In this document: piece by piece, positions 1 to 64,000 of the stretch | How the letters are laid out: each line of letters opens with the position of its first letter | How positions within the stretch are numbered: the stretch's first letter is position 1 | Source: Myxococcota bacterium | GTDB taxonomy: Bacteria; Myxococcota_A; UBA9042; PHBI01; JAWLBL01 | Direction of reading: 5' to 3' | NCBI GenBank assembly: GCA_041687695.1 | Contig: JAWLBL010000021.1 | Location: forward strand, 70,325 to 134,324 | DNA length: 64,000 nucleotides | Notes under the pieces: model-generated | What the model was told of the DNA's origin: nothing | The model's database searches: none | What the model saw: only the letters and a program-made list of their open reading frames with translations | Program-made: the position numbers and the translations under genes

Positions 1-3000
1 ACGGCAACCGCCGCATCTTCGACTGCAAGGGGCTCCTCCTCCGCATCATCGACCCCCGCTTCCACGAGCTCGAGCTCATCTGGACCGGCTCGGTCGACCC
101 CCTGACGCGCACGCGTCGCTTGACGGCCATCATCGACGCCGCGGGCCAGACGACCGCGCTCTCGTGGATCGCGACGTCCGCGGGCGAGCGCATCGCCGGC
201 ATCACGGACCCCTACGGGCGCCAGGTGCGCTACGGGTACGCGGGCGGCGGCGAGCGCCTCGCCTCCGTGACGCTCCTCGCCGGGCCGAAGGGCGCGATCA
301 CGCAGACGCGCAGCTATCGCTACGACGACAGCGGCCGCCTCTCGGCGGTCATCGAAGCCGACGCGACGACCACGGCGCCGACGATGGTGGTCGAGTACGA
401 CTCCGACGGGAAGGTCGTCCGGCAGCGGCTCGGCCGCGACGCGGGCGACGAGGGTGCGGCCACGGGCGCCTACGCCGACGGCCGCGACGGGGCCACCTGG
501 GAGCTCGCCGACACGGAGGACGGGGTCGAGGTCGTCGCGCCCGACGGGGCCGTCCGTGCCTATGTGCTCGAGGCCCTGCCGGATGACGGCCCCAGGGTCA
601 TCGCGTCGGTGACCGTGACGCGTCCGGTGGCCGACGCCGCGACCCTCTCCGGGACCACCAAGCCCGCGCGGGTCGAGAGCGCGCTCGAGACGCGCTACGA
701 GCACGACGCCAACGGCCTCGTCACCGCCATGGAGACGCCGTCGGGGCGCCGGACGGAGATGTCCTGGGACACCCACGGCCACATGGTCGAGCGCCGCGTG
801 TTCCCGATGGGCGGCGGCGCGCCCGAGACGACCGGGTGGACGTACGAGGAGACGAGCGGCGCGCCCCACGCGAGCTTCCACTGCTGGGCGATGACCCAGG
901 AGGTCGATGCCGGCGGCGCCAAGACCACCCAGGGCTACTGGCCCTTCGATCCGGCCCAGCCCGGGCGCCGCTGCGAGACGGCGACGCGCACCCTGCCGCC
1001 GTCCAAGACCATCGACGGCGGGGTCGCGACCTTCGGCGAGCAGTACGACCACGTGGCGGACGGGCGCCTCCGCGGGCTCCTCGCCGAGCGGCGCGTCCAG
1101 GCCGGCGCGACGGTCGTCTCGCGCGTCCAGCGCCTCTGGGAGACGCCCGTCCCTGGCCCCGGCGACGCGGCCGGGGCCAGGAGCGGCAAGCTCCCCGTCG
1201 CCAAGCTCGGCCACCCCTCGGGCGTCACGACCTCCGGCGACCTCCCGGCCGCCGACTCCGGGCTCTGCGAGGGCGCGCTCCCGAGCGAGATCACGACCGA
1301 GATGACCACCGACGACCGCGGCAACGTCGTCGAGGTCCGGGACAGGCGCCTGGTCGCCTGCGACTTCCACTGGGAGTGCGAGGACGGCGCCTGCACGGAC
1401 GGGCAATGCGTCGCGACCATCACCACGGTCTCGACCTTCGATGCCAAGGACCGGCTCATCCGCGAGGTGACGGACCCGGACGGCATCCCCCAGACCGTCG
1501 ACTACACCTACGACGCGCGGGACCGCGTGGTCGCGACGCGGGCCAACATCGACGACGCGTTCAGCTCCTCGGCCGCCTCGCTGGGGTGCTCGGGGTGCTT
1601 CAACGGCGCCGCAGCGGTCACCGAGGCCGTGTACGACCGCATGGGCCGGATCTCGGCCGTCGTCCGCCGCGGCGACGACCAGGACGTCTTCGTGCTGACC
1701 GCCCACGACGGCCTCGGCCGACCGCGCTATCGCCTCTCGCCCGGCGCCGGCGCCGACGCGGCCGCCGTGAGCGCCCTCGTGAACAGCGCGACGTCGGGGA
1801 GCCCCGTCCACGAGCTCCTCGCCGCCCACGACGTCCCCTCGCTCGGCGACGCCAACTTCGAGACCGTGACGCCGGGCGACGACCTCCTGCTCAACCCGAG
1901 ATGGGTCCTCCGGACGCTCACCCACGACGCCGACGGGCACCTCCTGACGGTCGCCGCGACCGACGGCGCGGCCGCCTCGGACTGCGCGCCCTGTGACGCC
2001 TCGCATCACCAGCGGATCGAGCACTACTACGACGTCGACGGGCTCCTCGTCGCGACCGACGAGGGGCGCACCGACCGCGTCGGCCCGGACGGCGGGCGCG
2101 TCGTGGAGCACCTGACCTATGACGCCTCGCAGCGGCTCGTGAAGCGCCGCGTGCTCGACCCCGTCGGCCCGCCGGGGTGCCAGCCGGGTGTCGCCGTCCA
2201 GGAGGTCGCCTTCTCCGACCTCACCGCGCGCGGCTTCCCGCAGCGCATCGAGGTCCGCGGCCACTCGGCCGACGTGACGCTCGATCCGGCCACGGGGGCG
2301 GTGACCGAGGGACCCTGTGACACCGGGCGCCTCCTCGCGCTCGAGACCCGCGAGTACGACGCCCTCGGCCAGACCGTCGCCCAGACCGAGGCGCAGCTCG
2401 ACGGCTTCGGGCCCGAGGCCGACCCCACCGGCGCCCCGACCCGCACCCTCAGGATGGCCTTCGACCACGCCGGTCGCATGGTCGAGAGCTTCATCGAGGG
2501 GCCGGGCGGCGCGCGCCTCGAGCACGAGCGGCGCGTCTTCAGCTACCTCGGCTCGCCCTGCTGGGAGGGGCTGTTCTCGGAAGAGGGCGCGGCGCCGGGG
2601 GTCATCCGATCCACCCGCTTCTTCTATGATCTCGCCGGCCACCTCGCGCGCCGCGAGGAGCACCACCTCCCCGAGGCCGGCCACCAGGCCGTGGCCGTCG
2701 AGACCGGGCTCCGCTTCGATCGCCTCGGCCGCTTGCGCGACACGGTCGACGCGCTCGGTCGCGTCACCAGCCGGATGGTCTACGACACGCTCGGTCGCGT
2801 CCGTGGCTCACGCGACCTCCGCGGCACCTGGCGCGAGCTGCGCTACGACGCCCTCGGCAACACGATCCTGCACAAGGCGCACGCGAGCACGCCGCGGTCG
2901 ACGACGACCACCTGGCGCGGCGCCTACAAGCGGGCCGAGGCCGACGTCGTCGCTGGCCAGAACCGCGCCCTCCGTACGTTCTCGTATGCGCTCTCGGCCG

Positions 3001-6000
3001 ATGTCGTCCGCTCTCGCCCGGGCCCGGCCGACCTCGGCCTCGAGGCGGAGACGCTGCGCAACGAGGCGGGCCAGCCCTGGCGCGAGCGGACCCTCCGCGG
3101 CGCCATCGTCGAGAGCACCGTCGACGCGCTCGGCCACACGGTCGCCATCGTCGCGACGTCGCCCGAGGCCGGGGCGGCGACCCTCCCGAGCGGAGAGCCG
3201 CTCGTCACGACCGCCCGCCGGGAGCTCCGCTACAACGCGCTCTCTCAGCTGCGCCTCGCGCGGAGCTTCGCGGGGGACGACGCGCCCATCGCCACCATCT
3301 GGAGAGGCCACGACGCCCACGACAACCTCCGCTTCGAGGCGCAGTACCGGCACCCCGCGGCGGGAGGCCCGGCCGCTTACGCGCGCGTCGACGCCACCTG
3401 GGACGTGCGCGGGCTCCTCGGCACGCTGACGCAGGACGTCCCGGGCGGCGACCCGGTCGTGCTCACATACGCCCACGACGACGCCGGGCGCCTCCTCGGC
3501 CTCACGAGCGCCGCGGGCGCCAAGGGCATCTTCCGGGACAACCACCTCTCCGAGGTGGCCTACACCTACACGGGCGCGCTCCCCGTCGAGCGCGTCGTCA
3601 CCACGACCTCGACCTATCTCGCCGGCGCGACCACCAGCATCCGCTATCGCTACGACTACGACGAGCTCGGCCAGCGCTACCGCACGGAGATGCTGACCGG
3701 CGACGAGAAGCGGCTCTTCGAGGAGCGCCGCTACTGGCACGGGCCCGACGTCGTCCTGACGCGCGCCGCCTGGTTCAGGGACGGCGAAGAGCAGGGCGAC
3801 CTCGGCGCGGTGATGGACAACCTGGCCATGCAGGGCAAGAGCCACCTCGTCAGCAAGCCCTCGTTCAGCCTCTTCGCGCCCCTGTGGACCTACGACCAGT
3901 ACTTCGCCGACAACCCCGTCGACACCGTCTACACGGCCTCGATGTTCGACGACATGGGGCTCGCGACGCGCACCTTCACCACCATCTACCCGGCCTGGTC
4001 GGGCAAGCCCACGCTGCGCTCGACCTGGCGGACCTACGACGGCGATCGCCTGAAGTCCGAGCAAGCCATCGGCTGGGACCCCATCGACGGCAAGCCGACC
4101 GACGTCACGCACTATGCGCTGTCGTGGGACGGCGAGGGTTTCGCGAAGCCGGGCCTCGACCGCATCCGCCTCGCGACCCACCTCGTGGACAAGTCGGTCA
4201 CGCTCGCCTCGCTGCCTGGCTCGCAGCTCGATGTCGACCTCGGCGCAGGCACCATCGCCGGGGCCGCCGCGGACCGCACCGACACCTATCGCTTCGAGTA
4301 CACGGGGGGCCTCCTGCCGCTCCACGACGGCTGCGTCGGCGCGTCGTGCGATGGCCCCGACGCCGCGCCTCGTCACCGTTACCACTACGACGCGTTCGAC
4401 CAGCTCGTCGCGGTCGGCGCGCGCGAGCCCGACGCATGCCAGGCCCCGGGCCCCCTCGACAACGAGGTCTACCCCGTCGCCTCCGACTACCGCGTCGCCT
4501 GGGACGCCCTCGGCCGCCGCGCCTACGAGCGCTACTCGCTGCCCGCCGGCTGCGCGAGCGCCGCCTCGCAGCTGCAGGGCGAGGTCCCCCGCGGGTTCGT
4601 CTACTTCGACGACCAGCTCGTCGAGGAGCGCTTCGACGTCACCTGGGACACGACGCCCGGGACGGCGCTGTACGTCCATGGCGCCGACGACCTCGCCTTC
4701 AGCGCCATCATGTTCAAGCCGGGCGACCAGGCCCCCCACCAGGCGCACTACCACCCGATGGAGGACAGCGCGGGCATGCTGCTCGGCGTCCGCGACGACA
4801 ACAGCGGTCTCTTCCGAAAGCCCGGAGCCCCGGCGGGGGAGACCGAGATCCTGGAGACCAAGGACCGCGCCTGGTTCCGGAACTACCCGATGGTGCGCAT
4901 CAACCCGGCCGTCAGCTGGCCGCTCCGCCGCATGAGCGACAGCATGGAGACCATCGGCTTCGGCAAGCTCAGCTACGGGCCCGAGCTGGGCTACATCGCC
5001 GATCTCCGATCGAACCCGGAGGCCGACCGACACTTCGCGACCCAGCCGCTCGGCTTCTGGGGCTCGGTCGAGGCGGTCGGCTCATTCATCGTCGGCGCCC
5101 TCATCGCGCCCTTCTTCGACGCCGTCGAGCTGGTCCGGTCCGCCGCCGATCTCATCCGCGGCATCGGCGATGGCGCCTCGTGGAGCTCGCTCCAGCGGCG
5201 CGGCCAACGCTTCGGCAACATCGCCGGACAGATGGCGATGGACGTCGCGATCAGCGCCCTCACGGCGGGGATAGGCGGTGGGGCCGTGCGGGCCGTGCGC
5301 GCCGGCGCCAAGCGGGCGTCCAAGGCGGGGCGCGCGGTGCGGCGCGGGATGCTCGACCGGCAGGCGGTCAGGGATCCCGACGGGTTCCTCCGCAACATGG
5401 GCCTCACCCGGCGCGAGGTCATGGCTTTCCAGATGGCCAACGACGCGCTCGGCGGCGGGTTCGAGATCGCCATCCGCAGCTTCGGCAAGAAGGCCAAGAT
5501 GCGCCGCACCCACGTCGAGAACGGCGTCCTCGCCAAGCCGCTATGGCAAAAGGGCAAGACCTCCTCGAAGGACGCCCTCGTCGCCTGGAGCGACGGTCGC
5601 AAGATCAAGGCGACGGGCGACGTCGACCTCGCCTACGTGCTCAAGGACGGCAAGCCGGTCGGCCGGGACGCGGCCGAGTTCCGCAAGGCGTTCCGGGCGG
5701 CCTATCGGCGCCTCGATGGCCCGAACAACCCCACCATCAAGCACGGGCCGCACCTCGACCTCTCGCTCGTCCGCCCGGGCGAGCCCACGTTCAAGCGCGG
5801 GAGCGGGCTCGTCGAGCTCAAGCTCGATCCCACGAGCAGCCGCTATGACCCCACCGTGGCGCTCGACCCCGAGAAGGTCTTCCAGAGCGACAAGCAGATC
5901 AACGAGCTGCTCGGCCTCATCGGTCCGCCCGGACAGACCTTCTACCTGAGGTTCGACGCGAACGGCGTCCTCACCGCGGGTCAGCACTCGCTGACGGACG

Positions 6001-6086
6001 CGCGCTCGCTCCTCAGGCGCTTCGCGCCGGCGCGCGGCTGGCCGAAGTCGTGGTTCCGAACCACGACCAAAAAGTTCGACGAGTGA
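1..6086 (+). CDS. Rhs/YD-repeat family polymorphic toxin, 5'-truncated by the window edge; C-terminal ~400 aa variable (toxin-like) domain of unknown type
   Basis: The reading frame is open from base 3 (NRRIFDCKGLL...) with no stop upstream of the ATG at 120. Dozens of YD/Rhs repeats are present (RYRYDDSGRL, YTYDARDRV, YDALGN, RYRYDYDELGQRY). The divergent C-terminal tail follows the repeat core. Confidence 0.9.
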   Translation, partial: GNRRIFDCKGLLLRIIDPRFHELELIWTGSVDPLTRTRRLTAIIDAAGQTTALSWIATSAGERIAGITDPYGRQVRYGYAGGGERLASVTLLAGPKGAITQTRSYRYDDSGRLSAVIEADATTTAPTMVVEYDSDGKVVRQRLGRDAGDEGAATGAYADGRDGATWELADTEDGVEVVAPDGAVRAYVLEALPDDGPRVIASVTVTRPVADAATLSGTTKPARVESALETRYEHDANGLVTAMETPSGRRTEMSWDTHGHMVERRVFPMGGGAPETTGWTYEETSGAPHASFHCWAMTQEVDAGGAKTTQGYWPFDPAQPGRRCETATRTLPPSKTIDGGVATFGEQYDHVADGRLRGLLAERRVQAGATVVSRVQRLWETPVPGPGDAAGARSGKLPVAKLGHPSGVTTSGDLPAADSGLCEGALPSEITTEMTTDDRGNVVEVRDRRLVACDFHWECEDGACTDGQCVATITTVSTFDAKDRLIREVTDPDGIPQTVDYTYDARDRVVATRANIDDAFSSSAASLGCSGCFNGAAAVTEAVYDRMGRISAVVRRGDDQDVFVLTAHDGLGRPRYRLSPGAGADAAAVSALVNSATSGSPVHELLAAHDVPSLGDANFETVTPGDDLLLNPRWVLRTLTHDADGHLLTVAATDGAAASDCAPCDASHHQRIEHYYDVDGLLVATDEGRTDRVGPDGGRVVEHLTYDASQRLVKRRVLDPVGPPGCQPGVAVQEVAFSDLTARGFPQRIEVRGHSADVTLDPATGAVTEGPCDTGRLLALETREYDALGQTVAQTEAQLDGFGPEADPTGAPTRTLRMAFDHAGRMVESFIEGPGGARLEHERRVFSYLGSPCWEGLFSEEGAAPGVIRSTRFFYDLAGHLARREEHHLPEAGHQAVAVETGLRFDRLGRLRDTVDALGRVTSRMVYDTLGRVRGSRDLRGTWRELRYDALGNTILHKAHASTPRSTTTTWRGAYKRAEADVVAGQNRALRTFSYALSADVVRSRPGPADLGLEAETLRNEAGQPWRERTLRGAIVESTVDALGHTVAIVATSPEAGAATLPSGEPLVTTARRELRYNALSQLRLARSFAGDDAPIATIWRGHDAHDNLRFEAQYRHPAAGGPAAYARVDATWDVRGLLGTLTQDVPGGDPVVLTYAHDDAGRLLGLTSAAGAKGIFRDNHLSEVAYTYTGALPVERVVTTTSTYLAGATTSIRYRYDYDELGQRYRTEMLTGDEKRLFEERRYWHGPDVVLTRAAWFRDGEEQGDLGAVMDNLAMQGKSHLVSKPSFSLFAPLWTYDQYFADNPVDTVYTASMFDDMGLATRTFTTIYPAWSGKPTLRSTWRTYDGDRLKSEQAIGWDPIDGKPTDVTHYALSWDGEGFAKPGLDRIRLATHLVDKSVTLASLPGSQLDVDLGAGTIAGAAADRTDTYRFEYTGGLLPLHDGCVGASCDGPDAAPRHRYHYDAFDQLVAVGAREPDACQAPGPLDNEVYPVASDYRVAWDALGRRAYERYSLPAGCASAASQLQGEVPRGFVYFDDQLVEERFDVTWDTTPGTALYVHGADDLAFSAIMFKPGDQAPHQAHYHPMEDSAGMLLGVRDDNSGLFRKPGAPAGETEILETKDRAWFRNYPMVRINPAVSWPLRRMSDSMETIGFGKLSYGPELGYIADLRSNPEADRHFATQPLGFWGSVEAVGSFIVGALIAPFFDAVELVRSAADLIRGIGDGASWSSLQRRGQRFGNIAGQMAMDVAISALTAGIGGGAVRAVRAGAKRASKAGRAVRRGMLDRQAVRDPDGFLRNMGLTRREVMAFQMANDALGGGFEIAIRSFGKKAKMRRTHVENGVLAKPLWQKGKTSSKDALVAWSDGRKIKATGDVDLAYVLKDGKPVGRDAAEFRKAFRAAYRRLDGPNNPTIKHGPHLDLSLVRPGEPTFKRGSGLVELKLDPTSSRYDPTVALDPEKVFQSDKQINELLGLIGPPGQTFYLRFDANGVLTAGQHSLTDARSLLRRFAPARGWPKSWFRTTTKKFDE

Positions 6087-6306
6087 GCAGGCGGGGCGGC
6101 GCCTCCAGGACGGCGCCGCTCAGACCCGGCCGTGGTCGTCGCAGTGGTCGCCTTGCGCGCCGGAAGACCTCGCCAGCTCGCACCCCGTCGTGCACCGCTC
6201 GACCGTCGCCGTCCGGTGCGGGCAGGCGTCGTGGGAACGGCACGACAAAGGGATCACCTTTGTCTCGGCCCCTCCTCTAGCGCGGGCGCGTTCACCAAGT
6301 TCAGGC

Positions 6307-6873
6307 ATGACAGACGGCCTCCGTTCGAGCTGGCTGCTGCTCGGCCTGGCGGTCGCCGGTCTGGCCGGCGGCGCGGCGCTGTGGCTCGCCGGCGCGCCCG
6401 GGGCGGCCGACGCGCTGTGGCTGGGCGCGACGGCGGTGGCGTTCGTGCCGCTGGTCGTGCGGGTCACGCGCAGCGTCCTGAGGGGCGAGGCGGGGGTCGA
6501 CCTCATCGCCGTGCTGGTCTGGCCGGCGCGATGCTGCTGGGCGAGTACCTGGCCGGCGCCGTCATCGGGCTGATGCTGGCCAGCGGCCGGCTGCTCGAGC
6601 GGCGCGCCAGCGCGCGGGCCACGCCTCGGGCGACCGGCTCGACAGCGGCACGGTCAACGTCGGCCGCGCGTTCCGGATGCGCGCGACGGCGTCGGCCGCC
6701 GAGAGCACCTACGCCGGCGTCGTCCGGCTGGTCGCGTCGGCCCAGCGCGACAAGGCGCCGGTCGCCCGGCTGGCCGACCGCTACGCTGCGCTGTTCATCC
6801 CGTTCACGCTGGCGGTCGCCGCGGCGGCCTGGGCGCTGTCGGGCGACCCGGTGCGCGCCCTCGCCGCGCTGCG
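6307..6873 (+). pseudogene. Decayed partial duplicate of the 5' region (promoter + N-terminal ~1/3) of the P-type ATPase gene at 12907
   Basis: Near-identical to 12873-13690, including the 35 bp upstream of the ATG (ctctagcgcgggcgcgttcaccaagttcaggcatg). It carries a 1-nt deletion (~6525) and a ~220-bp internal deletion (junction ~6625), so the frame is destroyed. Similarity ends ~6875. Confidence 0.85.
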
Positions 6874-7028
6874 AGCCCGTCCGGCCGAGGTGGTGCAACG
6901 AGTGAAGGTGCGCGCGCGCACCTCGGGACCGCGCGCGCGCAGCGGTGGCGGGTGCGGCGACCGCGCCGCGGCGCCCCGGCGCCCTGGCATGGAACTGGCT
7001 ACTCGACCCGGTCACCGAGGAGGGAGCC

Positions 7029-10000
7029 ATGCAGCGCCAGGAGCACCGAAGCAGTCCAGAGGGAGCGCGCAGCGCGGAGGAGAGGTCGCCGCAGCGCGAG
7101 GCCGGGGACGGCGTGCGGGGGCAGCTGCGGGAGCTGCCGTCCTACGCGGCGCAGCGGGCGGCGCTGGTCCCCGGCGGGCCCATCCACCTGTCGCGGCGCC
7201 CGGGCGGCGCGGACGGCGGGCGGTCGCCAGCGGAGGCCTTCGGCCAGGCGACCAGCGGGCCGGCGCGCGAGCTGCCGCACCGCGGGGCGATGGAGCAGGC
7301 CTTCGGGCGTGACCTCGGCGGAGTGCGGGCCTTCGTCGGCGACCCGCAGGCCAGGGCCGGGCTGTCGGCGCTGGGCGCGTCGGGGGCGGCGTCGGGCGGT
7401 GACGTCGCCTTCGCCGACCCCAGCCCGTCCAGGGAGCTGGTCGCCCACGAGGTGACGCACGTCCTGCAGGGCGGCGGCGGCGTGCAGGCGAAGTCCGAGG
7501 TGGCGCCCGCGGGCGACGCCGCCGAGGTCGAGGCCGACCAGGTCGCCGCGCGGGTGGCCGCGGGGCAGCCGGCGGGCCCCATCGGGGCCGCCGGCGGCGG
7601 GCTGCGGCTGAAGAGGGCCCACCGGACGACGCTGGACGGCGGGAAGGTGCGGGCCGACGACGAGGACAAGACGCCGCTGCAGGTGGGCGAGCGCGATCCG
7701 GCGGACCCGAACGTCAGCGTCTCGACGAACGACCTCGGCGACGGGCGGGTGGTGGTCGGGACCGAGAAGAAGAGCGACGCGACCTTCGGGACCGCCTCGA
7801 CCCGCAGCGTGACGACCGACGACAAGGTGGAGGACCCCGTCGCGACGGGGAAGGCCCTGCTGGCCGAGATGAGGTCGGCCACCAAGGACATCGACGAGCA
7901 CCGGCTGCCCGAGCTCGAGGCGCGGAGAGAGCGGCTCGAGGCGGCGAAGGCGACGCCTGAGGGCTCGGCCGAGGCCAACGGGCCGCGGTTCGACGTGGAC
8001 GCCGAGCTGGCGGCGGTCGAGGAGGAGCGAAAGCGCCTCGTGGCCAAGAAGGAGCGCCTGGCGGCGCGCACGGAGGAGCTCGGCGAGCGCCTCGGCGACG
8101 AGGCGGCGGCGAAGGGTCTCACCGTCGAGGAGCTGAAGGCGATCTCGGCCGAGGTCGGCGGGACGAGCGTCGAGGTGGCCTACCGCAGCGAGGGGTCGCA
8201 GACCTTCGAGGAGGGCAGCGGCTTCGCGGTCGAGCACGACGGCGTGCGCATCGAGGGCGGGTCGCTGGTCTCGAAGACCGACGCCGACGGCAACCAGTCG
8301 GGCGAGGGCAAGCGCTACTCGGGCAAGATCGGGGTCAAGGACGGCAGGGTCGGCGGCGAGCTCGAGCAGAAGGCGGCCGACGGCTCGTCGGTCAAGGGCT
8401 CGTTCCACGCCAACGAGGACGGGGCGGCCGCCGAGGGGACCTGGGCGAAGGCCGACGGCCGCTCGACGACCGTGGGTGCGACGGTGGACAAGGACGGCGG
8501 GTCGGCGAGCTACGCCTCCAAGGGCGCCGATGGGGTGAGCCACGAGCTGGGGGCGCACCACAAGAAGGGCAAGGACGGCGCCGAGGACGAGTGGGGCCTG
8601 ACGGCGGGCCTCGGCAAGGCCGACACCGACGCCGACAAGAAGGCCGCGAAGGACAAGGACAACGTCGACGGCAACCTCGAGGCGACGCTGTCGACGACGC
8701 GCGTCGGCGGCAAGGGCGACCTCACGCTGCCGCGGTGGGGCGACGACGCGCGCAGCTTCACGTTCAGCTGCGGCGGCAGCGTCTACATCGACTGCACGGT
8801 GACGGTCTCTGCCAAGGGACCGCCGCCGAAGTACACGCTGGTGGCCAGGGCGCACGGCAGCATCTCGCCGGGCGGCACGCTCAACGGCGAAGAGGGCGGC
8901 GCCGGGGCGAGCGCGACGGCCAAGGTGACGCTGGCGCTCGACAAGACCATCACGCGGGTCTACGACGGCCCGAAGCTCGAGGCGCAGCTCGCGTGCTACC
9001 GCGAGCTCGAGCTGGCGCCGCCGAGCACGCTCGAGAAGTGGCGGCGGGGGCTGGGGCTGCTGGCGGACGAGGGGGCGCTCACGGAGGTGGGCGACAAGGA
9101 CGAGTCGGGCTCGTCGGCGGGCGTCGAGCTGGGCGCCTCGGGCGACGCCAAGCTGGGCGGCGTCGGGGTCGGGGCCAAGGCGAGCTACGAGGGGCAGCGC
9201 AGCGTCCGGCTGACCGAGGAGAAGATCGGGGCCGACAAGAACCGGATCACGGCGCACATCGCGACGGCGCAGGAGGTCTCGGGCGGGGCCTCGGCGTCCG
9301 TGGTGACGGGCGGCGAGGTCACCTACGAGTACGAGTGGGATGAGGCCGAGACGGTCGAGTTCGAGCTGTCGACCAGGGACCCGAAGACCTACGGGGCGAC
9401 CCTGCAGCGCATCCGCGAGGCGACCACGCGCGAGGAGCTCGACGCGCTGGCGATGGCGCTGGGGAGCACGGGCTGGACCTCGGCCGAGGGGCACAGCGAG
9501 ACCGTCGGCGGCAAGGGCACGTTCGAGCAGGACCTCGGGGGCGGGCAGAAGGTCGGGCTCGACGTCGGTGGCAGCAGCACGGACGCGTTCAAGAGCGAGA
9601 TCAGCCTGAAGGACGGCAAGATCGGCGCGAAGGGGTCGGGCACGCAGACGGACGAGCTCGCCGTGTCGTCGGCCGCCGGGACCGAGATGCTGGGGGTCGA
9701 GAACGTCCACGGCGGCGCGGCGAGCAGCGACGGGAGCGAGGCCTCGCTGGAGCTGTCGAGCAAGACCACCGAGAAGACGCCGGGCCTGGGCAGCGGCAAG
9801 AGCCTGGTCGGCGAGGTGATGGCCAGGTCGTCGATCATCGAAGGCGTCCGGTCCTACCTGACCAAGGAGGAGACGACGCTCTCGGGCACCGGCTACAGGT
9901 CGGCGGATGTCTGGCGCCTCGTCGGCTACGCCAGCCAGAAGGGCGTCTGGAGCGGCGCGGTCGGCGTGGCGCTCCCCGGCCCGCCCGCGCAGAAGGCCTG

Positions 10001-11063
10001 GGAGCAGCTCGGTCGCACGCTGCGGAGCCCCGCCCGGAGCCCCGAGGCCGACCGCCTGCACGCCCGCATCGCGGCCGACCCGCAGCTCGACAACAAGACC
10101 AAGGAGCGCCTCGTCGAGGAGCTGGACCTCGCGTTGTCGATGCGCGCGCTGAACCTCTTCCTCAGCCAGGCCGGCAACGACGGCCAGAGCCTCATCCGCG
10201 CGGTCCTCGAGCGGGCCGGCCAGGGCACCCACCGCGGCGGCGTGAAGAAGGCCGCCGGCTCGAGCTGGTACTGGCCGCCCGAGCTGAAGGAGCTCCAGGG
10301 GCGCTGGACGAAGAGCCAGGCCGAGGTCGCCGGGCTCGAGGGCCAGGCGATGAAGCTGCTCGAGCAGGGCCTCGACGGGCGCGACGAGGGGCTGGCGCTC
10401 ATCACCGGCGCCACGAGCCGCCTCGACGGCGTCCTGCGCGACTTCGAGGCCGCGCGGGGCGAGCACTACGTCGACCACCCGCGCGAGTTCGTCGACATGA
10501 AGACGAAGATGGAGGCGAGCCAGCGGCAGGCGCGGAAGGTGCGCGCCGCCTTCGACCAGGCCGCGGTGGAGGTCGAGGACCGCTCGGTCGAGCCGGGCGA
10601 CGGCCCGCCTGCGGTCTGTGAGGCCACGGCGGAACCCGGGCCCGACTGCAGCGAGGAGCGCGCGGCCGCGCACGCAGAGGACCGCGAGCGCGTGGAGACG
10701 GCGCAGCGCCTCGAGCGGGCGCGCAAGATTCAGCAGATGAGCGCCTACTGCCGGGGCTTCAAGCTGCAGGAGACCAAGCTCCTCGGCGAAGCGCGCGACG
10801 CCTTCTTCCAAAGCGACGCGACGCGCATCCTGACGACCTCGCTCGCGCAGGGCTACGACGAATGGATCGGCCACCTGCTCGCTTATCGCGACGCCTACCG
10901 CGACGCCCAGTGGCCGGTCGAGACCTGGAAGATCAGCGCCGACGCCAAGAGCCGCCGCAACCTCTTCTACGAGCCCGACGTCGACGCCTTCGAGAAGGTC
11001 TGGCGCGACGCCCTCGGCAGCGAGCCGCCGTCGACCCTCGTCTGGCGCCTCCGGTCGTACTGA
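7029..11063 (+). CDS. Large (1344 aa) DUF4157-domain protein; Gly/Ser-rich and coiled-coil C-terminal regions, function unknown (putative effector/toxin)
   Basis: The N-terminus matches the DUF4157 signature (LPHRGAMEQAFGRDLGGVRAFVGD...GGDVAFADPSPSRELVAHEVTHVLQG). The ATG at 7029 is preceded by a GAGGAGGGAG Shine-Dalgarno. The ORF-track start at 6945 lies inside the upstream pseudogene and lacks an RBS. Confidence 0.7.
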   Translation: MQRQEHRSSPEGARSAEERSPQREAGDGVRGQLRELPSYAAQRAALVPGGPIHLSRRPGGADGGRSPAEAFGQATSGPARELPHRGAMEQAFGRDLGGVRAFVGDPQARAGLSALGASGAASGGDVAFADPSPSRELVAHEVTHVLQGGGGVQAKSEVAPAGDAAEVEADQVAARVAAGQPAGPIGAAGGGLRLKRAHRTTLDGGKVRADDEDKTPLQVGERDPADPNVSVSTNDLGDGRVVVGTEKKSDATFGTASTRSVTTDDKVEDPVATGKALLAEMRSATKDIDEHRLPELEARRERLEAAKATPEGSAEANGPRFDVDAELAAVEEERKRLVAKKERLAARTEELGERLGDEAAAKGLTVEELKAISAEVGGTSVEVAYRSEGSQTFEEGSGFAVEHDGVRIEGGSLVSKTDADGNQSGEGKRYSGKIGVKDGRVGGELEQKAADGSSVKGSFHANEDGAAAEGTWAKADGRSTTVGATVDKDGGSASYASKGADGVSHELGAHHKKGKDGAEDEWGLTAGLGKADTDADKKAAKDKDNVDGNLEATLSTTRVGGKGDLTLPRWGDDARSFTFSCGGSVYIDCTVTVSAKGPPPKYTLVARAHGSISPGGTLNGEEGGAGASATAKVTLALDKTITRVYDGPKLEAQLACYRELELAPPSTLEKWRRGLGLLADEGALTEVGDKDESGSSAGVELGASGDAKLGGVGVGAKASYEGQRSVRLTEEKIGADKNRITAHIATAQEVSGGASASVVTGGEVTYEYEWDEAETVEFELSTRDPKTYGATLQRIREATTREELDALAMALGSTGWTSAEGHSETVGGKGTFEQDLGGGQKVGLDVGGSSTDAFKSEISLKDGKIGAKGSGTQTDELAVSSAAGTEMLGVENVHGGAASSDGSEASLELSSKTTEKTPGLGSGKSLVGEVMARSSIIEGVRSYLTKEETTLSGTGYRSADVWRLVGYASQKGVWSGAVGVALPGPPAQKAWEQLGRTLRSPARSPEADRLHARIAADPQLDNKTKERLVEELDLALSMRALNLFLSQAGNDGQSLIRAVLERAGQGTHRGGVKKAAGSSWYWPPELKELQGRWTKSQAEVAGLEGQAMKLLEQGLDGRDEGLALITGATSRLDGVLRDFEAARGEHYVDHPREFVDMKTKMEASQRQARKVRAAFDQAAVEVEDRSVEPGDGPPAVCEATAEPGPDCSEERAAAHAEDRERVETAQRLERARKIQQMSAYCRGFKLQETKLLGEARDAFFQSDATRILTTSLAQGYDEWIGHLLAYRDAYRDAQWPVETWKISADAKSRRNLFYEPDVDAFEKVWRDALGSEPPSTLVWRLRSY

Positions 11064-11211
11064 CCGCTGCGCGCGCGCGGTCCGGCCGTGCGCGCGCGCA
11101 GCGCTTGAACCGCGCGGCCCGTGTGCCGGCGCCGCCCGGGCCCTGGCACGACTTTCGCTTTGTACCGCACCCGAGGCCGCGGGGGCCTCACGTCACTTCG
11201 GGAGAGACCTC

Positions 11212-11610
11212 ATGAGACTGTCACTTCGCCTCGCGATCATCGCCGCGGTGCTCCTCGGCTCGGCCGGCTCGGCCTTCGCCGGCGGCCGCACCCTGCGGGT
11301 CCGCATGTACAACAGCAGCACCGTCCAGAAGTCCGACTGCCGGGTCTTCCTGAAGAACCACGGCTCCAAGAAGATCCGCCTCCACGAGACCTTCACCCAC
11401 ACGGCGCCCAGCGGGACCAAGGTCTACACGACCACGATCCCGACCGGCTGGAACCTGGTCGAGGTGAGCTGCCGGGCCAACGGGCCGCGGGCGAAGGGGA
11501 CCATCGACCTGAATACCGAGTCGCTGAGCCAGCGCTTCATCCACTCGGCCTGCGCGTCGAGTCAGCCGGACACCAAGTGCTCCGTCTACAACTACCAGGG
11601 CAACCCCTGA
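11212..11610 (+). CDS. Small secreted protein (signal peptide), unknown function
   Basis: N-terminal signal peptide MRLSLRLAIIAAVLLGSAGSAFA. Protein-like composition, lower GC than the flanks, GGGAGAG RBS. Confidence 0.55.
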   Translation: MRLSLRLAIIAAVLLGSAGSAFAGGRTLRVRMYNSSTVQKSDCRVFLKNHGSKKIRLHETFTHTAPSGTKVYTTTIPTGWNLVEVSCRANGPRAKGTIDLNTESLSQRFIHSACASSQPDTKCSVYNYQGNP

Positions 11611-11636
11611 GCACGCGCCCCCGGGAGGACAGAGCC

Positions 11637-12680
11637 ATGCAACGCATCGCGCTGATGATGACGGTCGGGCTGATCGGCCTCGCCGCCGGCCCCGCCCACG
11701 CGGCCGACAAGTGCGACGAGATCGCCCTCGGCGACAAGGCCGCCTGCAAGGCCGCCTTCGACAAGGAGTGCGGGTCGATGACCCGCGACGCGGATCGCAT
11801 CGGCTGCGAGCGGCGGCTCGTCGACCGGTTCGACTCCTGCGTCAACGGCGACCTCGACAAGGCCTGCGAGGCGGCCTCCAAGGCCTACTGGGAGACCTGC
11901 CGCAAGCTGGGCACGATGGACGACGGCTGGAAGGAGCGCGTCCTGAACTACCCCGAGGCCCGCGAGGGCATGGAGCAGTTCGCCAAGACCTGGGGCGCGT
12001 GCCTCCAGCAGAGCTCGAGCTGTCAGGTCTCGGACAGCTGGATCAGCTATTGCGGCGACCCCGCGCTTCAAAAGGCCAAGAGCAAGTATGTCGAGGAGCT
12101 CGACTTCGCGCTCCGCACGCTCGAGGACAAGAAGCAGCACATCGCCAACGCCAAGGCGAGCAAGAACTTCGAGCTGGCGATGGGCCTCGTCGACGGGGCT
12201 CTGGACAAGCTGCTGGTCTTCTCCGATCTCGCGCGCTCGGTCCCCTGGGCCGACCACCGCAGGGCCGACCTGATGGCGGCCATCGCCGACCTCGAGGCCT
12301 CGCACCAGGACGCCGTCGCGCAGAACGAGGCGCTCATCGCCTCGCGCGTCTGCCCCGCGGGCGCCAACCACGACGCGGCGCGGGCGAAGGCCATCAGCCC
12401 GGCCGTCGAGGCCTTCTTCCACGACGCGGGCGACACGAAGGTGAAGGTCGAGGTCTTCCGCCTGAACGGGCCGAAGACCACCGCGCGCGACTGGCTGCGC
12501 CGAAGCAACATCGAGCACCAGCCCGCGGTGGTCTGCCTCGAGAAGGTCACCCCGCAGCGCAAGTACTGCCAGGTAGCCCGCGTGACGCTGCGCCGCACGA
12601 AGGTCGACGGGGCCGCCTGGAACCCGTGGCGGGTGGGCGTCGGCGAGGTCGACGAGCTGCTCTGCAAGAACGTCAAGTAG
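11637..12680 (+). CDS. Secreted cysteine-rich protein (signal peptide), unknown function
   Basis: ATG at 11637 after GGGAGGACAGAGCC. Signal peptide MQRIALMMTVGLIGLAAGPAHAADKC. Lys-rich protein-like composition. The upstream part of the 11121 ORF overlaps the previous gene out of frame. Confidence 0.6.
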   Translation: MQRIALMMTVGLIGLAAGPAHAADKCDEIALGDKAACKAAFDKECGSMTRDADRIGCERRLVDRFDSCVNGDLDKACEAASKAYWETCRKLGTMDDGWKERVLNYPEAREGMEQFAKTWGACLQQSSSCQVSDSWISYCGDPALQKAKSKYVEELDFALRTLEDKKQHIANAKASKNFELAMGLVDGALDKLLVFSDLARSVPWADHRRADLMAAIADLEASHQDAVAQNEALIASRVCPAGANHDAARAKAISPAVEAFFHDAGDTKVKVEVFRLNGPKTTARDWLRRSNIEHQPAVVCLEKVTPQRKYCQVARVTLRRTKVDGAAWNPWRVGVGEVDELLCKNVK

Positions 12681-12906
12681 CCCGGCGCAGGCGCTCCCAT
12701 GGCCAGGGTGCGCGCGCCCCCTGGCCAGAGGAGCCCTCGATGAAGCGCTGGGAGCTCGTGCTCGCCCTGACGCCGCGCGCGGCCTGCGCGCCGGGGAACC
12801 CCGACAAAGGCGATGTGGGGACGGCGTTGGAGGCCATGTTGGCCTTTCGCGAAGTGGAAGCGACTCGGCCCCTTCTCTAGCGCGGGCGCGTTCACCAAGT
12901 TCAGGC

Positions 12907-15282
12907 ATGACACACGGCCTCCGTTCGAGCTGGCTGCTGCTCGGCCTGGCGCTCGCCGGCCTCCTCGGCGGCGCGGCGCTGTGGCTCGCCGGCGCGCCCG
13001 GGGCGGCCGACGCGCTGTGGCTGGGCGCGACGGCCGTGGCGTTCGTGCCGCTGCTCGTGCGGGTCACGCGCGCCCTCCTCCGGCGCGAGGCGGGGGTCGA
13101 CCTCATCGCCGTGCTGGCCCTGGCCGGCGCGATGCTGCTGGGCGAGTACCTGGCCGGCGCCGTCATCGGGCTGATGCTGGCCAGCGGCCGGCTGCTCGAG
13201 CGGCGCGCCAGCGCGCGGGCCATGCGCGAGCTCACGGCGCTGCTGGCGCGGGCGCCGAGGGTCGCCCACCGCGTCGAGGGCGAGGCCGTGGTCACGGTCG
13301 ACGTGGACGCCGTCGGTCCGGGCGACCTGCTGCTGGTCAAGGAGGCCGACGTGCTCCCGGTCGACGGCCTGCTCGCCGACGAGCACGCGACCCTCGACGC
13401 GTCGGCGCTGACCGGCGAGGCGCGGCCGGTCGAGCGCGCCTCGGGCGACCGGCTCGACAGCGGCACGGTCAACGTCGGCCGCGCGTTCCGGATGCGCGCG
13501 ACGGCGTCGGCCGCCGAGAGCACCTACGCCGGCGTCGTCCGGCTGGTCGCGTCGGCCCAGCACGACAAGGCGCCGGTCGCCCGGCTGGCCGACCGCTACG
13601 CTGCGCTGTTCATCCCGTTCACGCTGGCGGTGGCCGCGGCGGCCTGGGCCCTGTCCGGCGACCCGGTGCGCGCCCTCGCCGTGCTGGTCGTGGCGACGCC
13701 CTGCCCGCTGCTGCTCGCCGTGCCCATCGCCATCGTCGCCGGGGTCTCCCGGGCCGCCCGCCGCGGCGTCATCGTCAAGGGCGGCGGGGCGCTGGAGCTG
13801 CTGGCGCGGGCCGACCGGGTGTTCCTGGACAAGACGGGGACGCTGACGTCGGGCGCGGCGAGCCTGTCGCGCGTCGCGACGACCGGCGGGTGGACCGACG
13901 AGGCGAGGCTGCTCGCGCTCGCCGGCTCGGTCGAGCAGGTCTCGTCCCACGTGCTCGCCGGGGCGATCGCGCGCGCCGCGCGAGCGCGGGGCCTGGCGCT
14001 GTCCTTCCCGGCCGAGGTGCGCGAGGAGCCGGGCGCGGGCGTCGAGGGGACGGTCGACGGCCGGCGCGTGCGGGTGGGCCGCTACGACTGGGTGACGCGG
14101 GACGCCGAGGCCGACGACGCCGAGGCGGGCTTTCGCCGTCGGGCCACGCGCACGCTGGGGTCGGCGGTGTTCGTGGCCGTCGACGGGGCGCTCGCCGGGG
14201 CGCTGCTCCTCGAGGACCCCATCCGGCTGGAGACGCCGCGCACCCTGCGCGCCCTGCGCCGCGCCGGGGTGCGGCAGATCGACGTGCTGACGGGGGACCA
14301 CCCCGCCGTCGCCGCCTCGGTGGGCGCCGCGCTGGGCCTCGACCGGGTCCACGCGCAGCTGTCGCCCGAGGAGAAGGTGCGGACGGTGGCCGAGGCGCGG
14401 TCGGCCGGGTCCAAGGTCATGGTCGGCGACGGCATCAACGACGCGCCGGCCCTGGCGGCGGCCGACGTGGGGGTCGCCATGGGGGCGCGCGGTGCGACCG
14501 CCTCGTCCGAGGCCGCGGACGTGGTGCTGACGACCGACCGCTTCGACCGGCTGGTCGACGCGATCCTGATGGCGCAGCGGTCGCGCAGCGTGGCCTTGCA
14601 GAGCGTGGCGCTCGGCATGGGGTTGTCGGTGGTCGCGATGGGCGCGGCGGCCTTCGGGCTGCTCGCGCCCGTGGTCGGGGCGTTCCTGCAGGAGGGCATC
14701 GATCTGCTGGCCATCGGCTGGGCGCTGCGGGCCCTGGGGCCGGGCGCGGCCGAGCGGGCGCGCGACCGCAAGCGCCGGGTCCTGAGCCCCGAGGCCGCCG
14801 CGCACCTGGCCGCCGACCACGAGCACCTGGTCCCGACGCTCGAGCGCTTCCGGAACCTGGCCGACCAGCTCGACGCGCTGCCGCGGCGGCAGGTCTGCGA
14901 GGAGCTGCGGTCGTTGAACCGCTTTCTGAAGACCGATCTCCTGGCCCACGAGCGGGCCGACGAGGCCGAGGTCTACCCGGCCCTCGCCGCGCGGCTCGAG
15001 GGCGACGATCCGCTGGGGACCATGAGCCGCACGCACCAGGAGATCTTCCACCTGGCGCGGCTGCTCGATCTGCTGCTCCACGAGCTGCCCGCCGAAGGCC
15101 CCGAGCCCGAGGACCTGCCCGACCTGCGGCGGCTGCTCTATGGCCTCCACGCGGTGCTGCGCCTGCACTTCGCGCAGGAAGAGGAGCTGTACCAGAGCGT
15201 GACCGACGACGGCGGCGGCCGGCGGCGCCCCCGACGCGCCCGCGGCCCGAGCCCCCTCGGCCCGCCCGTCACCAGCCGGTGA
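12907..15282 (+). CDS. P1B-5-type heavy-metal P-type ATPase with C-terminal hemerythrin-like domain
   Basis: DKTGTLT phosphorylation motif, TGEARP actuator motif and MVGDGINDAPALAAADVGVAMG hinge. TM motif TPCPLL (PCP rather than CPC). No N-terminal HMA domain. C-terminal H..HxxxE...H..HFAQEEE hemerythrin-like signature. Confidence 0.9.
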   Translation: MTHGLRSSWLLLGLALAGLLGGAALWLAGAPGAADALWLGATAVAFVPLLVRVTRALLRREAGVDLIAVLALAGAMLLGEYLAGAVIGLMLASGRLLERRASARAMRELTALLARAPRVAHRVEGEAVVTVDVDAVGPGDLLLVKEADVLPVDGLLADEHATLDASALTGEARPVERASGDRLDSGTVNVGRAFRMRATASAAESTYAGVVRLVASAQHDKAPVARLADRYAALFIPFTLAVAAAAWALSGDPVRALAVLVVATPCPLLLAVPIAIVAGVSRAARRGVIVKGGGALELLARADRVFLDKTGTLTSGAASLSRVATTGGWTDEARLLALAGSVEQVSSHVLAGAIARAARARGLALSFPAEVREEPGAGVEGTVDGRRVRVGRYDWVTRDAEADDAEAGFRRRATRTLGSAVFVAVDGALAGALLLEDPIRLETPRTLRALRRAGVRQIDVLTGDHPAVAASVGAALGLDRVHAQLSPEEKVRTVAEARSAGSKVMVGDGINDAPALAAADVGVAMGARGATASSEAADVVLTTDRFDRLVDAILMAQRSRSVALQSVALGMGLSVVAMGAAAFGLLAPVVGAFLQEGIDLLAIGWALRALGPGAAERARDRKRRVLSPEAAAHLAADHEHLVPTLERFRNLADQLDALPRRQVCEELRSLNRFLKTDLLAHERADEAEVYPALAARLEGDDPLGTMSRTHQEIFHLARLLDLLLHELPAEGPEPEDLPDLRRLLYGLHAVLRLHFAQEEELYQSVTDDGGGRRRPRRARGPSPLGPPVTSR

Positions 15283-15361
15283 GTCATGTCGCGCGACCTC
15301 TCGGCGCCGGTGCCGTCCAAGGACGTGTACCTGGTCTTGCAGATCCTCCAGGCGACGACCA

Positions 15362-15793
15362 TCAGACCGGCAACCCGTGTTCGAGCTTCATGAGCAGCTC
15401 CTCCACCTGCTTGGTGCCCAGCTCGGTCACCGCGCGATCCACGGGGCGGGCTCCCTCGAGCCCCGGCTGCTCGCTCGCCAAGAACTCGTGCTCGAGCCCC
15501 GGATCCTCCCAGACCCGCTCGGCCAGCGCCGCGATCCGCGCCACGCGCTCGACCCGCTCGCTCTCGACGTGCGTCAGCCTTCGACGTCGCTCGAGCGTCG
15601 TTGGCGGGACGATCTCGTAGCTGAGCGCCAGGCCGTTCTGCTCGTCACCGGTGACACGCAGCGTGGCCCGTCGTAGCGCCTCGACGGGCAGCCCCTCCTC
15701 GAGCAGCTTTCCGAGCTCCCGGATCGTCCCCACCTCTCGGCCCAGCACCGCGCGACCGCCCAACACCTCAGCGACTGCCCTCACGTCGTACAT
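15362..15793 (-). CDS. Hypothetical protein (143 aa)
   Basis: Protein-like ORF convergent with the ATPase. No motif I can name with confidence. Confidence 0.45.
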   Translation of the reverse strand: MYDVRAVAEVLGGRAVLGREVGTIRELGKLLEEGLPVEALRRATLRVTGDEQNGLALSYEIVPPTTLERRRRLTHVESERVERVARIAALAERVWEDPGLEHEFLASEQPGLEGARPVDRAVTELGTKQVEELLMKLEHGLPV

Positions 15794-15940
15794 CGTCGCC
15801 TCCCGCCACGACCACTTGGACAGATTTTACGTCCAAACGGTCATGCGGGCGACGCTTAGCCTGTGTCGCGCGCGCTGGGGAGCGGGTAGCATGCGGCCAG
15901 GTCATGTGAGAAAGTGAGCGGCGAGCTTGAAGGAGCCATC

Positions 15941-16348
15941 ATGAAGGACGGGTCGGAGAGGAAGCTGAGCGACAACCCCATCCACCTGGGGCTGGGGGCG
16001 ACAGCGGTGCCGCAGCCGCCGTTCACGGGGATGGCGTGGTACGCCGACTACGTCGCTCGGCACGCCAGTGACGGGGCCGAGGGCCGGCTGGTCTCGATGC
16101 ACACCTTCGACGGGCCTTGGGACAGCTGGGAGATGCATCCGAGCGGCGCCGAGGTCGTGTTGTGCACCGCGGGGCGGCTGACGCTGGTGCAACAGATCGA
16201 GGGTGACGAGGTCCGCACGACCCTGGAGGCCGGCGAATATGCCATCAACCCGCCGGGGGTGTGGCACACGGCCGACGCCGACCAGCCCGTCACCGCGGTC
16301 TTCATCACGGCCGGCCTCGGCACCGAGCACCGCCCGCGCCAGCGCTGA
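15941..16348 (+). CDS. Cupin-domain protein
   Basis: ATG at 15941 after GAAGGAG. Cupin motifs (WEMHPSGAEVVLCTAGRLTL ... EYAINPPGVWHTA). Confidence 0.7.
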   Translation: MKDGSERKLSDNPIHLGLGATAVPQPPFTGMAWYADYVARHASDGAEGRLVSMHTFDGPWDSWEMHPSGAEVVLCTAGRLTLVQQIEGDEVRTTLEAGEYAINPPGVWHTADADQPVTAVFITAGLGTEHRPRQR

Positions 16349-16639
16349 CGGAGCCGCCGCACGTCAGGGCGCGCGCGGCTCGCAGCGGAGGTCCACCGTC
16401 GGGCGGCGTCGATGGATGCACTCGAACACCTCTTGCAGCGTTGGCCGCTCGGCCAGCCGGCCGGAAGGACATCCCAGCTCAGGTGCTCATGGACCGGCTC
16501 GCCCAAGCCTCGGGCCTCATGTTGGCCGGTGGTTCCGGGTCCACGGTCGCGCGGACCGTCACGGGTCACAGCCCCAGACGGCGAGGCCCCGGGCCGGGAG
16601 GGCCTCGCCGCTGGCGGGGGTGTTTTTGCCGCTCAGGCG

Positions 16640-17460
16640 ACCGGTTCGGCCACGCCCGGCTCCGCACCGCCACGACACCGCCGCCTCGCCCCCTGGGACC
16701 GCCGGTTTCCAGAGGGTGTCGCAGAAGCCCAACCGGAGTGCTCCACCTTGGTGGAGCCCCCATCCGGCGCAGCTTGCTGCGCCGGGGTTGGCGGCCAGAT
16801 CCCGGCGGCAAGCCGCCGGGGCCGGGGCTCCGGCAAGCCGGAGCACTCCAAGACCGCCTCCGCCGGCATCAACACGACACCCTCTTCCAGCCGGCCTCGC
16901 GCTCGCACCAGCACGACCTCCGACTCTCGGCCCCTGGGACCGCCGATTTCCAGGGGGTGTCGCAGAAGCCCAACCGGAGTGCTCCACCTTGGTGGAGCCC
17001 CCATCCGGCGCAGCTTGCTGCGCCGGGGTTGGCGGCCAGATCCCGGCGGCAAGCCGCCGGGGCCGGGGCTCCGGCAAGCCGGAGCACTCCAAGACCGCCT
17101 CCGCCGGCATCAACACGACACCCTCTTCCAGCCGGCCTCGCGCTCGCACCAGCACGACCTCCGACTCTCGGCCCCTGGGACCGCCGATTTCCAGAGGGTG
17201 TCGCAGAACCCCAACCGGAGTGCTCCACCTTGGTGGAGCCCCCATCCGGCGCAGCTTGCTGCGCCGTGGTTGGCGGCCAGATCCCGGCGGCAAGCCGCCG
17301 GGGCCGGGGCTCCGGCAAGCCGGAGCACTCCAAGGCCGCCTCCGCCGGCATCAGTACGACACCCTCTTCCAGCCGGCCTCACGCTCGCACCAGCACGACC
17401 TCCGACTCTCGGCCCCTGGGACCGCCGGCTTCCAGCCGGCCTCGCGCTCGCACCTGCACG
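16640..17460. repeat. Tandem array (~3.4 copies) of a 241-bp unit, each unit made of four GC-rich inverted repeats with CTTG/CAAG centres
   Basis: Unit starts at 16690, 16931, 17172 and 17413. Core: GGAGTGCTCCACCTTGGTGGAGC..CCGGCGCAGCTTGCTGCGCCGG..CCCGGCGGCAAGCCGCCGGG..GCTCCGGCAAGCCGGAGCACTCC. All ORFs across it are Pro/Arg/Ala-rich in every frame. Confidence 0.9.
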
Positions 17461-17612
17461 ACCTCAGCGTCCTCGCCCTCCCGCGCCGGCTTGGCCGGCG
17501 CTATGGACCGCGCCGGCCATGCCGGCGCTCTCGGATCTGGGGCGCACCACGGCACCGGCATGCCCCCCCTCCTGGGACCCGACTTCGTCGCTCTCCTCGC
17601 GCCGAAGAGCGC

Positions 17613-18935
17613 CTACGCCAAGCGCATGCTGGACAGCAGCACGAACCGAAGCGCGGCCCGCGAACCTCGCATGCAGCGAAGCCGAGCGGCCCAGGTCCGC
17701 CGGCGGACCAGTGCGCCCCGCCTCGGACGCCACCTTGGCCGCCTCACCTTCAGGAACGCCCCCCACAAGACCGCCTGGATGAGGGCCACCCTGCGATGGC
17801 GCTCGCGCGCCGCGAAGAAGCCGGTCCCCCCCGCCCCTACGGACATGAAGGTCCCCATCGCCTCCCGGAATCGGCGGGTCACCTGGCGCCTCTCGTCCCG
17901 AGCCCTCCGCTGCGCGTCCCGCACCCACGCGACCAGGTCGTCGTCCGAGGGCCTCACCACGTCCCGCCCGCCCTCGGCCGCGACGGCGGCCAGCCGCTCG
18001 AACGCATGGAAGCTCTCGTCCCGCGGCCACGGCTCAACGTGCTCGGAATCGACCGCCTCGTACATCCGCAGCACCCGCTCGCAGCTGCGCAGCATCGCCT
18101 TCGTCGACCCCCTCTCCCTCTCGCCCAACCAGGTCAACAGGGCCCCAAGGCGCTCGTCCGCGGGCCCCGTCGCCCCCTTCGCCACGGCCTCCGCCACCTG
18201 CCCCCGGATGAACGCCTCGAAGCTGTCGTGCGGGGACCCGGCCTCGCCCTCCCCTTCGTCGCCTTCCGCCTCGTCCACCTCCGACTCCCACGACTCACCC
18301 GTATCCTCGTCGTCCTCCGGCGCCTCCCCCGCCGCCAGACGCGATCTCGCCTCGCCCTGCACGAACGCCTCGAGCCCCGGCAGCCCCGCCCGCCTCAGCC
18401 GACCCCACACCTCGGGCGACGCCGCCTCCCCGTCCCGGCTCAGCGCCGCCAGGTCGCTCAGGTGCTCCGTCGCCGAATCCAGCAGCCGCAACAGCCGTCC
18501 CGGCTCCTCCCCCCGCGCGCACCGACACAGGAAGTACGTGTAGCTGTGCGTCGCGATCCCCAGCCGCGCCAGGACGTCCAGAGGGTGCGTCCCATCGGCC
18601 AGCCCCTCGGCCAGCCGCACCTCCCGCCCCGCCGCGAGCCACGCCAGGTGCTCACCATGCGCCCGGTCGAGCCTCCCCAGCAGCTCCTCCTCCGAGCCCT
18701 CGGACCGGTCCGACGCCACCCAGTCCCAGACCGCCTGAAGGTACGGCAGCGAGCGCGGCAACCCGAACACCCCCAGCAGCCGCTCCTCGAGATCCAGCAC
18801 CTCCTCGAACCGCTCGCCGTCCTCCCCCGGCCCCCCGGCCGCCTTCAGCGCCTCGGACTCGCGCGCCAGCTCACGCAGCAGCGCCCGAGGGTCCAGCTCA
18901 CGCCCCGCTCCGACCGTTCTCCAGCCCTTCGTCAT
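17613..18935 (-). CDS. Hypothetical acidic protein; C-terminal ~60 aa probably read-through into repeat-adjacent sequence
   Basis: Long ORF with protein-like N-terminal 380 aa (Asp/Glu-rich). The Arg-rich tail is suspect. Confidence 0.45.
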   Translation of the reverse strand: MTKGWRTVGAGRELDPRALLRELARESEALKAAGGPGEDGERFEEVLDLEERLLGVFGLPRSLPYLQAVWDWVASDRSEGSEEELLGRLDRAHGEHLAWLAAGREVRLAEGLADGTHPLDVLARLGIATHSYTYFLCRCARGEEPGRLLRLLDSATEHLSDLAALSRDGEAASPEVWGRLRRAGLPGLEAFVQGEARSRLAAGEAPEDDEDTGESWESEVDEAEGDEGEGEAGSPHDSFEAFIRGQVAEAVAKGATGPADERLGALLTWLGERERGSTKAMLRSCERVLRMYEAVDSEHVEPWPRDESFHAFERLAAVAAEGGRDVVRPSDDDLVAWVRDAQRRARDERRQVTRRFREAMGTFMSVGAGGTGFFAARERHRRVALIQAVLWGAFLKVRRPRWRPRRGALVRRRTWAARLRCMRGSRAALRFVLLSSMRLA

Positions 18936-19414
18936 GCAGCACCTCCTACCCTATGTCGCAGTCAAGCCCCCCTCGCCGCGACCCGCTCGCCTCCCCGATC
19001 CACTCCCCTCGGCCCGCGCCGGCTCGATGGCCTCGCCGTTCACAAGCCCCCCACGCCCTTCCCGGCCGGCGTCCCTCCGTACCTGCCCTCCCGCACCGCC
19101 GGAATCCCAGCCCCGCCGCCCTCCGGCCGCGCCGGTGTCAACCTTCCGGCCGCGTACGCCTTGCACCCCTCGCCACGCCCGAATACAGTCGCCCCAACGC
19201 AGTACCGGAAGGCGGCCATGCTCACGCAAGAAGCCCAAGCACTCCGCTCGCCCGAGCCCCACGGCTCCCAGCGCACCGCGGCGCCCACCGTCTTCGCACG
19301 CGGTCCGGCCCTGCCCGGCCCCGCGCATCCCCCGCGCATCCAATAGCCAACGCACCACCTGGCCGAGGCCGCAGCCGCCAACCCGCACCCACCCCGACGA
19401 CCCAGCGAGCCATC

Positions 19415-20383
19415 ATGACCGCGCCGCAACCACCGACCGAACCGAGCCTGGGCGACTACGTCGTCCACCCGAAGTTCCCCGAGTGGGGCCCGGGCAAGGT
19501 CGCGCTCGTCGAGGGCGGCAACGTGTGGGTCTTCTTCAGGGACTACGCGGGCTCGACACCCGAGGACTCCCGGCGCGCCAAGCGCTTCAAGCTGGCCGAC
19601 CTCCCGCTCGAGCGCGCGGACCTCACGTCCGACGTGGTCCTCGACAACCTCCCGCCCTACGAGCGCAACGGCGGCGTCCTCATGCTGCCGCACCAGCGCC
19701 TGACCCTGGCCGACGCGAAGAAGGTCTTCCTCACCGAGTTCCCCCTCGGCTTCAAAGACGGGACCTACATCGGCGACCTCAGGATCGGCGAGCGCGCCTA
19801 CAAGCTCGCCGCCCACGAGCGCTTCACCGCCTTGCTCGGCGGCGGTCAGCTCGCGCAGCTCCTGGCCAGCGGGCAGGTCGCCGAGGCCGCCTCGCGCGCC
19901 CTGCAAGCGGTCACCAAGCAGCTCAACCTGCTGTCCCCCTACGAGGCCATGGCCTTCAAGGACGCCCTCGCCGACGAGCCCGCGGCCGCCCGCTACCTCC
20001 GCGGCCTCGACGCCCTCCTCCAGGCCCCGACCCTGACCGCCCCAACCTTCGAGGCCTACCTCGCCGGCTTCTTCGCCCTCCCCCAGGTCGGCAACTCACG
20101 CGTCCACTCCTGGCCCGTCTGCAGCGCCCTGCCCTTCATCGCCGCCCCCACCCGCTTCATGTTCCTCAAGCCCGGCGAGACCCAGACCGCCGTCAACCGC
20201 TTCGCCTGGGACATCAAGTACACCCCCCGCCCCAACTACGACACCTACAAGCGCCTCCACTCCTTCGCCGCCTGGCTCCAGACCGAGCTAGCCGACATGG
20301 GCTGCGCGGACTACATCGATGTGCAGTCGTTCATGTTCATCACCTGCGGCAGTAGCCACGAAGGCGCTGTGGCCGCATGTTGA
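19415..20383 (+). CDS. Hypothetical protein with DUF3553-like N-terminus (GDYVVHPKFPEWGPGKV)
   Basis: ATG at 19415 (ORF track 18953, in frame) begins the protein-like region; the N-terminal 154 aa of the longer ORF is Arg/Pro-rich. The overlapping 18934 ORF in another frame is low-complexity. Confidence 0.55.
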   Translation: MTAPQPPTEPSLGDYVVHPKFPEWGPGKVALVEGGNVWVFFRDYAGSTPEDSRRAKRFKLADLPLERADLTSDVVLDNLPPYERNGGVLMLPHQRLTLADAKKVFLTEFPLGFKDGTYIGDLRIGERAYKLAAHERFTALLGGGQLAQLLASGQVAEAASRALQAVTKQLNLLSPYEAMAFKDALADEPAAARYLRGLDALLQAPTLTAPTFEAYLAGFFALPQVGNSRVHSWPVCSALPFIAAPTRFMFLKPGETQTAVNRFAWDIKYTPRPNYDTYKRLHSFAAWLQTELADMGCADYIDVQSFMFITCGSSHEGAVAAC

Positions 20384-20434
20384 GAAACAGTTTATTGTCA
20401 GCGCGGCTGGGCCGGATATTCTGGACCGCCCTAG

Positions 20435-20463
20435 AAAGCGGGAAGTGGCGAGGCCTGACCCTA
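20435..20463 (+). repeat. Left direct repeat (att-like) of the lower-GC island
   Basis: GAAAGCGGGAAGTGGCGAGGCCTGACCCT matches 26394-26423 (GAAAGTGAGAAGTGGCTAGGCCTGACCCCT) in direct orientation. GC content drops immediately downstream. Confidence 0.5.
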
Positions 20464-20660
20464 AGCATACGGACTTCCAGCCGGAGGCGCGGGACGGTCG
20501 AGCGTCGTGTCACGACCCGCGTGGCACGTGCGCTAGCGCCGTTGTCAGTTCACTCCCCGTTGGGCTAGACTATCACCTGATATTAGGACGTCTCTCCTGA
20601 TGCCTCAGCAGCCCGAGGTGCGTGCGATGCCGAGTGACGCCGGCCCCCCCCCCGACATGG

Positions 20661-20849
20661 ATGACCCTCGATGAATTTACTGAGCATCTCAGAGTTAGCC
20701 GTTAGAAGCTCTACAACCTCGCGCAGGGCGGCGAGATCCCCTGCTTCAAGGTCGCCGGTCGAAGAGGTTTCTATCGCCCGAAGATCGACGAATGGATGCT
20801 GGCGCAGGGCCCTGGGTCGGCGACCCCGAAGGGGGAACATCGTGAGTAG
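20661..20849 (+). pseudogene. Excisionase/HTH_17-like DNA-binding ORF interrupted by an in-frame TAG
   Basis: Reads MTLDEFTEHLRVSR*KLYNLAQGGEIPCFKVAGRRGFYRPKIDEWMLAQGP. This is the classic Xis/AlpA-type helix-turn-helix pattern, with an amber codon at 20703-20705 in the recognition-helix region. Confidence 0.6.
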
Positions 20850-20867
20850 ATCGCGCGGGGTAGCAGC

Positions 20868-23800
20868 ATGAGCGTCACAGAACACCTTGAAGGCCTTGCC
20901 GCCGCGATCAACGATGGTCGCCCCCTCGTCGTGCTCATGGGCCAGGATGCGTGGCGGGTCGGCACTCGGCCGGATCCTGCGGTACTCGCAGCGCTCAAGC
21001 GTGCCGAGAGATTGGAAGTGGACTCCGATCCGAGAGGGCTCGTTTCTCTGCTCTCCGTTGAGCCCCTGCCCGAAGACTTCTTTCAATGGCTCGCTGACCA
21101 GTACCTTCGGCAGGTCGAACCTGAGTGGTTTGAGCCCATCGCACGCCTCCCATTAAACGCATTCTTCACGACTAGCGTGGACCCTACACTTTCGAGGGCG
21201 CTTCGCGTTGGGGGCCGTGATGTTGAGGCAGTTCTGAGCAAGTCGGACACCCCCGCGGCGCCGCGCCACCGACGCAATCTCCACTTGAGCTACCTTTTCG
21301 GTCGCGCCGGTGAAATGAACCTCAGTGAGGCGCCGCCGAAGTCGACTCAGGAGTTGCGACGACGAACTGCATTGCACGCGAATGCCCTCCTCGCCCGACT
21401 CGTCGAAACCACCACGTCGCTCGGGGTGCTCGCTATTGACGGGTTGACCTGTGGTAGCGACTGGCTGTCGGCCGAATCGCTGTATGGCGTGCTGTCCGCG
21501 TTCAAGCCCGGCCAAGTCTTCTGGTTCGGGTGGGACTCTTCGCTGAGCACAGGCGACGCGGCCCTGATGGAGGAACTGGCGGCGCCCAATGGCCCCATCA
21601 CTTTCGTGCCCGAGAGGCTCTCTAGCTCTCTCCGCGCGCTCACACTGGCGGGCAGAATTGAGCCGCTTCGCGCGGCGTCCTTGGCGGCGACGAACGCCGT
21701 GACTATCGGCGAATCGCTCCTCGAGATTGAGCCCTCGACGCGACTCAAGACCTCGACGGCCGCTAGTATCGTCGACGACACGTGGCTCGCGCCACTTCCC
21801 GTGCTCGGTGAGGATGAGTTCTTCGAGGAGTTCCGACGATTCCACGGTCAGGTGGAGGAAGCGCGCCGGCTCGTCGAGGGGGTGAGGCGGGGGTTCGCCA
21901 TAGAGCGGGCCTTTGAGAATCGGCTTCGCGATCGAGTCCAGAACGCACTCAAGGACGCACCGCGGCTCAAGGAACCGATTCTGCTTCATGGTCAGTCCGG
22001 AACAGGCAAGAGCATCGCACTCGCGCGCCTCGCGCTCTCCGTTCGGAAGGATCGCCGATATCCGGTGCTAGTTGCCAGCCGCGCATCACGGTTGCCCGCG
22101 GTAGACGAGCTTGACGAGTTCTGTATGCGCGCCGAGGAGGCCGGCGCCGAAGCAACCCTTCTTATCTGTGATGCGAATGCGCAGGCGGCTCGGTATCGGG
22201 ACCTTCTGCGGGGCTTTCGAAGTCGAGGAAGACGAGTCGTTGTGGTCGGTAGCGCGTATCGCCTCATTGACCAGAAGCAGGCTGCGGGAGAAGGAAGGCA
22301 TCTCATCGAGGCGCCCTCGACGCTGGACGACGAAGAAGCTGCGAATCTCACCGCGGTTCTCCGGGAGCACGCCAGCCTCAAGTACACGTCCTCAACATCT
22401 CAATTTCTGCTGCCGGCCGTCTACCGCATTCTGCCGGAGGTGCGCCCTCGATTGGCCGCCGGTCTGGCTCACGAAGCGCGGGTCGCGGAGGATGATCTCA
22501 GGTCACGCGGGACAACCATTCGGCAGGGCAAGCCCCAGCCCGCCGGTGCGCTTGGACAGGCGCTCATAGATGCGGGCTTGATTGAACCGAAAGAACTTCT
22601 CGATCTGCGACTTCAGGAGTTCATGGGAGCCCTGAGCGACGCGGCATCGAAGGCGATCGACTACGTAATGGTGCCAGGGAAGCTGGACTGCCCTGTTCCC
22701 ATCAACCTGCTGATGCGGGCGGTAGGTGGGAGCGAGAGCCTGGTTGATATCGCATCCCTGTTCTCTGGAATCGACCTGTTTCGATGGAGCACAAACGACG
22801 AGGACGATATCTTCATTCACCCTCGCCTTCGAGTCGAAGCAGAGTTGGTCACAGCTCGACGGCTCGGAACGTCGACTGCTGAGGCACAGATAGCGGTTGA
22901 TCTCCTGAAAGCAGCGAACCCCACTACACATGGAAGCTGCGAGCGACGGTTCGTCCTGGACCTTGTTCATCGTCTGGGTCCCGACGGCCCCTACGGACCG
23001 TGCTACGCCGACCACTATCTGGACGTCGCACGCGCGCTTACGGAAATGCGCGAGCGGCGCGGGCTCAGCGACCCGAGCCTCATGCTCCAGGAAGCTCGTC
23101 TCAGACGACGGGTTTTTCGAGATGCCCGGCCGAACGAACGGCACAACCCTGCGACTATCCTGGACGAGGCACGGCAGATCGTCGATCTCGCCCTCGACGA
23201 GTTCGGCGCGGCCCGCTCGCCTGGGTTGCGCCGCGTTTGCTCAATGCTTCGGGTGGAGCGCGCCGCCATCTACGGCTTTCGCGCTGTGCAACAGCTACAG
23301 TCTGGTGCATCCCAAGATGAGACTTGGCAGTACTACGAGGCAGCACGAGACGCTGCTCGCAGTGCCTTGTTCTCTGCGGACGCGTACCACGCGATCGACG
23401 TGAGCCTTTGGATACCGCGCCGACTGCTCGAGGATGGGAACTGGGATTCCGTCCGGAAGGCGGAACTGACCGCCGACATATGGGATGGTCTCGAGCGCGT
23501 CGACGCTGACGATTTGGACGCAGACCAACGTGGCGTCTTCGAGGAGCAACGCTTCAAGGTCTCGAAAGCACTTGGGAGCGACGAGCTTGAATTGGCGGCT
23601 CTCCAGGCACTCGAGTCGATGGGGTCATCCGCGGGGCTGTTCCTGCAAGCGCGAGCGATCGGCGGCGATCTGCGGGGCCGCGGGATGGCGGACGATGGTG
23701 AACGGGAGCGAGCACGACGTGTAGTCGGGTTCCTAACTGAGAAGGGACCGCGGATCCGGGAGGACGCACGATGTCTTCGGTATCTCCTGCGCGCGACCTG

Positions 23801-24299
23801 GATCAGCGCGGCAGGTAGCTACTTGTTCGGAGGGGAACGACTTCCTCTGCCGGGTTCCGAGTCGGACCTCAGAGAGCTTCTGGACATCGTCGACACCCTC
23901 GCCAACATCGAAGGCTCGTTGGGAGACCCGCGAACCGAGTACCTGCGAGCCGTGTTGATGTGGCGGTTGCAGCGGGAGAACGCTGCGCGCGAGGTTTGGC
24001 GCGCCTTGAGCCAAGACACGGCATTCAACGACCCCCGACGCATCGTTCGACACCATGTATGGAGTGAGAGCGAAGGGAAACCGCGAGTCTTCTATGGCCG
24101 AGTCGTGCGCGATGACCTGGAGCGTGGGCGAGCCAAAGTTCAGGTGGACGACATCCGGCAGGAGATAGAGATCCTACAGCGCGACTTCCCTGACCTGGAG
24201 CTGCGGCGGGGCGCCTCGATTCGCGGCGGGTTCTACATCGCCTTCAACTTCATCGGGCCGATTGCGGAGCCACTTATCAGAAGAGGGGGTGGCCGATGA
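20868..24299 (+). CDS. SIR2-like + STAND P-loop NTPase (Avs5-like antiphage defence protein), 1143 aa
   Basis: N-terminus resembles SIR2_2 (GRPLVVLMGQDAW ~ GxLVLFvGAGvS; FFTTSVDPTLSRAL ~ iTTNYDxLLE; NLHLSYLFG ~ KLHGS). Walker A is LLHGQSGTGKSIALARLA and Walker B is ATLLICDANAQ. Long C-terminal helical region. Lower GC than the genome. Confidence 0.6.
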   Translation: MSVTEHLEGLAAAINDGRPLVVLMGQDAWRVGTRPDPAVLAALKRAERLEVDSDPRGLVSLLSVEPLPEDFFQWLADQYLRQVEPEWFEPIARLPLNAFFTTSVDPTLSRALRVGGRDVEAVLSKSDTPAAPRHRRNLHLSYLFGRAGEMNLSEAPPKSTQELRRRTALHANALLARLVETTTSLGVLAIDGLTCGSDWLSAESLYGVLSAFKPGQVFWFGWDSSLSTGDAALMEELAAPNGPITFVPERLSSSLRALTLAGRIEPLRAASLAATNAVTIGESLLEIEPSTRLKTSTAASIVDDTWLAPLPVLGEDEFFEEFRRFHGQVEEARRLVEGVRRGFAIERAFENRLRDRVQNALKDAPRLKEPILLHGQSGTGKSIALARLALSVRKDRRYPVLVASRASRLPAVDELDEFCMRAEEAGAEATLLICDANAQAARYRDLLRGFRSRGRRVVVVGSAYRLIDQKQAAGEGRHLIEAPSTLDDEEAANLTAVLREHASLKYTSSTSQFLLPAVYRILPEVRPRLAAGLAHEARVAEDDLRSRGTTIRQGKPQPAGALGQALIDAGLIEPKELLDLRLQEFMGALSDAASKAIDYVMVPGKLDCPVPINLLMRAVGGSESLVDIASLFSGIDLFRWSTNDEDDIFIHPRLRVEAELVTARRLGTSTAEAQIAVDLLKAANPTTHGSCERRFVLDLVHRLGPDGPYGPCYADHYLDVARALTEMRERRGLSDPSLMLQEARLRRRVFRDARPNERHNPATILDEARQIVDLALDEFGAARSPGLRRVCSMLRVERAAIYGFRAVQQLQSGASQDETWQYYEAARDAARSALFSADAYHAIDVSLWIPRRLLEDGNWDSVRKAELTADIWDGLERVDADDLDADQRGVFEEQRFKVSKALGSDELELAALQALESMGSSAGLFLQARAIGGDLRGRGMADDGERERARRVVGFLTEKGPRIREDARCLRYLLRATWISAAGSYLFGGERLPLPGSESDLRELLDIVDTLANIEGSLGDPRTEYLRAVLMWRLQRENAAREVWRALSQDTAFNDPRRIVRHHVWSESEGKPRVFYGRVVRDDLERGRAKVQVDDIRQEIEILQRDFPDLELRRGASIRGGFYIAFNFIGPIAEPLIRRGGGR

Positions 24300-25513
24300 G
24301 CTTCGAGAGCATTCTACGCTGTCACCAGCGGATCAACGGACTGTCCAGAAGCCTCCTCGGGCGTCCCGCGTTCGACGAGCTTCACGTCGCGCTCCCTGAC
24401 CCAGCGAGTCCCGAACCTGGCTTTATCCGGGCGACCTCGTGGCTTTACTGCCTTTACTTCGAAGCGGGGCGAGTCAGCATAACGTTCTTGCGCCGTCTCG
24501 GAGAGGCCTACTCGTTGATCGACCGCGCTGAGATCGACGAGCACGTTGAGGTCGTGCGGTGCCTTCGAACAGAACTCCACCACAACCTCGGGTTCGTGGA
24601 TTCAGATCAGGCTGCGCGGGCGTCCGCAGAGGGATGGCGTCGGAGGGTCTGCGGCACTGCGATTCCTCGAGACGACGCGCAGTGGAGCAAGTGCTATGTC
24701 GGCTTGATCGAGAAGGCCAACCACTTCCTGAGCGCCATCGATGAGGTCGTTCGACGTATTGAGGCCGACGGCGACAAGGCCGGACAGCACCTTGAAGAGT
24801 GGCTTCGACGTCTCGACCGTAGTTGGCCAGCGGCAGCCTTCGACCCTGTGGTCGATGAGGCGAAATACCACCTTGGCCGCCAGGGCCTCAACACCGTTGA
24901 GTTCAGGCAGCGCCATGTCGACCGGTGGCGCGCCCAACTCGAGCTCATGGAGGATGGGTTCGACTTTGCCGAAGAGGCTACTCGACTTGTCGAGAAGTCG
25001 CTGCTGGACGAAGACAGTTTCGTTCTTCCGATAACGGGCCGCGACATTGTGAACGCTCTGCAGATTGCATCTGGGCCGCGAATTGGGACGCTTCTCGAAC
25101 AGGCGCAACGGAGGTTTGCGGCTCAGCCCTGCACCAGGGAAGAGTTGCTCGCTCACCTGGAACGCAGCCGCCCAGATTCGGATTTCGACAGCCTTGTGGA
25201 CGCGGCGAAGGTACGCTTTGGACGAGACGATCTTAATACAGTCAGGTTTCGGCAGTGTCATGTGGACCACTGGCGCGAGCAGCTCGACCTCATGGAAGAC
25301 GACGTGGACTTCGATGACCAGGCGACGCGCCTAATCGAGAAGACGTTGACAGACGAGGTGCTTCTGCCGATCACGAGTCAGGATGTTTTGGACGAACTGC
25401 GGATCAAGCCTGGCCGCCGGGTAGGAGCACTCCTCGTGGCGGCTCGCAAGCGATTCGAGTCTGCGCCGTGCACCAAGGAGGTGCTGCTGGAGTATCTCGC
25501 TGCGGTCCCCTGA
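24296..25513 (+). CDS. Partner protein co-transcribed with the SIR2-STAND gene; contains an internal tandem duplication of a ~110-aa module
   Basis: Start overlaps the upstream stop (ATGA). Two repeats (...LNTVEFRQRHVDRWRAQLELMEDGFDF...LPITGRDIVNALQIASGPRIGTLLEQAQRRF...REELLAHLE and ...LNTVRFRQCHVDHWREQLDLMEDDVDF...LPITSQDVLDELRIKPGRRVGALLVAARKRF...KEVLLEYL). Confidence 0.6.
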   Translation: MSFESILRCHQRINGLSRSLLGRPAFDELHVALPDPASPEPGFIRATSWLYCLYFEAGRVSITFLRRLGEAYSLIDRAEIDEHVEVVRCLRTELHHNLGFVDSDQAARASAEGWRRRVCGTAIPRDDAQWSKCYVGLIEKANHFLSAIDEVVRRIEADGDKAGQHLEEWLRRLDRSWPAAAFDPVVDEAKYHLGRQGLNTVEFRQRHVDRWRAQLELMEDGFDFAEEATRLVEKSLLDEDSFVLPITGRDIVNALQIASGPRIGTLLEQAQRRFAAQPCTREELLAHLERSRPDSDFDSLVDAAKVRFGRDDLNTVRFRQCHVDHWREQLDLMEDDVDFDDQATRLIEKTLTDEVLLPITSQDVLDELRIKPGRRVGALLVAARKRFESAPCTKEVLLEYLAAVP

Positions 25514-25856
25514 ACCCCAGGGGCCACGTCCGTAAGTATCAGAGGTGTCAGGGTTCCCCATTTCCCACCCGTCGCCACAGACAGGGACCTCGGCGGCCTG
25601 CGGCTTCATAGGTGCGTCGGTGCGTGACGGCGATTGGGCGGGCCCCAGGGGCCACGTCCGTAGAAGTTAAGTTGCTCGCGGATGGGCGACCGAGGCTGCA
25701 GGCGGCGTGTCCCAGGGGTCAAGTCCCAACTTACAAACAACTCGAGTGCAGACGGCTGGTTACGGGTGGCCCATGGTGAAGGAGTATGCAAGTCGCGACT
25801 TGCCCCCTCGCCCCTCTGACCCCTCGCCCCTCAGTTGCGACCATCCGGAGGAAGTG

Positions 25857-26183
25857 ATGCCCTCGCTCAGTGAATATGTAAACGTCTACAACACAGCCCT
25901 TGAGGTGCTTCGTGTCAAGGGATATCGCGTCTGGTTCGACAAGGAGGCCGATATGTACTGTGCTGAGAAGGACGGATGGGATTTCATGGCCGATGGCCCG
26001 ATTTCGCTGCTCGGCCTCGTAGCAATCTATGAACATCAAAACCCTTCAACATACAGAGACTACTGGTGGCGGCAAGAAGGGCCGCTTGAGTTCAACAAAC
26101 TCCCCAGCGAGGCTCCAGATTGCATACCTCTTGGGGTGAAGAGTTCCGAGGGCGGGGCGGGGGCAAAGGGGTCAGACACCTAA
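25857..26183 (+). CDS. Small hypothetical protein (108 aa)
   Basis: GGAGG RBS then ATG at 25857. AT-richer codon usage (island-like). No recognisable domain. Confidence 0.4.
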   Translation: MPSLSEYVNVYNTALEVLRVKGYRVWFDKEADMYCAEKDGWDFMADGPISLLGLVAIYEHQNPSTYRDYWWRQEGPLEFNKLPSEAPDCIPLGVKSSEGGAGAKGSDT

Positions 26184-26355
26184 TTGTACGCTCCTGTTGG
26201 ACAAGGAAGTGGAGGCCGCTTTGCTCCTCGCCCCGATTGGGGTGGGACTCCTCTTCGTCGCCAATGGGGGGTTCGACGACATCGCGCGATGTGCACGGCT
26301 AAAGGACGCCGTTCTGTGGCGTTCGATGTCGCCGCCGGAACGGTAGGCCCAAAGG

Positions 26356-26424
26356 CAGGGGTCAGGCCTAGCCACTTTCCATATCGGTGCTCGGAAAGTG
26401 AGAAGTGGCTAGGCCTGACCCCTG
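26356..26424. repeat. Perfect 22-bp inverted repeat (long hairpin); its right arm is also the island's right direct repeat
   Basis: CAGGGGTCAGGCCTAGCCACTT ... AAGTGGCTAGGCCTGACCCCTG with a ~25-nt loop. Confidence 0.8.
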
Positions 26425-26584
26425 GGGCCTGGTTCAGACAGGGCCTCCGCTGGTACGAGCTCCTGCCAAACATGCCCGAGGATCGTCTGAAGAAACGCAT
26501 GAACGAGTTCGTTGCGGTCATGCGAGAGCACGAGGTATGCAGCGCCGTTCTGGGGGTGCTGTAGGAATGGGGGGATGCCTCAAG

Positions 26585-26990
26585 GCCCAGGGGCCACGTC
26601 CGTAAAAGTTAAGTTGCTCGCGTGACCTCAGGGTCAAGTCCCAACTTGCAAACAACTCGAGTACGGACGGTTGGTTACGGGTGGCCCATGACGAAGAAGA
26701 GATCAGCCAGCTCCCCGTATTGGGCTCTAACAGTGAACCTCCGAAGGGCATGCGCCTCGGGGATCGGGTGAAGTGAACTCCGACGAGGCCCAGGGGCCAC
26801 GTCCGTAAAAGTTAAATTGCTCGCGTGACCTCAGGGTCAAGTCCCAACTTGCAAACAACTCGAGTACGGACGGTTGGTTACGGGTGGCCCATGACGAAGA
26901 AGAGATCAGCCAGCTCCCCGTATTGGGCTCTAACAGTGAACCTCAGAAGGGCATGCACCTCGGGGATCGGGTGAAGTGAACTCCGACGAG
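26585..26990. repeat. 203-bp tandem duplication (x2) containing MITE-like hairpin elements with CAGGGGCCACGTCCGTA termini
   Basis: Unit starts at 26585 and 26788, >95% identical. Related copies at 25515-25560 and 25643-25790, and a complete TIR-bounded copy at 63046-63260. Confidence 0.8.
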
Positions 26991-27108
26991 ATGATTCGAG
27001 GCGGCACGACCGCCGACAACGCATCGCATCGGCCTCGTCGTTCGGCTGTGTTGCTCAACATCTCTCCATTTCCTGGAGCGACGAGAAAGTGACATGTGAT
27101 GAACCGGC

Positions 27109-28476
27109 TCAATCCCCGAAGGCGTGGAGTGCACCGGGAACGTCGGCGAAAGCCCAGCCGTCGGGCAGCTGTTGGTCGGTGCCGCCGGCCCAGCGGATGA
27201 AGCGCGGGCGGGGGCCGTCGCTGTACCAGATGCCGGAGTCGGTCAGAGCATCGGGCCAGAGCGGAAAGTCGACGGCCCCTGGAGCAGGGACGAGGGCTGC
27301 CACCGCTCGGCCCTGGTTGGCGTCGAACACGGTGAGCCCGCGCGAGTCGACGATGATGTGAGAGTCGCCTGACCGGTACTGACGGACACCTGGGCCCTGG
27401 AGGTCGGCCGTCCGGGCAACCACGCGACCTTCATCGAGGTCAACGACGGCGATCCGGGACGGAAGGGCGCCTGGTCCGGTGCGCTCGATGAGCGGCAAGT
27501 AGCGAGGGACGGCCTGTCCCAAAGCCGCTCGATGAGGATAACGCCAGGCGATGCCCCCGAGCGCGTACCTGGTGACCTCGTCCGGGGGGTGGATGTCCAA
27601 TTGCCACATCGGACGACCGCCCGATGAGAGACGAAGCAGCCGGTACGGCCCTCGAATCGGGCCTGCCAGTACGACCAGGTCGGAGCCTCGAGTGCCGCAC
27701 GCGTGAATCCCGTTGGACGAGGGCCATGAGATGTCCTGGGCGGCTTCGCTCGCGAAGGAAGCGAGATGGACGGTGTCATAGTCGGAGAAGATCGGGCGAT
27801 CCTCGACAAGGCAAGCTACAGACCGGCTCTCGGCCGTGCGGAGGTGTCGTCCGGTGTCGCGGTCGAGCCAGACGAGGGTCTCGATGGCGTCGACCAGGAC
27901 ATGGGAGTCGGTCAGGTGCAAGCGGCGAAGCTTGCCGGCGTGTCCGAAGTCGGCCCGCCACGCGACGCCTGTCGACGGTGCGATCCCCAAAACCGCGTCC
28001 GCTTGGGGCACGTGGAGCGCAGCGCCTCGATCGTCGGCGACGAGGCTGTAAGGTCCCGAGGTCCACTGCTCATCCTCGCGCGAGGACCAAAGCGTAGCGC
28101 CGTCTTCGAACGAGACTGCGTGGATGAAGAGGTCGTCGTCGACCGCCGTGACCAGGATGGCGGACTGCAACGTCGGAGCGAGTAGCACCTGCCCGACACT
28201 GACTCGCCAGCTGCCAGGTACGCGCGACCGCCACAAACGCTCTCCCTGCCGCCAGGCCTCGACGAGCGTCTCGCGGTCACTCGGCCGGTCAGTGAGCACG
28301 AAGATCACCTGCCCGTGCGCCACGACGGCACGCGCGGCATCATGGTCGCTGCGAGACCACATGAGGAGACCCATGATCGAGCACACGGCGACCAAAGCGA
28401 TGACGAGTCGGTTTCGGATCAGGGCTGAATCTCCGGGAGTTGGGCCATCGGCAAGCTCATGACTTCGGCCATCCAC
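27109..28476 (-). CDS. Membrane-anchored beta-propeller (PQQ/BamB-like repeat) protein, hypothetical
   Basis: N-terminal TM helix (LVIALVAVCSIMGLLMW). Repeated ...LWS../..VW.. blade-like motifs. Lower GC. Confidence 0.5.
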   Translation of the reverse strand: MDGRSHELADGPTPGDSALIRNRLVIALVAVCSIMGLLMWSRSDHDAARAVVAHGQVIFVLTDRPSDRETLVEAWRQGERLWRSRVPGSWRVSVGQVLLAPTLQSAILVTAVDDDLFIHAVSFEDGATLWSSREDEQWTSGPYSLVADDRGAALHVPQADAVLGIAPSTGVAWRADFGHAGKLRRLHLTDSHVLVDAIETLVWLDRDTGRHLRTAESRSVACLVEDRPIFSDYDTVHLASFASEAAQDISWPSSNGIHACGTRGSDLVVLAGPIRGPYRLLRLSSGGRPMWQLDIHPPDEVTRYALGGIAWRYPHRAALGQAVPRYLPLIERTGPGALPSRIAVVDLDEGRVVARTADLQGPGVRQYRSGDSHIIVDSRGLTVFDANQGRAVAALVPAPGAVDFPLWPDALTDSGIWYSDGPRPRFIRWAGGTDQQLPDGWAFADVPGALHAFGD

Positions 28477-28921
28477 ATCGCCTGAGCCGCGATCGGAACC
28501 ATACCGAAGTCGTCGGGTGCGATTTGCATCCCATACCGTGATCTACCCCGCTCGAGGATCCAACGGCCCTCGGCCGAGTCGCGGTGGTCGATTAGACGGA
28601 TCGAATGAGCGATGACGCTGAGCTTGGCTCAAGCCGCAGGGATCTGCAAGGGTCCAATGGTCGCTAAACGAGTGCGCAGCGCAGGTCGCACCGCCCGATA
28701 CTACGGCTGTCCAGGGACCCCGGTTTCGTCCGCCACCATTCCGGCCTTTACTGAGACGCGGAACCTACACCCGCTGGCCCCGCCGTATGCGACGCGGTCG
28801 TCCCGCTCCTGCCTCGCTGCCGATGCCAGGGCTGCAGTCGTGTCGTGCCGCCGCCCGACGGAGCGTCGCCGAGACAAGCGGGCGATGGATCCATTCCCGA
28901 CGCCGGGCGTCGAACGGCGGC

Positions 28922-29782
28922 ATGCTTCGCCAACACGTCGTCGTCGCCGTTCTCGCCCTGCTCCTGCTCACGCTCGCCTCGCCGGCGGCCGCCGAGATTC
29001 CGGTCCCGGATGCCGCGACGCGTCAGGTCCTGAGGGCCGCCGTGCTGGAGGTCGAGCGGGACCACCCGCGCTACCACGTCGACCTCACGGCCGGGTGGTT
29101 CGTCGTGGCGACGGACGGCTCGCGCGCGGCCCACCAAAAGGCGCGCGGTGTCGTCACCCAGGCCGTGCGCTCGCTGTACCTCGAGTACTTCGAGGCGTCT
29201 CCCACCGCGCCGCTGCCGACGTTCGTCCTGCCCAACGCCGCCGCCTACCGCCGCTTCGTCGTCAGCGTCTACGGCGACGAGGGCCCGGCCCTGGGCAACC
29301 TGGGGTTCTTCGACCCTGGCCGCCGGCTGCTCATCCTGAACCACGGCCCCGGCCCCGGCACGCTCGCCCACGAGCTGGTCCACCCGCTGCTGCGCCACGA
29401 CTTCCCCCAGGCGCCCGCCTGGCTCGACGAGGGCTTCGCCGCCCTGTACGAGCACAAGACCTACCAGGACGGCCGCATGAAGCCCTTCGTCAACTGGCGC
29501 ATGCGGCACCTCCGCGCCCGCGCCCGCGACCTGTCGCTGCACGAGCTCATGACCTCGAGCACGGGCGACGTCTACGGACGCGACAGCGGGCTGTACTACG
29601 CCATGGGCCGCCACTTCCTGATGCACCTGCACCGCCAGGGCCACCTGGCCGCCTTCTACCGCGCCTACCGCGACGACTTCGCCGCGGACCCCACCGGCAT
29701 CACCCAGCTCGAGCGCGTCGTCGGCCAGCCCCTCGCCACCATCGAGGCCGCCTTCTGGACCTGGGTCGAACGCCACCGCTGA
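28922..29782 (+). CDS. Secreted HExxH protein (DUF1570/peptidase-MA-like), putative metallopeptidase
   Basis: Signal peptide MLRQHVVVAVLALLLLTLASPAAA from the ATG at 28922. AHELVHPLL zinc-binding-like motif. Confidence 0.55.
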   Translation: MLRQHVVVAVLALLLLTLASPAAAEIPVPDAATRQVLRAAVLEVERDHPRYHVDLTAGWFVVATDGSRAAHQKARGVVTQAVRSLYLEYFEASPTAPLPTFVLPNAAAYRRFVVSVYGDEGPALGNLGFFDPGRRLLILNHGPGPGTLAHELVHPLLRHDFPQAPAWLDEGFAALYEHKTYQDGRMKPFVNWRMRHLRARARDLSLHELMTSSTGDVYGRDSGLYYAMGRHFLMHLHRQGHLAAFYRAYRDDFAADPTGITQLERVVGQPLATIEAAFWTWVERHR

Positions 29783-29787
29783 AAAGA

Positions 29788-29828
29788 GAAAGGGGCCGGG
29801 TTCACGCGATCTGAACCTGACCCCTTTC
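29788..29828. terminator. Bidirectional stem-loop terminator between convergent genes, followed by a (CTTTCTGC)x4 microsatellite (29824-29855)
   Basis: GAAAGGGGCCGGGTTCA-cgcgatc-TGAACCTGACCCCTTTC (17-bp stem, 2 mismatches) with T-rich flanks. Confidence 0.65.
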
Positions 29829-29864
29829 TGCCTTTCTGCCTTTCTGCCTTTCTGCCTCAGTGCC

Positions 29865-32471
29865 TCAGGCGGCGCTGCGGGCCGCGGCGTCGGCGGGGAC
29901 CGGGGCCGGGGTCGGGTCGTCCTGGGTGACGGGGTACTTGCCGACGAAGCGCATCAGGCGCGTCATGCGCGTGGCGAAGAGCAGGACGGGGAAGGCGAGG
30001 AGGCCGCCGACCGGGATGCCGAGCATGGCGAGGGTGGTGATGTTCTCCCAGTCGATGCGCGGCTCGACGATGTCGAAGGCGACGTAGTGGATGCCGAAGG
30101 CGAAGGCGACGGGGAAGGCGAGGACGGCCAGGCTGGCGAGCGGGGCGAGCTTGAAGAAGCGGCCGTAGCGGCTCAGCGGATGGCCCCAGTGGAAGCGGGC
30201 GCGGAGGACCTTGCGCAGGGTGCCCAGGAGCTGGCTCATGGCCAGGACGAAGACCGCGATGCAGGCGACGAGCAGGAGCATGGCGCCGCCGAGCGAGAGG
30301 TCGAGGACCAGGGCGGAGGCCTCGGCGCCGAGCAGATAGAACAGGGTCTGGAAGAAGTAGCCGAGCAGGAGCTCGACCAGCGGCTCGACGGCCAGGGCGA
30401 TGAAGACGCCGACGACGGGGATGAACAGGAGCATGACCCCGAGGTAGGGGACGATCAGCTTGAACTCGCCCTTGACGGTGTGGATGGCGTCGGCGAAGGC
30501 GTTGGGGTCGTCGCCGCGGGCGGCGCGGGCGGGGGCCGAGACGATGGAGAGGAGGGTCTCCTTCATCGGCAGGAGGTAGAGGAGGACGGCGAGGAGGGCG
30601 AGCAGGATGGGGACGTAGCCCATCACCCAGTCGACCTTCTCGTAGTAGCCCACGGCGCCCTTGAAGGCGGCGGCGTGGGATTTGAGCATGGTGGCGTTCT
30701 TGGCCAGGAACGCCAGCTCGGGCTCCTCGAGCAGGGTGGCCCAGTGCAGGGCGACGTAGGCTACGAAGGCCTCTTGCTCGGCGGGGTCGCCGGTGCCTTT
30801 GACGAGGGCCTGCAGCGGCGTCTTGATGAAGTCGAGGCGCTCCTTGGACAGGTCGGAGAGGAGCTCGACCTGGTGCTCTTTGCCGAGGACGTCGAAGACG
30901 GCGTGGGCGATGCGCATCTTGGGGCTGGTCGTGTCGACGGCGACGGTGCCCTGCACGGTGCGCATGGCGAGGAGGGTGACGCCGAGGGAGGCCAGGGTGA
31001 GGACGAAGGTGAGGGCGGCGAAGCCCGAGGCCTTCCAGAGGAGGGGCTTGCGGTCGGGGTAGCGGCCGCCGAGGCGGAGCGGGGTGAGGAGGATGACGAA
31101 GACGCCGAGGCCGGCGAGGACGGCCAGGATGAGCAGGACGCGGTCGAAGGCGCCGGACTGGGCGGTGAGCTCCTTGTCGCGGAGCTTGGTGACGACCTTC
31201 TCCTTGCCGGCGGTGATCCAGGCGCGGAGCTGCTCCTTGGAGATGTAGACCGGGTTGGCGATGGGGTCGAGGTCGCTGCGCTCGTCGAAGCAGGTCAGGG
31301 TGAGGTCGATCTTCGCGGGGTCGTCGAGGACCTCGGTCTCGGGGTGCAGGCGCTTGCACTCGCGGTCGAGGTTGTCGATGACGCGCAGGGGCAGGCGGAA
31401 GAGGAGCTCGGTGACGCGCTCGGTGAGGGCGGCGACCTGCTCGTCGGTGAGGGGCTTTCCGGCGGCGGTGAGCTCGCTCTGGGCCTCGGTGACGACGCCG
31501 ACGGCGGCCTCCTGGAAGGCGTCGACCATGGTGCCGACCAGGGGGTGCTCGTCGAGGCAGGCGAGGACGGCGTCCATGTCGTCCTGGGGGCAGGCGGCGC
31601 GCAGCTCGGTCAGCGCGGCCATCGGGAGGACCGCGAGGAAGCCGCGGAACTGGACGTAGAAGTCGGGGCCGAAGACGGTCTTGCGCTCCTTCTGGATGGC
31701 GAGGAAGACCTCGACGACGCGGTCGTTGGCGACGACGCAGGAGGCGAGGGCGTCCTCGGGCTCCTCGCAGTCGGGGTGGTCGGCGTCCTTGGCGACGGCG
31801 CAGTCGGCCCAGGCCTCGCCGGCCTTGTCACACAGGGCCATGATGGCGTCGAGCTCGTCGTCGGTGAGGCGCTCGGGGAGCTCGGCGTCCATGTAGCCGA
31901 GCAGCGTCGAGACGAGGGCGCGCGGGTACTCGGTCTCGAGGAGCCGACCGGCGGCGTCGCCGCCGATGCAGTCGAGAACCTGCGCGAGGTCCTCCTGCGG
32001 GCACACGGCCTTGAGGGCGCTGTAGTCCTTGGGGCGGAGGAAGCGGGTGAGGGCCTTGGGCAGGGCGTCGAGGACCTCCTTGGGCAGCAGGGCGAGCGCC
32101 TCCTCGGAGTAGTCGGAGTCGTCGCTGGCGACGGCGTCGTCTCCGTCGGGGGCGTCCAGGGGAGACGGCCGCGGGACGGCCGGACCGACCTCGATGGGCT
32201 CGTCGTCTCCGTCGGCGGCGTCGCCCTCGGCGGCCAAGTCCGCGGGCTCGCCCTCCGCCTGCTCTTCGTCCGCCGGCTCCTCGTCCGCCGGCTCTTCGTC
32301 CGCGGGCTCCTCTTCGGCGGGCTCCTCGTCGCTCTCCAGCTCCGCCTGCTCCTCGGCGGGCTCGTCGCCGCCGTCCTGCGCCGCGGCCGGGGCCGCGACG
32401 AGCGCGACGAAGGCCAGCGAAGCCACCACCCGAACCAACCAGCTCCCGCCATACGATCTACGCAGCGTCAT
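29865..32471 (-). CDS. Large polytopic membrane protein with signal peptide and acidic (PAEE/PADEE-repeat) N-terminal region, unknown function
   Basis: ATG at 32471 (MTLRRSYGGSWLVRVVASLAFVALVAAPAAA). Multiple hydrophobic TM segments in the C-terminal half. The longer 1231-aa ORF overlaps the GntR gene and is Arg-rich upstream, so it was trimmed. Confidence 0.6.
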   Translation of the reverse strand: MTLRRSYGGSWLVRVVASLAFVALVAAPAAAQDGGDEPAEEQAELESDEEPAEEEPADEEPADEEPADEEQAEGEPADLAAEGDAADGDDEPIEVGPAVPRPSPLDAPDGDDAVASDDSDYSEEALALLPKEVLDALPKALTRFLRPKDYSALKAVCPQEDLAQVLDCIGGDAAGRLLETEYPRALVSTLLGYMDAELPERLTDDELDAIMALCDKAGEAWADCAVAKDADHPDCEEPEDALASCVVANDRVVEVFLAIQKERKTVFGPDFYVQFRGFLAVLPMAALTELRAACPQDDMDAVLACLDEHPLVGTMVDAFQEAAVGVVTEAQSELTAAGKPLTDEQVAALTERVTELLFRLPLRVIDNLDRECKRLHPETEVLDDPAKIDLTLTCFDERSDLDPIANPVYISKEQLRAWITAGKEKVVTKLRDKELTAQSGAFDRVLLILAVLAGLGVFVILLTPLRLGGRYPDRKPLLWKASGFAALTFVLTLASLGVTLLAMRTVQGTVAVDTTSPKMRIAHAVFDVLGKEHQVELLSDLSKERLDFIKTPLQALVKGTGDPAEQEAFVAYVALHWATLLEEPELAFLAKNATMLKSHAAAFKGAVGYYEKVDWVMGYVPILLALLAVLLYLLPMKETLLSIVSAPARAARGDDPNAFADAIHTVKGEFKLIVPYLGVMLLFIPVVGVFIALAVEPLVELLLGYFFQTLFYLLGAEASALVLDLSLGGAMLLLVACIAVFVLAMSQLLGTLRKVLRARFHWGHPLSRYGRFFKLAPLASLAVLAFPVAFAFGIHYVAFDIVEPRIDWENITTLAMLGIPVGGLLAFPVLLFATRMTRLMRFVGKYPVTQDDPTPAPVPADAAARSAA

Positions 32472-32683
32472 GCGCAGCTCCTGGTGGCTGACGAAGCGCG
32501 CCGTCAGCCGGTCACGACCCCCTCGGGTCGCTGCCCCCTCGCGCCCCGAGTCCCCCTCGGAGCGGCGCGGACACTCCCACCTTCCCGAGTGGGTCGCAAG
32601 GGGGGCCGGGCACATCACGCGACCGGGCGGGCGGCCGGGGCCGGAGGCTGCGACGAGCGCGGGCTCGCCGGCCGCGCTGGCGC

Positions 32684-33409
32684 TCAGCCGCCGCGGGTGG
32701 CGCGGGCGGCGGCCAGCAGGTTCGGGGTCGCGTAGCGGTGGAAGACCTGGACCAGGGCCACGGCGGCGTCGGCGTCGCGGGCGCGCAGGTGCTGGACCAG
32801 CAGGATCATGCCCTGCAGGTGGGGCTTGCGCGAGGCGCGCATCACCCGGAAGGCGGCCTCGAGGTCGGTCAGGACCAGCTCGTTCCAGGCGGCCATCTTG
32901 ACGAAGACCGGGTTGTGGGTGGCCTCGGCGACGGCGAAGGTCAGCTGGGTGACCAGGCGGTCGTAGGTTTCCGGCTCGTCCAGCGCCTGAGCCAGCTGAT
33001 CCAGCAGCGCGTCCATGACGGCCAGATCGGCGTCGGTGCGGCGCTCGGCGGCGAGGCGGGTCATCTGCAGGTCGAGGGCGCTGCGGACCTCGAGCACCGA
33101 GGCGAGCACGTCGGCGTCGACGCGTTCGGGGTCGTCGGGGTCGGGGCGCAGCATCGCCTTGAGCACCTCGGGGCTGAGCGAGCGCGCCGGATCGCGCACC
33201 ACCGTGCCGCGGCGCCGGATCGGGCGGACCAGGCCGTGCACCTCGAGCAGCTTGACCGCCTCTCGGACGACGCCGCGGTTGACGCCGTAGCGCTCGGCCA
33301 GCTCGTCTTCGCGGGGCAGGAGCGAACCCACGGCGAAACGCCCGGCGACGATCTGGCTCAGGAGATCGTTGGCGACGAGATCGGCCTTGCGGGGGGCGAC
33401 GGGGCTCAT
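32684..33409 (-). CDS. GntR-family transcriptional regulator (FadR/FCD C-terminal domain)
   Basis: N-terminal winged-HTH ([27 protein letters not shown]) and a helical FCD-like C-terminus. Divergent from the DUF4157 gene, 95-bp intergenic gap. Confidence 0.8.
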
Positions 33410-33504
33410 GGCGCGCGCATCGTAGGGCGACGGACTTCTCAGGCCAAGGCGACCGTGATAGATACGACCTATTCACACACGCACGGGTTTTGGGGAGGTC
33501 GGCC

Positions 33505-36500
33505 ATGAGCCACGAGCGGGACGCCCAGGCGCAGCCGGAAGACCGCGCGATCGCGCGCACGCCTTCGAACGCGAACGCTCAGTCGACGGAGCCCTCGCGC
33601 GGCGCGGCGCTCAAGCCCGCGCTGCGGCAGCTGGGCGCGGCGGGGGGCTACCAGGCCCAGGCGGCCTTCCTGGCGCCTGGCGCGGTGCAGGCCGACGGCG
33701 GCGCGGTGCAGGGCGGCCAGGACGCGCAGGCCATCGCCCAGGCCGGCGTCCGCGGCGGCGGCGGCGCCCTGCCCCACGCGGGGGCCATCCAGGCCTCCTT
33801 CGGTCGCTTCGACGTCGGCGGGGTGCGGGCGCACGTGGGCGGCGCGGCGGCCGACGCCTCCAAGCAGCTGGGCGCCAACGCCTACGCCACGGGCGACGCG
33901 GTCGGGTTCGCCGGCGCGCCCAGCCTGCACACGGCGGCCCACGAGGCGGCCCACGTGGTGCAGCAGCGCGCGGGCGTGCAGCTCGAGGGCGGCGTCGGCG
34001 CCGAGGGGGACGCCTACGAGCGGCACGCCGACGCGGTGGCCGATCGGGTCGTGGCCGGAGCGTCGGCCGAGGAGCTGCTGGCCAGCGGCCCGGGCGGTGG
34101 CGGCGCGGGGCCGGCGGTACAGCGCGAGGCGGCGCCGGGGGCGGGGCCGGTCGTCGGGACCGTCTACACGCTGGACGGCGACTGCCAGTGGCGCTTCGAG
34201 GCCGACGGCGGCTGGACCTTCCTCCGCGACGGCAAGGCGGTGCAGACGTTCCGGCCGGGCAGCGAGACCTGCGCCACCGTCGGCGCGCAGTACGAGAAGA
34301 AGCACGGCGGCGTGGTCCCCGCGGCGGCGCCGGCGCAGGCGCCCGAGGCTTCGGCCGGGAGCGAGGCGCCCGCGGCTTCGGCCGGGAGCGAGGCGCCCGC
34401 GGCGGCCGAGGCGGGCAGCGAGGCGGCGCCGGTGGCGACGCCGCCGGGCGGGGTCATCGAGCACGCGCGCTGTGTGGACGCCAACGCCTACCTGCGCGAG
34501 GGGCCGCCCAGCGGGGCGCGGGACGCGCAGCGCCGCAACGTCCCGCAGGGGCGCTACGTCACCTGGCTGGGGACGGCGCGGACCAAGGCCGGAGAGCTGG
34601 CGCACGTCCTGTACCGCGAGGGGGGCGAGGTCATCGACGGCTGGTCGGGCACCGGCAACTTCGCCGGGCGCGGGCCGCTGCCGGCCGAGGAGTGGGCGCG
34701 GCTGTCCAAGGCCGAGGCGCCGCCGCTGACCACGGCCGAGATCACGGCGCGGGTCCAGGCGCCGGACGCGGCCGAGCAGGAAGACGACGCGCAGATCCGG
34801 GCCGACCGCGACGCGCGGCGGGCGGCGGGCGAGACCGGCGGCGGCGTCGGGGCGCTGTCGGCGACGCCGGCGGGCTTTCTGACGGTGGGCGCGGACGCGG
34901 GCCGCGTGACCGTGCACGAGGGGCCCAGCGGCGGCGCGCGGGTGGGCGAGGTGGCCGCCGGGGACCACGTGGCGATGACCGGGTCGCGGCAAGAGGTGGG
35001 CGGCGCGACCTGGGTCGAGGTGGACCTGGGTGATGGCGTGCTCGGGTGGCTGGACGCGGCGGCGACCAACGCGGCCGAGGTGCTGGGCGAGGTGGCGGCG
35101 GCGGCCGAGGCCGAGGCGGCGCGCGAGACGGCGCGGCAGGAGGCCGAGCTGTATTCGGAGATCGTCGCGCCCGAGCCCGAGCAGGTCGCGGCGGCGCCGG
35201 CCGGGCTGAAGGCCCGGGCGCACCTGGTGGTGGCGGGCGACGGGACGGCGCCGGTGTACGACGGGCTGCTGTCGGAGCGGACGCTGGGGCAGCTGCCGGC
35301 GGCGGCGGGCGAGGCGCGGCACTGGGAGCTGGTGGCCGAGATCGGGCCGGGCGACGGCGAGCGGCGCGAGGTGCTGTTCGGGGGGCGGCCCGGGTTCGTG
35401 GCGCGGGCGGCGCTGCGCGAGGCGACGCCGGTCGACGTGATGATGAACGCGCAGGTGCTGGCCGAGGACGAGGTCCCAGCGGCGCGGGCGGCGCTGGCGG
35501 CGATGACCGACGAGCCGGCGCGGCGCGAGGCCTACATGCTGCGGCTGCAGGCGATGGCGCCGGGGCTCGGGCGCGAGGACCAGGCGAGCTTCTCGCACGG
35601 CGGGCGCGGGGCGCCGATGAACCAGCTGGCGGCGTGCCTGGCCTTCCTGGGCGTGCCGAACCCGTACCCGGACCAGCCGTTCGCGGACGCGCTGGAGCTG
35701 GTGCGGCTCGAACGGGGGCTGTCGCCGGCGATGGACGTGGCCGGGTGGGCGGCGCTGGTGACGCAGCTGGGGGTCGGGTGCCAGGCGCTGGGCGACGCCA
35801 GCCCGGCGGCGCTGAAGGGGCACCTGGCGGCGGGCGCGTCGGTGATGCTGACCGTCGGCGGCGGGGCGTGGGTGCGGGTGCGCGGGGTCGGCGAGGACGG
35901 GGCGGTGCAGGTCGACGGGCTCGGCGGCGGGACGTCGGTGGCGCCGGCGGGGGCGCTGGCCGGTGCCCAGGGGTGCGTGTTCGCGGTGCCGACCGAGGCG
36001 GCGCTGGACCCGACGCTGCTGGAGACCGACGTGGCGCTGGACGCGGCGACGGCGAGCGCCGGGTACGACGAGATGTACGCGGCGACCAGCGCGGCCGAGA
36101 GCGACTGGTACGAGAAGAAGCGCGGGGACGCGGAGCTGGCGGGGCACGTGCCGGAGGCGGGGTCGCCGCTGGCGTTCGCGGGGGCGCCAGCGGACAAGAT
36201 CGAGCAGGCGTTCGAGCGGGTGATGGGGCCGCCGGGGGCGGACGTGCGGGCGGGGTTCGCGCGGGGCGCAGGGTTCTTGGGGCCGCTGTTCGCGGTGGCC
36301 GAGCCGGCCGAGGCGCTGGTCGAGGGGCGGCAGGCGGCGCGCGAGCGGCTGCGCGGGTGGCTGCGTGACGCGGTGGCGAAGGCGGTCGAGGGGCCGGGCG
36401 GGGTGGCCGAGGCCGGGGCGGCGGTGCAGTGGCTGGAGGCGAGCGGGGCGATCGGCGGCGAGCCGGTGGTGACCGAGGCGACGCGGGACGTGCTGCGGGC

Positions 36501-38157
36501 GGCGCTGGTGCCGATGAAGGGCGAGGGGGAGGAGGCGGCGGCCGAGGGGCCGGTGGAGCTGCCGACGCAGACGCGGGCGCAGCTGGAGCAGCGGCTGGCG
36601 GGGGTGGACCTGAAGGCGGTGCTGGCGGTGCCGGTCGAGGCGGTCTACTCGGGCGAGCACCTGGGGGCGATGCGGCAGGCGCTGGAGCAGCCCGAGGTGA
36701 AGGCGCTGTGGGCGGCGGCGGGGGCGGCGTACGCGGCGCGGATGAAGGTGGTCGACCAGCAGGCGAACACCGGGGTGGTGGCGTCGTTCTGGTCGGCGCT
36801 GGGCTACGACGCGGGGACGACCCAGGTCGAGGGGTACGGCGAGCTGCCGGCGGCGCTGCGGTCGTCGGACGCGCTGACGCAGGCGTGGAACATCAAGCGG
36901 CTGGCGGACGAGGCGCGGTGGGGCGAGGTGTCGGCGGCGTGCGACGCGCTGTTCGTGGGGCTCGAGGGGGCCATCGGGCACGAGCGCGGGGCGGGCGCGG
37001 GGCACGACGCGAGCGCGGCGCTGGCCGAGTTCAAGGGGGCCGAGACGTTCGCGCCGGGCGGCGAGGGGAGCCGGGTGCGGACGCTGGACTTCGCGCAGCT
37101 GAAGTACGAGCAGGAGCTGGGGCAGACGGAGAACGTGGCGGCGCAGGTGGCTCGGGGCGTCGAGCCTGGGGACATCCAGGGCACGCAGTACAAGTGGTCC
37201 GACGAGGCGGCGGCGGCGCAGATCGCGGGCGACAAAGACGCCTACCAGTTCTGGTGCTCGGGCTTTTCGATCTGGACGCTGGCGTCGGCCGGCTACGACC
37301 TGACCAAGGAGATCAAGGGCAAGGACGGCAAGGTCCACGGCTACCTGGAGGCGGGCAAGAAGACGCCCAAGGCGCTGACGATGCAGGGGCTGGTCGACGG
37401 GTGGAACGAGATGGTGGGCGCGATGAGCCTCATCACGGACCCGCGCGACGGGGTGATCAACGAGCACACCGGGCAGCCGCACGTGGCGCCGCCGAAGGGC
37501 AAGCCGCTGACCGAGATCGACGGGGTGGTGGTGCGCATCGAGCACACCGAGGTGACGGTCAGTGGCAAGAAGCAGAAGACGGCGACCAGCGGGCACGTGG
37601 ACCAGCGCAACTACGTGCAGGGCGAGGAGATCGACCCGACGCAGGACAGCGACGCGGTCAAGGGGGCCGTCGCGGCGTTCGTGGCGACCGGCGTCGGCTA
37701 CGAGGTGCCGTTCGACGAGCAGAAGCCGGGCGACTTCGGGCAGTACCGCGCCTGGGAGGCGGCGCCCGAGCTGCCCGGCGGCGGCTACACGGGCAAGGGG
37801 CACGCCTACCAGGTCTACTCGGTCACGGCGGTCGGCACGGCGAACTTCGGCAAGCCCGGCAAGGGCAGCCCCGAGCTGGTGACGCCCGGCAAGGACCTGG
37901 GCGACGGCTGGCAGGAGGGCGCCGTGTTCGAGATCACGATGCACACCGACCCGGCGCTGGTGCGCGACACCACGTTCAAGAGCCGCAAGGTCATCGACTC
38001 GAACACCGGCGGCGGCAAGGGCGGCGACGCGGGCGTGTACGTCCGCGAGAGCAAGACCACCGCGGCCGTCGAGAAGGGCACGACGCGTCACTACACCGGG
38101 CGCCTGTACGAGAGCCCCTGGGCGAACCGGGCGACCGCGGCGGCCAAAGACGAGTAG
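33505..38157 (+). CDS. Giant (1550 aa) DUF4157-domain protein with SH3b-like and C-terminal NlpC/P60- or CHAP-like (CSGF) region; putative polymorphic toxin/peptidoglycan-hydrolase effector
   Basis: DUF4157 signature ([18 protein letters not shown]...[25 protein letters not shown]). ATG at 33505 after GGAGG. ...[18 protein letters not shown]3b-like segment. ...[20 protein letters not shown] Cys-peptidase-like motif near the C-terminus. Confidence 0.7.
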
Positions 38158-38246
38158 GCGGCCTGCTCGGGGCTTGACCGCCCCACACCCCGTGAGACCT
38201 TCCGAGGGGCCGGCCCGTCCTGGGCCGCGCTCACGAGGGACGCGAC

Positions 38247-39275
38247 TTGACGACTCCCGGCCGCACGGCGCCCAGCATCTGGTGGTTCGCGCTGGGCTAC
38301 TTCCTCTGCTACGTGCCCTACGGCGCGCTGACCAAGGCCCTGACCGCCGGCGCCCTGCCCGGCCAGCCCCCGGTCACGGGTCTGTCCATCCTGCCGCTGT
38401 CGGTCGCCACCTCGGCCGTCGCGATGGTCGCCTTCCTGACCCTGGCCGGCTGGTGGCGCGACGCCGCCCAGTGGCGCCTCGGGCCCTGGTCGCTGCCCCG
38501 CCCGACCCGCTGGACCTTCCTCGCCGGCCTCGCCACCGCCGCCATCGTCGTCACCACCACCCTGGCCTACACCTTCGACGGCGTCAGCATCGTCTTCGTG
38601 ATGCTGCTCATGCGCGGCGGCGTCCTGGTCATCGCCCCCGTCGTCGACGCCCTCACCGGCCGCCGCGTCCGCTGGACCTCCTGGACCGCCCTCGCCCTCA
38701 GCCTCGCCGCCCTCGCCGTCACCGTCTCGGACACCAGCGACTACCGCATGACCGCCCTGTGCGCCGCCGACGTCGCCCTGTACCTGCTGGCCTACCTGGT
38801 CCGCCTGCGCCTGATGACCCGCCTCGCCAAGTCCGACGACCCGGCCGTCACCCGCCGCTACTTCGTCGAGGAGCAGATGGTCGCCACCCCCGCCCTCCTC
38901 CTCGCCCTGGCCCTCCTCGCCGCCTTCGCCCCCGGCCCCCTCGGCGCCCAGCTGAGCGCCGGCTTCACCCCCGACTGGCCCGCCAGCACCCTCGCCCTCG
39001 TCGCCCTCATCGGCGCCTTCTCCCAGGGCACCGGCCTGTTCGGCGGCCTCGTCCTGCTCGACCCGCGCGAGAACACCTTCTGCGTCCCGGTCAACCGCGC
39101 CTCCAGCATCCTCGCCGGCCTCGCCGCCAGCGGCCTCCTCGCCGCCTGGCTCTCCATGCGCCCGCCCGGCCTCGAGGAGGGCCTCGGCGCCGCCCTCGTC
39201 CTCGCCGCCATCGCCGTCCTCAGCGCCCCCGCCCTCGCCGCCCGCTGGCGCCGCGCCCCCGCCCCGGCGTCGTGA
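38247..39275 (+). CDS. Polytopic inner-membrane protein (~10 TM), unknown function
   Basis: Strongly hydrophobic, TTG/GTG-type start. Immediately downstream of the DUF4157 effector-like gene. Confidence 0.55.
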   Translation: MTTPGRTAPSIWWFALGYFLCYVPYGALTKALTAGALPGQPPVTGLSILPLSVATSAVAMVAFLTLAGWWRDAAQWRLGPWSLPRPTRWTFLAGLATAAIVVTTTLAYTFDGVSIVFVMLLMRGGVLVIAPVVDALTGRRVRWTSWTALALSLAALAVTVSDTSDYRMTALCAADVALYLLAYLVRLRLMTRLAKSDDPAVTRRYFVEEQMVATPALLLALALLAAFAPGPLGAQLSAGFTPDWPASTLALVALIGAFSQGTGLFGGLVLLDPRENTFCVPVNRASSILAGLAASGLLAAWLSMRPPGLEEGLGAALVLAAIAVLSAPALAARWRRAPAPAS

Positions 39276-39278
39276 CCT

Positions 39279-40220
39279 CTACCGCGCCGCCTGCAGCCCC
39301 AGCCGCCCCATCAGGTCGAACAGCACGCCCTCGCGCAGCGCCGCCGCCGCCGGGACCAGCAGCTCGATGCCCAGCGCCTCGAACAGCACCCGCAGGATCG
39401 CCAGCCCCCCCGCCAGCACCCCCGCCCGCTCGGCCTTCAACCCCGGCAGCGCCAGCGCGTCCACGTGCCCGGCACCCACGACCGCCTGCCGCAGCCGCCC
39501 CAGCCCCGCCGGCGTGATGCCCGCCTCGCCCCACCCGGTCGCCCGCAGGACCTCGCCCACGGCCTTGATGGTCCCCGACGCGCCCACGCACCGCTCCCAG
39601 CCCAGCGCGCGATAGCGCCCGGCCAGCTCGCCCAGCTCGGCCCGCGCCGCGCCCTCGGCCCGCCGCATGGCGTCCTCGCTGAGGACCCCGCCCGGGAAGT
39701 GCCGCAGGGTGTGGCTGACGCAGCCCATCGGCAGGCTCGCCTCGACCAGCGCGTCGTACCCCTCGCCCAGCACCACCTCGGTCGACCCGCCGCCGATGTC
39801 GACCACCAGGCGCCGCCCCGGCTCGCCGTCCAGCGAGCGCGCGACGCCCAGGTAGATGAGGCGCGCCTCCTCACGCCCGCTGATGACCTCGACCCGGTGC
39901 CCCAGGGCCGCGCTCGCGGCCTGGGCGAAGGCCGCGCCGTCGGCGGCGTGGCGCAGGGTCGCCGTCCCGACGGCGCGCACGTGCTGGGGGCACGCCTCGG
40001 CCAGCCGCTGCCCGAACGCCTGCAGCGTCGCCAGCGCCCGCGCCTGCGCCTCGGGCCGGAGGCAGCGCGCCTCGTCCAGCCCCGCCGCCAGCTGCACCTG
40101 GTCGCGCATGCGGTCGACCACCGCCAGCTCGCCCGCGACCACGCGCGCGATGATGAGGTGGAAGCTGTTGGACCCGAGGTCCACGGCGGCCACCGTGTCC
40201 GGCTGCGTCTCGTCGGCCAT
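39279..40220 (-). CDS. ppx: Ppx/GppA-family exopolyphosphatase/guanosine pentaphosphate phosphohydrolase (N-terminal actin-like ATPase domains)
   Basis: MADETQPDTVAAVDLGSNSFHLIIARV...VVDIGGGSTEVVLG motifs. ATG at 40220. The longer ORF upstream is Arg-rich. Confidence 0.85.
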   Translation of the reverse strand: MADETQPDTVAAVDLGSNSFHLIIARVVAGELAVVDRMRDQVQLAAGLDEARCLRPEAQARALATLQAFGQRLAEACPQHVRAVGTATLRHAADGAAFAQAASAALGHRVEVISGREEARLIYLGVARSLDGEPGRRLVVDIGGGSTEVVLGEGYDALVEASLPMGCVSHTLRHFPGGVLSEDAMRRAEGAARAELGELAGRYRALGWERCVGASGTIKAVGEVLRATGWGEAGITPAGLGRLRQAVVGAGHVDALALPGLKAERAGVLAGGLAILRVLFEALGIELLVPAAAALREGVLFDLMGRLGLQAAR

Positions 40221-40295
40221 CGCGCTTTCCTCGTAGCCGCCGGCTCGCCCCGGCTCTATGGTTGCGCCGCTGAATTCATTTCCTAGTAGTCGCTC

Positions 40296-41126
40296 ATGGC
40301 CACTTACGCAATCGGAGACGTCCAGGGCTGCTTCCGCTCGCTCGAGCGCCTGCTGGCCACCCTGCCCCTCGACGAGCGCCGCGACCGCCTGTGGTTGGCG
40401 GGCGATCTCGTCAACCGCGGCCGGGGCTCGCTGGAGGTCCTGCGTTGGGCCGAGGCACAGGGCGATCGCGTGACGGCCGTGCTCGGCAACCACGACCTGC
40501 ACCTGCTCGCGGTCGACGCGGGGGTGCGGCACGCCAAGGCCGGCGACACGCTCGGGCCCCTGCTGCGGGCGCCGGACCGGCCGCGGCTCTTGGACTGGCT
40601 GCGCCGACAGCCGCTGCTGCACCGCGAGGGCGCGACCGTGATGGTCCACGCGGGCCTGCTGCCCGAGTGGACGCTGGACCAGGCCGAAGCCCTCGCGCGC
40701 GAGGTCGAGGCCGAGCTGCGCGGGCCCACGCCGGGCGAGGCGCTGCGCCGGCTGTGCGCCGGGTCCTTCGACCGCTGGCCCGCCGACCCGGTCGACGCCA
40801 CGACGCGGACGGCCGCCACCGTGGCGGTGATGACGCGCCTGCGCACGCTGCACACGGACGGCGCGTGGTGCCGCTTCACCGGCCCGCCGGCCGAGGCCCC
40901 CGACGGCTGCGTCCCGTGGTTCGACCTGCCGCACCGCCGCGGCGACGACGCGCTGGTCGTCTTCGGCCACTGGTCCGCCCTGGGTGTCCACCAGGGCCCC
41001 GGCGCCATCGGCCTCGACACCGGCTGCGTCTGGGGCCGCCAGCTGACCGCCGTCCGCCTCGACGACCGCGCCGTGTTCCAGGTCGACTGCGCCCCCGACG
41101 ACCGCGCCCCCGACGGCCGAGGATGA
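40296..41126 (+). CDS. apaH: Bis(5'-nucleosyl)-tetraphosphatase, symmetrical (ApaH)
   Basis: MATYAIGDVQGCFRSLERLL...LWLAGDLVNRGRGSLEVLR...VLGNHDLHLLA metallophosphatase motifs. Confidence 0.9.
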   Translation: MATYAIGDVQGCFRSLERLLATLPLDERRDRLWLAGDLVNRGRGSLEVLRWAEAQGDRVTAVLGNHDLHLLAVDAGVRHAKAGDTLGPLLRAPDRPRLLDWLRRQPLLHREGATVMVHAGLLPEWTLDQAEALAREVEAELRGPTPGEALRRLCAGSFDRWPADPVDATTRTAATVAVMTRLRTLHTDGAWCRFTGPPAEAPDGCVPWFDLPHRRGDDALVVFGHWSALGVHQGPGAIGLDTGCVWGRQLTAVRLDDRAVFQVDCAPDDRAPDGRG

Positions 41127-41132
41127 CCCGCT

Positions 41133-42158
41133 TCAGGACGCCGTCGCGCGCTCGCGGGTGGCCGCCTCGTACTGCTCGACGATCTCGGCCACCGTCATCA
41201 CCCGGTCGATGCCCTCGACGCTCTTGCCGGCCTGGAAGTAGTCCTTGTAGCTGGTCCCCTTCAGCGCCGCGCGCTTGAAGTGCCAGATGGACTGCAGCCC
41301 GTACAGCGTGCGCATCCAGTGCTTGGTGCGCCGGTTCTTCAGCAGCATCCGCGCCACGAAGCCGGCCTTGGTCCCCATCTTCTCGATGAAGGGGGTCTTG
41401 ATGACGGCGCAGGGCACGCCCGAGATCTTGTCGGTCAGCACGATGTCCTGCTCGCGGGCGCGCAGGATGGCCTGCTTGTAGTCCTCGTGGACCTTGCACT
41501 CGGCCGAGGCGATGAAGCGCGTGCCCATCTGCACGCCCGCGTACCCCAGCGCCAGCGCGTCGGCGTACTCGCCCGGCGACCCGACGCCCCCGGCGCACAC
41601 CAGCGGCACCCCCAGGTCGCCCAGCTCGTCCATCAGCTGCCGCGGCGACTTGCGCCCGGCGTGCCCGCCCGCGCGGCTGTTGACGCAGATGAGCCCGTCG
41701 ACCCGCTCGTCCAGCGCCCGCTGCGCCCACTTGCGCTCGGTCACGTCGTGGTAGACCACGCCGCCCGCCGCGTGGACCTTGTCGACCACCCACCGCGGGT
41801 TGCCCAGCGCCGTCACGAAGAAGCGCGCGCCCTCCTCGAGCGCCTCGTCCACGTAGCGCCGCATGCGGTCCTCGTAGATCTTCGAGCTCTTCTCGACGAT
41901 GACGTTGATGCCGTAGGGCTTGTCCGTCAGCCGCCGGATGAGCCGCAGCCCCGCGCGGAACTCGTGGCCGTGCACGTACACCAGCGACAGCGGCTGCACG
42001 ATGCCCATCGCGCCGGCCTCGCTCGCCGCGGCGACCAGCTCGGGGTTGCTGCACGGGTACATGGCCCCGCACAGGATGGGGACGCGGATGCCCGCGTGGC
42101 GGGTCAGGGCGGTCTCGATGGTCACTTCCGGCCTCCGGGTCTGCGAACCGGCGGCCAC
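41133..42158 (-). CDS. Nitronate monooxygenase / 2-nitropropane dioxygenase family (NMO, FabK-like TIM-barrel flavoprotein)
   Basis: IRVPILCGAMY...GAMGIV...VCAGGVGSP...GYAGVQMGTRFIASAE motifs. The start may instead be the internal GTG (VTIETAL), which has a GGAGG RBS. Confidence 0.8.
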   Translation of the reverse strand: MAAGSQTRRPEVTIETALTRHAGIRVPILCGAMYPCSNPELVAAASEAGAMGIVQPLSLVYVHGHEFRAGLRLIRRLTDKPYGINVIVEKSSKIYEDRMRRYVDEALEEGARFFVTALGNPRWVVDKVHAAGGVVYHDVTERKWAQRALDERVDGLICVNSRAGGHAGRKSPRQLMDELGDLGVPLVCAGGVGSPGEYADALALGYAGVQMGTRFIASAECKVHEDYKQAILRAREQDIVLTDKISGVPCAVIKTPFIEKMGTKAGFVARMLLKNRRTKHWMRTLYGLQSIWHFKRAALKGTSYKDYFQAGKSVEGIDRVMTVAEIVEQYEAATRERATAS

Positions 42159-42168
42159 GCTAAGCCCT

Positions 42169-43410
42169 TCAGGCCGTGCGGTCCAGCCCGCCGCTCGCCC
42201 CGGCGAGCCGCGGCGCCAGCGCGACGTCCACCGCGGCCTCCGCCGTGACCTGGTCCTCGTCCGCGTCGCTGCTCAGCGTCTGCCACGCGATCTCGAGCAG
42301 CTCGTCCACCCGGTGCAGGCACGTGTGCCGCTCGAGGATCACCTCGAGCCCCGACACCGCCAGCGACCGCGCCAGGTCCGAGTCGGTCAGCACCGCCTCG
42401 AGCAGCCGCTTCATCTCGGCGCCGTCCTTGGCCAGCAGGTAGTCGCGCCCGGCCATGAACAGCCCGTCCGCGTCCGTCCACGGCGACGTCACCAGCGGCA
42501 CCCCGCACGCCATCGCCTCGAACACCCGCGACGACACCACCCCCGGCAGCTCACCCGCGAACGGCGCCCGCGGCAGATGCAACGCCGCCGCATACCGCGC
42601 CAGCATCGCCGGCACCCGATAGTTCGGCAGCCAATCCCCGAACCGCACGCCGGCCTGGCGCAGCGACTCGGTCGCCGCCGCCGGATAGCCGACCCCGTAC
42701 ACCGTCGCCCGCAGCTGCAGCCGCCGCACCGGCTCGATGAGGAAGGTCGCCATCTCTCCCGCGCGCTCGCCCCGCGCCCAGTTGCCGACGAACACCAGGT
42801 CCAGCGTGTCCTCCTCGCGCGCGTGCGGCCGGAACATCCGCGTGTCCGCCGCCGGGTGCCACGCCCACGCGCTGTCCACCCAGCCCTGGTCGGTCCACAC
42901 CTCGCCCACGCTGCGCGCCGCGGCCAGCACCCCGTCGAAGCCGCCCCAGTCGACGGCGCCGATGGCCTCGGGCTCGCTGACGCACCGGTGCGTGGTCGCG
43001 TGCACGAACAGCCGCGTCTCGGGGTGACGCGCCCGGTGCGCCCCCAGCCGCTTGAGCAGCGACGGATGGGTCGTCTCGTGCGCCACCACCACGTCGATGC
43101 CCTCGAGCGCCCGCTCGAGGTCCAGCCAACCCAGCTCGTAGCGGTGGCTGTTCAACCCGCGATAGGCCACGCGGAAGCGTTCGACCTCCGCCTCTCCGTA
43201 GTCCTCGAGGACGCGGATCATCCCTGGCGCGTCGCATGGCTCGTAGACCGTGACGACGTGCCCGCGCGCGAGTAACTCGGTGACCACGCCGCGCAGGAAG
43301 TGGGCGCAGGGGTTGTCCCAGTCGCTCTCGAGCGACGGGTGGAAGAACGCGAAGGACAGGCGTCGGGGCCGGTGCGACTTGCCGCTGTCGAGGGGGCGAT
43401 GGGCGACCAC
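42169..43410 (-). CDS. Glycosyltransferase (GT1/GT4-like, CgeB-like fold)
   Basis: GTG at 43410 after AAAGGA. FVGNW... and E-x7-E-like RVFEAMACGVPLVTS motifs. The upstream 250 aa of the ORF is Arg-rich. Confidence 0.65.
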   Translation of the reverse strand: MVAHRPLDSGKSHRPRRLSFAFFHPSLESDWDNPCAHFLRGVVTELLARGHVVTVYEPCDAPGMIRVLEDYGEAEVERFRVAYRGLNSHRYELGWLDLERALEGIDVVVAHETTHPSLLKRLGAHRARHPETRLFVHATTHRCVSEPEAIGAVDWGGFDGVLAAARSVGEVWTDQGWVDSAWAWHPAADTRMFRPHAREEDTLDLVFVGNWARGERAGEMATFLIEPVRRLQLRATVYGVGYPAAATESLRQAGVRFGDWLPNYRVPAMLARYAAALHLPRAPFAGELPGVVSSRVFEAMACGVPLVTSPWTDADGLFMAGRDYLLAKDGAEMKRLLEAVLTDSDLARSLAVSGLEVILERHTCLHRVDELLEIAWQTLSSDADEDQVTAEAAVDVALAPRLAGASGGLDRTA

Positions 43411-43828
43411 GGGCGATCCTTTGTCGCGGCCGACGGCCCGCGGGGGCGGCCGGCGTGTGCGAAGGCAACGGGGGGCGTTGGCCGAACGGGCAGCGGACGC
43501 GCGGCCTGGGGGCCCGCCGACGCGCGACCGCGGGGGCGCAGGTCGGGGGTCGGGGGTGCCTCGGGGGGCCGTCTCGGTGTCGCTGCGGGGCGTCGGGTCG
43601 AGGCGATCCCGGACGGATCGCCGGTGTCGGCTGGATGAAGCGACCGTAGGCTTCCGATCCCACAGGGTCAACGGATTGGCCCCACAGGTCGCCCCCGTTC
43701 GCCGCGGCCAAACTCGCAACCCACGGGTATCCCGCCGGTTCTCCCGCTGACGCCCCGACGCGTCGCCCTCACCGGGCCCTGTGGCATGATCCGAAGACCC
43801 CCAAGCCCTGCCGCCCCCGGAGGCCCCC

Positions 43829-44803
43829 GTGACCCTCGACCCCGAGGCGCACCAGGTGGTCACCCGCGAGGACCACCAGGCCGCCCTGGCCCGCGCGGCC
43901 GCCCTGGCGCCCAGCCCCGCCGAAGGCCTGTTCGGCCCCGGCTCGCTCACCTGGCGCGTCAACCGCGAAGGCCTGCTCTTCCTCGCCGGCGGCCGCGCCG
44001 CCCTGCTCCAGACCGCCCACCCCTTCGTCGCCCAGGCCATCGCCGACCACTCCCGCACCAAGCAGGACCTGCGCGGCCGCTTCCAACGCACCTTCGACCA
44101 CGTCTTCCACATGGTCTTCGGCGACCTCGACCACGCCCTGCGCTCGGCCCGCCGCGTCCACGCGGTCCACGCCCACATCCGCGGCGCCCTCCCCGACGCC
44201 GTCGGCGCCTGGCCCCGCGGCCAGCCCTACCAGGCCAACGACCCCGCCTCCCTCCTGTGGGTCTTCGCCACCCTCGTCGACACCAGCGTCCTGGTCCACG
44301 ACCTCCTCATCCGCCCCCTCACCCTGGCCGACAAGCACGCCCTGTACGCGGAAGGCAAGCGCTTCGCCCTCCTCTTCGGCCTGGGCGAGCGCCACCTCCC
44401 GCCCGACTGGCCCGCCTTCCAGCGCTACTGGACCGCCATGATCCACTCGGACCGCCTCGCCGTCGGCCCCGCCGCCGCCGACATCCGCCGCTTCCTCCTC
44501 GCCCCGCCCCGCCCCGCCGTCGCCGCCGTCTGGCGCTGGTACCGCGTCATCACCGCCGGCCTGCTCCCGCCCCGCCTGCGCGCCGCCTACGGCTTCCGCT
44601 GGGGCCGCCGCCACCGCGCCCTCTTCCACGCCTCCCTGCGCTCCGTCCGCGCCTCCTGGGCCCGCCTGCCCGCCCGCCTGCGCCACCTGCCCGCCTACGC
44701 CGCCGCCCAGCGCCGCGTCACCGGCGGCGACCCCGGCCCCGACGTCTTCGAGCGCACCCTCGAGCGCGTCGTCCTGGCCGCCCTCCAGCAGCGCACCGCC
44801 TGA
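43829..44803 (+). CDS. DUF2236 (MpaB/rubber-oxygenase-like) family oxygenase
   Basis: GPGSLTWRVNREGLLFLAGGRAALLQTAHPFVAQAIADHS signature. GTG start after GGAGG. Confidence 0.7.
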   Translation: MTLDPEAHQVVTREDHQAALARAAALAPSPAEGLFGPGSLTWRVNREGLLFLAGGRAALLQTAHPFVAQAIADHSRTKQDLRGRFQRTFDHVFHMVFGDLDHALRSARRVHAVHAHIRGALPDAVGAWPRGQPYQANDPASLLWVFATLVDTSVLVHDLLIRPLTLADKHALYAEGKRFALLFGLGERHLPPDWPAFQRYWTAMIHSDRLAVGPAAADIRRFLLAPPRPAVAAVWRWYRVITAGLLPPRLRAAYGFRWGRRHRALFHASLRSVRASWARLPARLRHLPAYAAAQRRVTGGDPGPDVFERTLERVVLAALQQRTA

Positions 44804-44997
44804 GCACGCCCGCCGCAACCACTCGAATTCACTCACCTTGCCCACGCCGCGCGCGACCATACGGTTCCCCTGCGGCTGGCTGGCCCCGCCAACGCGTCCA
44901 TCAGGTCGCCCGGGGCGCCGGCCGCCCGCCCGCGCGCCCGACGTGGCGAGCCCCGCGCCGGGAACCGCGCGACCACAGACCGTCCAGGGAGGCCGTG

Positions 44998-45462
44998 ATG
45001 GCGACGACGATCGGCAAGGAAAAGGATGTCATCGAGCTGCTGTGCAACCTCATCGAGCTCGACTACGACGCGATCGAGGCCTACCAGGCGTCGATCGAGC
45101 GCCTGAAGGACCCCGAGGCCAAGCGGCGCATGCGCGAGTTCATGGGCGACCACGAGCGCCACACGCAGGACCTCAGCCGCTGCGTGCGCGAGCTGGGCGG
45201 ACAGCCGCCCAAGCGCGGTGACATCAAGCGCGTGCTCACCAAGGGCAAGGTCGTGCTCGGCAGCCTCGGCAGCGACCGCGGCATCCTCATGGCGATGAAG
45301 ACCAACGAGAAGGACACCAACAAGGCCTACGAGCGCGCCACCTCGCGGACCGACGTCCCGCGGAACGTCCGCGAGATCCTCCTGCGCAACTACGAGGACG
45401 AGCGCAAGCACCTGCGCTGGATCGAGGAGTGGCTGGCCCGCGGTCAGCAGGCCCACGCCTAG
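44998..45462 (+). CDS. Ferritin-like four-helix-bundle protein (DUF2383/PA2169 family)
   Basis: ATG at 44998 after GGGAGG. IELDYDAIEAYQASIERL...NYEDERKHLRWIEEWL pattern. The rest of the 558-aa ORF upstream is Pro/Arg-rich. Confidence 0.65.
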   Translation: MATTIGKEKDVIELLCNLIELDYDAIEAYQASIERLKDPEAKRRMREFMGDHERHTQDLSRCVRELGGQPPKRGDIKRVLTKGKVVLGSLGSDRGILMAMKTNEKDTNKAYERATSRTDVPRNVREILLRNYEDERKHLRWIEEWLARGQQAHA

Positions 45463-45548
45463 ACCCGCGCCCAGCGCCCGAGACGAACGAGGCCTCGGGG
45501 GGTCCGCCCCCGAGGCCTCTCGCGCTCCAGCCCGCGACGCGCGCCGGC

Positions 45549-48077
45549 TCAGAAGCAGTAGCTGCCGCCGCCGAAGTCCGGGAAGCAGCTGTAGCCCGTC
45601 GGACAGGGCACACTGTCGGAGCAGGTGACGGTGCACTGCGTGGTGCCGCCGAAGAGGTTGCTCTTGCAGACCAGCCCCTCGGCGCACTCGGCGTCGGCCG
45701 TGCAGGCCTGCCCCATCCCGCCGTCGCCGGCGTCGACGCACGCGCCGGCCTCGCACGCCGTGCCGGCCCCGCAGGTCCCGCACGAGCCGCCGCAGCCGTC
45801 GCCCCCGCAGGTCTTGTCCGTGCAATCGGGCGTGCAGTCGGCCTCGCAGGTCCCCTCGACGCACTCGGCGCCGAACGAGCACAGCCCGCACACCTCACCG
45901 CACCCGTCGTCCCCGCACCCGCCCGCCTCGCAGCTGGGCGCGCAGCCGACCACGAACTGGATGTCGTCCACCAGGACGTGCGTGTCGTACACGCTGTCGC
46001 CCACGTCGCCCACCGCGAACGACAGCGTCACGGTCGCCGCGCCGTTGTCCACCAGCGCCCCCAGCGGCGCATAGCCCACCTGCCAGTCGGACTTGTAGAC
46101 GCCCCCCGCCGACTGGTCGAAGCCCAGCTCGGTCTTGACCAGCGGCACCGCGTGCTCACCGCAGGTCGAGCACTCGGCCGTCTTCGGGCACAGCTGGTTG
46201 ATGGTGCGCTCGAAGGCCACCGTCGGCTGGCCACCGACCGCCAGGGCCACCCGGAAGTAGTCCTGGTAGGTGCTCCCGCACCACTCCAGGAACTCGGCCG
46301 AGTACACCCGCCACAAAAACCGCACCGCGGTCGCCCCCTTGGGGACGCAGGTCTGGATGGCCACCTTGGCCTCGGCCGTGCCCTCCGACGACAGGTCCAG
46401 CAGGTACGCGCCCTCGGCCGGACCGTCCCCGTGGAACGACTTCACCACCTTCGACTGCCCCGTCACCTGCCAGCCCGCCAGGTTGCCCGACTCGAAGCCG
46501 AACGCCAGACACTCCGGCGCGAAGTCACACGCCAGGCAACCACTGCCGCACTGGCCCGCCACGGTGCACGATACGCCCGCGTCGCAGGTCCCGCAGGTCC
46601 CGCCGCACCCGTCCGGCCCGCACTGCTTGCCGCCGCACTGCGGCGTGCAGGTCGCCGAGCACGTCCCTTGCGGCGAGCAGAACTGCCCGACCTGGCACGT
46701 CCCGCAGCTCCCGCCGCACCCGTTGGGCCCACACTGCTTGCCGTCGCACTGGGGCGTACACTGAGTCACGCACTGCCCCTCCGATGTGCAGACCTCACCC
46801 AGCCCGCACGTCCCGCAGCTGCCGCCGCACCCGTCCGCGCCGCACTCGCGCCCCTCGCAGCTGACGCACGGGCTCACGCACTGCTGCGTCACCCCGCACA
46901 CCTCGCCCAGCCCGCACGTCCCGCAGCTGCCGCCGCACCCGTCGCCGCCGCACGCCTTTCCGTCGCACGCCGGCGCGCAGCACGTCCCGTCCAGATCACA
47001 CGCCTCGCCCAGACCGCACTTGCCGCAGCTGCCGCCGCACCCGTCGGACCCGCACTCCTTGTCGCCGCACTGCGGATAGCAGATCCACCCGCAGGCCTGC
47101 GGATACGTCCCGTCCGGGCTGCCGCCCCCGTCCGTCCCGCACGCATACCCGCCCTGCGCCTCGTCCCAGCCGCACGGCCCGTCCTCGCCGCACGCGGTCG
47201 CCTCGACCACGCCGCCCTCGCACGTCCACAGCGTCCCGCCGTCGCAGCACCCGACCTTGGTCACCTGCGCGCACGTCGGCTTGCCCACGCACAGCCCCGC
47301 GTCCACGCACACCGCGCCCGCGCCGCACGTCCCGCACGACCCGCCGCACCCGTCGTCGCCGCACTCGCGCCCGTCGCACTGCGGCTCGCACTTCCAGGGG
47401 CAGTCCAGCGGCGCCAGCCCGTCCGGGCTCGCCTGCCCGTCGGTCCCGCACGCGTACCCGCCCTCGTCGGCGCTCCACCCGCAGCTCGCCGCGGCGCCGC
47501 AGTCCTCGCTGGTCACCTGCCCGCCCGAGCACGTCCACAGGACCGCCCCGTCGCAGCACCCGATCTTGGTCACCTGCGCGCAGGTCGGCGTCTCGACGCA
47601 CTTGCCGGCCGCGTCGCAGCTCTTCCCCGCGCCGCACGCCCCGCACGACCCGCCGCACCCGTCGCTGCCGCACTGCTTGCCGCCGCACTGCGGCAAGCAC
47701 ACGGTGTCCGGCCCCACGTCCCCCGGCCCGACGTCGCCCGGCACATCCGCCGCGCCGTCCGGGTCGCCGCCCTCGTCGCCGGGCACGTCCGCCACGGCGT
47801 CGACGGCCACGTCCAGGTGCGCGTCCTCGCCGACGTCGGCCACGGCGTCCGGCGTCTCGGCGTCCTCGCCCGCGTCGCCGCCGGGCTGCTTGGTGTCGCC
47901 CTCGCCCTCGTCGGGCTGGTCCGCGTCGCCCCCAGCGGCGTCCACCTCGCCCGGCGCCTCGGAGTCGATGGGCACGATGGTCCCCGACCCGTTGCCGCCC
48001 GGGCCCAGGCACCCGCCCAACACCAGCGCCGCCACCGCGCACGCCAACCCGCCGACGAACCCGCTCCGCGTCACCAT
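45549..48077 (-). CDS. Secreted lipoprotein built of Myxococcus-type cysteine-rich repeats (C..CGxDGCGGSCGxC)
   Basis: ATG at 48077 after GGGGAGGG. Lipobox LVLGGC. More than 15 repeats of CxxxCGxDGCGGSCGTCxxGxxC. Confidence 0.8.
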   Translation of the reverse strand: MVTRSGFVGGLACAVAALVLGGCLGPGGNGSGTIVPIDSEAPGEVDAAGGDADQPDEGEGDTKQPGGDAGEDAETPDAVADVGEDAHLDVAVDAVADVPGDEGGDPDGAADVPGDVGPGDVGPDTVCLPQCGGKQCGSDGCGGSCGACGAGKSCDAAGKCVETPTCAQVTKIGCCDGAVLWTCSGGQVTSEDCGAAASCGWSADEGGYACGTDGQASPDGLAPLDCPWKCEPQCDGRECGDDGCGGSCGTCGAGAVCVDAGLCVGKPTCAQVTKVGCCDGGTLWTCEGGVVEATACGEDGPCGWDEAQGGYACGTDGGGSPDGTYPQACGWICYPQCGDKECGSDGCGGSCGKCGLGEACDLDGTCCAPACDGKACGGDGCGGSCGTCGLGEVCGVTQQCVSPCVSCEGRECGADGCGGSCGTCGLGEVCTSEGQCVTQCTPQCDGKQCGPNGCGGSCGTCQVGQFCSPQGTCSATCTPQCGGKQCGPDGCGGTCGTCDAGVSCTVAGQCGSGCLACDFAPECLAFGFESGNLAGWQVTGQSKVVKSFHGDGPAEGAYLLDLSSEGTAEAKVAIQTCVPKGATAVRFLWRVYSAEFLEWCGSTYQDYFRVALAVGGQPTVAFERTINQLCPKTAECSTCGEHAVPLVKTELGFDQSAGGVYKSDWQVGYAPLGALVDNGAATVTLSFAVGDVGDSVYDTHVLVDDIQFVVGCAPSCEAGGCGDDGCGEVCGLCSFGAECVEGTCEADCTPDCTDKTCGGDGCGGSCGTCGAGTACEAGACVDAGDGGMGQACTADAECAEGLVCKSNLFGGTTQCTVTCSDSVPCPTGYSCFPDFGGGSYCF

Positions 48078-48237
48078 CGCGCCCTCCCCTGGACCGCTAG
48101 ACGGCGCGAACGCTACCCCCGCCCGCCCGCTCGCGTCCACCCCCGCCGAGCGCCGCCCCCGCCCCGCCTTGCCCGCCGCGCCCCCGGCGCCTACCCTCCG
48201 CGCCCCGGCCCCCGGCCGCGTCCCCGCAGGAGCCCCG

Positions 48238-48639
48238 ATGACCGACCGCCCCGACCTCCCGACGATGTACGAGCGCCTCGGCGGCGAGCCCGCCGTCCGC
48301 GCCCTGGTCGACCGCTTCTACGATCTCATGGACACCCTCCCCGAGGTGGCCGTCCTGCGCGCCATGCACCCGGACGACCTCGCCAGCTCGCGCGACAAGC
48401 TGCACTGGTTCCTGGTCGGCTACACGGGCGGCCCGCCGCTTTACCACCAGAAGATCGGCCACCCCATGCTGCGCGCCCGCCACATGCCCTTCGCCATCGA
48501 CGACGCCGCCCGCGACCAGTGGATGCTCTGCATGGACCGCGCGCTGGCCGAGACCGCCCTCGACGACGAGCTGCGCGGCCTGCTCTCCCGCGCCCTGCGC
48601 CGCGTCGCCGACCACATGCGCAACCAGGCGCCGGCCTGA
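48238..48639 (+). CDS. Group II truncated haemoglobin (2/2 Hb, GlbO-like)
   Basis: MYERLGGEPAVRALVDRFYDLM...HWFLVGYTGGPPLYHQKIGHPMLRARHMPFAID motifs. AGGAG RBS. Confidence 0.8.
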   Translation: MTDRPDLPTMYERLGGEPAVRALVDRFYDLMDTLPEVAVLRAMHPDDLASSRDKLHWFLVGYTGGPPLYHQKIGHPMLRARHMPFAIDDAARDQWMLCMDRALAETALDDELRGLLSRALRRVADHMRNQAPA

Positions 48640-48749
48640 CGTCCCCGACCGACTCGCCGGCCTGCCGCACCGGCTGACCCGACCGACCCGCCGGCCTGCC
48701 GTACCGAACGGGATTTCCCGGGGCGCCGGCCCGTGTTACAGCGCTCGCC

Positions 48750-49367
48750 GTGACCTACGTACGCCCCATTACCGCCCGCTACCTCGACCCGGTCGACCTG
48801 GTCTGGACCACCACCGCCAAGCGCCTGGGCCTGACGCTGCGCCGCGACCCGACCATCTACTCGATGACGGACGGCACCGGCCTGCTCGCCCTGGGCCCCC
48901 GCTCGGACCTCGACGAGGACGACTGCGTGGCCCAGATGATCCTCCACGAGCTGTGCCACTGGATCGTCAACGGCCTCGAGTCGTTCTCCGAGCGCGACTG
49001 GGGCTTCCCGCTGGATCTAGAGGTCTGCTGGCGCGAGCACGCCTGTCTGCGCCTGCAGGCCTGGCTCTCGGACCGCTACGGCCTGCGCGCGATGTTCGGC
49101 CCCACGGGCTTCCACCGCCCCTACTGGGACCGCCTGCCCGCCGACGTGCTCGAGCCCCTCGACGACTCGGAGTGGGAGGCCAAGGTCGTCGCCCACACGG
49201 CCGTCTGCATCGAGCGCGCGCAAGGCGACCCCTGGTTCGCCCCCCTCGACGCCGCCTTCCGCGCCACCCGCGCCATCGCCGAGACCCTGCAGCCCTTCAT
49301 GCCCGACTACGCCACCGAGCACGACGGCGACACCCTCCCCAGCCTCTGGGACCTCGCCCGCGACTGA
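48750..49367 (+). CDS. Hypothetical HExxH-motif protein
   Basis: MILHELCHWIVNGLE motif. GTG start. Protein-like composition. Confidence 0.5.
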   Translation: MTYVRPITARYLDPVDLVWTTTAKRLGLTLRRDPTIYSMTDGTGLLALGPRSDLDEDDCVAQMILHELCHWIVNGLESFSERDWGFPLDLEVCWREHACLRLQAWLSDRYGLRAMFGPTGFHRPYWDRLPADVLEPLDDSEWEAKVVAHTAVCIERAQGDPWFAPLDAAFRATRAIAETLQPFMPDYATEHDGDTLPSLWDLARD

Positions 49368-49404
49368 GCGACGCTGGCCGCGTTCGCCCATCAGATCGCC
49401 CGCT

Positions 49405-49660
49405 TCCAGAGACTGCAGCAGAAGGCCACTCGGAGTGCTCCACCTTGGTGGAGCCCCCATCCGGCGCAGCTTGCTGCGCCGGGTGGGCGGCCAGATCCCG
49501 GCGGCAAGCCGCCGGGGCCGGGGCTCCGGCAAGCCGGAGCACTCCAAGGCCGCCTCCGCCGGCGGCGATACGACACCCTCTCCCAGCCGGCCAGACCCTG
49601 CGACCCACCCAGCAGCCGCCGTTCCTGGGACCGCCGGCTTCCAGCCGGCCCGGCCCGTCG
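49405..49660. repeat. Dispersed single copy of the 241-bp hairpin-cluster unit found at 16640-17460
   Basis: Contains the same four inverted repeats (GGAGTGCTCCACCTTGGTGGAGC..CCGGCGCAGCTTGCTGCGCCGG..CCCGGCGGCAAGCCGCCGGG..GCTCCGGCAAGCCGGAGCACTCC) and the GGGACCGCCGGCTTCCAGCCGG tail. Confidence 0.85.
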
Positions 49661-49676
49661 CCCCTCTCCACGTCGG

Positions 49677-51650
49677 CTACTTCCCTGCCTCCTTGGCGCG
49701 CTCGGCGGCCAGCGCCTCGCAGCCTTCGGCGTTGCCGGCGTCACAGGCCAGCTGTAGGAGCCGCAGCCGGTCGGCCTTCTGGTAGGGCTTGGTCTTCTTG
49801 GCCCGCCCGAGGCACGCCGCGCCGTCGCCGGCCGCGCACGCCTCCTCCTGGTCGAGCAGCGCCGTCACCTCGGGCGCCCGCTTGCTCCACCCGCAGCTCT
49901 GCGCGCCCTTGGTGCGGGCGCACGCCTCGGCCGCGATCTCCAGCCCTCGTCGCCCCTCGCGCAGCGCCGGGTCCTTGCCCTCGACCAGCCAGCGCACCAA
50001 CGCCCCGCAGTCCGCGTCGCGCCCCTGCTGGCAGCCCTCCTCCAGCATCGCCCGCCCACGCGCCACGTCCGGCGGTCCGTGCTTGCCGTCCAGCAACCAC
50101 CCCGCCAGGTAGCGGCACGCGTCCAGGTGCCCCAGGTCGCACCCGCGGGCCATCGCCGCCCGCGCCTTGCCGCCGTCGGCCGCCTCCCCTCGCTCGGGGC
50201 CCGACCACCAGTCGGCCACCCACACGCAAGCCTCGCCCAGCCCCAGCTGGCAGGCGCGCTCGTAGGCGAGCCCCGGGTTGTCGCGCCACGACGCGCCCAA
50301 CTGCTCGGGAAAGCGCTGGTAGAAGCGGTTGGCCAACCGTCCGGCCTCGAAGCAGCTCTGCGCGTCGCCCTTGTCGCACTTGCCGGCCAGCGCGGCGGCG
50401 GCCTTGAGCCCCTCGTGCCGGAAGCGGCCCTCGCAGGCCGGACTCATCCCGTAGCCGTCGTCGGCGTCCAGGTTCGGACACAGCTTCACGTACATCGCCG
50501 CCGCGCCGCGCAGGTCCGGCTTGCCCCCCGCGCCCCGCTCCAGCGCCCCCGCCAGGCGCTCACACGCCTCGCCCTGCTTGGCCTTGCACAGCTTTCCGAG
50601 CTGCGCCATCCCCGCCTTGGGATCGGCCGGTCCGCCCCGCCCATCGATCAGGTCCTCGGCCAGCTCCACGCACGCGTAGGTCGACCCCAGCACGCAGGCC
50701 CGCTCGGTCAGTCCCCGGGCCCTCGGTCCCGCGTCCTCCACCGCCTCCTTGCCCCCATGGCGCAGCAGGAACGCGCCCTGCGAACAGCACGACGGCTCGC
50801 CCAGCTCGCACCCCAGCGCGTACCACCTCAGCTTGCCCTGCACGTCCTCCTTCGGCGTCTTGGCGCCCGCCCGCAGGCAATGCCCCGGGTTGAGCCCGGC
50901 CTGGCACAGCAGCCCTCGGAACCTCGCCTCGCGCGGCTCGTCCTTGGCGACCGCCGCGTCCAGCGCCAGCTTCTCGCAGGTCTCGGCGTGCCCCAGCTCG
51001 CAGCCCCGCTCGCGCAGCGCCTGGGCCTTGGTGACGTCCTTGGCCCAGCCCCAGTTGCCACGCCCTATCTTCAACGCCTCGCCGTACTCACCGCAGGCCG
51101 CGGCGTTGCCCGCCTCGCACGCCTGCTCCAGCCGCTTGCGCGCCTCGGCCGGGTCCGCGGCCCCGCCCGTGCCCTTGGCGACGGCCCACGCCAGCGCCAC
51201 GCACGACGCCTCGTGACCGGCGTCACACCCCGCCCGGAACAGCTTGGCGGCGCGCTCGGGGTCCTTGGCGACGCCCCCGACACCCAGCTCCAGCAGCCGC
51301 CCCAGCCGCACGCACCCGGCCTGCTCCCCGGCCTTGCACGCCTTTTCGAACAGCGACGCGGCCCGCGTGAAGCGGTCCGCCTCATGGCCCCTCTCGATGC
51401 GCCGCCCCAGCGTCACGCACGCTGGCGCGTGCTTGCCCGAGCACGCCCGCTCCAGCGCCGCGAGGTACTCCTCCTCGGTGGCGTCGAACACGGCCAGCCG
51501 CTCGCAGCTGGCCCCGTCCCGCTTGCCGCACTTGCGCTTGCAGTCCTCGACCCCGTCGCACGGCAGCTTCGGCCCCGCCGCCGCGACCCCACCACCCAGC
51601 ACCACGCCCACGGCGACCAGCGCCGCCGCCACCCACGATGTGCCCTTCAT
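49677..51650 (-). CDS. Secreted Sel1-like repeat (SLR/TPR-like) protein
   Basis: Signal peptide MKGTSWVAAALVAVGVVLGG. More than 12 repeats of A..Lf.kAC.aG...gC..LG.ll..G.G...D...A with paired Cys. Confidence 0.75.
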   Translation of the reverse strand: MKGTSWVAAALVAVGVVLGGGVAAAGPKLPCDGVEDCKRKCGKRDGASCERLAVFDATEEEYLAALERACSGKHAPACVTLGRRIERGHEADRFTRAASLFEKACKAGEQAGCVRLGRLLELGVGGVAKDPERAAKLFRAGCDAGHEASCVALAWAVAKGTGGAADPAEARKRLEQACEAGNAAACGEYGEALKIGRGNWGWAKDVTKAQALRERGCELGHAETCEKLALDAAVAKDEPREARFRGLLCQAGLNPGHCLRAGAKTPKEDVQGKLRWYALGCELGEPSCCSQGAFLLRHGGKEAVEDAGPRARGLTERACVLGSTYACVELAEDLIDGRGGPADPKAGMAQLGKLCKAKQGEACERLAGALERGAGGKPDLRGAAAMYVKLCPNLDADDGYGMSPACEGRFRHEGLKAAAALAGKCDKGDAQSCFEAGRLANRFYQRFPEQLGASWRDNPGLAYERACQLGLGEACVWVADWWSGPERGEAADGGKARAAMARGCDLGHLDACRYLAGWLLDGKHGPPDVARGRAMLEEGCQQGRDADCGALVRWLVEGKDPALREGRRGLEIAAEACARTKGAQSCGWSKRAPEVTALLDQEEACAAGDGAACLGRAKKTKPYQKADRLRLLQLACDAGNAEGCEALAAERAKEAGK

Positions 51651-51789
51651 GGTCCCCCCAAGGTTCCGAGACCGCTTCCATATCGCAGCCCTGCCTCCTT
51701 TGAAAGGGCCCCCCCGTCAGTCGTTCGGACGGTCGCGACCGCCCCCTCAGCCGCAGGCGACGCCCGCTTCCCGTCTCCCCAGCTCACTT

Positions 51790-52270
51790 CGCGCCGCCCC
51801 CGCCCCCGATCGCCCTCCCTCACCGCCCGATCGCCCCCCACAAACGCCGCTCGCCCTGCCGCAGCCCGCGATCGCCGCGCCGCAGCCCTCGATCGCCGTC
51901 CCCCACCCCCACATCGCGCTTCCCCACCGGCGTTTCGCGTTCCGCCACCCCGCTCCGCCCGCCCCCGCCCCCGATCGCCCTGCCGCAGCCCCCGATCGCC
52001 TCCCCAAAACCCCGATCGCCCCGCCGCAGCCCTCGATCGCCGCTCTCCACGCCCTCGTCGCGTTTCCCCAGCGGCGCTTCGCGTTTCCCCAATGGAGTTC
52101 GCGTCTCCCCACCCCGCTCCGCGCTGCCCCAGCCCCCGATCGACGTCGTGCCCCCTCCGATCGCCTCCCGCAGGCCTCGATCGCCCTTCCCGCCCCCCGG
52201 ATCGCGTTTCCCCACTCGCGTTCCGTGTTTCCCCACCCGCCTCGCGCCCTTCCCCAGCCCCGTACACGCT
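51790..52270. repeat. Degenerate tandem array (~3 x ~150 bp) studded with ~12 CGATCGCC motifs in a divergent intergenic region
   Basis: Recurring CCCCGATCGCC(C/G) every 18-25 bp. Unit repeats near 51780, 51950 and 52090. Confidence 0.75.
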
Positions 52271-52384
52271 CGCCATCCCGCGACGCTCCGGCCTGCCGCA
52301 CCGCAGGAGCCGACCCGGGGGCCAGTTGCGCTCCCCCCCTCGCATGGTACCGTCGGGCCCTGCCCACAACCCGGAGGTGCCCCC

Positions 52385-53320
52385 GTGCACGCGTTCCTCT
52401 CGTCGCATCCGCTGTCCGTCGACCCGCTGGCGCTCCTGCAAGAGGGCCACTCCCTCGAGACGGCCGAGCTCGACGCCGTCTGCGCCTGGGCCGACGCCGT
52501 CTTCCGCGGCCTGCCGCCCGACACGCCGCTGCACCGCCCGAGCGGTCCGCTCACGGTGCTGCGCGGGCTGACCACCAGCCTGACGACCCTCGCGGCGTCC
52601 GAGGCGCCGGCCCTGCGCGCGCAGTACACCGACTACGAGGACGCCGAGCACGTCGTCCCGGCGGCGGTCTTCCTCGCCCTCGAGCTGGTCATCCGCGTCC
52701 GCGAGACGGCCGAGCATCCCCTCGCCTCGGACGAGCAGGCCAAGGCCATCGGCAAGGCGCGCGGCTGGACCCAGGTCACGGACGTGACGGCCGACCTCCT
52801 GACCCAGGAGTCGCGCCTGGTGGAGCACGGCGCCGTGGTCCTGCGTCGCGTCCCCGACCTCCGCGCCCGCTGGCTCGCCGACGACGCGCGCCGCACCTAC
52901 GACGACACCATGGGCGACCTGCAGCGCCGCCTCGACTTCATCGCCGACCCGGCTTTCGCCCTCCACTTCGCCCGGGCCCAGGCCAAGACGACCGCGCTGG
53001 TCACGGACACCCGCGGCCTCATGACCGACGCCAACCGCTTCCGCCAGTCCCGCGAGCAGCGCCTCGAACACGCGGTCGCCATGACCCGCCGCCGCAACGT
53101 CCTGTTCACCCTCCTCGCCGCCGGCATCACGAACCTGCAAGAGATCCTGACCGCCTCCCTGGCCGACCAGCCCGACAAGCTCGCCCGCGTCGAGGGCCGC
53201 TACTGGTGGAACCTGGTCCGCTACGGCCGCCCCGCCGGCACCACCTCCTCCCCGGACCCGTCCGACGCGCCCGAGCCCACCGACGCTCCGGCCCCCACCG
53301 ACGAGCCGGCCCCCGCCTGA
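52385..53320 (+). CDS. Hypothetical protein with Pro/Thr/Asp-rich C-terminal tail
   Basis: GTG at 52385 after GGAGG. Helical protein-like sequence. Confidence 0.45.
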   Translation: MHAFLSSHPLSVDPLALLQEGHSLETAELDAVCAWADAVFRGLPPDTPLHRPSGPLTVLRGLTTSLTTLAASEAPALRAQYTDYEDAEHVVPAAVFLALELVIRVRETAEHPLASDEQAKAIGKARGWTQVTDVTADLLTQESRLVEHGAVVLRRVPDLRARWLADDARRTYDDTMGDLQRRLDFIADPAFALHFARAQAKTTALVTDTRGLMTDANRFRQSREQRLEHAVAMTRRRNVLFTLLAAGITNLQEILTASLADQPDKLARVEGRYWWNLVRYGRPAGTTSSPDPSDAPEPTDAPAPTDEPAPA

Positions 53321-53636
53321 CCTTAGAGCCCGGTACGACGCCCCTGCGCGACCGGCGTCACCCCTAACCGGGGCCGCCGGCCGCGCGTTCACCGCCTCGC
53401 CCCCAATCTCTGACCCGTGCGCGGTTGGACACGCTAGCACCGGGCCCCTCTCGCCGAGAGCGTGGCTCGCCGTGGTGGCCACGCCGGTCGTGGACATGAC
53501 CGACGAATCCGGATGGACGGCCACGGCATTCGCCTCCATGATGGCCCTGGTTTGGCGGAGCCGACCTTCCAAGGTCGAGAGCGCTGGGACTTGGGAAGCT
53601 GACGTGTCGTCAACGTGCTTGACCAGGAGGGTTCGA

Positions 53637-54146
53637 ATGGGATCGCTCGAGCGCACGTCAGTGGCAATGACCTGGATGCTTGCCCTTGCCGCGTACATCT
53701 CCGTCGCGTCGTGCTCGGACCCGAGCAGTCGAGCCAGCGCCGATGCCGCGGTACCCGACTCAGGTACGCTCGACGCTCCCGACCTTCCAGAAGACGGCGA
53801 CACCGTCGTGAAGGACATCCTCGAAACGACCGATGCCGACGCGGCAGAATCACAGGATGGAAGCGACGTATTCGCATCGGACATCGACGTCGAACATGAT
53901 CTGTCTGACATCGGGACGGACGAGGGTGGCAGTACGGATGTGGGGCCTGAATGCGATGGCAGCCCCAAGGAAGGGTGCCCCTGTGATAAGGCGACCGACG
54001 AGCCCTGCTGCCTCTACCAGTCCGTGGGGCTGACGTGCGAGAAGGTCATCAACCCTCCTGCCTACTACTGGGTCACCCTCTACGATTGCGGTTGCGACCC
54101 TGGGCCATGGTGTGAGGGCTACACGCTCTTCCCACTCTGCAAGTAA
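53637..54146 (+). CDS. Small acidic Cys-rich lipoprotein
   Basis: ATG at 53637 after GGAGGG. Lipobox ISVASC. Asp-rich, then a Cys-rich C-terminus. Confidence 0.55.
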   Translation: MGSLERTSVAMTWMLALAAYISVASCSDPSSRASADAAVPDSGTLDAPDLPEDGDTVVKDILETTDADAAESQDGSDVFASDIDVEHDLSDIGTDEGGSTDVGPECDGSPKEGCPCDKATDEPCCLYQSVGLTCEKVINPPAYYWVTLYDCGCDPGPWCEGYTLFPLCK

Positions 54147-54149
54147 AGG

Positions 54150-54230
54150 GGTCGTAGGTGTCCGGGTTCATCACTTTTCGGTATCTTGCCCGTCGCCCGT
54201 CGGGAAGATGAAAAGTGATGAACCCTGACT
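54150..54230. repeat. Copy A of a ~75-bp hairpin repeat (TTCATCACTTTTC...CCCGTCGCCCGTCGGGAA...GAAAAGTGATGAACCCTGAC); copies B at 57025-57100 and C at 57611-57680
   Basis: 13-bp perfect inverted arms flank the CCCGTCGCCCGTCGGGAA core. Copy B overlaps the start codon of the 56300..57043 gene (MNPD...). Confidence 0.7.
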
Positions 54231-54257
54231 CCCAACTCTTCACGACTGGTGCCAGGA

Positions 54258-54809
54258 TCAGTTGTCGAGGCGTTCGAGCTCGCGGCGACCGTCGGCGAGC
54301 GAAGGGAGGCCGAGCGCGTCGGGAGGGCAGGCGGCGAATCGCCGGGCGGCCAGCCGTATCACGCGGGCTTCCGCGCGGCGCTCATAGGCGTTCTTCAATG
54401 GGGCATCCTCGCGCACGCCGTCGACATCGTCGAGCCAGAGGAGCCACGTCTCGATGCTCCAGGTGGGGCATGGCGTGGCGATCCGCTCGCTCGGCTTTCG
54501 GGGCGAGAGGCCGGCTTCAGCGAGCGCCGCGTCATTCTCGGCTTTCCGCCGCTTCACTCCCGCGGAATCGCCGTCACGGGTCGCGACGAGGGCCGACTTC
54601 TTGTAGCTCGTGCTTCGCTGTTTGCGGACCTCGCCGACGTATCGAGCGAGCACCCACTGCTCGGCCGAGCCGGCCGCGGACGGGGCCGTCACATAGGTGA
54701 GGTTTCTGAAGCCGAGCTCGGTGAGCACGTAGCGCATGAACTGCTCGGTCCGGAGATCCTCGCTGACGACGACCACGGGAATCTTGGAACGGCTGGCCTT
54801 CCTACTCAT
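54258..54809 (-). CDS. Small TOPRIM-like (DUF4276/RloB-like) protein, partner of the upstream ATPase
   Basis: MSRKASRSKIPVVVVSEDLRTEQFMRYVL (E..D TOPRIM motif 1) and ...VATRDGDS (DxD-like). The start overlaps the ATPase stop (ATGAGTAG). The N-terminal 179 aa of the ORF track is an S/T-rich out-of-frame overlap and was trimmed. Confidence 0.55.
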   Translation of the reverse strand: MSRKASRSKIPVVVVSEDLRTEQFMRYVLTELGFRNLTYVTAPSAAGSAEQWVLARYVGEVRKQRSTSYKKSALVATRDGDSAGVKRRKAENDAALAEAGLSPRKPSERIATPCPTWSIETWLLWLDDVDGVREDAPLKNAYERRAEARVIRLAARRFAACPPDALGLPSLADGRRELERLDN

Positions 54810-55911
54810 CGAGGAGCCGCCGGGCGATGGCCTCGGAGGGCGCGACAGGGTCGTCGGAGGGGAGCGCGAGCCGTTCGACGATGACATGGGCGCCTTGGGG
54901 CCGCGTGAAGCGCCAGACGTCGTGGGGGGCGAGGTAGTCGATGACTCCGGGGTGGTGGGAGACCACGAAGGCTTGTCCGCGGGCGCTGAGGGCGTCGACG
55001 ACGCGGACGAGCCACGGCTGGATCTCGGGGAGCCCGACGAAGTTGTCGGGCTCGTCGAGGAGCAGCGTGTGCGTCTGGAAGAGCTGCGCTGCGAGGAGGG
55101 TGTAGAGGACGACGAGGACGCGCTGACCGTCGGAGAGCTCCCCGAAGTGGAGATCAATCGGCGGGGCGGCGCGGCCTGGCTCGAAGGTGGCGACCAGGTG
55201 ACGAGAACGTCCCCCGGGTGCGGCGATGAGCTTGAGTCGCTTGAAGCCCTGGAGGATGTCGCGCAGGTGGGAGTTGAGGTCCTCGAGCACCTCGGGCTGA
55301 CTCTGGACGATGTGCCGGTACCAGGACGCGAAGTTGTCGCCGTCATGGCTCAGCGACGGTTCCTCCTCTTCGGACTCGTCGGCCATGTCCGAGGGGTCGA
55401 GCTTGAGGAGCCACGTCGTGGAGAGGAACGCCTTGAACTCTGTGATGCGAGCCGTCTCCGGGCGGGCATCGATGAGCGCGAGGAAGGAGATCGATCCCGC
55501 GACCGGGAAGCGAGCCGACTCGGCGCCAGCGTCATCGTGGAGCCGCACATGCCCGTCTGCATACTCGTAGAGCGTCAGGCCGTTCCACGTGAGCCGCTCG
55601 GACGCGATCCGGGCGCCACGCGATGTCGGGTCATGCGCCACGACCAAGGCGTAGGCGTAGTTCCCGCCAGCTCCGCCGAGCTCGAGTCCGAAGCTCTGCT
55701 CGCGTCGCGTCTGCCAGCGTGTGAGCGTGGCCTCGGGGAAGGCGTCGTCGACCGGCTGCTGGTCGATGATGAGGTCGCGGAGGGTCGCCATGACCTCGAA
55801 GAGCGTCGTCTTGCCCGAGCCGTTGTCGCCGAGGAGGAGGTTGAGCCGGCCCGGGCGGAGCTCGAAGTTCACGAAGCAGCGGTAGTTGTCGACGTAGAGG
55901 CGCGTGAGCAT
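54802..55911 (-). CDS. ABC-type/AAA_21-family ATPase (RecF/OLD-like), putative defence-system ATPase
   Basis: ATG at 55911. MLTRLYVDNYRCFVNFELR..LNLLLGDNGSGKTTLFE (Walker A), ELSDGQRVLVVL (signature), LLLDEPDNFV (Walker B) and VSHHPG (H-loop). Confidence 0.7.
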   Translation of the reverse strand: MLTRLYVDNYRCFVNFELRPGRLNLLLGDNGSGKTTLFEVMATLRDLIIDQQPVDDAFPEATLTRWQTRREQSFGLELGGAGGNYAYALVVAHDPTSRGARIASERLTWNGLTLYEYADGHVRLHDDAGAESARFPVAGSISFLALIDARPETARITEFKAFLSTTWLLKLDPSDMADESEEEEPSLSHDGDNFASWYRHIVQSQPEVLEDLNSHLRDILQGFKRLKLIAAPGGRSRHLVATFEPGRAAPPIDLHFGELSDGQRVLVVLYTLLAAQLFQTHTLLLDEPDNFVGLPEIQPWLVRVVDALSARGQAFVVSHHPGVIDYLAPHDVWRFTRPQGAHVIVERLALPSDDPVAPSEAIARRLLDE

Positions 55912-56187
55912 GCGGGTTCCGGTGCGGGGCCGGGGCGCCGACGGACCTGGGAGGGCCGCGCAGCGGTCCGGGCTGACGACGAGGTGCATACCTCACGCGA
56001 CGCGGGGAGCCAACCCGGGCGCTCCGGCCCCGTTCAGGATCGACGTCCCCGCCACCGCCGGTTCGTGGGACCTCACGACGTGGTGTCCGCGGGCCTTCAG
56101 CCTCGACGTTCACCCGTCCTCAGGCTTCGCAGGGTTGACGAGGCGGGCCAGACGGAGGGGCCCGGGTCGACGGGGTGGCGGGGAGGA

Positions 56188-56313
56188 GGACGTTACCGCG
56201 GAAACGTGACCCTGGGTCGGCAGGCCGGCGGGGCGGAGGAGGACGTTACCGCGGTAACGTGTCGCTGGCGTCGGCAGGCCGGCGGGTCTGTGGAGCACGT
56301 TACCGGGGAACCG
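56188..56313. repeat. Two and a half tandem copies of the GGACGTTACCGCGG(A/T)AACGTG...GTCGGCAGGCCGGCGGG intergenic repeat family
   Basis: Contains the perfect palindrome GTTACCGCGGTAAC. Full ~105-bp family members at 61032-61125, 61193-61300, 63304-63358 and 63359-63465. Confidence 0.8.
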
Positions 56314-57043
56314 CCTCGCGCAGGGACTCGAGCGCGCGTGAGAGCTCGGAGTCGGGCTCGTTCGGGTCTCGGGCGCGGAGGAGCAGGGCCTTGGCTTCGG
56401 TCGTTCGGCCGAGCTTGGCGAGCATGCGACACCGCGCGAGGAGCCAATGGCCGGTCGCCCGGAGCTCGTCGGGTGCGCAGGTCTCGAGCTCCTTGGGGAG
56501 CCATGTGTCCGTGAGCGCGAGGGCTTCCGACCAGCGACTCGTCTGAGCGAGCCACTCGAAGAGGAGCTCGTCGACGGCAAGACGATCCCAGGCGCGCAGC
56601 TTGGGGAACGGATGGATCACCGCGCCACGCGGGAAGGCGTCGCGCGCTGCTGCCGAGACGCGCTGCAGGAAGGCGATGGCGTCGCCCGGGGAGCCCTCGA
56701 GCCAGAGCTGCCGGGCGTGATGCTTGATGGCCGGCCAGCCGCTGGGCTTGCGTCGATCGCGCAGCAAGAGGAGCGGCAGCCAAAGGATGGACGTCGCCAC
56801 CACCAGCGTCAGACCGGACACGGCGAGGAAGAAGGAACCCAGCACCCACAGGCGACTCAGCCCTCGCTCGCGGACCCATGCGGCGCGTTCGACGCGCCAG
56901 ATCGATGTGAACGCCTCGACCAACACGCGAAGTGCGTCGGCCAGGGTGTGCCTGGGTTTCGGGTCCATCTCGGAGCCGCTCATTGGCCAAGCAAGCCCCT
57001 CGGGCCACGCGGAGTCAAGTGGGTCGTAGTTGTCGGGGTTCAT
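56300..57043 (-). CDS. Hypothetical membrane protein (TM segment + helical C-terminal domain)
   Basis: ATG at 57043 (MNPDNYDPLDSAWPEGLAWP...). TM helix LWVLGSFFLAVSGLTLVVATSILWLPLLLL. Confidence 0.55.
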   Translation of the reverse strand: MNPDNYDPLDSAWPEGLAWPMSGSEMDPKPRHTLADALRVLVEAFTSIWRVERAAWVRERGLSRLWVLGSFFLAVSGLTLVVATSILWLPLLLLRDRRKPSGWPAIKHHARQLWLEGSPGDAIAFLQRVSAAARDAFPRGAVIHPFPKLRAWDRLAVDELLFEWLAQTSRWSEALALTDTWLPKELETCAPDELRATGHWLLARCRMLAKLGRTTEAKALLLRARDPNEPDSELSRALESLREAVPR

Positions 57044-57170
57044 CACTTCCCACCTTCTCGCCCGTCGCCCGTCGGGAAAACGGAAAGTGACTGGCACCTA
57101 CCTCTCTGCGGAAGCGTCCGAGGCCTCTGGCCGCCTTCCGGATAGCGGAGCCCCTGTGTAGACTGGCCTC

Positions 57171-57575
57171 ATGAGGGCTTCCAACACCACCCCGAATCCG
57201 CGCCAGGCAGCCCTGGTCTTCGGCCTGACTGGCGCCGTGACCGCCGCCATAATCTTGATGACCCGCGGCGACCCGGCCGGGCTCATCGCCGCCTTGGCCG
57301 CCGTCTCGGGACTGGGCGCCTGGGTGACGGCCCTGCTGTGCTGGCGTCTGGTCAGCAAGAGGGCAGGCGGCCCGACCCGGCTGAGCGGCTTCGTCGCCGG
57401 GCTGCTGGTGGGCGTCCTGTCGCACCTGCCCGCGATGATGGGATTCGCCGCCGTTCTGGGCGGGCCGGCAGAGGCTCTGAAGGGCGTCGTCCTCAGCCTG
57501 TTCAGCGTCATCACGTTCGGATGGCTGACCGGCCTCGTCGGAGGGGCGGTGGGAGCCCTCCTGGTCCGGCCGTAG
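57171..57575 (+). CDS. Small integral membrane protein (4 TM)
   Basis: Hydrophobic protein-like ORF. Confidence 0.5.
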   Translation: MRASNTTPNPRQAALVFGLTGAVTAAIILMTRGDPAGLIAALAAVSGLGAWVTALLCWRLVSKRAGGPTRLSGFVAGLLVGVLSHLPAMMGFAAVLGGPAEALKGVVLSLFSVITFGWLTGLVGGAVGALLVRP

Positions 57576-57692
57576 CAGGCCAGGGGTCAGGCCCCAACTG
57601 GCTGGCCCAGGTGTCAGAGTTCATCGCTTGTCACTTTCTGGCCCGTCCAGAAAGTGGAAAACGATGACCCTGACATCGCGCCTTCCTGAGCG

Positions 57693-58484
57693 TCACTCCA
57701 GGGGCGTGAGCTCGGCGCCAGCCTCGGTCAGGCGCAGGCGGTATCGCTGCAGTGGCGCGTCCTGGGGCGTTTGGGTCGAGCAACCCGCCGGTAGTGGGCA
57801 GGTCGTCTCGAGTTGGATGCTGCCGTCGAGGCACGGTGTGGCCGACAGCGCGTGGCCGCGGAAGCCCACCTCGGTCCTCAGCAGCTCCTGCGGACCCGCC
57901 GACGCGGTGTAGCGCACGAACAGCTGGGTGGGGACGCCTTCGGCCGACCCACGCACGAGGAAGTGCTCTCCCCCGAGGGGTTGCACGCTGGCGATGCGGC
58001 CGAGCGCGGCGTGCAGACAGGGCGCCTGGTCGGCCAGGACGCGGCCCGCCGTGTCATAGATGCGACATCGCTGCCCGCCGCACGTCAGGCCGTGCTGCTG
58101 GACGAGGAGACGGTGCCCGTCGAGGGCGACCGCGACCACGTCGACGCCCTTGGCGCAGTGGTCCCGGTCCGCTTCGCCGGAGAAGTCGAGCCACAAGGGC
58201 ACCTCGAGCGGCGCCTCGAGCCCGCCTCCCTCGATCCTGGCGAGCGGCTCGCCCAGCGTTTCTGGCATGCGCTGCCCGACTATCTCAGGTGGCTCGATGG
58301 GCGCCAGCGGCTCACAGCGCGCGGCTCGCTGCGCGGCGGGCGGGGTCACCGGCTCGGTGGCGCGACAGCCCGCCGACGCCAGGACGGCGGCGCCGACGAC
58401 CAATGCCAGCGAGAGGAGGAGCCGGGGAGAGGGGCCGGATCGAGAGCGGCGGCCGCGGCGCGCCTGCTGGGTGGACGGACTCAT
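57693..58484 (-). CDS. Lipoprotein, unknown function
   Basis: ATG at 58484 overlapping the upstream stop (ATGA). Signal peptide + lipobox LLLSLALVVGAAVLASAGC. Confidence 0.6.
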   Translation of the reverse strand: MSPSTQQARRGRRSRSGPSPRLLLSLALVVGAAVLASAGCRATEPVTPPAAQRAARCEPLAPIEPPEIVGQRMPETLGEPLARIEGGGLEAPLEVPLWLDFSGEADRDHCAKGVDVVAVALDGHRLLVQQHGLTCGGQRCRIYDTAGRVLADQAPCLHAALGRIASVQPLGGEHFLVRGSAEGVPTQLFVRYTASAGPQELLRTEVGFRGHALSATPCLDGSIQLETTCPLPAGCSTQTPQDAPLQRYRLRLTEAGAELTPLE

Positions 58485-60981
58485 GGCGACTTCCTCGGCG
58501 GGGGGTGCGCGGCGGGTGACAGGACGAATAGACCGGCCGTCGCGTCGGGGCTCGGAGGGTGCGGGCGGGCGCTGACGGCCAGGCGGCGCGCGTCGAGGGC
58601 CAGGGCGAGCCCGGCGCGGGTGTCGCTCGGGACCTCGAGGCGCCCGAGCAGCTGGGGCGGCCGCTCGGCCGGGAGTTCGAAGAGGAAGAGCGGGTGGTCC
58701 CGGACGAGCTGGTCCGGGCGCGGGGGACGGAGGGAGGCGCGCACGACCGCGTGGTGGCCCGAGGCGGCGAGCTGGACGCCGAACGCCTGGTGGGGACGGG
58801 CGTCGTCCGGGGCCGTCAGGGTCGCGGCGAGGGCCCATGACGGCGCCGAGTAGGCGTAGACGGCGCCGCGCGTCTCGAGCGCATGGCGGTGCCCGGGCAG
58901 GGCGCTGGGGTCGCCGACGAGGAGGTGGCCGCCCGAGAAGGCGAGCGCGAGCCCGAAGTCCTCGCCTTCACGCGGGGCGTCGTGGGTCTGGGGGCGCGGC
59001 GGGTGGAGGGTCGCGTCGAGGTGCCAGGTGGCCGGGCCCGACCGGCGATGGACGAGGACATGGCCGATGGGGACCGAGGCCTGCTTCCAGGCGACCGGGG
59101 TGTCGGAGGACGCGCCGACGGCGAGGTGGGTCGCGGTGGCGGCGAGGCCGCGTAGGCGTTGCGTCCCGGGTGGCAGGGGCACGGGCCGCGCCGGGGCGAA
59201 GCCGGTGGGGGAGCCGGGGGCGCGCTCGAAGAGGACGAGGTGCGGGTCGTCGCCGACGGCGCTGGAGGCGAGCCGGACGGCCAGGAACTCGGCCTCCAGG
59301 GCGAGCTCGAGGTGCGTCGCGCGGCGGGCGGGGGCGCCGAGATCGAGCGGGGCGAGCTGGCGCCACGCGCCGTCGGGGGCGCGCTCGAAGGCCACGACGC
59401 GAGGCGCGGGGTCGCCCGGGGAGCCGTGGGAGGCGAGGACGACGAGGTCGGTGGCGAGGGCGACGGCGCGGCCGAGGTGGGGCTCGGAGGCGGCGAGGTG
59501 CGCGGCGTGGGTCCAGGCGCCGCTGGGAGCCTGGCGGTAGAGGTGGGCGCCGCCGGGGTCGGGCTCGCCGACGAGCAGGAGGTCGCCGCGCAGGGCCACG
59601 GGTCCCGGCTGGCCGGAGGGGAGCGGCGCGAGGTCGAGCGGCGCGAAGGAGGCGGGGAGCGGGGTGTCGGGGTCGCGGGCGACGAGGGCGGCGGGGTCGA
59701 GCGCGGTGAGCGGGTGCCAGGCGGCGGCGCCGGCGGGCGTGAAGAGGTGCAGGCGCGGCGGGGCGGGGGCGCCGTCGCGGGTGACGAGGGGGGCGATGGC
59801 CGCGAGGACGCCGGAGCCGGTGAGGGCGAGGGCGGCTGGGGCCTCGAGGTCGGGGAGCGGGGCGGACGTGAGGCGGGTGTAGTCGGCGGCGCCGGGGGCG
59901 AGCAGGTGGACGGCGTGGGCGCTGGCGACGGCGACGCGGCCGGAGCCCGGGTCGGGGGCGAGGAGGCGCCCGTGGAGGCGGTCGCCGGCGGCGGGCGGGG
60001 TGAGGGTCTGGGAGAGGGAGAGGGCGCCGGACGGGGCGCGGGTGTAGGCGAAGACGGCGCCGGCCGGGTCGAAGAGGGGGGCGCCGACGAGCAGGCGGTC
60101 GGGCGAGGGCAGCGCGAGGGCGTGTCCGAAGCCGTCGGCCTCGTCGACGCCGGCGGGGAGCGGGGAGCGGAGGGTCTGGCGGAGGGTCCAGGCGGGGGGG
60201 CCGGCCGCGGCGGGGGCGAGCTGGTAGACGAAGACCGCGCCGCTGAGGGCGGCGCCGGGGGCGCCGACGTAGAGCGTGTCGCCCGAGAGGGCGAGGGCGG
60301 TGCCGAAGCGGTGGGTGCGGCCTGGGGTGGGCGGGGCGGCGAGGTCGGTGTCGTGGATCCAGGTGCCGTGCGGGCGGTGCCACAGGCGGACCGCGTCGAC
60401 GGGGGCGCCGGCGGGTCCCGGGAGGCGGACGCGGGCGGCGAGGCGGTGGCCGTCGGTGGCGAGGGCTTGGCCGAGCCAGCGCTCGTGGGGTGCGCCGTCG
60501 AAGCGCGGGCCGGAGCGCCACTGGCCGGCGTCGTCGGGGGCGTACAGGGTGATGGTGCCGCGCTGGTCGAGGTCTTCGGGGGCGGCGACGGCGAGGAGGG
60601 CGGGGGCGAGGGCGACGGTGGCGCCGAAGCCGGCGTGGGCGGCGGGGTCGATGGGGTGGACCGGGGCGGCGGCGGTGGGGGAGGCGGAGGAGTCGGGCCG
60701 AGGCGGTAGGCGAAGGCGGCGCCGCGGTGGGGGCGCGCCGGGGTGCCTTGGAAGGGGGCGCCGAGGACGAGCGCGTCACCGGCCGCGGCGAGCGGGGCGC
60801 CGTTCTGGGCCGGGGCGACGTCGTCGAAGGGGAGGAGGCGGGGCTCTGCGAGGTCGTGGGAGGCCTCGGGGCGGGCGACGGATGACGCGTCGGGGGCGGA
60901 CGCACGGCGCTCACCACAGGCGAGGGCGGCCGCGGCGCAGGCGAGCGCGAGGGCGAGCGGCCAGGCGTTGGTGCGGGGCAT
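58481..60981 (-). pseudogene. FG-GAP/beta-propeller repeat protein with signal peptide; apparent 1-nt frameshift near 60695 (pseudogene or sequencing error in a C/G run)
   Basis: N-terminal 100 aa in frame A (MPRTNAWPLALALACAAAALAC...GAAFAYRLGP). The remainder (...IDPAAHAGFGATVALAP...GDTLYVGAPGAALSGAVFVYQL...GAVFAYTRAPSG... to the stop) is open and protein-like in the -1 frame from ~60690 down to 58481. The frame switches inside CCCCACCGCCGCCGCCCCGG. Confidence 0.6.
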
Positions 60982-61197
60982 GGGGGCCTCGTCGGGATCG
61001 GCGCTCGAGGTTGGCAAGCCGATGGGCGATGGCGACGTTACCGCGGAAACGTGTCGCCGGGGTCGGCAGGCCGGCGGGTCGGTGATTGAGGTTGTCGTGG
61101 AGTTGGGGGCGCCGCGAGCGGCGCGATCCAGCGAGCCCCCGCGAGCGGGGGCACTCCATGGGGGCTGGCGGCAGGGGCGGTGGGACGGAGGCGGACG

Positions 61198-63009
61198 TTA
61201 CCGCGGAAACGTGTCGCTGGCGTCGGCAGCCTGGCGGGTCGGTGATTCAGGCTGTCGTGGGCTGGGGGCGCCTCGGATCAACGCCGCTTGCGGACGCGGT
61301 GGCGAGCTCGGCCGCGAGCGCGTCACGGGTCGCCGCGACCCGCTCGAGCCGCGTCGCATAGGGCGCGACCGGGGCGGGGCTTCGAGCGGGACGGCGGGTG
61401 GGGCAGCGTCTGGCGCGGCGGTCGAGGCTCGGTGCAGGCCAGGAGCAAGGCGGACGCGATGAGCAGGGGGATGGGCGGGTGCATGGGCCTGCGATGGAGC
61501 AACCTCGGTGCCAGACTGCGGCGACGCTGGGACAGGCGCGGCTGCAGCGTGCAGCGCCGGAGCCGCGGCATGGCGCGTGTCGGAGGTGACACGGAGCGTG
61601 TCCCCAGGCCCGGCCGGCTGGGAGCCGGCGAGCCCACCCGGACGCAAGGTTCGGGGGCGGACCGGCCGGCTGGAAGCCTTTCGATCCCAGGCCCGGACGC
61701 AAGGTTCGGCGGAGGTGCGGCCGGCTGGAAGCCGGCGAGCCCAGGGGGAATTGGGGCGGCCTGGAGTGCCCTCGCTAGCGAGGGCTCGTCGGATCGCGCC
61801 GCTCGCGGCGCCCTCACGATGAAGTCGCACGTTCGGCCGGCTGGAAGCCGGCGATCCCAGGCCCGGACGCAAGGTTCGGCGGAGGTGCGGCCGGCTGGAA
61901 GCCGGCGATCCCAGACAGCAGACGCCGGGGAACGGCGGCGGCTCGGCGGAGGCTGCGAGGGCCCAGGTGGCGCGCACGCGCACGAGGTCGCAAGGGTCGG
62001 CGAGCGCGGCGCTGAAGGCCACGAGCTCGGCCGGCGGCGGGGTTCCGAGCCGGACGAGACCGAGGAGGCCGTGAAAGCGAAGAGCGGACAGGCCCGTGGC
62101 TTCGACGGCAGCGCGAAGGAACGGCCTCTCCGAGGGCTGCGGCGCGTCGGACACGAGCCGCGCGATCTCGATGATCTCGTCGAGGCGGGCGCCGCGCGCG
62201 AGGTGACGCCGGGCCTCCTCGACCATGGCGGCGCGATCGGTCTCGAGGCGATTCATCGGGAAGTCGCGCGCCAGGTCGACGAGGTGGGGCGGCAGGTGGC
62301 TGTCGAAGCTCTCGGGGTCGTAGGTACGCCAGTCACGGAGGTGCTCGGCCAGGTCCCGGAGTCCGTCTCGTCCAACCAGCCAAGCGCGGCGCCTATCGAA
62401 GGCGTCGTCGATGATGGCGCGACCTCCGAGCGATTCGAGCTCCGCCTCGAGGCGCCGCGCGAAGGCGGCCGGGCCGAGGTGGACGAGCAGGTCGGCGGCC
62501 GGCGCCAGGAGGCGATCGCGCGCGTCCTCGGCAAGCGCCGGGTGAGTGCGGAAGAGGCGGTCGAGCGCGTCGGGTCGCAGCTCGGCGAGGGCGAAGCGCC
62601 TCTCCCAGTCCTCGAGGCGGTCCCAGACTTCGGCGAGCAGCGGTAGCGAGGCTGGCCGGTCCAGAGTCCGGGTGACGATCTCGGTCTCGCGATCGACGTC
62701 ATCACCTGGGTCCGTCGTCGGTGAGGCCTTCACAGCGAGGCGGTCGTGGCGGATCCAGGCTTCGTAGAGGGGCTCGAAGTACCCGTCCGGCGGCTCGTAG
62801 GTGATGCAGAGGTCGTACAGAAGGGCCTGTCGCTCGTCGGCGTGGAAGCTCGCGATCAGCTCGAAGGCGAGGCGACGTTCGTCGGGACCGCGACACAAGG
62901 CGAGGAGATCCAGCAGGCTGGCGAGCGGGGCGCCGTGCGCCTCATCGGGGCCCCACCGGTCTCCTCGCGCGATCTTCCGTTCCCGAGCGGCCGCCGAGGC
63001 GGCGACCAA
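61198..63009 (-). CDS. Hypothetical helical protein; C-terminal ~250 aa is translated from the hairpin-repeat field (61590-61930) and is doubtful
   Basis: N-terminal 350 aa protein-like. No in-frame stop before 61198. Confidence 0.4.
   Translation of the reverse strand: MVAASAAARERKIARGDRWGPDEAHGAPLASLLDLLALCRGPDERRLAFELIASFHADERQALLYDLCITYEPPDGYFEPLYEAWIRHDRLAVKASPTTDPGDDVDRETEIVTRTLDRPASLPLLAEVWDRLEDWERRFALAELRPDALDRLFRTHPALAEDARDRLLAPAADLLVHLGPAAFARRLEAELESLGGRAIIDDAFDRRRAWLVGRDGLRDLAEHLRDWRTYDPESFDSHLPPHLVDLARDFPMNRLETDRAAMVEEARRHLARGARLDEIIEIARLVSDAPQPSERPFLRAAVEATGLSALRFHGLLGLVRLGTPPPAELVAFSAALADPCDLVRVRATWALAASAEPPPFPGVCCLGSPASSRPHLRRTLRPGLGSPASSRPNVRLHREGAASGAIRRALASEGTPGRPNSPWARRLPAGRTSAEPCVRAWDRKASSRPVRPRTLRPGGLAGSQPAGPGDTLRVTSDTRHAAAPALHAAAAPVPASPQSGTEVAPSQAHAPAHPPAHRVRLAPGLHRASTAAPDAAPPAVPLEAPPRSRPMRRGSSGSRRPVTRSRPSSPPRPQAALIRGAPSPRQPESPTRQAADASDTFPR
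61590..61930. repeat. Cluster of inverted-orientation fragments of the hairpin-repeat family (CCGGCTGGAAGCCGGCG..CCCGGACGCAAGGTTCGGCGG x4-5; GAGTGCCCTCGCTAGCGAGGGCTC)
   Basis: Reverse complement of the GGGACCGCCGGCTTCCAGCCGG tail motif of the 241-bp unit. Confidence 0.7.
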
Positions 63010-63045
63010 CTCGCGGAGGTCCCGCTCGGGAACTGGAAGGTCGAA

Positions 63046-63260
63046 CCTCAGGGGCCACGTCCGTAAGAGTGAAATTGCTCCGGGGAGGACGACCCTCGGC
63101 GGGGGTGACCGGCAGGCGCTTGCTGGTCAGGCTCGGGTCATGGCGAGGCCACTTCGGATCAGGGAGCCCGGGCTGGTGCACCCCATCGCGAAGGGTGGAG
63201 AAGCGCTTCGAGCGCCGCATCCGGGGAGCAAGTTGACCCTTGCGGACGTGGCCCCTGAGG
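63046..63260. mobile_element. MITE-like element (~215 bp) bounded by 22-bp terminal inverted repeats CCTCAGGGGCCACGTCCGTAAG / CTTGCGGACGTGGCCCCTGAGG
   Basis: TIRs with 1 mismatch. Internal secondary inverted repeat (AATTGCTCCGG...CCGGGGAGCAAGTT). Same terminus as the island repeats at 25515, 25643, 26585 and 26788. Confidence 0.7.
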
Positions 63261-63443
63261 TCAGGGGGCCTGTGAGATCCGGGTTGGCGGGCCGGCGGGT
63301 CGCAGGACGTTACCGCGGAAACGTGACGCTGGGATCGTTAGGCCGGCGGGTCGGTCGAGGACGTTACCGCGGTAACGTGACGCTGGGGTCGGCAGGCCGG
63401 CGGGTCGGTGTTTGAGGCTGTCGAGGCCTGGGGGCGCCGCGGG

Positions 63444-64000
63444 TCAGCGCCGTTTGCGGGTCAGGACGGTCACGATGGGGGCCGAGGTGAGCCAGCGCTC
63501 GGTCAGGGTGGGGTCGGCCGAGAGGTGGCCGACGACCCGGTAGCGGGAGGCGCCCAGGATGGGCGAGCGGCGGGCGTCCTCGGAGACGACGCCCTGGCCG
63601 GGAGCGTAGGAGGCGTGGAGGAAGCGGGTGCCGCCGGGGCGGGCGACGAGGAAGCCGACGTGGTTGTCGAGGCCGACGACGAACAGGCCCGCGCCCATCG
63701 CCTCGACCGCGTCGACGAAGCGGTCGAGGGGGGCGTTGCTGAAGCGGCGGACGTGGGTCCCGCCGGTGAGGCTGAGGATGATGTGCTCGGAGGCCTGCTG
63801 CGCCAGGCGCACGCGCTCGACCTGCAGGCCGGCGTCGAGCAGGAGGGTGGAGACGAAGTAGCCGCAGGCGATCTTGCCCTCGCCCGGCGTGCGGGTCGTG
63901 CCGTGGAAGGCCCAGGGCGTGCCGTACCAGGCGGGCGCGAGCTGGTCGGCGACGGCGCTGGTGATGGCCTCACCGGCGCGGGCCAGGACGGCGGCACGGC
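63444..64000 (-). CDS. 3' part of a gene running off the window end; possible NlpC/P60- or CHAP-like cysteine peptidase
   Basis: Frame open to base 64000. ...YGTPWAFHGTTRTPGEGKIACGYFVSTLLLDAG resembles the xWGG..G.DCSGfV active-site region. Confidence 0.4.
   Translation of the reverse strand, partial: RAAVLARAGEAITSAVADQLAPAWYGTPWAFHGTTRTPGEGKIACGYFVSTLLLDAGLQVERVRLAQQASEHIILSLTGGTHVRRFSNAPLDRFVDAVEAMGAGLFVVGLDNHVGFLVARPGGTRFLHASYAPGQGVVSEDARRSPILGASRYRVVGHLSADPTLTERWLTSAPIVTVLTRKRR

Follow-up and report, generated by a model that had tools for sequence, protein, structure and literature searches.

STAND/NLR-like ATPases are central to both bacterial and animal innate immunity, and most characterised bacterial STANDs are single proteins with a fused effector. 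Avs5 (AVAST type 5) is a single-gene NADase in which a SIR2 domain (PF13289) is joined to an nSTAND3 NTPase (PF20720) and a long C-terminal repeat/sensor region. Immunity by Avs5 is abolished by the substitution N110A and tolerates NG in place of HG, which is one of the sirtuin motifs (with GAGXS and TTNXD) defined in the same study (PMC12931631). In SAMD9/9L and Avs9, a nuclease effector domain (AlbA_2) goes together with a STAND NTPase and a SIR2-like domain of variant type; in SAMD9/9L this nuclease domain is reported to cleave tRNA-Phe (PMC5445408, PMC12680541). The system described here differs in that its STANDs belong to a conserved clade known to Pfam solely as nSTAND5 and always occur with a separate subunit of ~300 aa, and in that the fused SIR2-like domain looks degenerate while the separate subunit bears the tRNA-elbow motif of CCA-adding enzymes. 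In the literature searched, nSTAND5, PF25199 and PF13735 were not mentioned in a defence context, and the main text of a large 2026 STAND survey does not discuss the present STAND-partner pair.

The window analysed is a 64,000-nt stretch of a Myxococcota bacterium contig, and all features discussed lie on its + strand. The STAND NTPase (20868..24299, 1143 aa), identified from PF25199, Foldseek and motif conservation, consists of a SIR2-like region (residues ~1–330), an nSTAND5 P-loop NTPase (340–473), an extended helical stretch and, at the C-terminus, ~90 aa rich in beta structure. The Pfam match to PF25199 spans residues 340–473 and scores 39.2 bits against a cut-off of 34 bits; the Walker A motif is GQSGTGKS, and the pattern G-[QG]-[ST]-G-x-G-K-[ST] is kept in the 16 full-length homologues. 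At the N-terminus, the top 50 Foldseek matches were mostly SIR2 proteins, chiefly those of defence systems (ThsA, DSR2, KomC, SPARSA) and also SIRT2 (E-values of 3e-3 to 6e-2, probability up to 0.99), obtained with a low-confidence model of mean pLDDT only 52, and Pfam returned no match to PF13289 in this region. By inspection, the position of GAGXS is occupied by GQDAW and that of TTNXD by TTSVD; none of 16 homologues has the sirtuin Asn, and four of the 16 have P, N, N or Y where H139 stands. Other positions of the domain (G25, Q26, D198, W199 and Q216) are invariant. From this motif inspection and the low-confidence model, the SIR2-like domain looks degenerate and may be inactive.

Comparison with Avs5 shows the same order of N-terminal SIR2 domain (with a putative SIR2 fold in the present protein), STAND NTPase and long C-terminal region, with the sirtuin motifs in register (GAGXS at 24–28 against GQDAW at 25–29; TTNXD at 108–112 against TTSVD at 101–105). 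The present protein, in contrast, belongs to nSTAND5, has degenerate motifs, lacks the Asn that is essential in Avs5, matches neither PADLOC models of that system nor PF13289, and comes with an obligatory second gene, which Avs5 does not have. SAMD9/SAMD9L and Avs9 (with TPR and OB) likewise share a non-canonical SIR2-like domain and a STAND NTPase, and their order of SIR2-like domain, NTPase, helical repeats and small beta-rich C-terminal domain resembles that of the STAND protein; the output of SAMD9/9L is tRNA-directed. Here, by contrast, a tRNA-directed component would be a separate all-helical polypeptide rather than a fused AlbA_2 domain, and the likeness to SAMD9/Avs9 is an architectural analogy only, with no sequence relationship detected. 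A sequence link of the STAND protein to SAMD9 or Avs5 was considered and dropped, since profile comparison with the PDB yielded nothing beyond generic P-loop matches and PADLOC gave none. In PADLOC-DB 2.0 the partner had no match and the STAND protein matched only an RtcR-like AAA model (E=0.016).

The partner gene (24296..25513, 405 aa) starts with an ATG that overlaps the stop codon of the upstream 1143-aa ORF by 4 bp (ATGA), and a Shine-Dalgarno-like run, GAGGGGG, lies 7–13 nt 5′ of this ATG. The Shine-Dalgarno-like element as read from the sequence, AGAGGGGG (24282..24289), sits inside the 3′ end of the STAND gene and suggests that translation of the STAND protein and its partner is coupled. 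Co-occurrence with SIR2-STAND homologues, by which the original prediction of an accessory to the STAND protein could be checked, was complete: the STAND gene lay directly upstream of the partner gene on the same strand in 23 of 23 loci, which come from Myxococcota, Binatia, Gammaproteobacteria, Acidobacteriota, Chlorobium, Hydrogenedentes and Streptomyces. This taxonomic count is a lower bound because genome contigs were scanned with an alignment biased towards closer relatives. The two-gene cassette, a SIR2-like nSTAND5 NTPase of ~1140 aa followed by a partner of ~300 aa, is horizontally mobile. Its shared extent in the window (20480..25521) was the sole segment matching the compared 21-kb stretch of a Nannocystis MAG contig, at 93% identity, and similarity ends 8 bp past the partner stop codon; GC content is 0.61–0.64 in the cassette and 0.70–0.79 in the flanks. 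The cassette is probably an immune system, a role assigned from the STAND family and the genomic context only. Neither BLASTP nor profile search found a domain shared by the STAND protein and its partner, and homotypic (EAD-like) adaptor logic between the two was dropped.

The partner is a constant second subunit with a fixed plan, namely a family-specific helical N-terminal domain followed by a helical module of ~115 aa. Its AF2 model is all-helical with a mean pLDDT of 89.6. In the window protein this module is duplicated in tandem (residues 173–290 and 288–403), as had been read from the sequence when residues ~180–290 and ~295–405 were noted to align. BLASTP of residues 171–292 against 286–405 aligned 173–288 with 288–401 (E=1e-43; identity 54%, positives 72%, a single gap of two residues), in agreement with the repeat consensus that had been written out by eye, and a 106-nt stretch of the two copies is still 72% identical at the DNA level (E=7e-13). 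Copy 1 (residues 176–292; 24821..25171) is orthologous to the single module of the ~300-aa family members, and copy 2 (residues 293–405; 25172..25510) is lineage-specific and more diverged, with P-I-T-S-Q-D replacing P-I-T-G-x-D. Among 266 family members retrieved, 262 are ~300-aa proteins with one module and three carry two; the second copy is common only to three Nannocystis-like orthologues. These form three 90%-identity clusters, 83–92% identical to the window protein, also of 405 aa and with two modules, one of which has 11 members of several independent origins, all but one being 405 aa long. The duplication is not an assembly artefact because such independent two-module clusters, including the 11-member one, exist. 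Relative to the Nannocystis MAG orthologue, dN/dS was 0.27 and 0.26 for the two copies and 0.13 for the N-terminal domain, values that place both module copies under purifying selection; together with the independent contigs, they rule out a decaying duplicate as well as an assembly artefact. Judged from the relatives retrieved, the duplication is a trait of the Nannocystis-like clade and not of the partner family.

We then asked what the module resembles. The C-terminal tail of CCA-adding enzymes has a general role as an anchor to the tRNA elbow (PMC3925840), and in human TRNT1 residues G390/H391 and G401/K402/G405 are reported to make contacts with the tRNA T-loop/elbow (bioRxiv 10.64898/2026.03.02.709036). 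The match to these proteins is confined to the last ~50 aa of the module and lies at the far C-terminal end of class II CCA-adding enzymes, in their tail; the first ~65 aa have no match. In copy 1 the tail-like segment covers residues 244–290 (25025..25165), in which L-P-I-T-G248-R-D and G260-P-R-I-G264 align to TRNT1. The window protein matches tRNA_NucTran2_2 (PF13735) over profile positions 103–134 of 149 with E=1.8e-4 and 21.9 bits, which is below the gathering threshold of 27 bits; across the family, PF13735 is the top Pfam match in 101 of the 113 members scanned, with E<=1 and down to 1.7e-6. Furthermore, two independent family profiles ranked CCA-adding enzymes first among 177,635 PDB sequences (E-values: human TRNT1 5.9e-4 and 6e-5, fungal cca1 0.12, and 3wfo, a chain named ‘Poly A polymerase’, 0.87), all aligned at their extreme C-terminus, and the NCBIfam CCA nucleotidyltransferase model (NF009814) also matched independently. 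The profile alignment to TRNT1 (E=6e-5) places G248/x249 on G390/H391 and G260/x261/G264 on G401/K402/G405. P245, G248, D250, G260 and G264 are the best-conserved residues of the segment, and the AF2 helices of copy 1 (248–255, 261–276 and 281–290) begin where TRNT1 alpha19 and alpha20 do, so that the glycine-rich helix starts and the predicted secondary structure agree with those of class II enzymes such as TRNT1 and the Bacillus-type CCA enzymes.

The resemblance has clear bounds. The helix-start motif P-x-x-G-x-D ... G-x-x-x-G is present in copy 1. Copy 2, with Ser at the first Gly and no CCA-tail match, has moved away from this consensus. Foldseek gave no significant structural match of the module to CCA-adding enzymes. 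Neither PolyA_pol_RNAbd (PF12627) nor the Pol-beta head (PF01743) matched the window protein at Pfam E<=1, and both are absent from the families listed for 113 members; identity with PolyA_pol_RNAbd is thus ruled out. The original prediction of a CCA-enzyme/poly(A)-polymerase RNA-binding region accordingly stands for the last ~50 aa (PF13735, TRNT1) and falls for PolyA_pol_RNAbd, and its recognition of a tRNA-nucleotidyltransferase C-terminus in the string L.I..GP.IG.LL was borne out. Compared with class II CCA-adding enzymes, the partner is without Pol-beta head, neck or detectable body domain, and its motif is joined to an unrelated N-terminal domain, within a STAND operon and here in two copies. 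In our judgement the homology of these ~50 residues to the class II tail, as seen in profile comparisons, is real but narrow.

A match arising by chance from glycine/leucine low complexity, with the repeat as a recent duplication devoid of functional meaning, would account for the sub-cut-off Pfam score of the window protein, the missing match of copy 2 and the non-significant structural searches. We regard this explanation as very improbable, given that PF13735 is the top Pfam match in so many members, that two independent profiles rank CCA enzymes first in the PDB and always at their C-terminal end, that the NCBIfam model matches independently, and that dN/dS is ~0.26 in both repeats. A different possibility is that the short CCA-tail-like helix-turn-helix motif has been re-used for protein-protein or small-ligand binding. 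The partner would then act as a regulator, chaperone or antitoxin-like protein, keeping the STAND protein inactive or stabilising it with no involvement of tRNA. Such a role would fit the weak similarity over only ~50 aa with no significant Foldseek match, the ATGA coupling and strict 1:1 pairing, as is usual for toxin-antitoxin-like pairs or stoichiometric regulatory ones, and the one variant with a GerE DNA-binding HTH. We nonetheless consider it quite unlikely: the best-conserved residues are the glycine-rich helix N-termini that in TRNT1 touch the RNA backbone and the elbow base pair, purely structural re-use would be unlikely to keep so exact a pattern at a mean identity of ~29%, and fusions of the TIR and PNP effector type would be unusual for an inhibitor.

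The N-terminal domain of the partner (residues 1–175; 24296..24820) is family-specific and ends in a 48-residue helix (127–174). Column identity across the partner family averages ~29%, and the frequency of the major residue is 0.48 in the module and 0.42 in the N-terminal domain. Against this background, E56, R91 and H96 are each conserved in 99% of 135 diverse members and T92 in 96%. R91-T92-E-L-H-H96 (24566..24583) forms a near-invariant R-T-x3-H motif and, with E56, a candidate active or ligand site; the conservation of E56/R91/T92/H96 is that of a set of catalytic or ligand residues. Two variants with other C-terminal fusions, P0236 (the GerE-HTH fusion) and P0241, are without R91 and H96, and P0236 is also without E56; both are still paired with a STAND. 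C-terminal fusions were found to TIR_2 in two variants, to PNP_UDP_1 in one and to the GerE DNA-binding HTH in one, and the TIR and PNP fusion variants retain the E/R/H cluster.

HEPN RNases include the tRNA anticodon nucleases PrrC and RloC and need dimerisation for activity; activation through induced dimerisation or oligomerisation would suit an effector under STAND control. Like these enzymes (Rx4-6H), the N-terminal domain is all-helical with a near-invariant R-x4-H and a conserved Glu. The two differ in several respects: HEPN domains have R-x4-H at the start of a helix, whereas in the AF2 model it sits at the C-terminal end of helix 77–95; Thr follows the Arg where polar Asn, Asp or His is usual in HEPN; and neither HMM nor fold searches matched the domain to a HEPN family. 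Searches with Pfam, NCBIfam, PADLOC, PHROGs, PDB profiles and Foldseek assigned no nuclease or other enzyme family to the N-terminal domain, and a profile search with this domain alone against 5.8 billion proteins returned only the partner family itself; the domain occurs solely in the ~300-aa partner architecture. A HEPN, HD or other enzyme identity thus found no support in the Pfam, NCBIfam, PADLOC, PHROGs and PDB profile searches or the 5.8-billion-protein search. One Streptomyces homologue is named ‘HD domain-containing protein’ by NCBI; Pfam and NCBIfam scans of the family gave no HD match.

The CCA-tail elbow motif and the duplicated module suggest that the system reads or attacks tRNA, and we tentatively favour, at a confidence somewhat short of even, a partner that is the RNA/tRNA-docking output subunit of the STAND system. 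The module would dock on structured RNA, most probably the tRNA elbow, and present it to the N-terminal domain, which would be the source of the output by RNA cleavage or modification; the Rx4H spacing of this domain recalls the dimerisation-activated HEPN RNases, and the output would be switched on by oligomerisation of the STAND ATPase after an invader is sensed. SAMD9/9L and Avs9 offer a precedent for such a design. Since its signature sirtuin motifs are lost, the SIR2-like domain would serve as a scaffold and not as an NADase. In the Nannocystis-like lineage, the extra module may provide another RNA contact and with it higher avidity or a changed range of targets. TIR_2 and PNP_UDP_1 fusions, being of effector type, indicate a place for the partner on the output side of the complex; as these variants keep the polar cluster, they would carry two effectors, and a binding site explains the retention equally well. 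Weighing against an output subunit are the absence of a detectable enzyme family for the N-terminal domain, with R-x4-H at the wrong helix end for HEPN, and a CCA-tail likeness that is short (~50 aa), sub-threshold in the window protein and unaccompanied by a significant structural match.

Alternatively, the partner may be a sensor or co-sensor whose module recognises an infection-associated RNA (a phage-encoded tRNA, a tRNA-like structure or a damaged or fragmented host tRNA) and signals to the STAND protein, the output coming from a divergent but active NAD+-consuming SIR2-like domain or from the fused TIR/PNP. The E/R/T/H cluster would then bind an RNA end or nucleotide with no catalysis, as expected from its retention in TIR/PNP fusions, where a binding site is more natural than a redundant effector. 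The homology of the module to a tRNA-elbow reader fits such sensing, as does its lineage-specific duplication and drift, variation typical of a recognition surface; the SIR2-like domain also retains many invariant residues, and Avs5 tolerates NG for HG. The usual sensor position of STANDs is, however, already taken up in the STAND protein by ~640 aa of helical and beta-rich sequence at its C-terminus, the sirtuin Asn that Avs5 cannot do without is missing from all 16 homologues, and conservation is slightly higher in the module than in the N-terminal domain, unlike an arms-race sensor. On balance we rate a sensing partner as possible but rather doubtful.

A bolder reading, which we think unlikely, would make the pair an undescribed, widely transferred bacterial immune system with tRNA as its output or trigger. 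Its partner protein would represent a novel type of tRNA-directed protein, in which an elbow reader taken from CCA-adding enzymes and joined by the 48-residue helix acts as a molecular ruler, setting on tRNA a new catalytic domain that is neither HEPN nor PIN nor AlbA; the pair would be a split bacterial counterpart of SAMD9/Avs9 (variant SIR2, STAND and tRNase), and the Nannocystis duplication a natural retargeting experiment.

Should our inference prove wrong, the pair would still be a well-defined two-gene family, present in many phyla and open to testing. If it holds, a housekeeping tRNA-recognition element has been recruited into immunity, and abortive defence directed at tRNA would have been reached by a third independent route, beside the PrrC/RloC and SAMD9/Schlafen types. 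The design of an elbow reader coupled to a ruler could serve the engineering of tRNA-targeting tools, and the existence of one-module and two-module proteins provides a comparative handle on what the module recognises.

The partner gene (24296–25513, +; 405 aa) begins at an ATG preceded by a Shine-Dalgarno-like GAGGGGG run, and its start overlaps, in an ATGA junction, the stop codon of the 1143-aa ORF upstream (20868–24299, +; hereafter STAND). BLASTP comparison of the C-terminal halves of the partner aligned residues 173–288 with 288–401 at 54% identity and 72% positives (E=1e-43) with a single 2-residue gap, and therefore both the coordinates and the consensus string of the tandem duplication in the original prediction were correct; the DNA of the two module copies still shares 72% identity over a 106-nt stretch. 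The N-terminal 180 residues had no BLASTP counterpart elsewhere in the same protein.

Relatives were collected from 5.8 billion proteins by word-indexed search (119 sequences) and from 1.84 billion cluster representatives by exhaustive phmmer scanning (474 at E<=1e-3, 350 of them at E<=1e-10). Nearly all are 290–310 aa long and match query residues 1–290 only; scanned with module 1, 262 of 266 retrieved sequences contain one module and three contain two. Duplication is thus confined to a single clade, its two-module members (P0001–P0003, one from a Nannocystis MAG) being 83–92% identical to the window protein. Copy 1 (residues 176–292), 70% identical to P0004, the nearest one-module relative, is orthologous to the single module of other family members; copy 2 (residues 293–405) is more diverged (60% identity to P0004, 54% to copy 1). 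Both copies are conserved in the 405-aa orthologues, with dN/dS values against the Nannocystis MAG gene of 0.27 (copy 1) and 0.26 (copy 2), compared to 0.13 for the N-domain (residues 1–175), which argues that the extra copy is a maintained, functional addition and rules it out as debris. An assembly artefact was likewise ruled out, as the P0001 cluster alone holds 11 members from independent sources.

The module had been likened to the C-terminal region of CCA-adding enzymes and poly(A) polymerases. The sole Pfam match of the partner was sub-threshold, to tRNA_NucTran2_2 (PF13735; 21.9 bits vs a cut-off of 27, E=1.8e-4), and aligned residues 244–275 with profile positions 103–134 of 149. The same Pfam family was matched in 101 of 113 partner-family members scanned singly (best 1.7e-6), and any other in at most 6. 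CCA enzymes also ranked first when family profiles were run against all PDB sequences (human mitochondrial TRNT1, E=5.9e-4 with a close-relative profile and 6e-5 with a diverse one; fungal cca1, E=0.12; chain 3wfo, “Poly A polymerase”, E=0.87), and the region matched in every PDB CCA enzyme was the extreme C-terminus (the CCA tail). NCBIfam NF009814 (CCA tRNA nucleotidyltransferase) weakly matched four of nine members tested, over ~75–80 residues in two Streptomyces-type members. That this similarity arose by chance is highly improbable. One limit on the resemblance is that the full partner model retrieved nothing significant from the PDB by Foldseek (best match 1miv_A, the B. stearothermophilus CCA enzyme, E=1.1, TM 0.14) or from BFVD by structure search.

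In class II tRNA nucleotidyltransferases the tail is an anchor on the T-loop/D-loop elbow (review, PMC3925840), and in TRNT1-tRNA complexes it touches the elbow at two places: Gly390/His391 of helix alpha19 make a backbone contact at C56, and Gly401/Lys402/Gly405 at the alpha20 N-terminus stack on the elbow (bioRxiv 10.64898/2026.03.02.709036). HMM alignment placed these residues on the family segments P-I-t-G-k-D and G-p-e-V-g, with window-protein equivalents G248/R249 and G260/P261/G264. P245, D250 and G260 are 93–99% conserved and G248 86%, against a family mean column identity of ~29%, and G264 is nearly invariant in closer relatives. In the AF2 model (mean pLDDT 89.6), helices begin at 248 and 261 and another at 281–290 closes the segment, an arrangement that mirrors alpha19, alpha20 and the last helix of TRNT1. 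By these alignments, the module carries the CCA-tail elbow-contact motif, with similarity over ~50 of its ~115 residues. The observation behind the original prediction is confirmed, and its interpretation is supported in part, by this motif and by the pairing with STAND; PolyA_pol_RNAbd had no match in Pfam scans of the window protein and the 113 members.

The strongest conservation in the family lies in the N-domain (E56, R91, H96, W114, P124 and W130 at 99%, T92 at 96%). Profile searches of Pfam, NCBIfam, PADLOC, PHROGs and PDB gave no relatives of this domain outside the family, and an N-domain-only profile run against 5.8 billion proteins recovered just the same ~300-aa architecture. R-x4-H is the motif spacing of HEPN RNases, which R91-x4-H96 of the partner shares. 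In the AF2 model, E56 lies near the end of helix 39–57 and R91–H96 at the end of helix 77–95; since these helices run parallel, the topology suggests that the residues can be spatial neighbours, forming with T92 a polar cluster. In P0236, a GerE-HTH fusion, the motif reads L-Y-S-Y-L-S-W-N and position 56 is G, and P0241, with a 280-aa C-terminal extension without domain assignment, has lost R91 and H96; both remain paired with STAND. Residues that catalyse a reaction or bind a ligand are typically lost together in this way, and E56, R91 and H96 would behave like such residues. The ligand-binding alternative underlies the main rival reading, in which the partner would be a subunit that senses RNA, with the cluster as its binding site; we consider it possible, though less likely than the reading proposed below. 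The cluster is kept where TIR_2 (P0201 and P0262) or PNP_UDP_1 (P0150) is added after the module, the STAND protein upstream of P0150 and P0262 is full length, and all C-terminal-extension variants (loci L007–L011, L024 and L025) still follow a STAND gene. A ~95-aa insertion between N-domain helices 3 and 4, beta-rich in most cases, occurs in P0138, P0141, P0160, P0179, P0196 and P0218, with a sub-threshold RNA_pol_A_CTD (helix-hairpin-helix) match in P0196.

A STAND homologue lies immediately upstream of the partner, abutting it on the same strand, in 23 of 23 fetched loci (~18 distinct), which supports the proposed partnership with the SIR2-STAND protein. A non-RNA regulatory subunit, compatible with this pairing and at odds with the elbow-contact motif, is unlikely. 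Hosts include Myxococcota (Nannocystis, Polyangiaceae), Binatia, Chlorobium, Hydrogenedentes, Streptomyces, Gammaproteobacteria (Thiohalocapsa, Solimonas, Pseudoalteromonas), Acidobacteriota (Vicinamibacterales and an unclassified acidobacterial MAG) and Thermoanaerobaculia. Neighbours vary between loci, and several include mobile or conflict-type genes (integrase, DNA methylase with an HATPase_c_3 protein, BrnT/BrnA, CcdA, RHS toxins). The window and a fetched 21-kb Nannocystis MAG stretch have only 20480–25521 in common (93% identity), a segment that ends 8 bp past the partner stop codon and sits in a GC trough (0.61–0.64 vs 0.70–0.79 in the flanks). As a unit, the two genes behave like a mobile cassette. 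Neither a tRNA gene nor an integrase turned up in the 64-kb window. In the called protein P0102 (354 aa, metagenome), the last ~120 aa of a STAND homologue run directly into the partner, probably because of a frameshift or of a gene call that joined the two across their overlap, further evidence of conserved gene order.

Within the shared 5-kb segment, an HTH_17 (AlpA/excisionase-like) homologue (20661–20849, +) precedes STAND, as does its 64-aa counterpart in the Nannocystis MAG (L001:6363–6557); the window homologue looks like a pseudogene because of an in-frame stop at 20703–20705, and gene calls at other loci showed no HTH_17-type gene 5′ of STAND. The GC trough (20001–28000) runs ~2.5 kb past the cassette, over ORFs at 25707–26183 (+), 26184–26564 (+) and 27109–28476 (−) with no informative match except a weak PQQ_2/BamB-like beta-propeller one. 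Just 5′ of the trough lies a 476-aa ORF (18953–20383, +) with a short DUF3553 match above gathering score at residues 167–196. The high-GC region 5′ of the cassette also holds a tandem DNA repeat (16663–17480; 241-bp period, ~3.3 copies, 92–96% identity), where long overlapping ORFs in several frames look spurious.

The STAND protein contains an nSTAND5 NTPase domain (PF25199, 39.2 bits vs a 34-bit cut-off), with the Walker A motif conserved among homologues. Its N-terminal 340 aa yielded only a low-confidence model (pLDDT 52, from an alignment of eight sequences); most of the top 50 Foldseek matches of this model were defence SIR2 proteins (ThsA, DSR2, KomC, SPARSA) or human SIRT2, the best at E=2.6e-3 with probability 0.99, and we tentatively accept a SIR2-like fold from these matches. 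All known sirtuins are marked by GAGXS and TTNXD (positions 24–28 and 108–112 in Avs5), Avs5 N110A loses immunity, and the HG motif may be NG (PMC12931631). In register with these motifs, the STAND family reads G-Q-[DSREA]-x-[WL] (25–29) and [TS]-[TSA]-[SHAG]-[VI]-[DS] (101–105); the sirtuin Asn is missing from 16 of 16 homologues, four of which also have another residue in place of the candidate His139. With motifs this degenerate, NADase activity appears doubtful. The C-terminal ~90 aa (residues ~1055–1143, 24030–24296) are beta-rich and strongly conserved (G-R-V...V-x-V...F-x-I-A-F-N-F-I-G-P), reminiscent of a small OB/cold-shock-like domain such as the C-terminal OB of SAMD9/Avs9-type proteins.

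Neither the STAND clade, already catalogued, nor the CCA-tail motif is new; PADLOC assigned neither protein to a catalogued system, the partner family is annotated “hypothetical protein” throughout, and the literature searched contains no description of the pair. As far as searched, there is no earlier account of the obligate pairing, of the degenerate SIR2 domain or of a tRNA-elbow motif recruited into a STAND system. SAMD9/9L and bacterial Avs9 likewise combine a variant SIR2-like domain and STAND NTPase, fused to an AlbA_2 nuclease domain, for which cleavage of tRNA-Phe has been reported in SAMD9/9L (PMC5445408, PMC12680541); this likeness is analogy only, because PDB profile searches found no sequence link to STAND. 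Together, the two genes make a fixed two-subunit system whose partner joins a polar-cluster domain to a CCA-tail-motif module. We tentatively propose that the module docks onto tRNA or an RNA of similar structure, that the N-domain supplies the output once STAND oligomerises, and that the SIR2-like domain serves as scaffold. Four observations support this reading: the sirtuin motifs are degenerate, E56, R91 and H96 behave like catalytic residues, effector-type domains are sometimes appended to the partner, and SAMD9/Avs9 offer a precedent. In copy 2 the first conserved Gly is Ser (P-I-T-S-Q-D), and copy 2 alone matched PF13735 in none of four orthologues, which suggests sub- or neo-functionalisation; in the Nannocystis clade, the second module may add a second contact or shift the target range.

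Follow-up and report, generated by a model that had tools for sequence, protein, structure and literature searches.

A short repeat family with MITE-like features at a low-GC island in an uncultured Myxococcota lineage

The island and its repeat copies

The window analysed here is a 64,000-nt stretch of one contig of a Myxococcota bacterium (GenBank assembly GCA_041687695.1, contig JAWLBL010000021.1, positions 70,325 to 134,324), and all coordinates without a locus name refer to it. Its GC content is 70-80%, and it holds an island of 58-67% GC at about 20-29 kb. The island contains an excisionase-type pseudogene, an NTPase gene with a partner gene, a small gene and four copies (A to D) of a short repeat; a further copy (E) forms a second locus 36 kb away, and the same two loci carry copies in a close relative. 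The repeats are built from an end module of about 38 nt, called L, and a module of 63 nt, called R, and they are accompanied by two types of palindrome, called H and G. The features are as follows.

20661-20849: excisionase-type HTH_17 pseudogene with an in-frame stop
20868-24299: nSTAND5 NTPase gene, with a partner gene of 405 aa (24296-25513), the gene upstream of copy A
25515-25647, plus strand: copy A, in which only the L terminus CCCCAGGGGCCACGTCCGTAAG is present (25515-25536, 22 nt of L), followed at 25542 by an arm of the other, G-type palindrome (GAGGTGTCAGGGTTC) and, abutting copy B, by a weak inverted terminus (GGGCGGGCCCC)
25643-25775, plus strand: copy B, with an L module (25643-25681), a 31-nt spacer and an R module (25710-25775) CCCAGGGGTCAAGTCCCAACTTACAAACAACTCGAGTGCAGACGGCTGGTTACGGGTGGCCC
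25856-26183: gene of 108 aa, between copies B and C
26356-26424: H palindrome, with perfect 22-nt arms CAGGGGTCAGGCCTAGCCACTT and a 25-nt loop; it has the CAGGGGYCA start found in L and R
26583-26988, plus strand: tandem duplication of two 203-bp units, each an L+R element with 97 bp of flank
26585-26690, plus strand: copy C, a compact L+R of 106 bp with imperfect end pairing GGGGCCAC...GTGGCCC
26788-26893, plus strand: copy D, L+R inside the second unit of the tandem duplication
54155-54234: G-type palindrome, TAGGTGTCCGGGTTCATCACTTTTC...GAAAAGTGATGAACCCTGAC, 8 nt past a stop codon
57027-57092: further G-type copy
57580-57666: terminus CCAGGGGTCAGGCC and G-type palindrome CAGGTGTCAGAGTTC..., starting 4 nt past a stop codon; the G part is 57608-57666
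63045-63261: copy E, a symmetric element of 217 bp in which a 133-nt core separates two L modules in inverted orientation

A repeat family marked by the 17-mer CAGGGGCCACGTCCGTA had been proposed from the letters of the window, and its existence was borne out. The 17-mer occurs exactly five times on the plus strand (starts at 25518, 25646, 26588, 26791 and 63049), far above chance, and once on the minus strand with one mismatch (63241-63257). When up to three mismatches were allowed, seven matches were counted in the window against 0.43 expected, and none of 100 shuffled sequences got to seven; likewise, CCAGGGGYCA occurs seven times against 0.42 expected. The four island positions named in the same sequence-only reading (25515, 25643, 26585 and 26788) all carry the motif, although copy A shares only the terminal 22 nt. 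Copy A had also been said to begin exactly at the stop codon of the partner gene; it starts 1-2 nt past this TGA (25511-25513). The proposed 203-bp tandem duplicate was confirmed, with 3 of 203 positions different between 26583-26785 and 26786-26988, and the junction shows a microhomology of 2 nt (AG) only.

All copies (A to E) are intergenic; around copy E, a different repeat family takes up the rest of the intergenic region. The elements measure 106-217 bp and have no coding capacity: the concatenated six-frame translations of E, B and C gave no match at an E-value <= 10 among 5.8 billion proteins, and the fully open 81-aa frame of copy E gave none among 1.84 billion representative proteins.

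The 108-aa protein has 96 homologues at an E-value <= 0.01, from myxobacteria, Enterobacterales and other bacteria. In the genomic contexts fetched, the neighbours of these homologues are Rhs/YD toxins and an Imm32 gene, or else the homologues form part of small-ORF arrays. Based on the Rhs and Imm32 neighbours the gene is read as immunity-type and the setting as a toxin-immunity and defence hotspot. Short repeats tend to accumulate in such hotspots (reviews PMC3184786, PMC2229807). The large window ORFs scanned with Pfam showed no transposase or integrase domain.

Modules, ends and folding

Alignment of the copies gives L as CCYCAGGGGCCACGTCCGYA followed by RRAGTKAARTTGCTC. Over its first 19 nt, 17-19 of 19 positions match between copies, in register, and over the next 19 nt 13-19 of 19 do so. 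A terminus that is near-invariant while the interior drifts is the pattern expected for a terminus recognised by a protein. In the R module, CCCAGGGGTCAAGTCCCAACTTRCAAACAACTCGAGTRCRGACGGYTGGTTACGGGTGGCCC, the head CCCAGGGGTCAAGTCC resembles L, and the tail reads as a degenerate L in inverted orientation with gaps (TACGGACGG..TACGGGTGGCCC). An L is joined to an R in each of copies B, C and D, with the spacer as an extra in B, and the island copies are mosaics of these two modules.

No other short-range inverted repeat of the window is as strong as copy E. It had been described as an element at 63046-63260 with terminal inverted repeats (TIRs) of 22 bp, which are real (21 of the first 22 nt match) but belong to longer arms: 63045-63086 and 63220-63261, 42 nt each and 86% complementary, so that the element spans 63045-63261. 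Under the MITE definition that we used (PMC11602168), inverted repeats measure at least 10-15 bp, duplications of the target 2-10 bp and the whole element 50-800 bp. The arms of E are well above the first of these lengths, the end complementarity of A-D is weak, being short and gapped, and the 106-217 bp of the non-coding elements lie inside the size range of about 50-800 bp.

Target-site duplication was searched for as exact direct repeats at boundary shifts of -8 to +8. None flanks E, A-D, H or G, where only 2-nt GG matches were seen. The sequence-only reading had itself named this feature as one on which its proposal could fail, and it is absent at every tested boundary. In copy E, the bases outside CAGGGG (ACCT and AGGT) are complementary in inverted orientation, and are therefore part of the inverted repeat and not a direct duplication. 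By the known end rules of insertion sequences (IS), Tn3-type ends carry GGGG with a 5-bp duplication, ISAs1-type ends carry CAGGG with an 8-10-bp duplication, and IS1380-type ends carry CCC/CCT. Assignment of E to any of these three types was ruled out, because the bases that flank it are inverted complements, not direct duplications.

A hairpin of ~100 nt had been proposed for each copy. This applies strongly to E, whose single strand folds at -135.5 kcal/mol (z = -7.2), and weakly to C and D, which fold barely better than shuffles and in a strand-dependent manner (z = -1.5 to -2.8), but not to A and B, which on the plus strand fold like shuffled sequence (z about +0.3). A search of the whole window against Rfam at gathering thresholds returned no matches, and at permissive thresholds only far sub-threshold matches to generic hairpins (miRNA precursors) were returned, on the H palindrome. 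No tRNA or tmRNA gene was found near the elements, and a scan for promoters and terminators came back without any site resembling either. The suggestion that the copies might be structured sRNA genes thus found no support, Rfam being empty and the fold energies of A and B unremarkable.

The locus in a close relative and searches beyond it

The relative is assembly GCA_041690335.1, from an uncultured Myxococcota bacterium. It was reached through the backbone protein encoded at 28925-29782, which is matched at 100% identity in the protein collection and has one cluster mate at at least 90%. When this route was repeated with other window proteins, four loci of the relative were obtained, which correspond to 7.6-64 kb of the window and extend 3.7 kb beyond it:

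L033: 98.7% identity to the window
L029: 96-97% identity to the window
L034: 99.8% identity to the window
L030: 99.7% identity to the window

The relative has copy E at the corresponding site (L030 4427-4643), with identity at 217 of 217 positions. As it is fixed in both genomes there is no empty site to compare, and no clean presence/absence polymorphism was seen between the window and the relative. The borders of the island are also the same, the left one in the 3'-terminal part of the upstream gene, at window position 20358, and the right one at 26785, within 3 nt of an L head. The cargo upstream of the modules is the nSTAND5 NTPase with the 405-aa gene in the window versus DUF4297-HerA in the relative, this pair being assigned by PADLOC with E-values of 1.7e-157 and 1.2e-281. 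Past the cargo, L029 holds co-oriented small ORFs of 114, 107, 155, 150 and 102 aa, between which lie imperfect palindromes of 60-130 bp.

Next to this swapped cargo the modules are rearranged. In the relative L and R stand apart and in another order, downstream of the cargo and between small immunity-like genes. In L029, R stands without L at 3246, 4382 and 4473, and a solitary L with one mismatch, at 3477, is followed by a G-type element. L+R is found once, at 6709-6814, where the window has the duplicated pair, and is identical to copy C at 106 of 106 positions. The R half of copy B together with the small gene downstream matches L029 4471-4923 at 453 of 453 positions; we rejected recent transfer of this segment, as 0 differences in 453 bp is unremarkable given the 99.7% identity elsewhere in the two genomes. 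The homology blocks, whether between copies or between the window and L029, each start within 1-3 nt of CCCAGGGG. Between H and L, L029 also contains a stray piece of the 114-aa gene, 88 nt long (3389-3470 versus 3711-3800), which looks like the product of untidy recombination and not of precise cassette exchange. The relative has only one 203-bp unit, which differs from the two units of the window at 1 and 2 positions; being single and intermediate, it indicates that the tandem duplication arose in the lineage of the window. The island copies therefore differ between the genomes in number and order, through rearrangement rather than clean insertion.

In the other 27 kb of the relative (L033 and L034) no further copy of L or R and no insertion polymorphism were found. 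No transposase was found among the genes called or Pfam-scanned in ~60 kb of the relative, and no integrase or recombinase was found in the window or in the loci of the relative. The modules probably account for the fact that the assemblies of the relative break at the island locus.

The palindromes link the family to further repeats. The terminus CCAGGGGYCA is common to L, R and the H hairpin, which is also present in the relative (L029 3311-3380) in another context. The G hairpins are more abundant and have the variant start CAGGTGTCAGGG; the start of the type is CAGGTGTCAGGGTTCATCACTTTC, its inverted partner lies at a distance of 10-40 nt, and some copies begin GTAGGTGTC, which contains GTAG. 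G-type copies lie just past stop codons, most starting within ~10 nt of one, and are found in the window at the three positions listed above and inside copy A, and in L029 at 3540-3600, 4946-5017, 5511-5577 and 6116-6170. L, R, H and the G type share their head, and CCAGGGGYCA is in excess; the family therefore belongs, as one branch, to a larger and more varied group of extragenic palindromic repeats that this lineage carries.

Beyond the two genomes, no copies were detected in 185,579 species-representative genomes, 241 million metagenome records, IMG/VR, plasmids or phages. A pattern scan with the 19-mer CYCAGGGGCCACGTCCGYA gave 12 single matches in species-representative genomes and 16 in metagenome contigs. 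These come from unrelated taxa or from a single conserved locus that is likewise unrelated, and since none extends past the pattern they are taken as chance. Scans of IMG/VR for the cores of L and G likewise gave chance matches only, and BLAST found no match for copy E in plasmids and none for the 1.5-kb region in plasmids or phages. As had been anticipated, the family is not in Rfam and was not found in any collection searched, and a literature search on myxobacterial MITE or REP families found nothing relevant. The copy number looks low in the ~125 kb examined, and because no copy was detected elsewhere the family may be very small. As far as is visible, it appears to be restricted to one uncultured lineage.

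Interpretation and comparison with known systems

The MITE reading, with which the analysis began, stands in part. The elements are short and non-coding with sharp ends, E has long terminal inverted repeats and copies are present at two loci, but target-site duplication is absent at the tested boundaries, no transposase was found in the window or in ~60 kb of the relative, E is fixed in both genomes, and B, C and D are composites. On balance we favour, with a probability of roughly 0.55, a lineage-specific, non-autonomous family bounded by inverted repeats, in which E has remained intact and the copies in the island have become mosaics or have decayed, and which provides portable homology in a defence and immunity hotspot. 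The functional end would be the almost invariant L terminus of ~19 nt, and B, C and D would represent an L end joined to an R. The elements would have been spread in the past by a transposase encoded elsewhere in the genome, and most island copies would probably no longer be mobile. Together with the H and G palindromes they would act as dispersed patches of homology in the low-GC island, at which illegitimate and homologous recombination may shuffle, duplicate and swap segments. The repeats with their sharp ends and inverted repeats, the tandem duplication specific to the window, and the changed module order and cargo in the relative are direct observations; both the past transposition with its enzyme and the causal part of the modules in the rearrangements are what we infer from the anatomy of the copies and from the comparison of the two genomes.

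Three other explanations draw on the same observations. L, H and G could be extragenic repeats that a REP-associated tyrosine (HUH) transposase moves in the form of single-stranded hairpins, copy E then being a REPIN-like doublet and the single L modules decayed singlets; we consider this unlikely, though the lack of target duplications keeps it alive, as the HUH mechanism leaves none. By the published features and definitions of REPINs and their transposases (PMC3116915, PMC3337134), it would agree with the strictly extragenic location, with the start of copy A and of several H-like and G-type copies ~1-10 nt from a stop codon, with the two inverted units of E in one long hairpin, with related sub-families that share a 5' end in one genome, and with the GTAG, typical of REPs, in the start of some G copies. 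Against it, L has no internal stem and is not itself palindromic as REP units are; L begins CCYCAGGGG, and L, R and H start CCAG or CCCAG and not GTAG, only some G-type copies starting GTAGG; the 133-nt spacer and 42-nt arms of E are large for a REPIN; and no Y1 transposase (RAYT) gene was found in the available sequence of the window and the relative. The hairpins might also have been kept for a function in cis and not for mobility, as stabilisers of 3' ends, terminators, processing sites or small RNA genes. Their position directly past stop codons in the co-oriented small-gene array of L029 and the perfect conservation of E between the two genomes point in this direction, but the identity of E is unremarkable in a region that is 99.7% identical, and L and R occur as isolated halves that are unable to form a hairpin. 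With A and B folding no better than shuffles, no Rfam family beyond the sub-threshold generic hairpins on H, no promoter-like or terminator-like sites, and distinct copies too few for covariation, we regard a role in cis as distinctly improbable.

The relative's island, with its co-oriented small ORFs between imperfect palindromes of 60-130 bp, also recalls a cassette array, and in two near-identical genomes the order of modules and the cargo differ, with breakpoints at module ends and an excisionase-type pseudogene at 20661-20849. The CCCAGGGG modules would then be sites of a site-specific recombinase that exchanges small immunity and defence cassettes, analogous to the attC sites of integrons. 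We scanned for attC cores with a regular expression on both strands of window positions 25400-27100 and L029 3200-6900; the core pair RYYYAAC...GTTRRRY is present at no module, and the sole pair detected is a chance match inside a gene. No integrase domain, and so no IntI tyrosine recombinase, was found in the scanned ORFs or called genes, G-type palindromes also follow ordinary backbone genes, and the gene fragments between modules (L029 3389-3470, part of the 114-aa gene) look like untidy recombination. A recombinase-driven cassette system is accordingly very improbable in our view. More improbable still would be that the CCCAGGGG-headed L, R, H and G are recognition sites of an undescribed, integrase-independent cassette exchange that shuffles immunity and defence genes at a fixed hotspot; if true, this would be a functional analogue of attC sites without their core motifs.

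The non-autonomous, inverted-repeat-bounded family that we favour adds one lineage-specific set of short repeats, from a poorly sampled uncultured Myxococcota lineage, to a well-known class. The more interesting biology is that of the hotspot which hosts the repeats. Here the modules serve as a marker that delimits a hypervariable locus, with different anti-phage systems and immunity-like gene sets in two near-identical genomes. They would gain greater importance only if shown to be active sites of recombination or transposition that drive the exchange of defence cargo.

Compared with known systems, integron attC sites, including the homogeneous arrays of chromosomal integrons (for example, the repeats of Vibrio cholerae) and CALINs, attC clusters that lack an integrase, are similar in that imperfect palindromes of ~60-130 bp separate small co-oriented genes of unknown function and that array content differs between close strains; they are unlike the repeats described here, which lack the R''/R' core sites and an integrase and whose palindromes also occur outside the array. 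The REP/REPIN and BIME mosaics of Enterobacteria and Pseudomonas share more features: they are extragenic, are located just past stop codons, leave no target duplication, form long hairpins as inverted doublets (as E does, z = -7.2), comprise sub-families in mosaic clusters, and are vertically inherited and lineage-specific. L differs from REPIN units in having neither an internal palindrome nor a GTAG head, E has much longer arms and a much longer spacer, and no RAYT was found. From bacterial MITEs such as Correia/NEMIS of Neisseria, Nezha of cyanobacteria and MITEAba12, the family differs in that no target-site duplication, matching autonomous insertion sequence or insertion polymorphism was found, and in that most of its copies are two-module mosaics and not uniform units. 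It resembles these MITEs in its length of 100-220 bp, in being non-coding and TIR-bounded, in its intergenic location, often by gene ends, in having several copies per genome, and in the terminus being the most conserved part. The family is an ordinary member of the known MITE/REP-like class of short repeats and not a new system.

Defence hotspot and its cargo

A defence hotspot occupies 20358-26785 (203-6705 in locus L029 of the close relative GCA_041690335.1). The genes on either side are shared, and the cargo between them differs: an nSTAND5 NTPase with a 405-aa partner in the window, against DUF4297-HerA in a relative that is 96-99.7% identical to it. At the left, the junction falls within the final codons of the preceding gene (18953-20383). 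PADLOC returned no match for either the nSTAND5 NTPase or its 405-aa partner.

Genes in the hotspot (window coordinates)
20661-20849, excisionase-type HTH_17 gene (Pfam E = 8.7e-8)
20868-24299, nSTAND5 NTPase, hotspot cargo

Codon 15 of the HTH_17 gene is an in-frame TAG. The gene immediately precedes the STAND NTPase and hints that the hotspot cargo arrived on an integrative element.

Second variable island and indel

A second variable island (window 51749-56033, L034 1-2567) is occupied in the relative by ~2.5 kb of unrelated sequence, at which the contig of the relative ends.

54802-55911, AAA_21/HEC-01A-like ATPase gene (window)

Upstream of this gene is a G-type palindrome (54155-54234), one of the short repeats that mostly start near stop codons; another, at 57027-57092, is located outside the variable segment. 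At window 28571/28572 the relative carries 1156 bp (L029 8494-9649) that are absent from the window and make up the greater part of an extra minus-strand ORF (347 aa as called, 8340-9383, with the frame open to 9635). The junction of this indel has CG microhomology only, and no repeat modules were found there.

Other repeat families

A repeat family of about 55-120 bp has ACGTTACCGCGGTAACGT, a perfect palindrome, as its core, with GGCAGGCCGGCGGGTCG after it. Six copies occur in the window, two of them directly adjoining element E, the 217-bp element with inverted modules at 63045-63261.

Locations of the ACGTTACCGCGGTAACGT palindrome family
Window: 56162-56310, 61007-61293, 63279-63459
Relative, L030: 4310-4381, 11430-11500

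A 241-bp unit, containing inverted repeats of its own (GGAGTGCTCCACCTTGGTGGAGCCCC), is tandemly repeated three times at 92-96% identity (window 16663-17444), with further copies at 84-92% identity 32 kb away (49377-49599) and just past the window end (L030, about 3159-3344). Repeats of 250 nt with 94-98% identity connect window 6264-6871 and 12864-13686.

Putative immunity genes and eCIS_core proteins

Between the short repeat copies B and C of the low-GC island is a 108-aa ORF from a family of about 96-aa proteins that is widespread, occurring in myxobacteria, Serratia, Xenorhabdus and others; its members sit next to Rhs/YD toxins and Imm32, or within small-ORF arrays. Five such small ORFs are arrayed in the relative. 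The family probably represents immunity proteins without a Pfam model.

Loci of the 108-aa ORF family
Window 25856-26183; L029 3618-6558; L031; L032

Two very large proteins carry an N-terminal eCIS_core domain.

eCIS_core proteins (window)
6945-11063, 1372 aa
33490-38157, 1555 aa

This is compatible with their being toxin cargo for a contractile injection system, a reading that fits the immunity-gene context.
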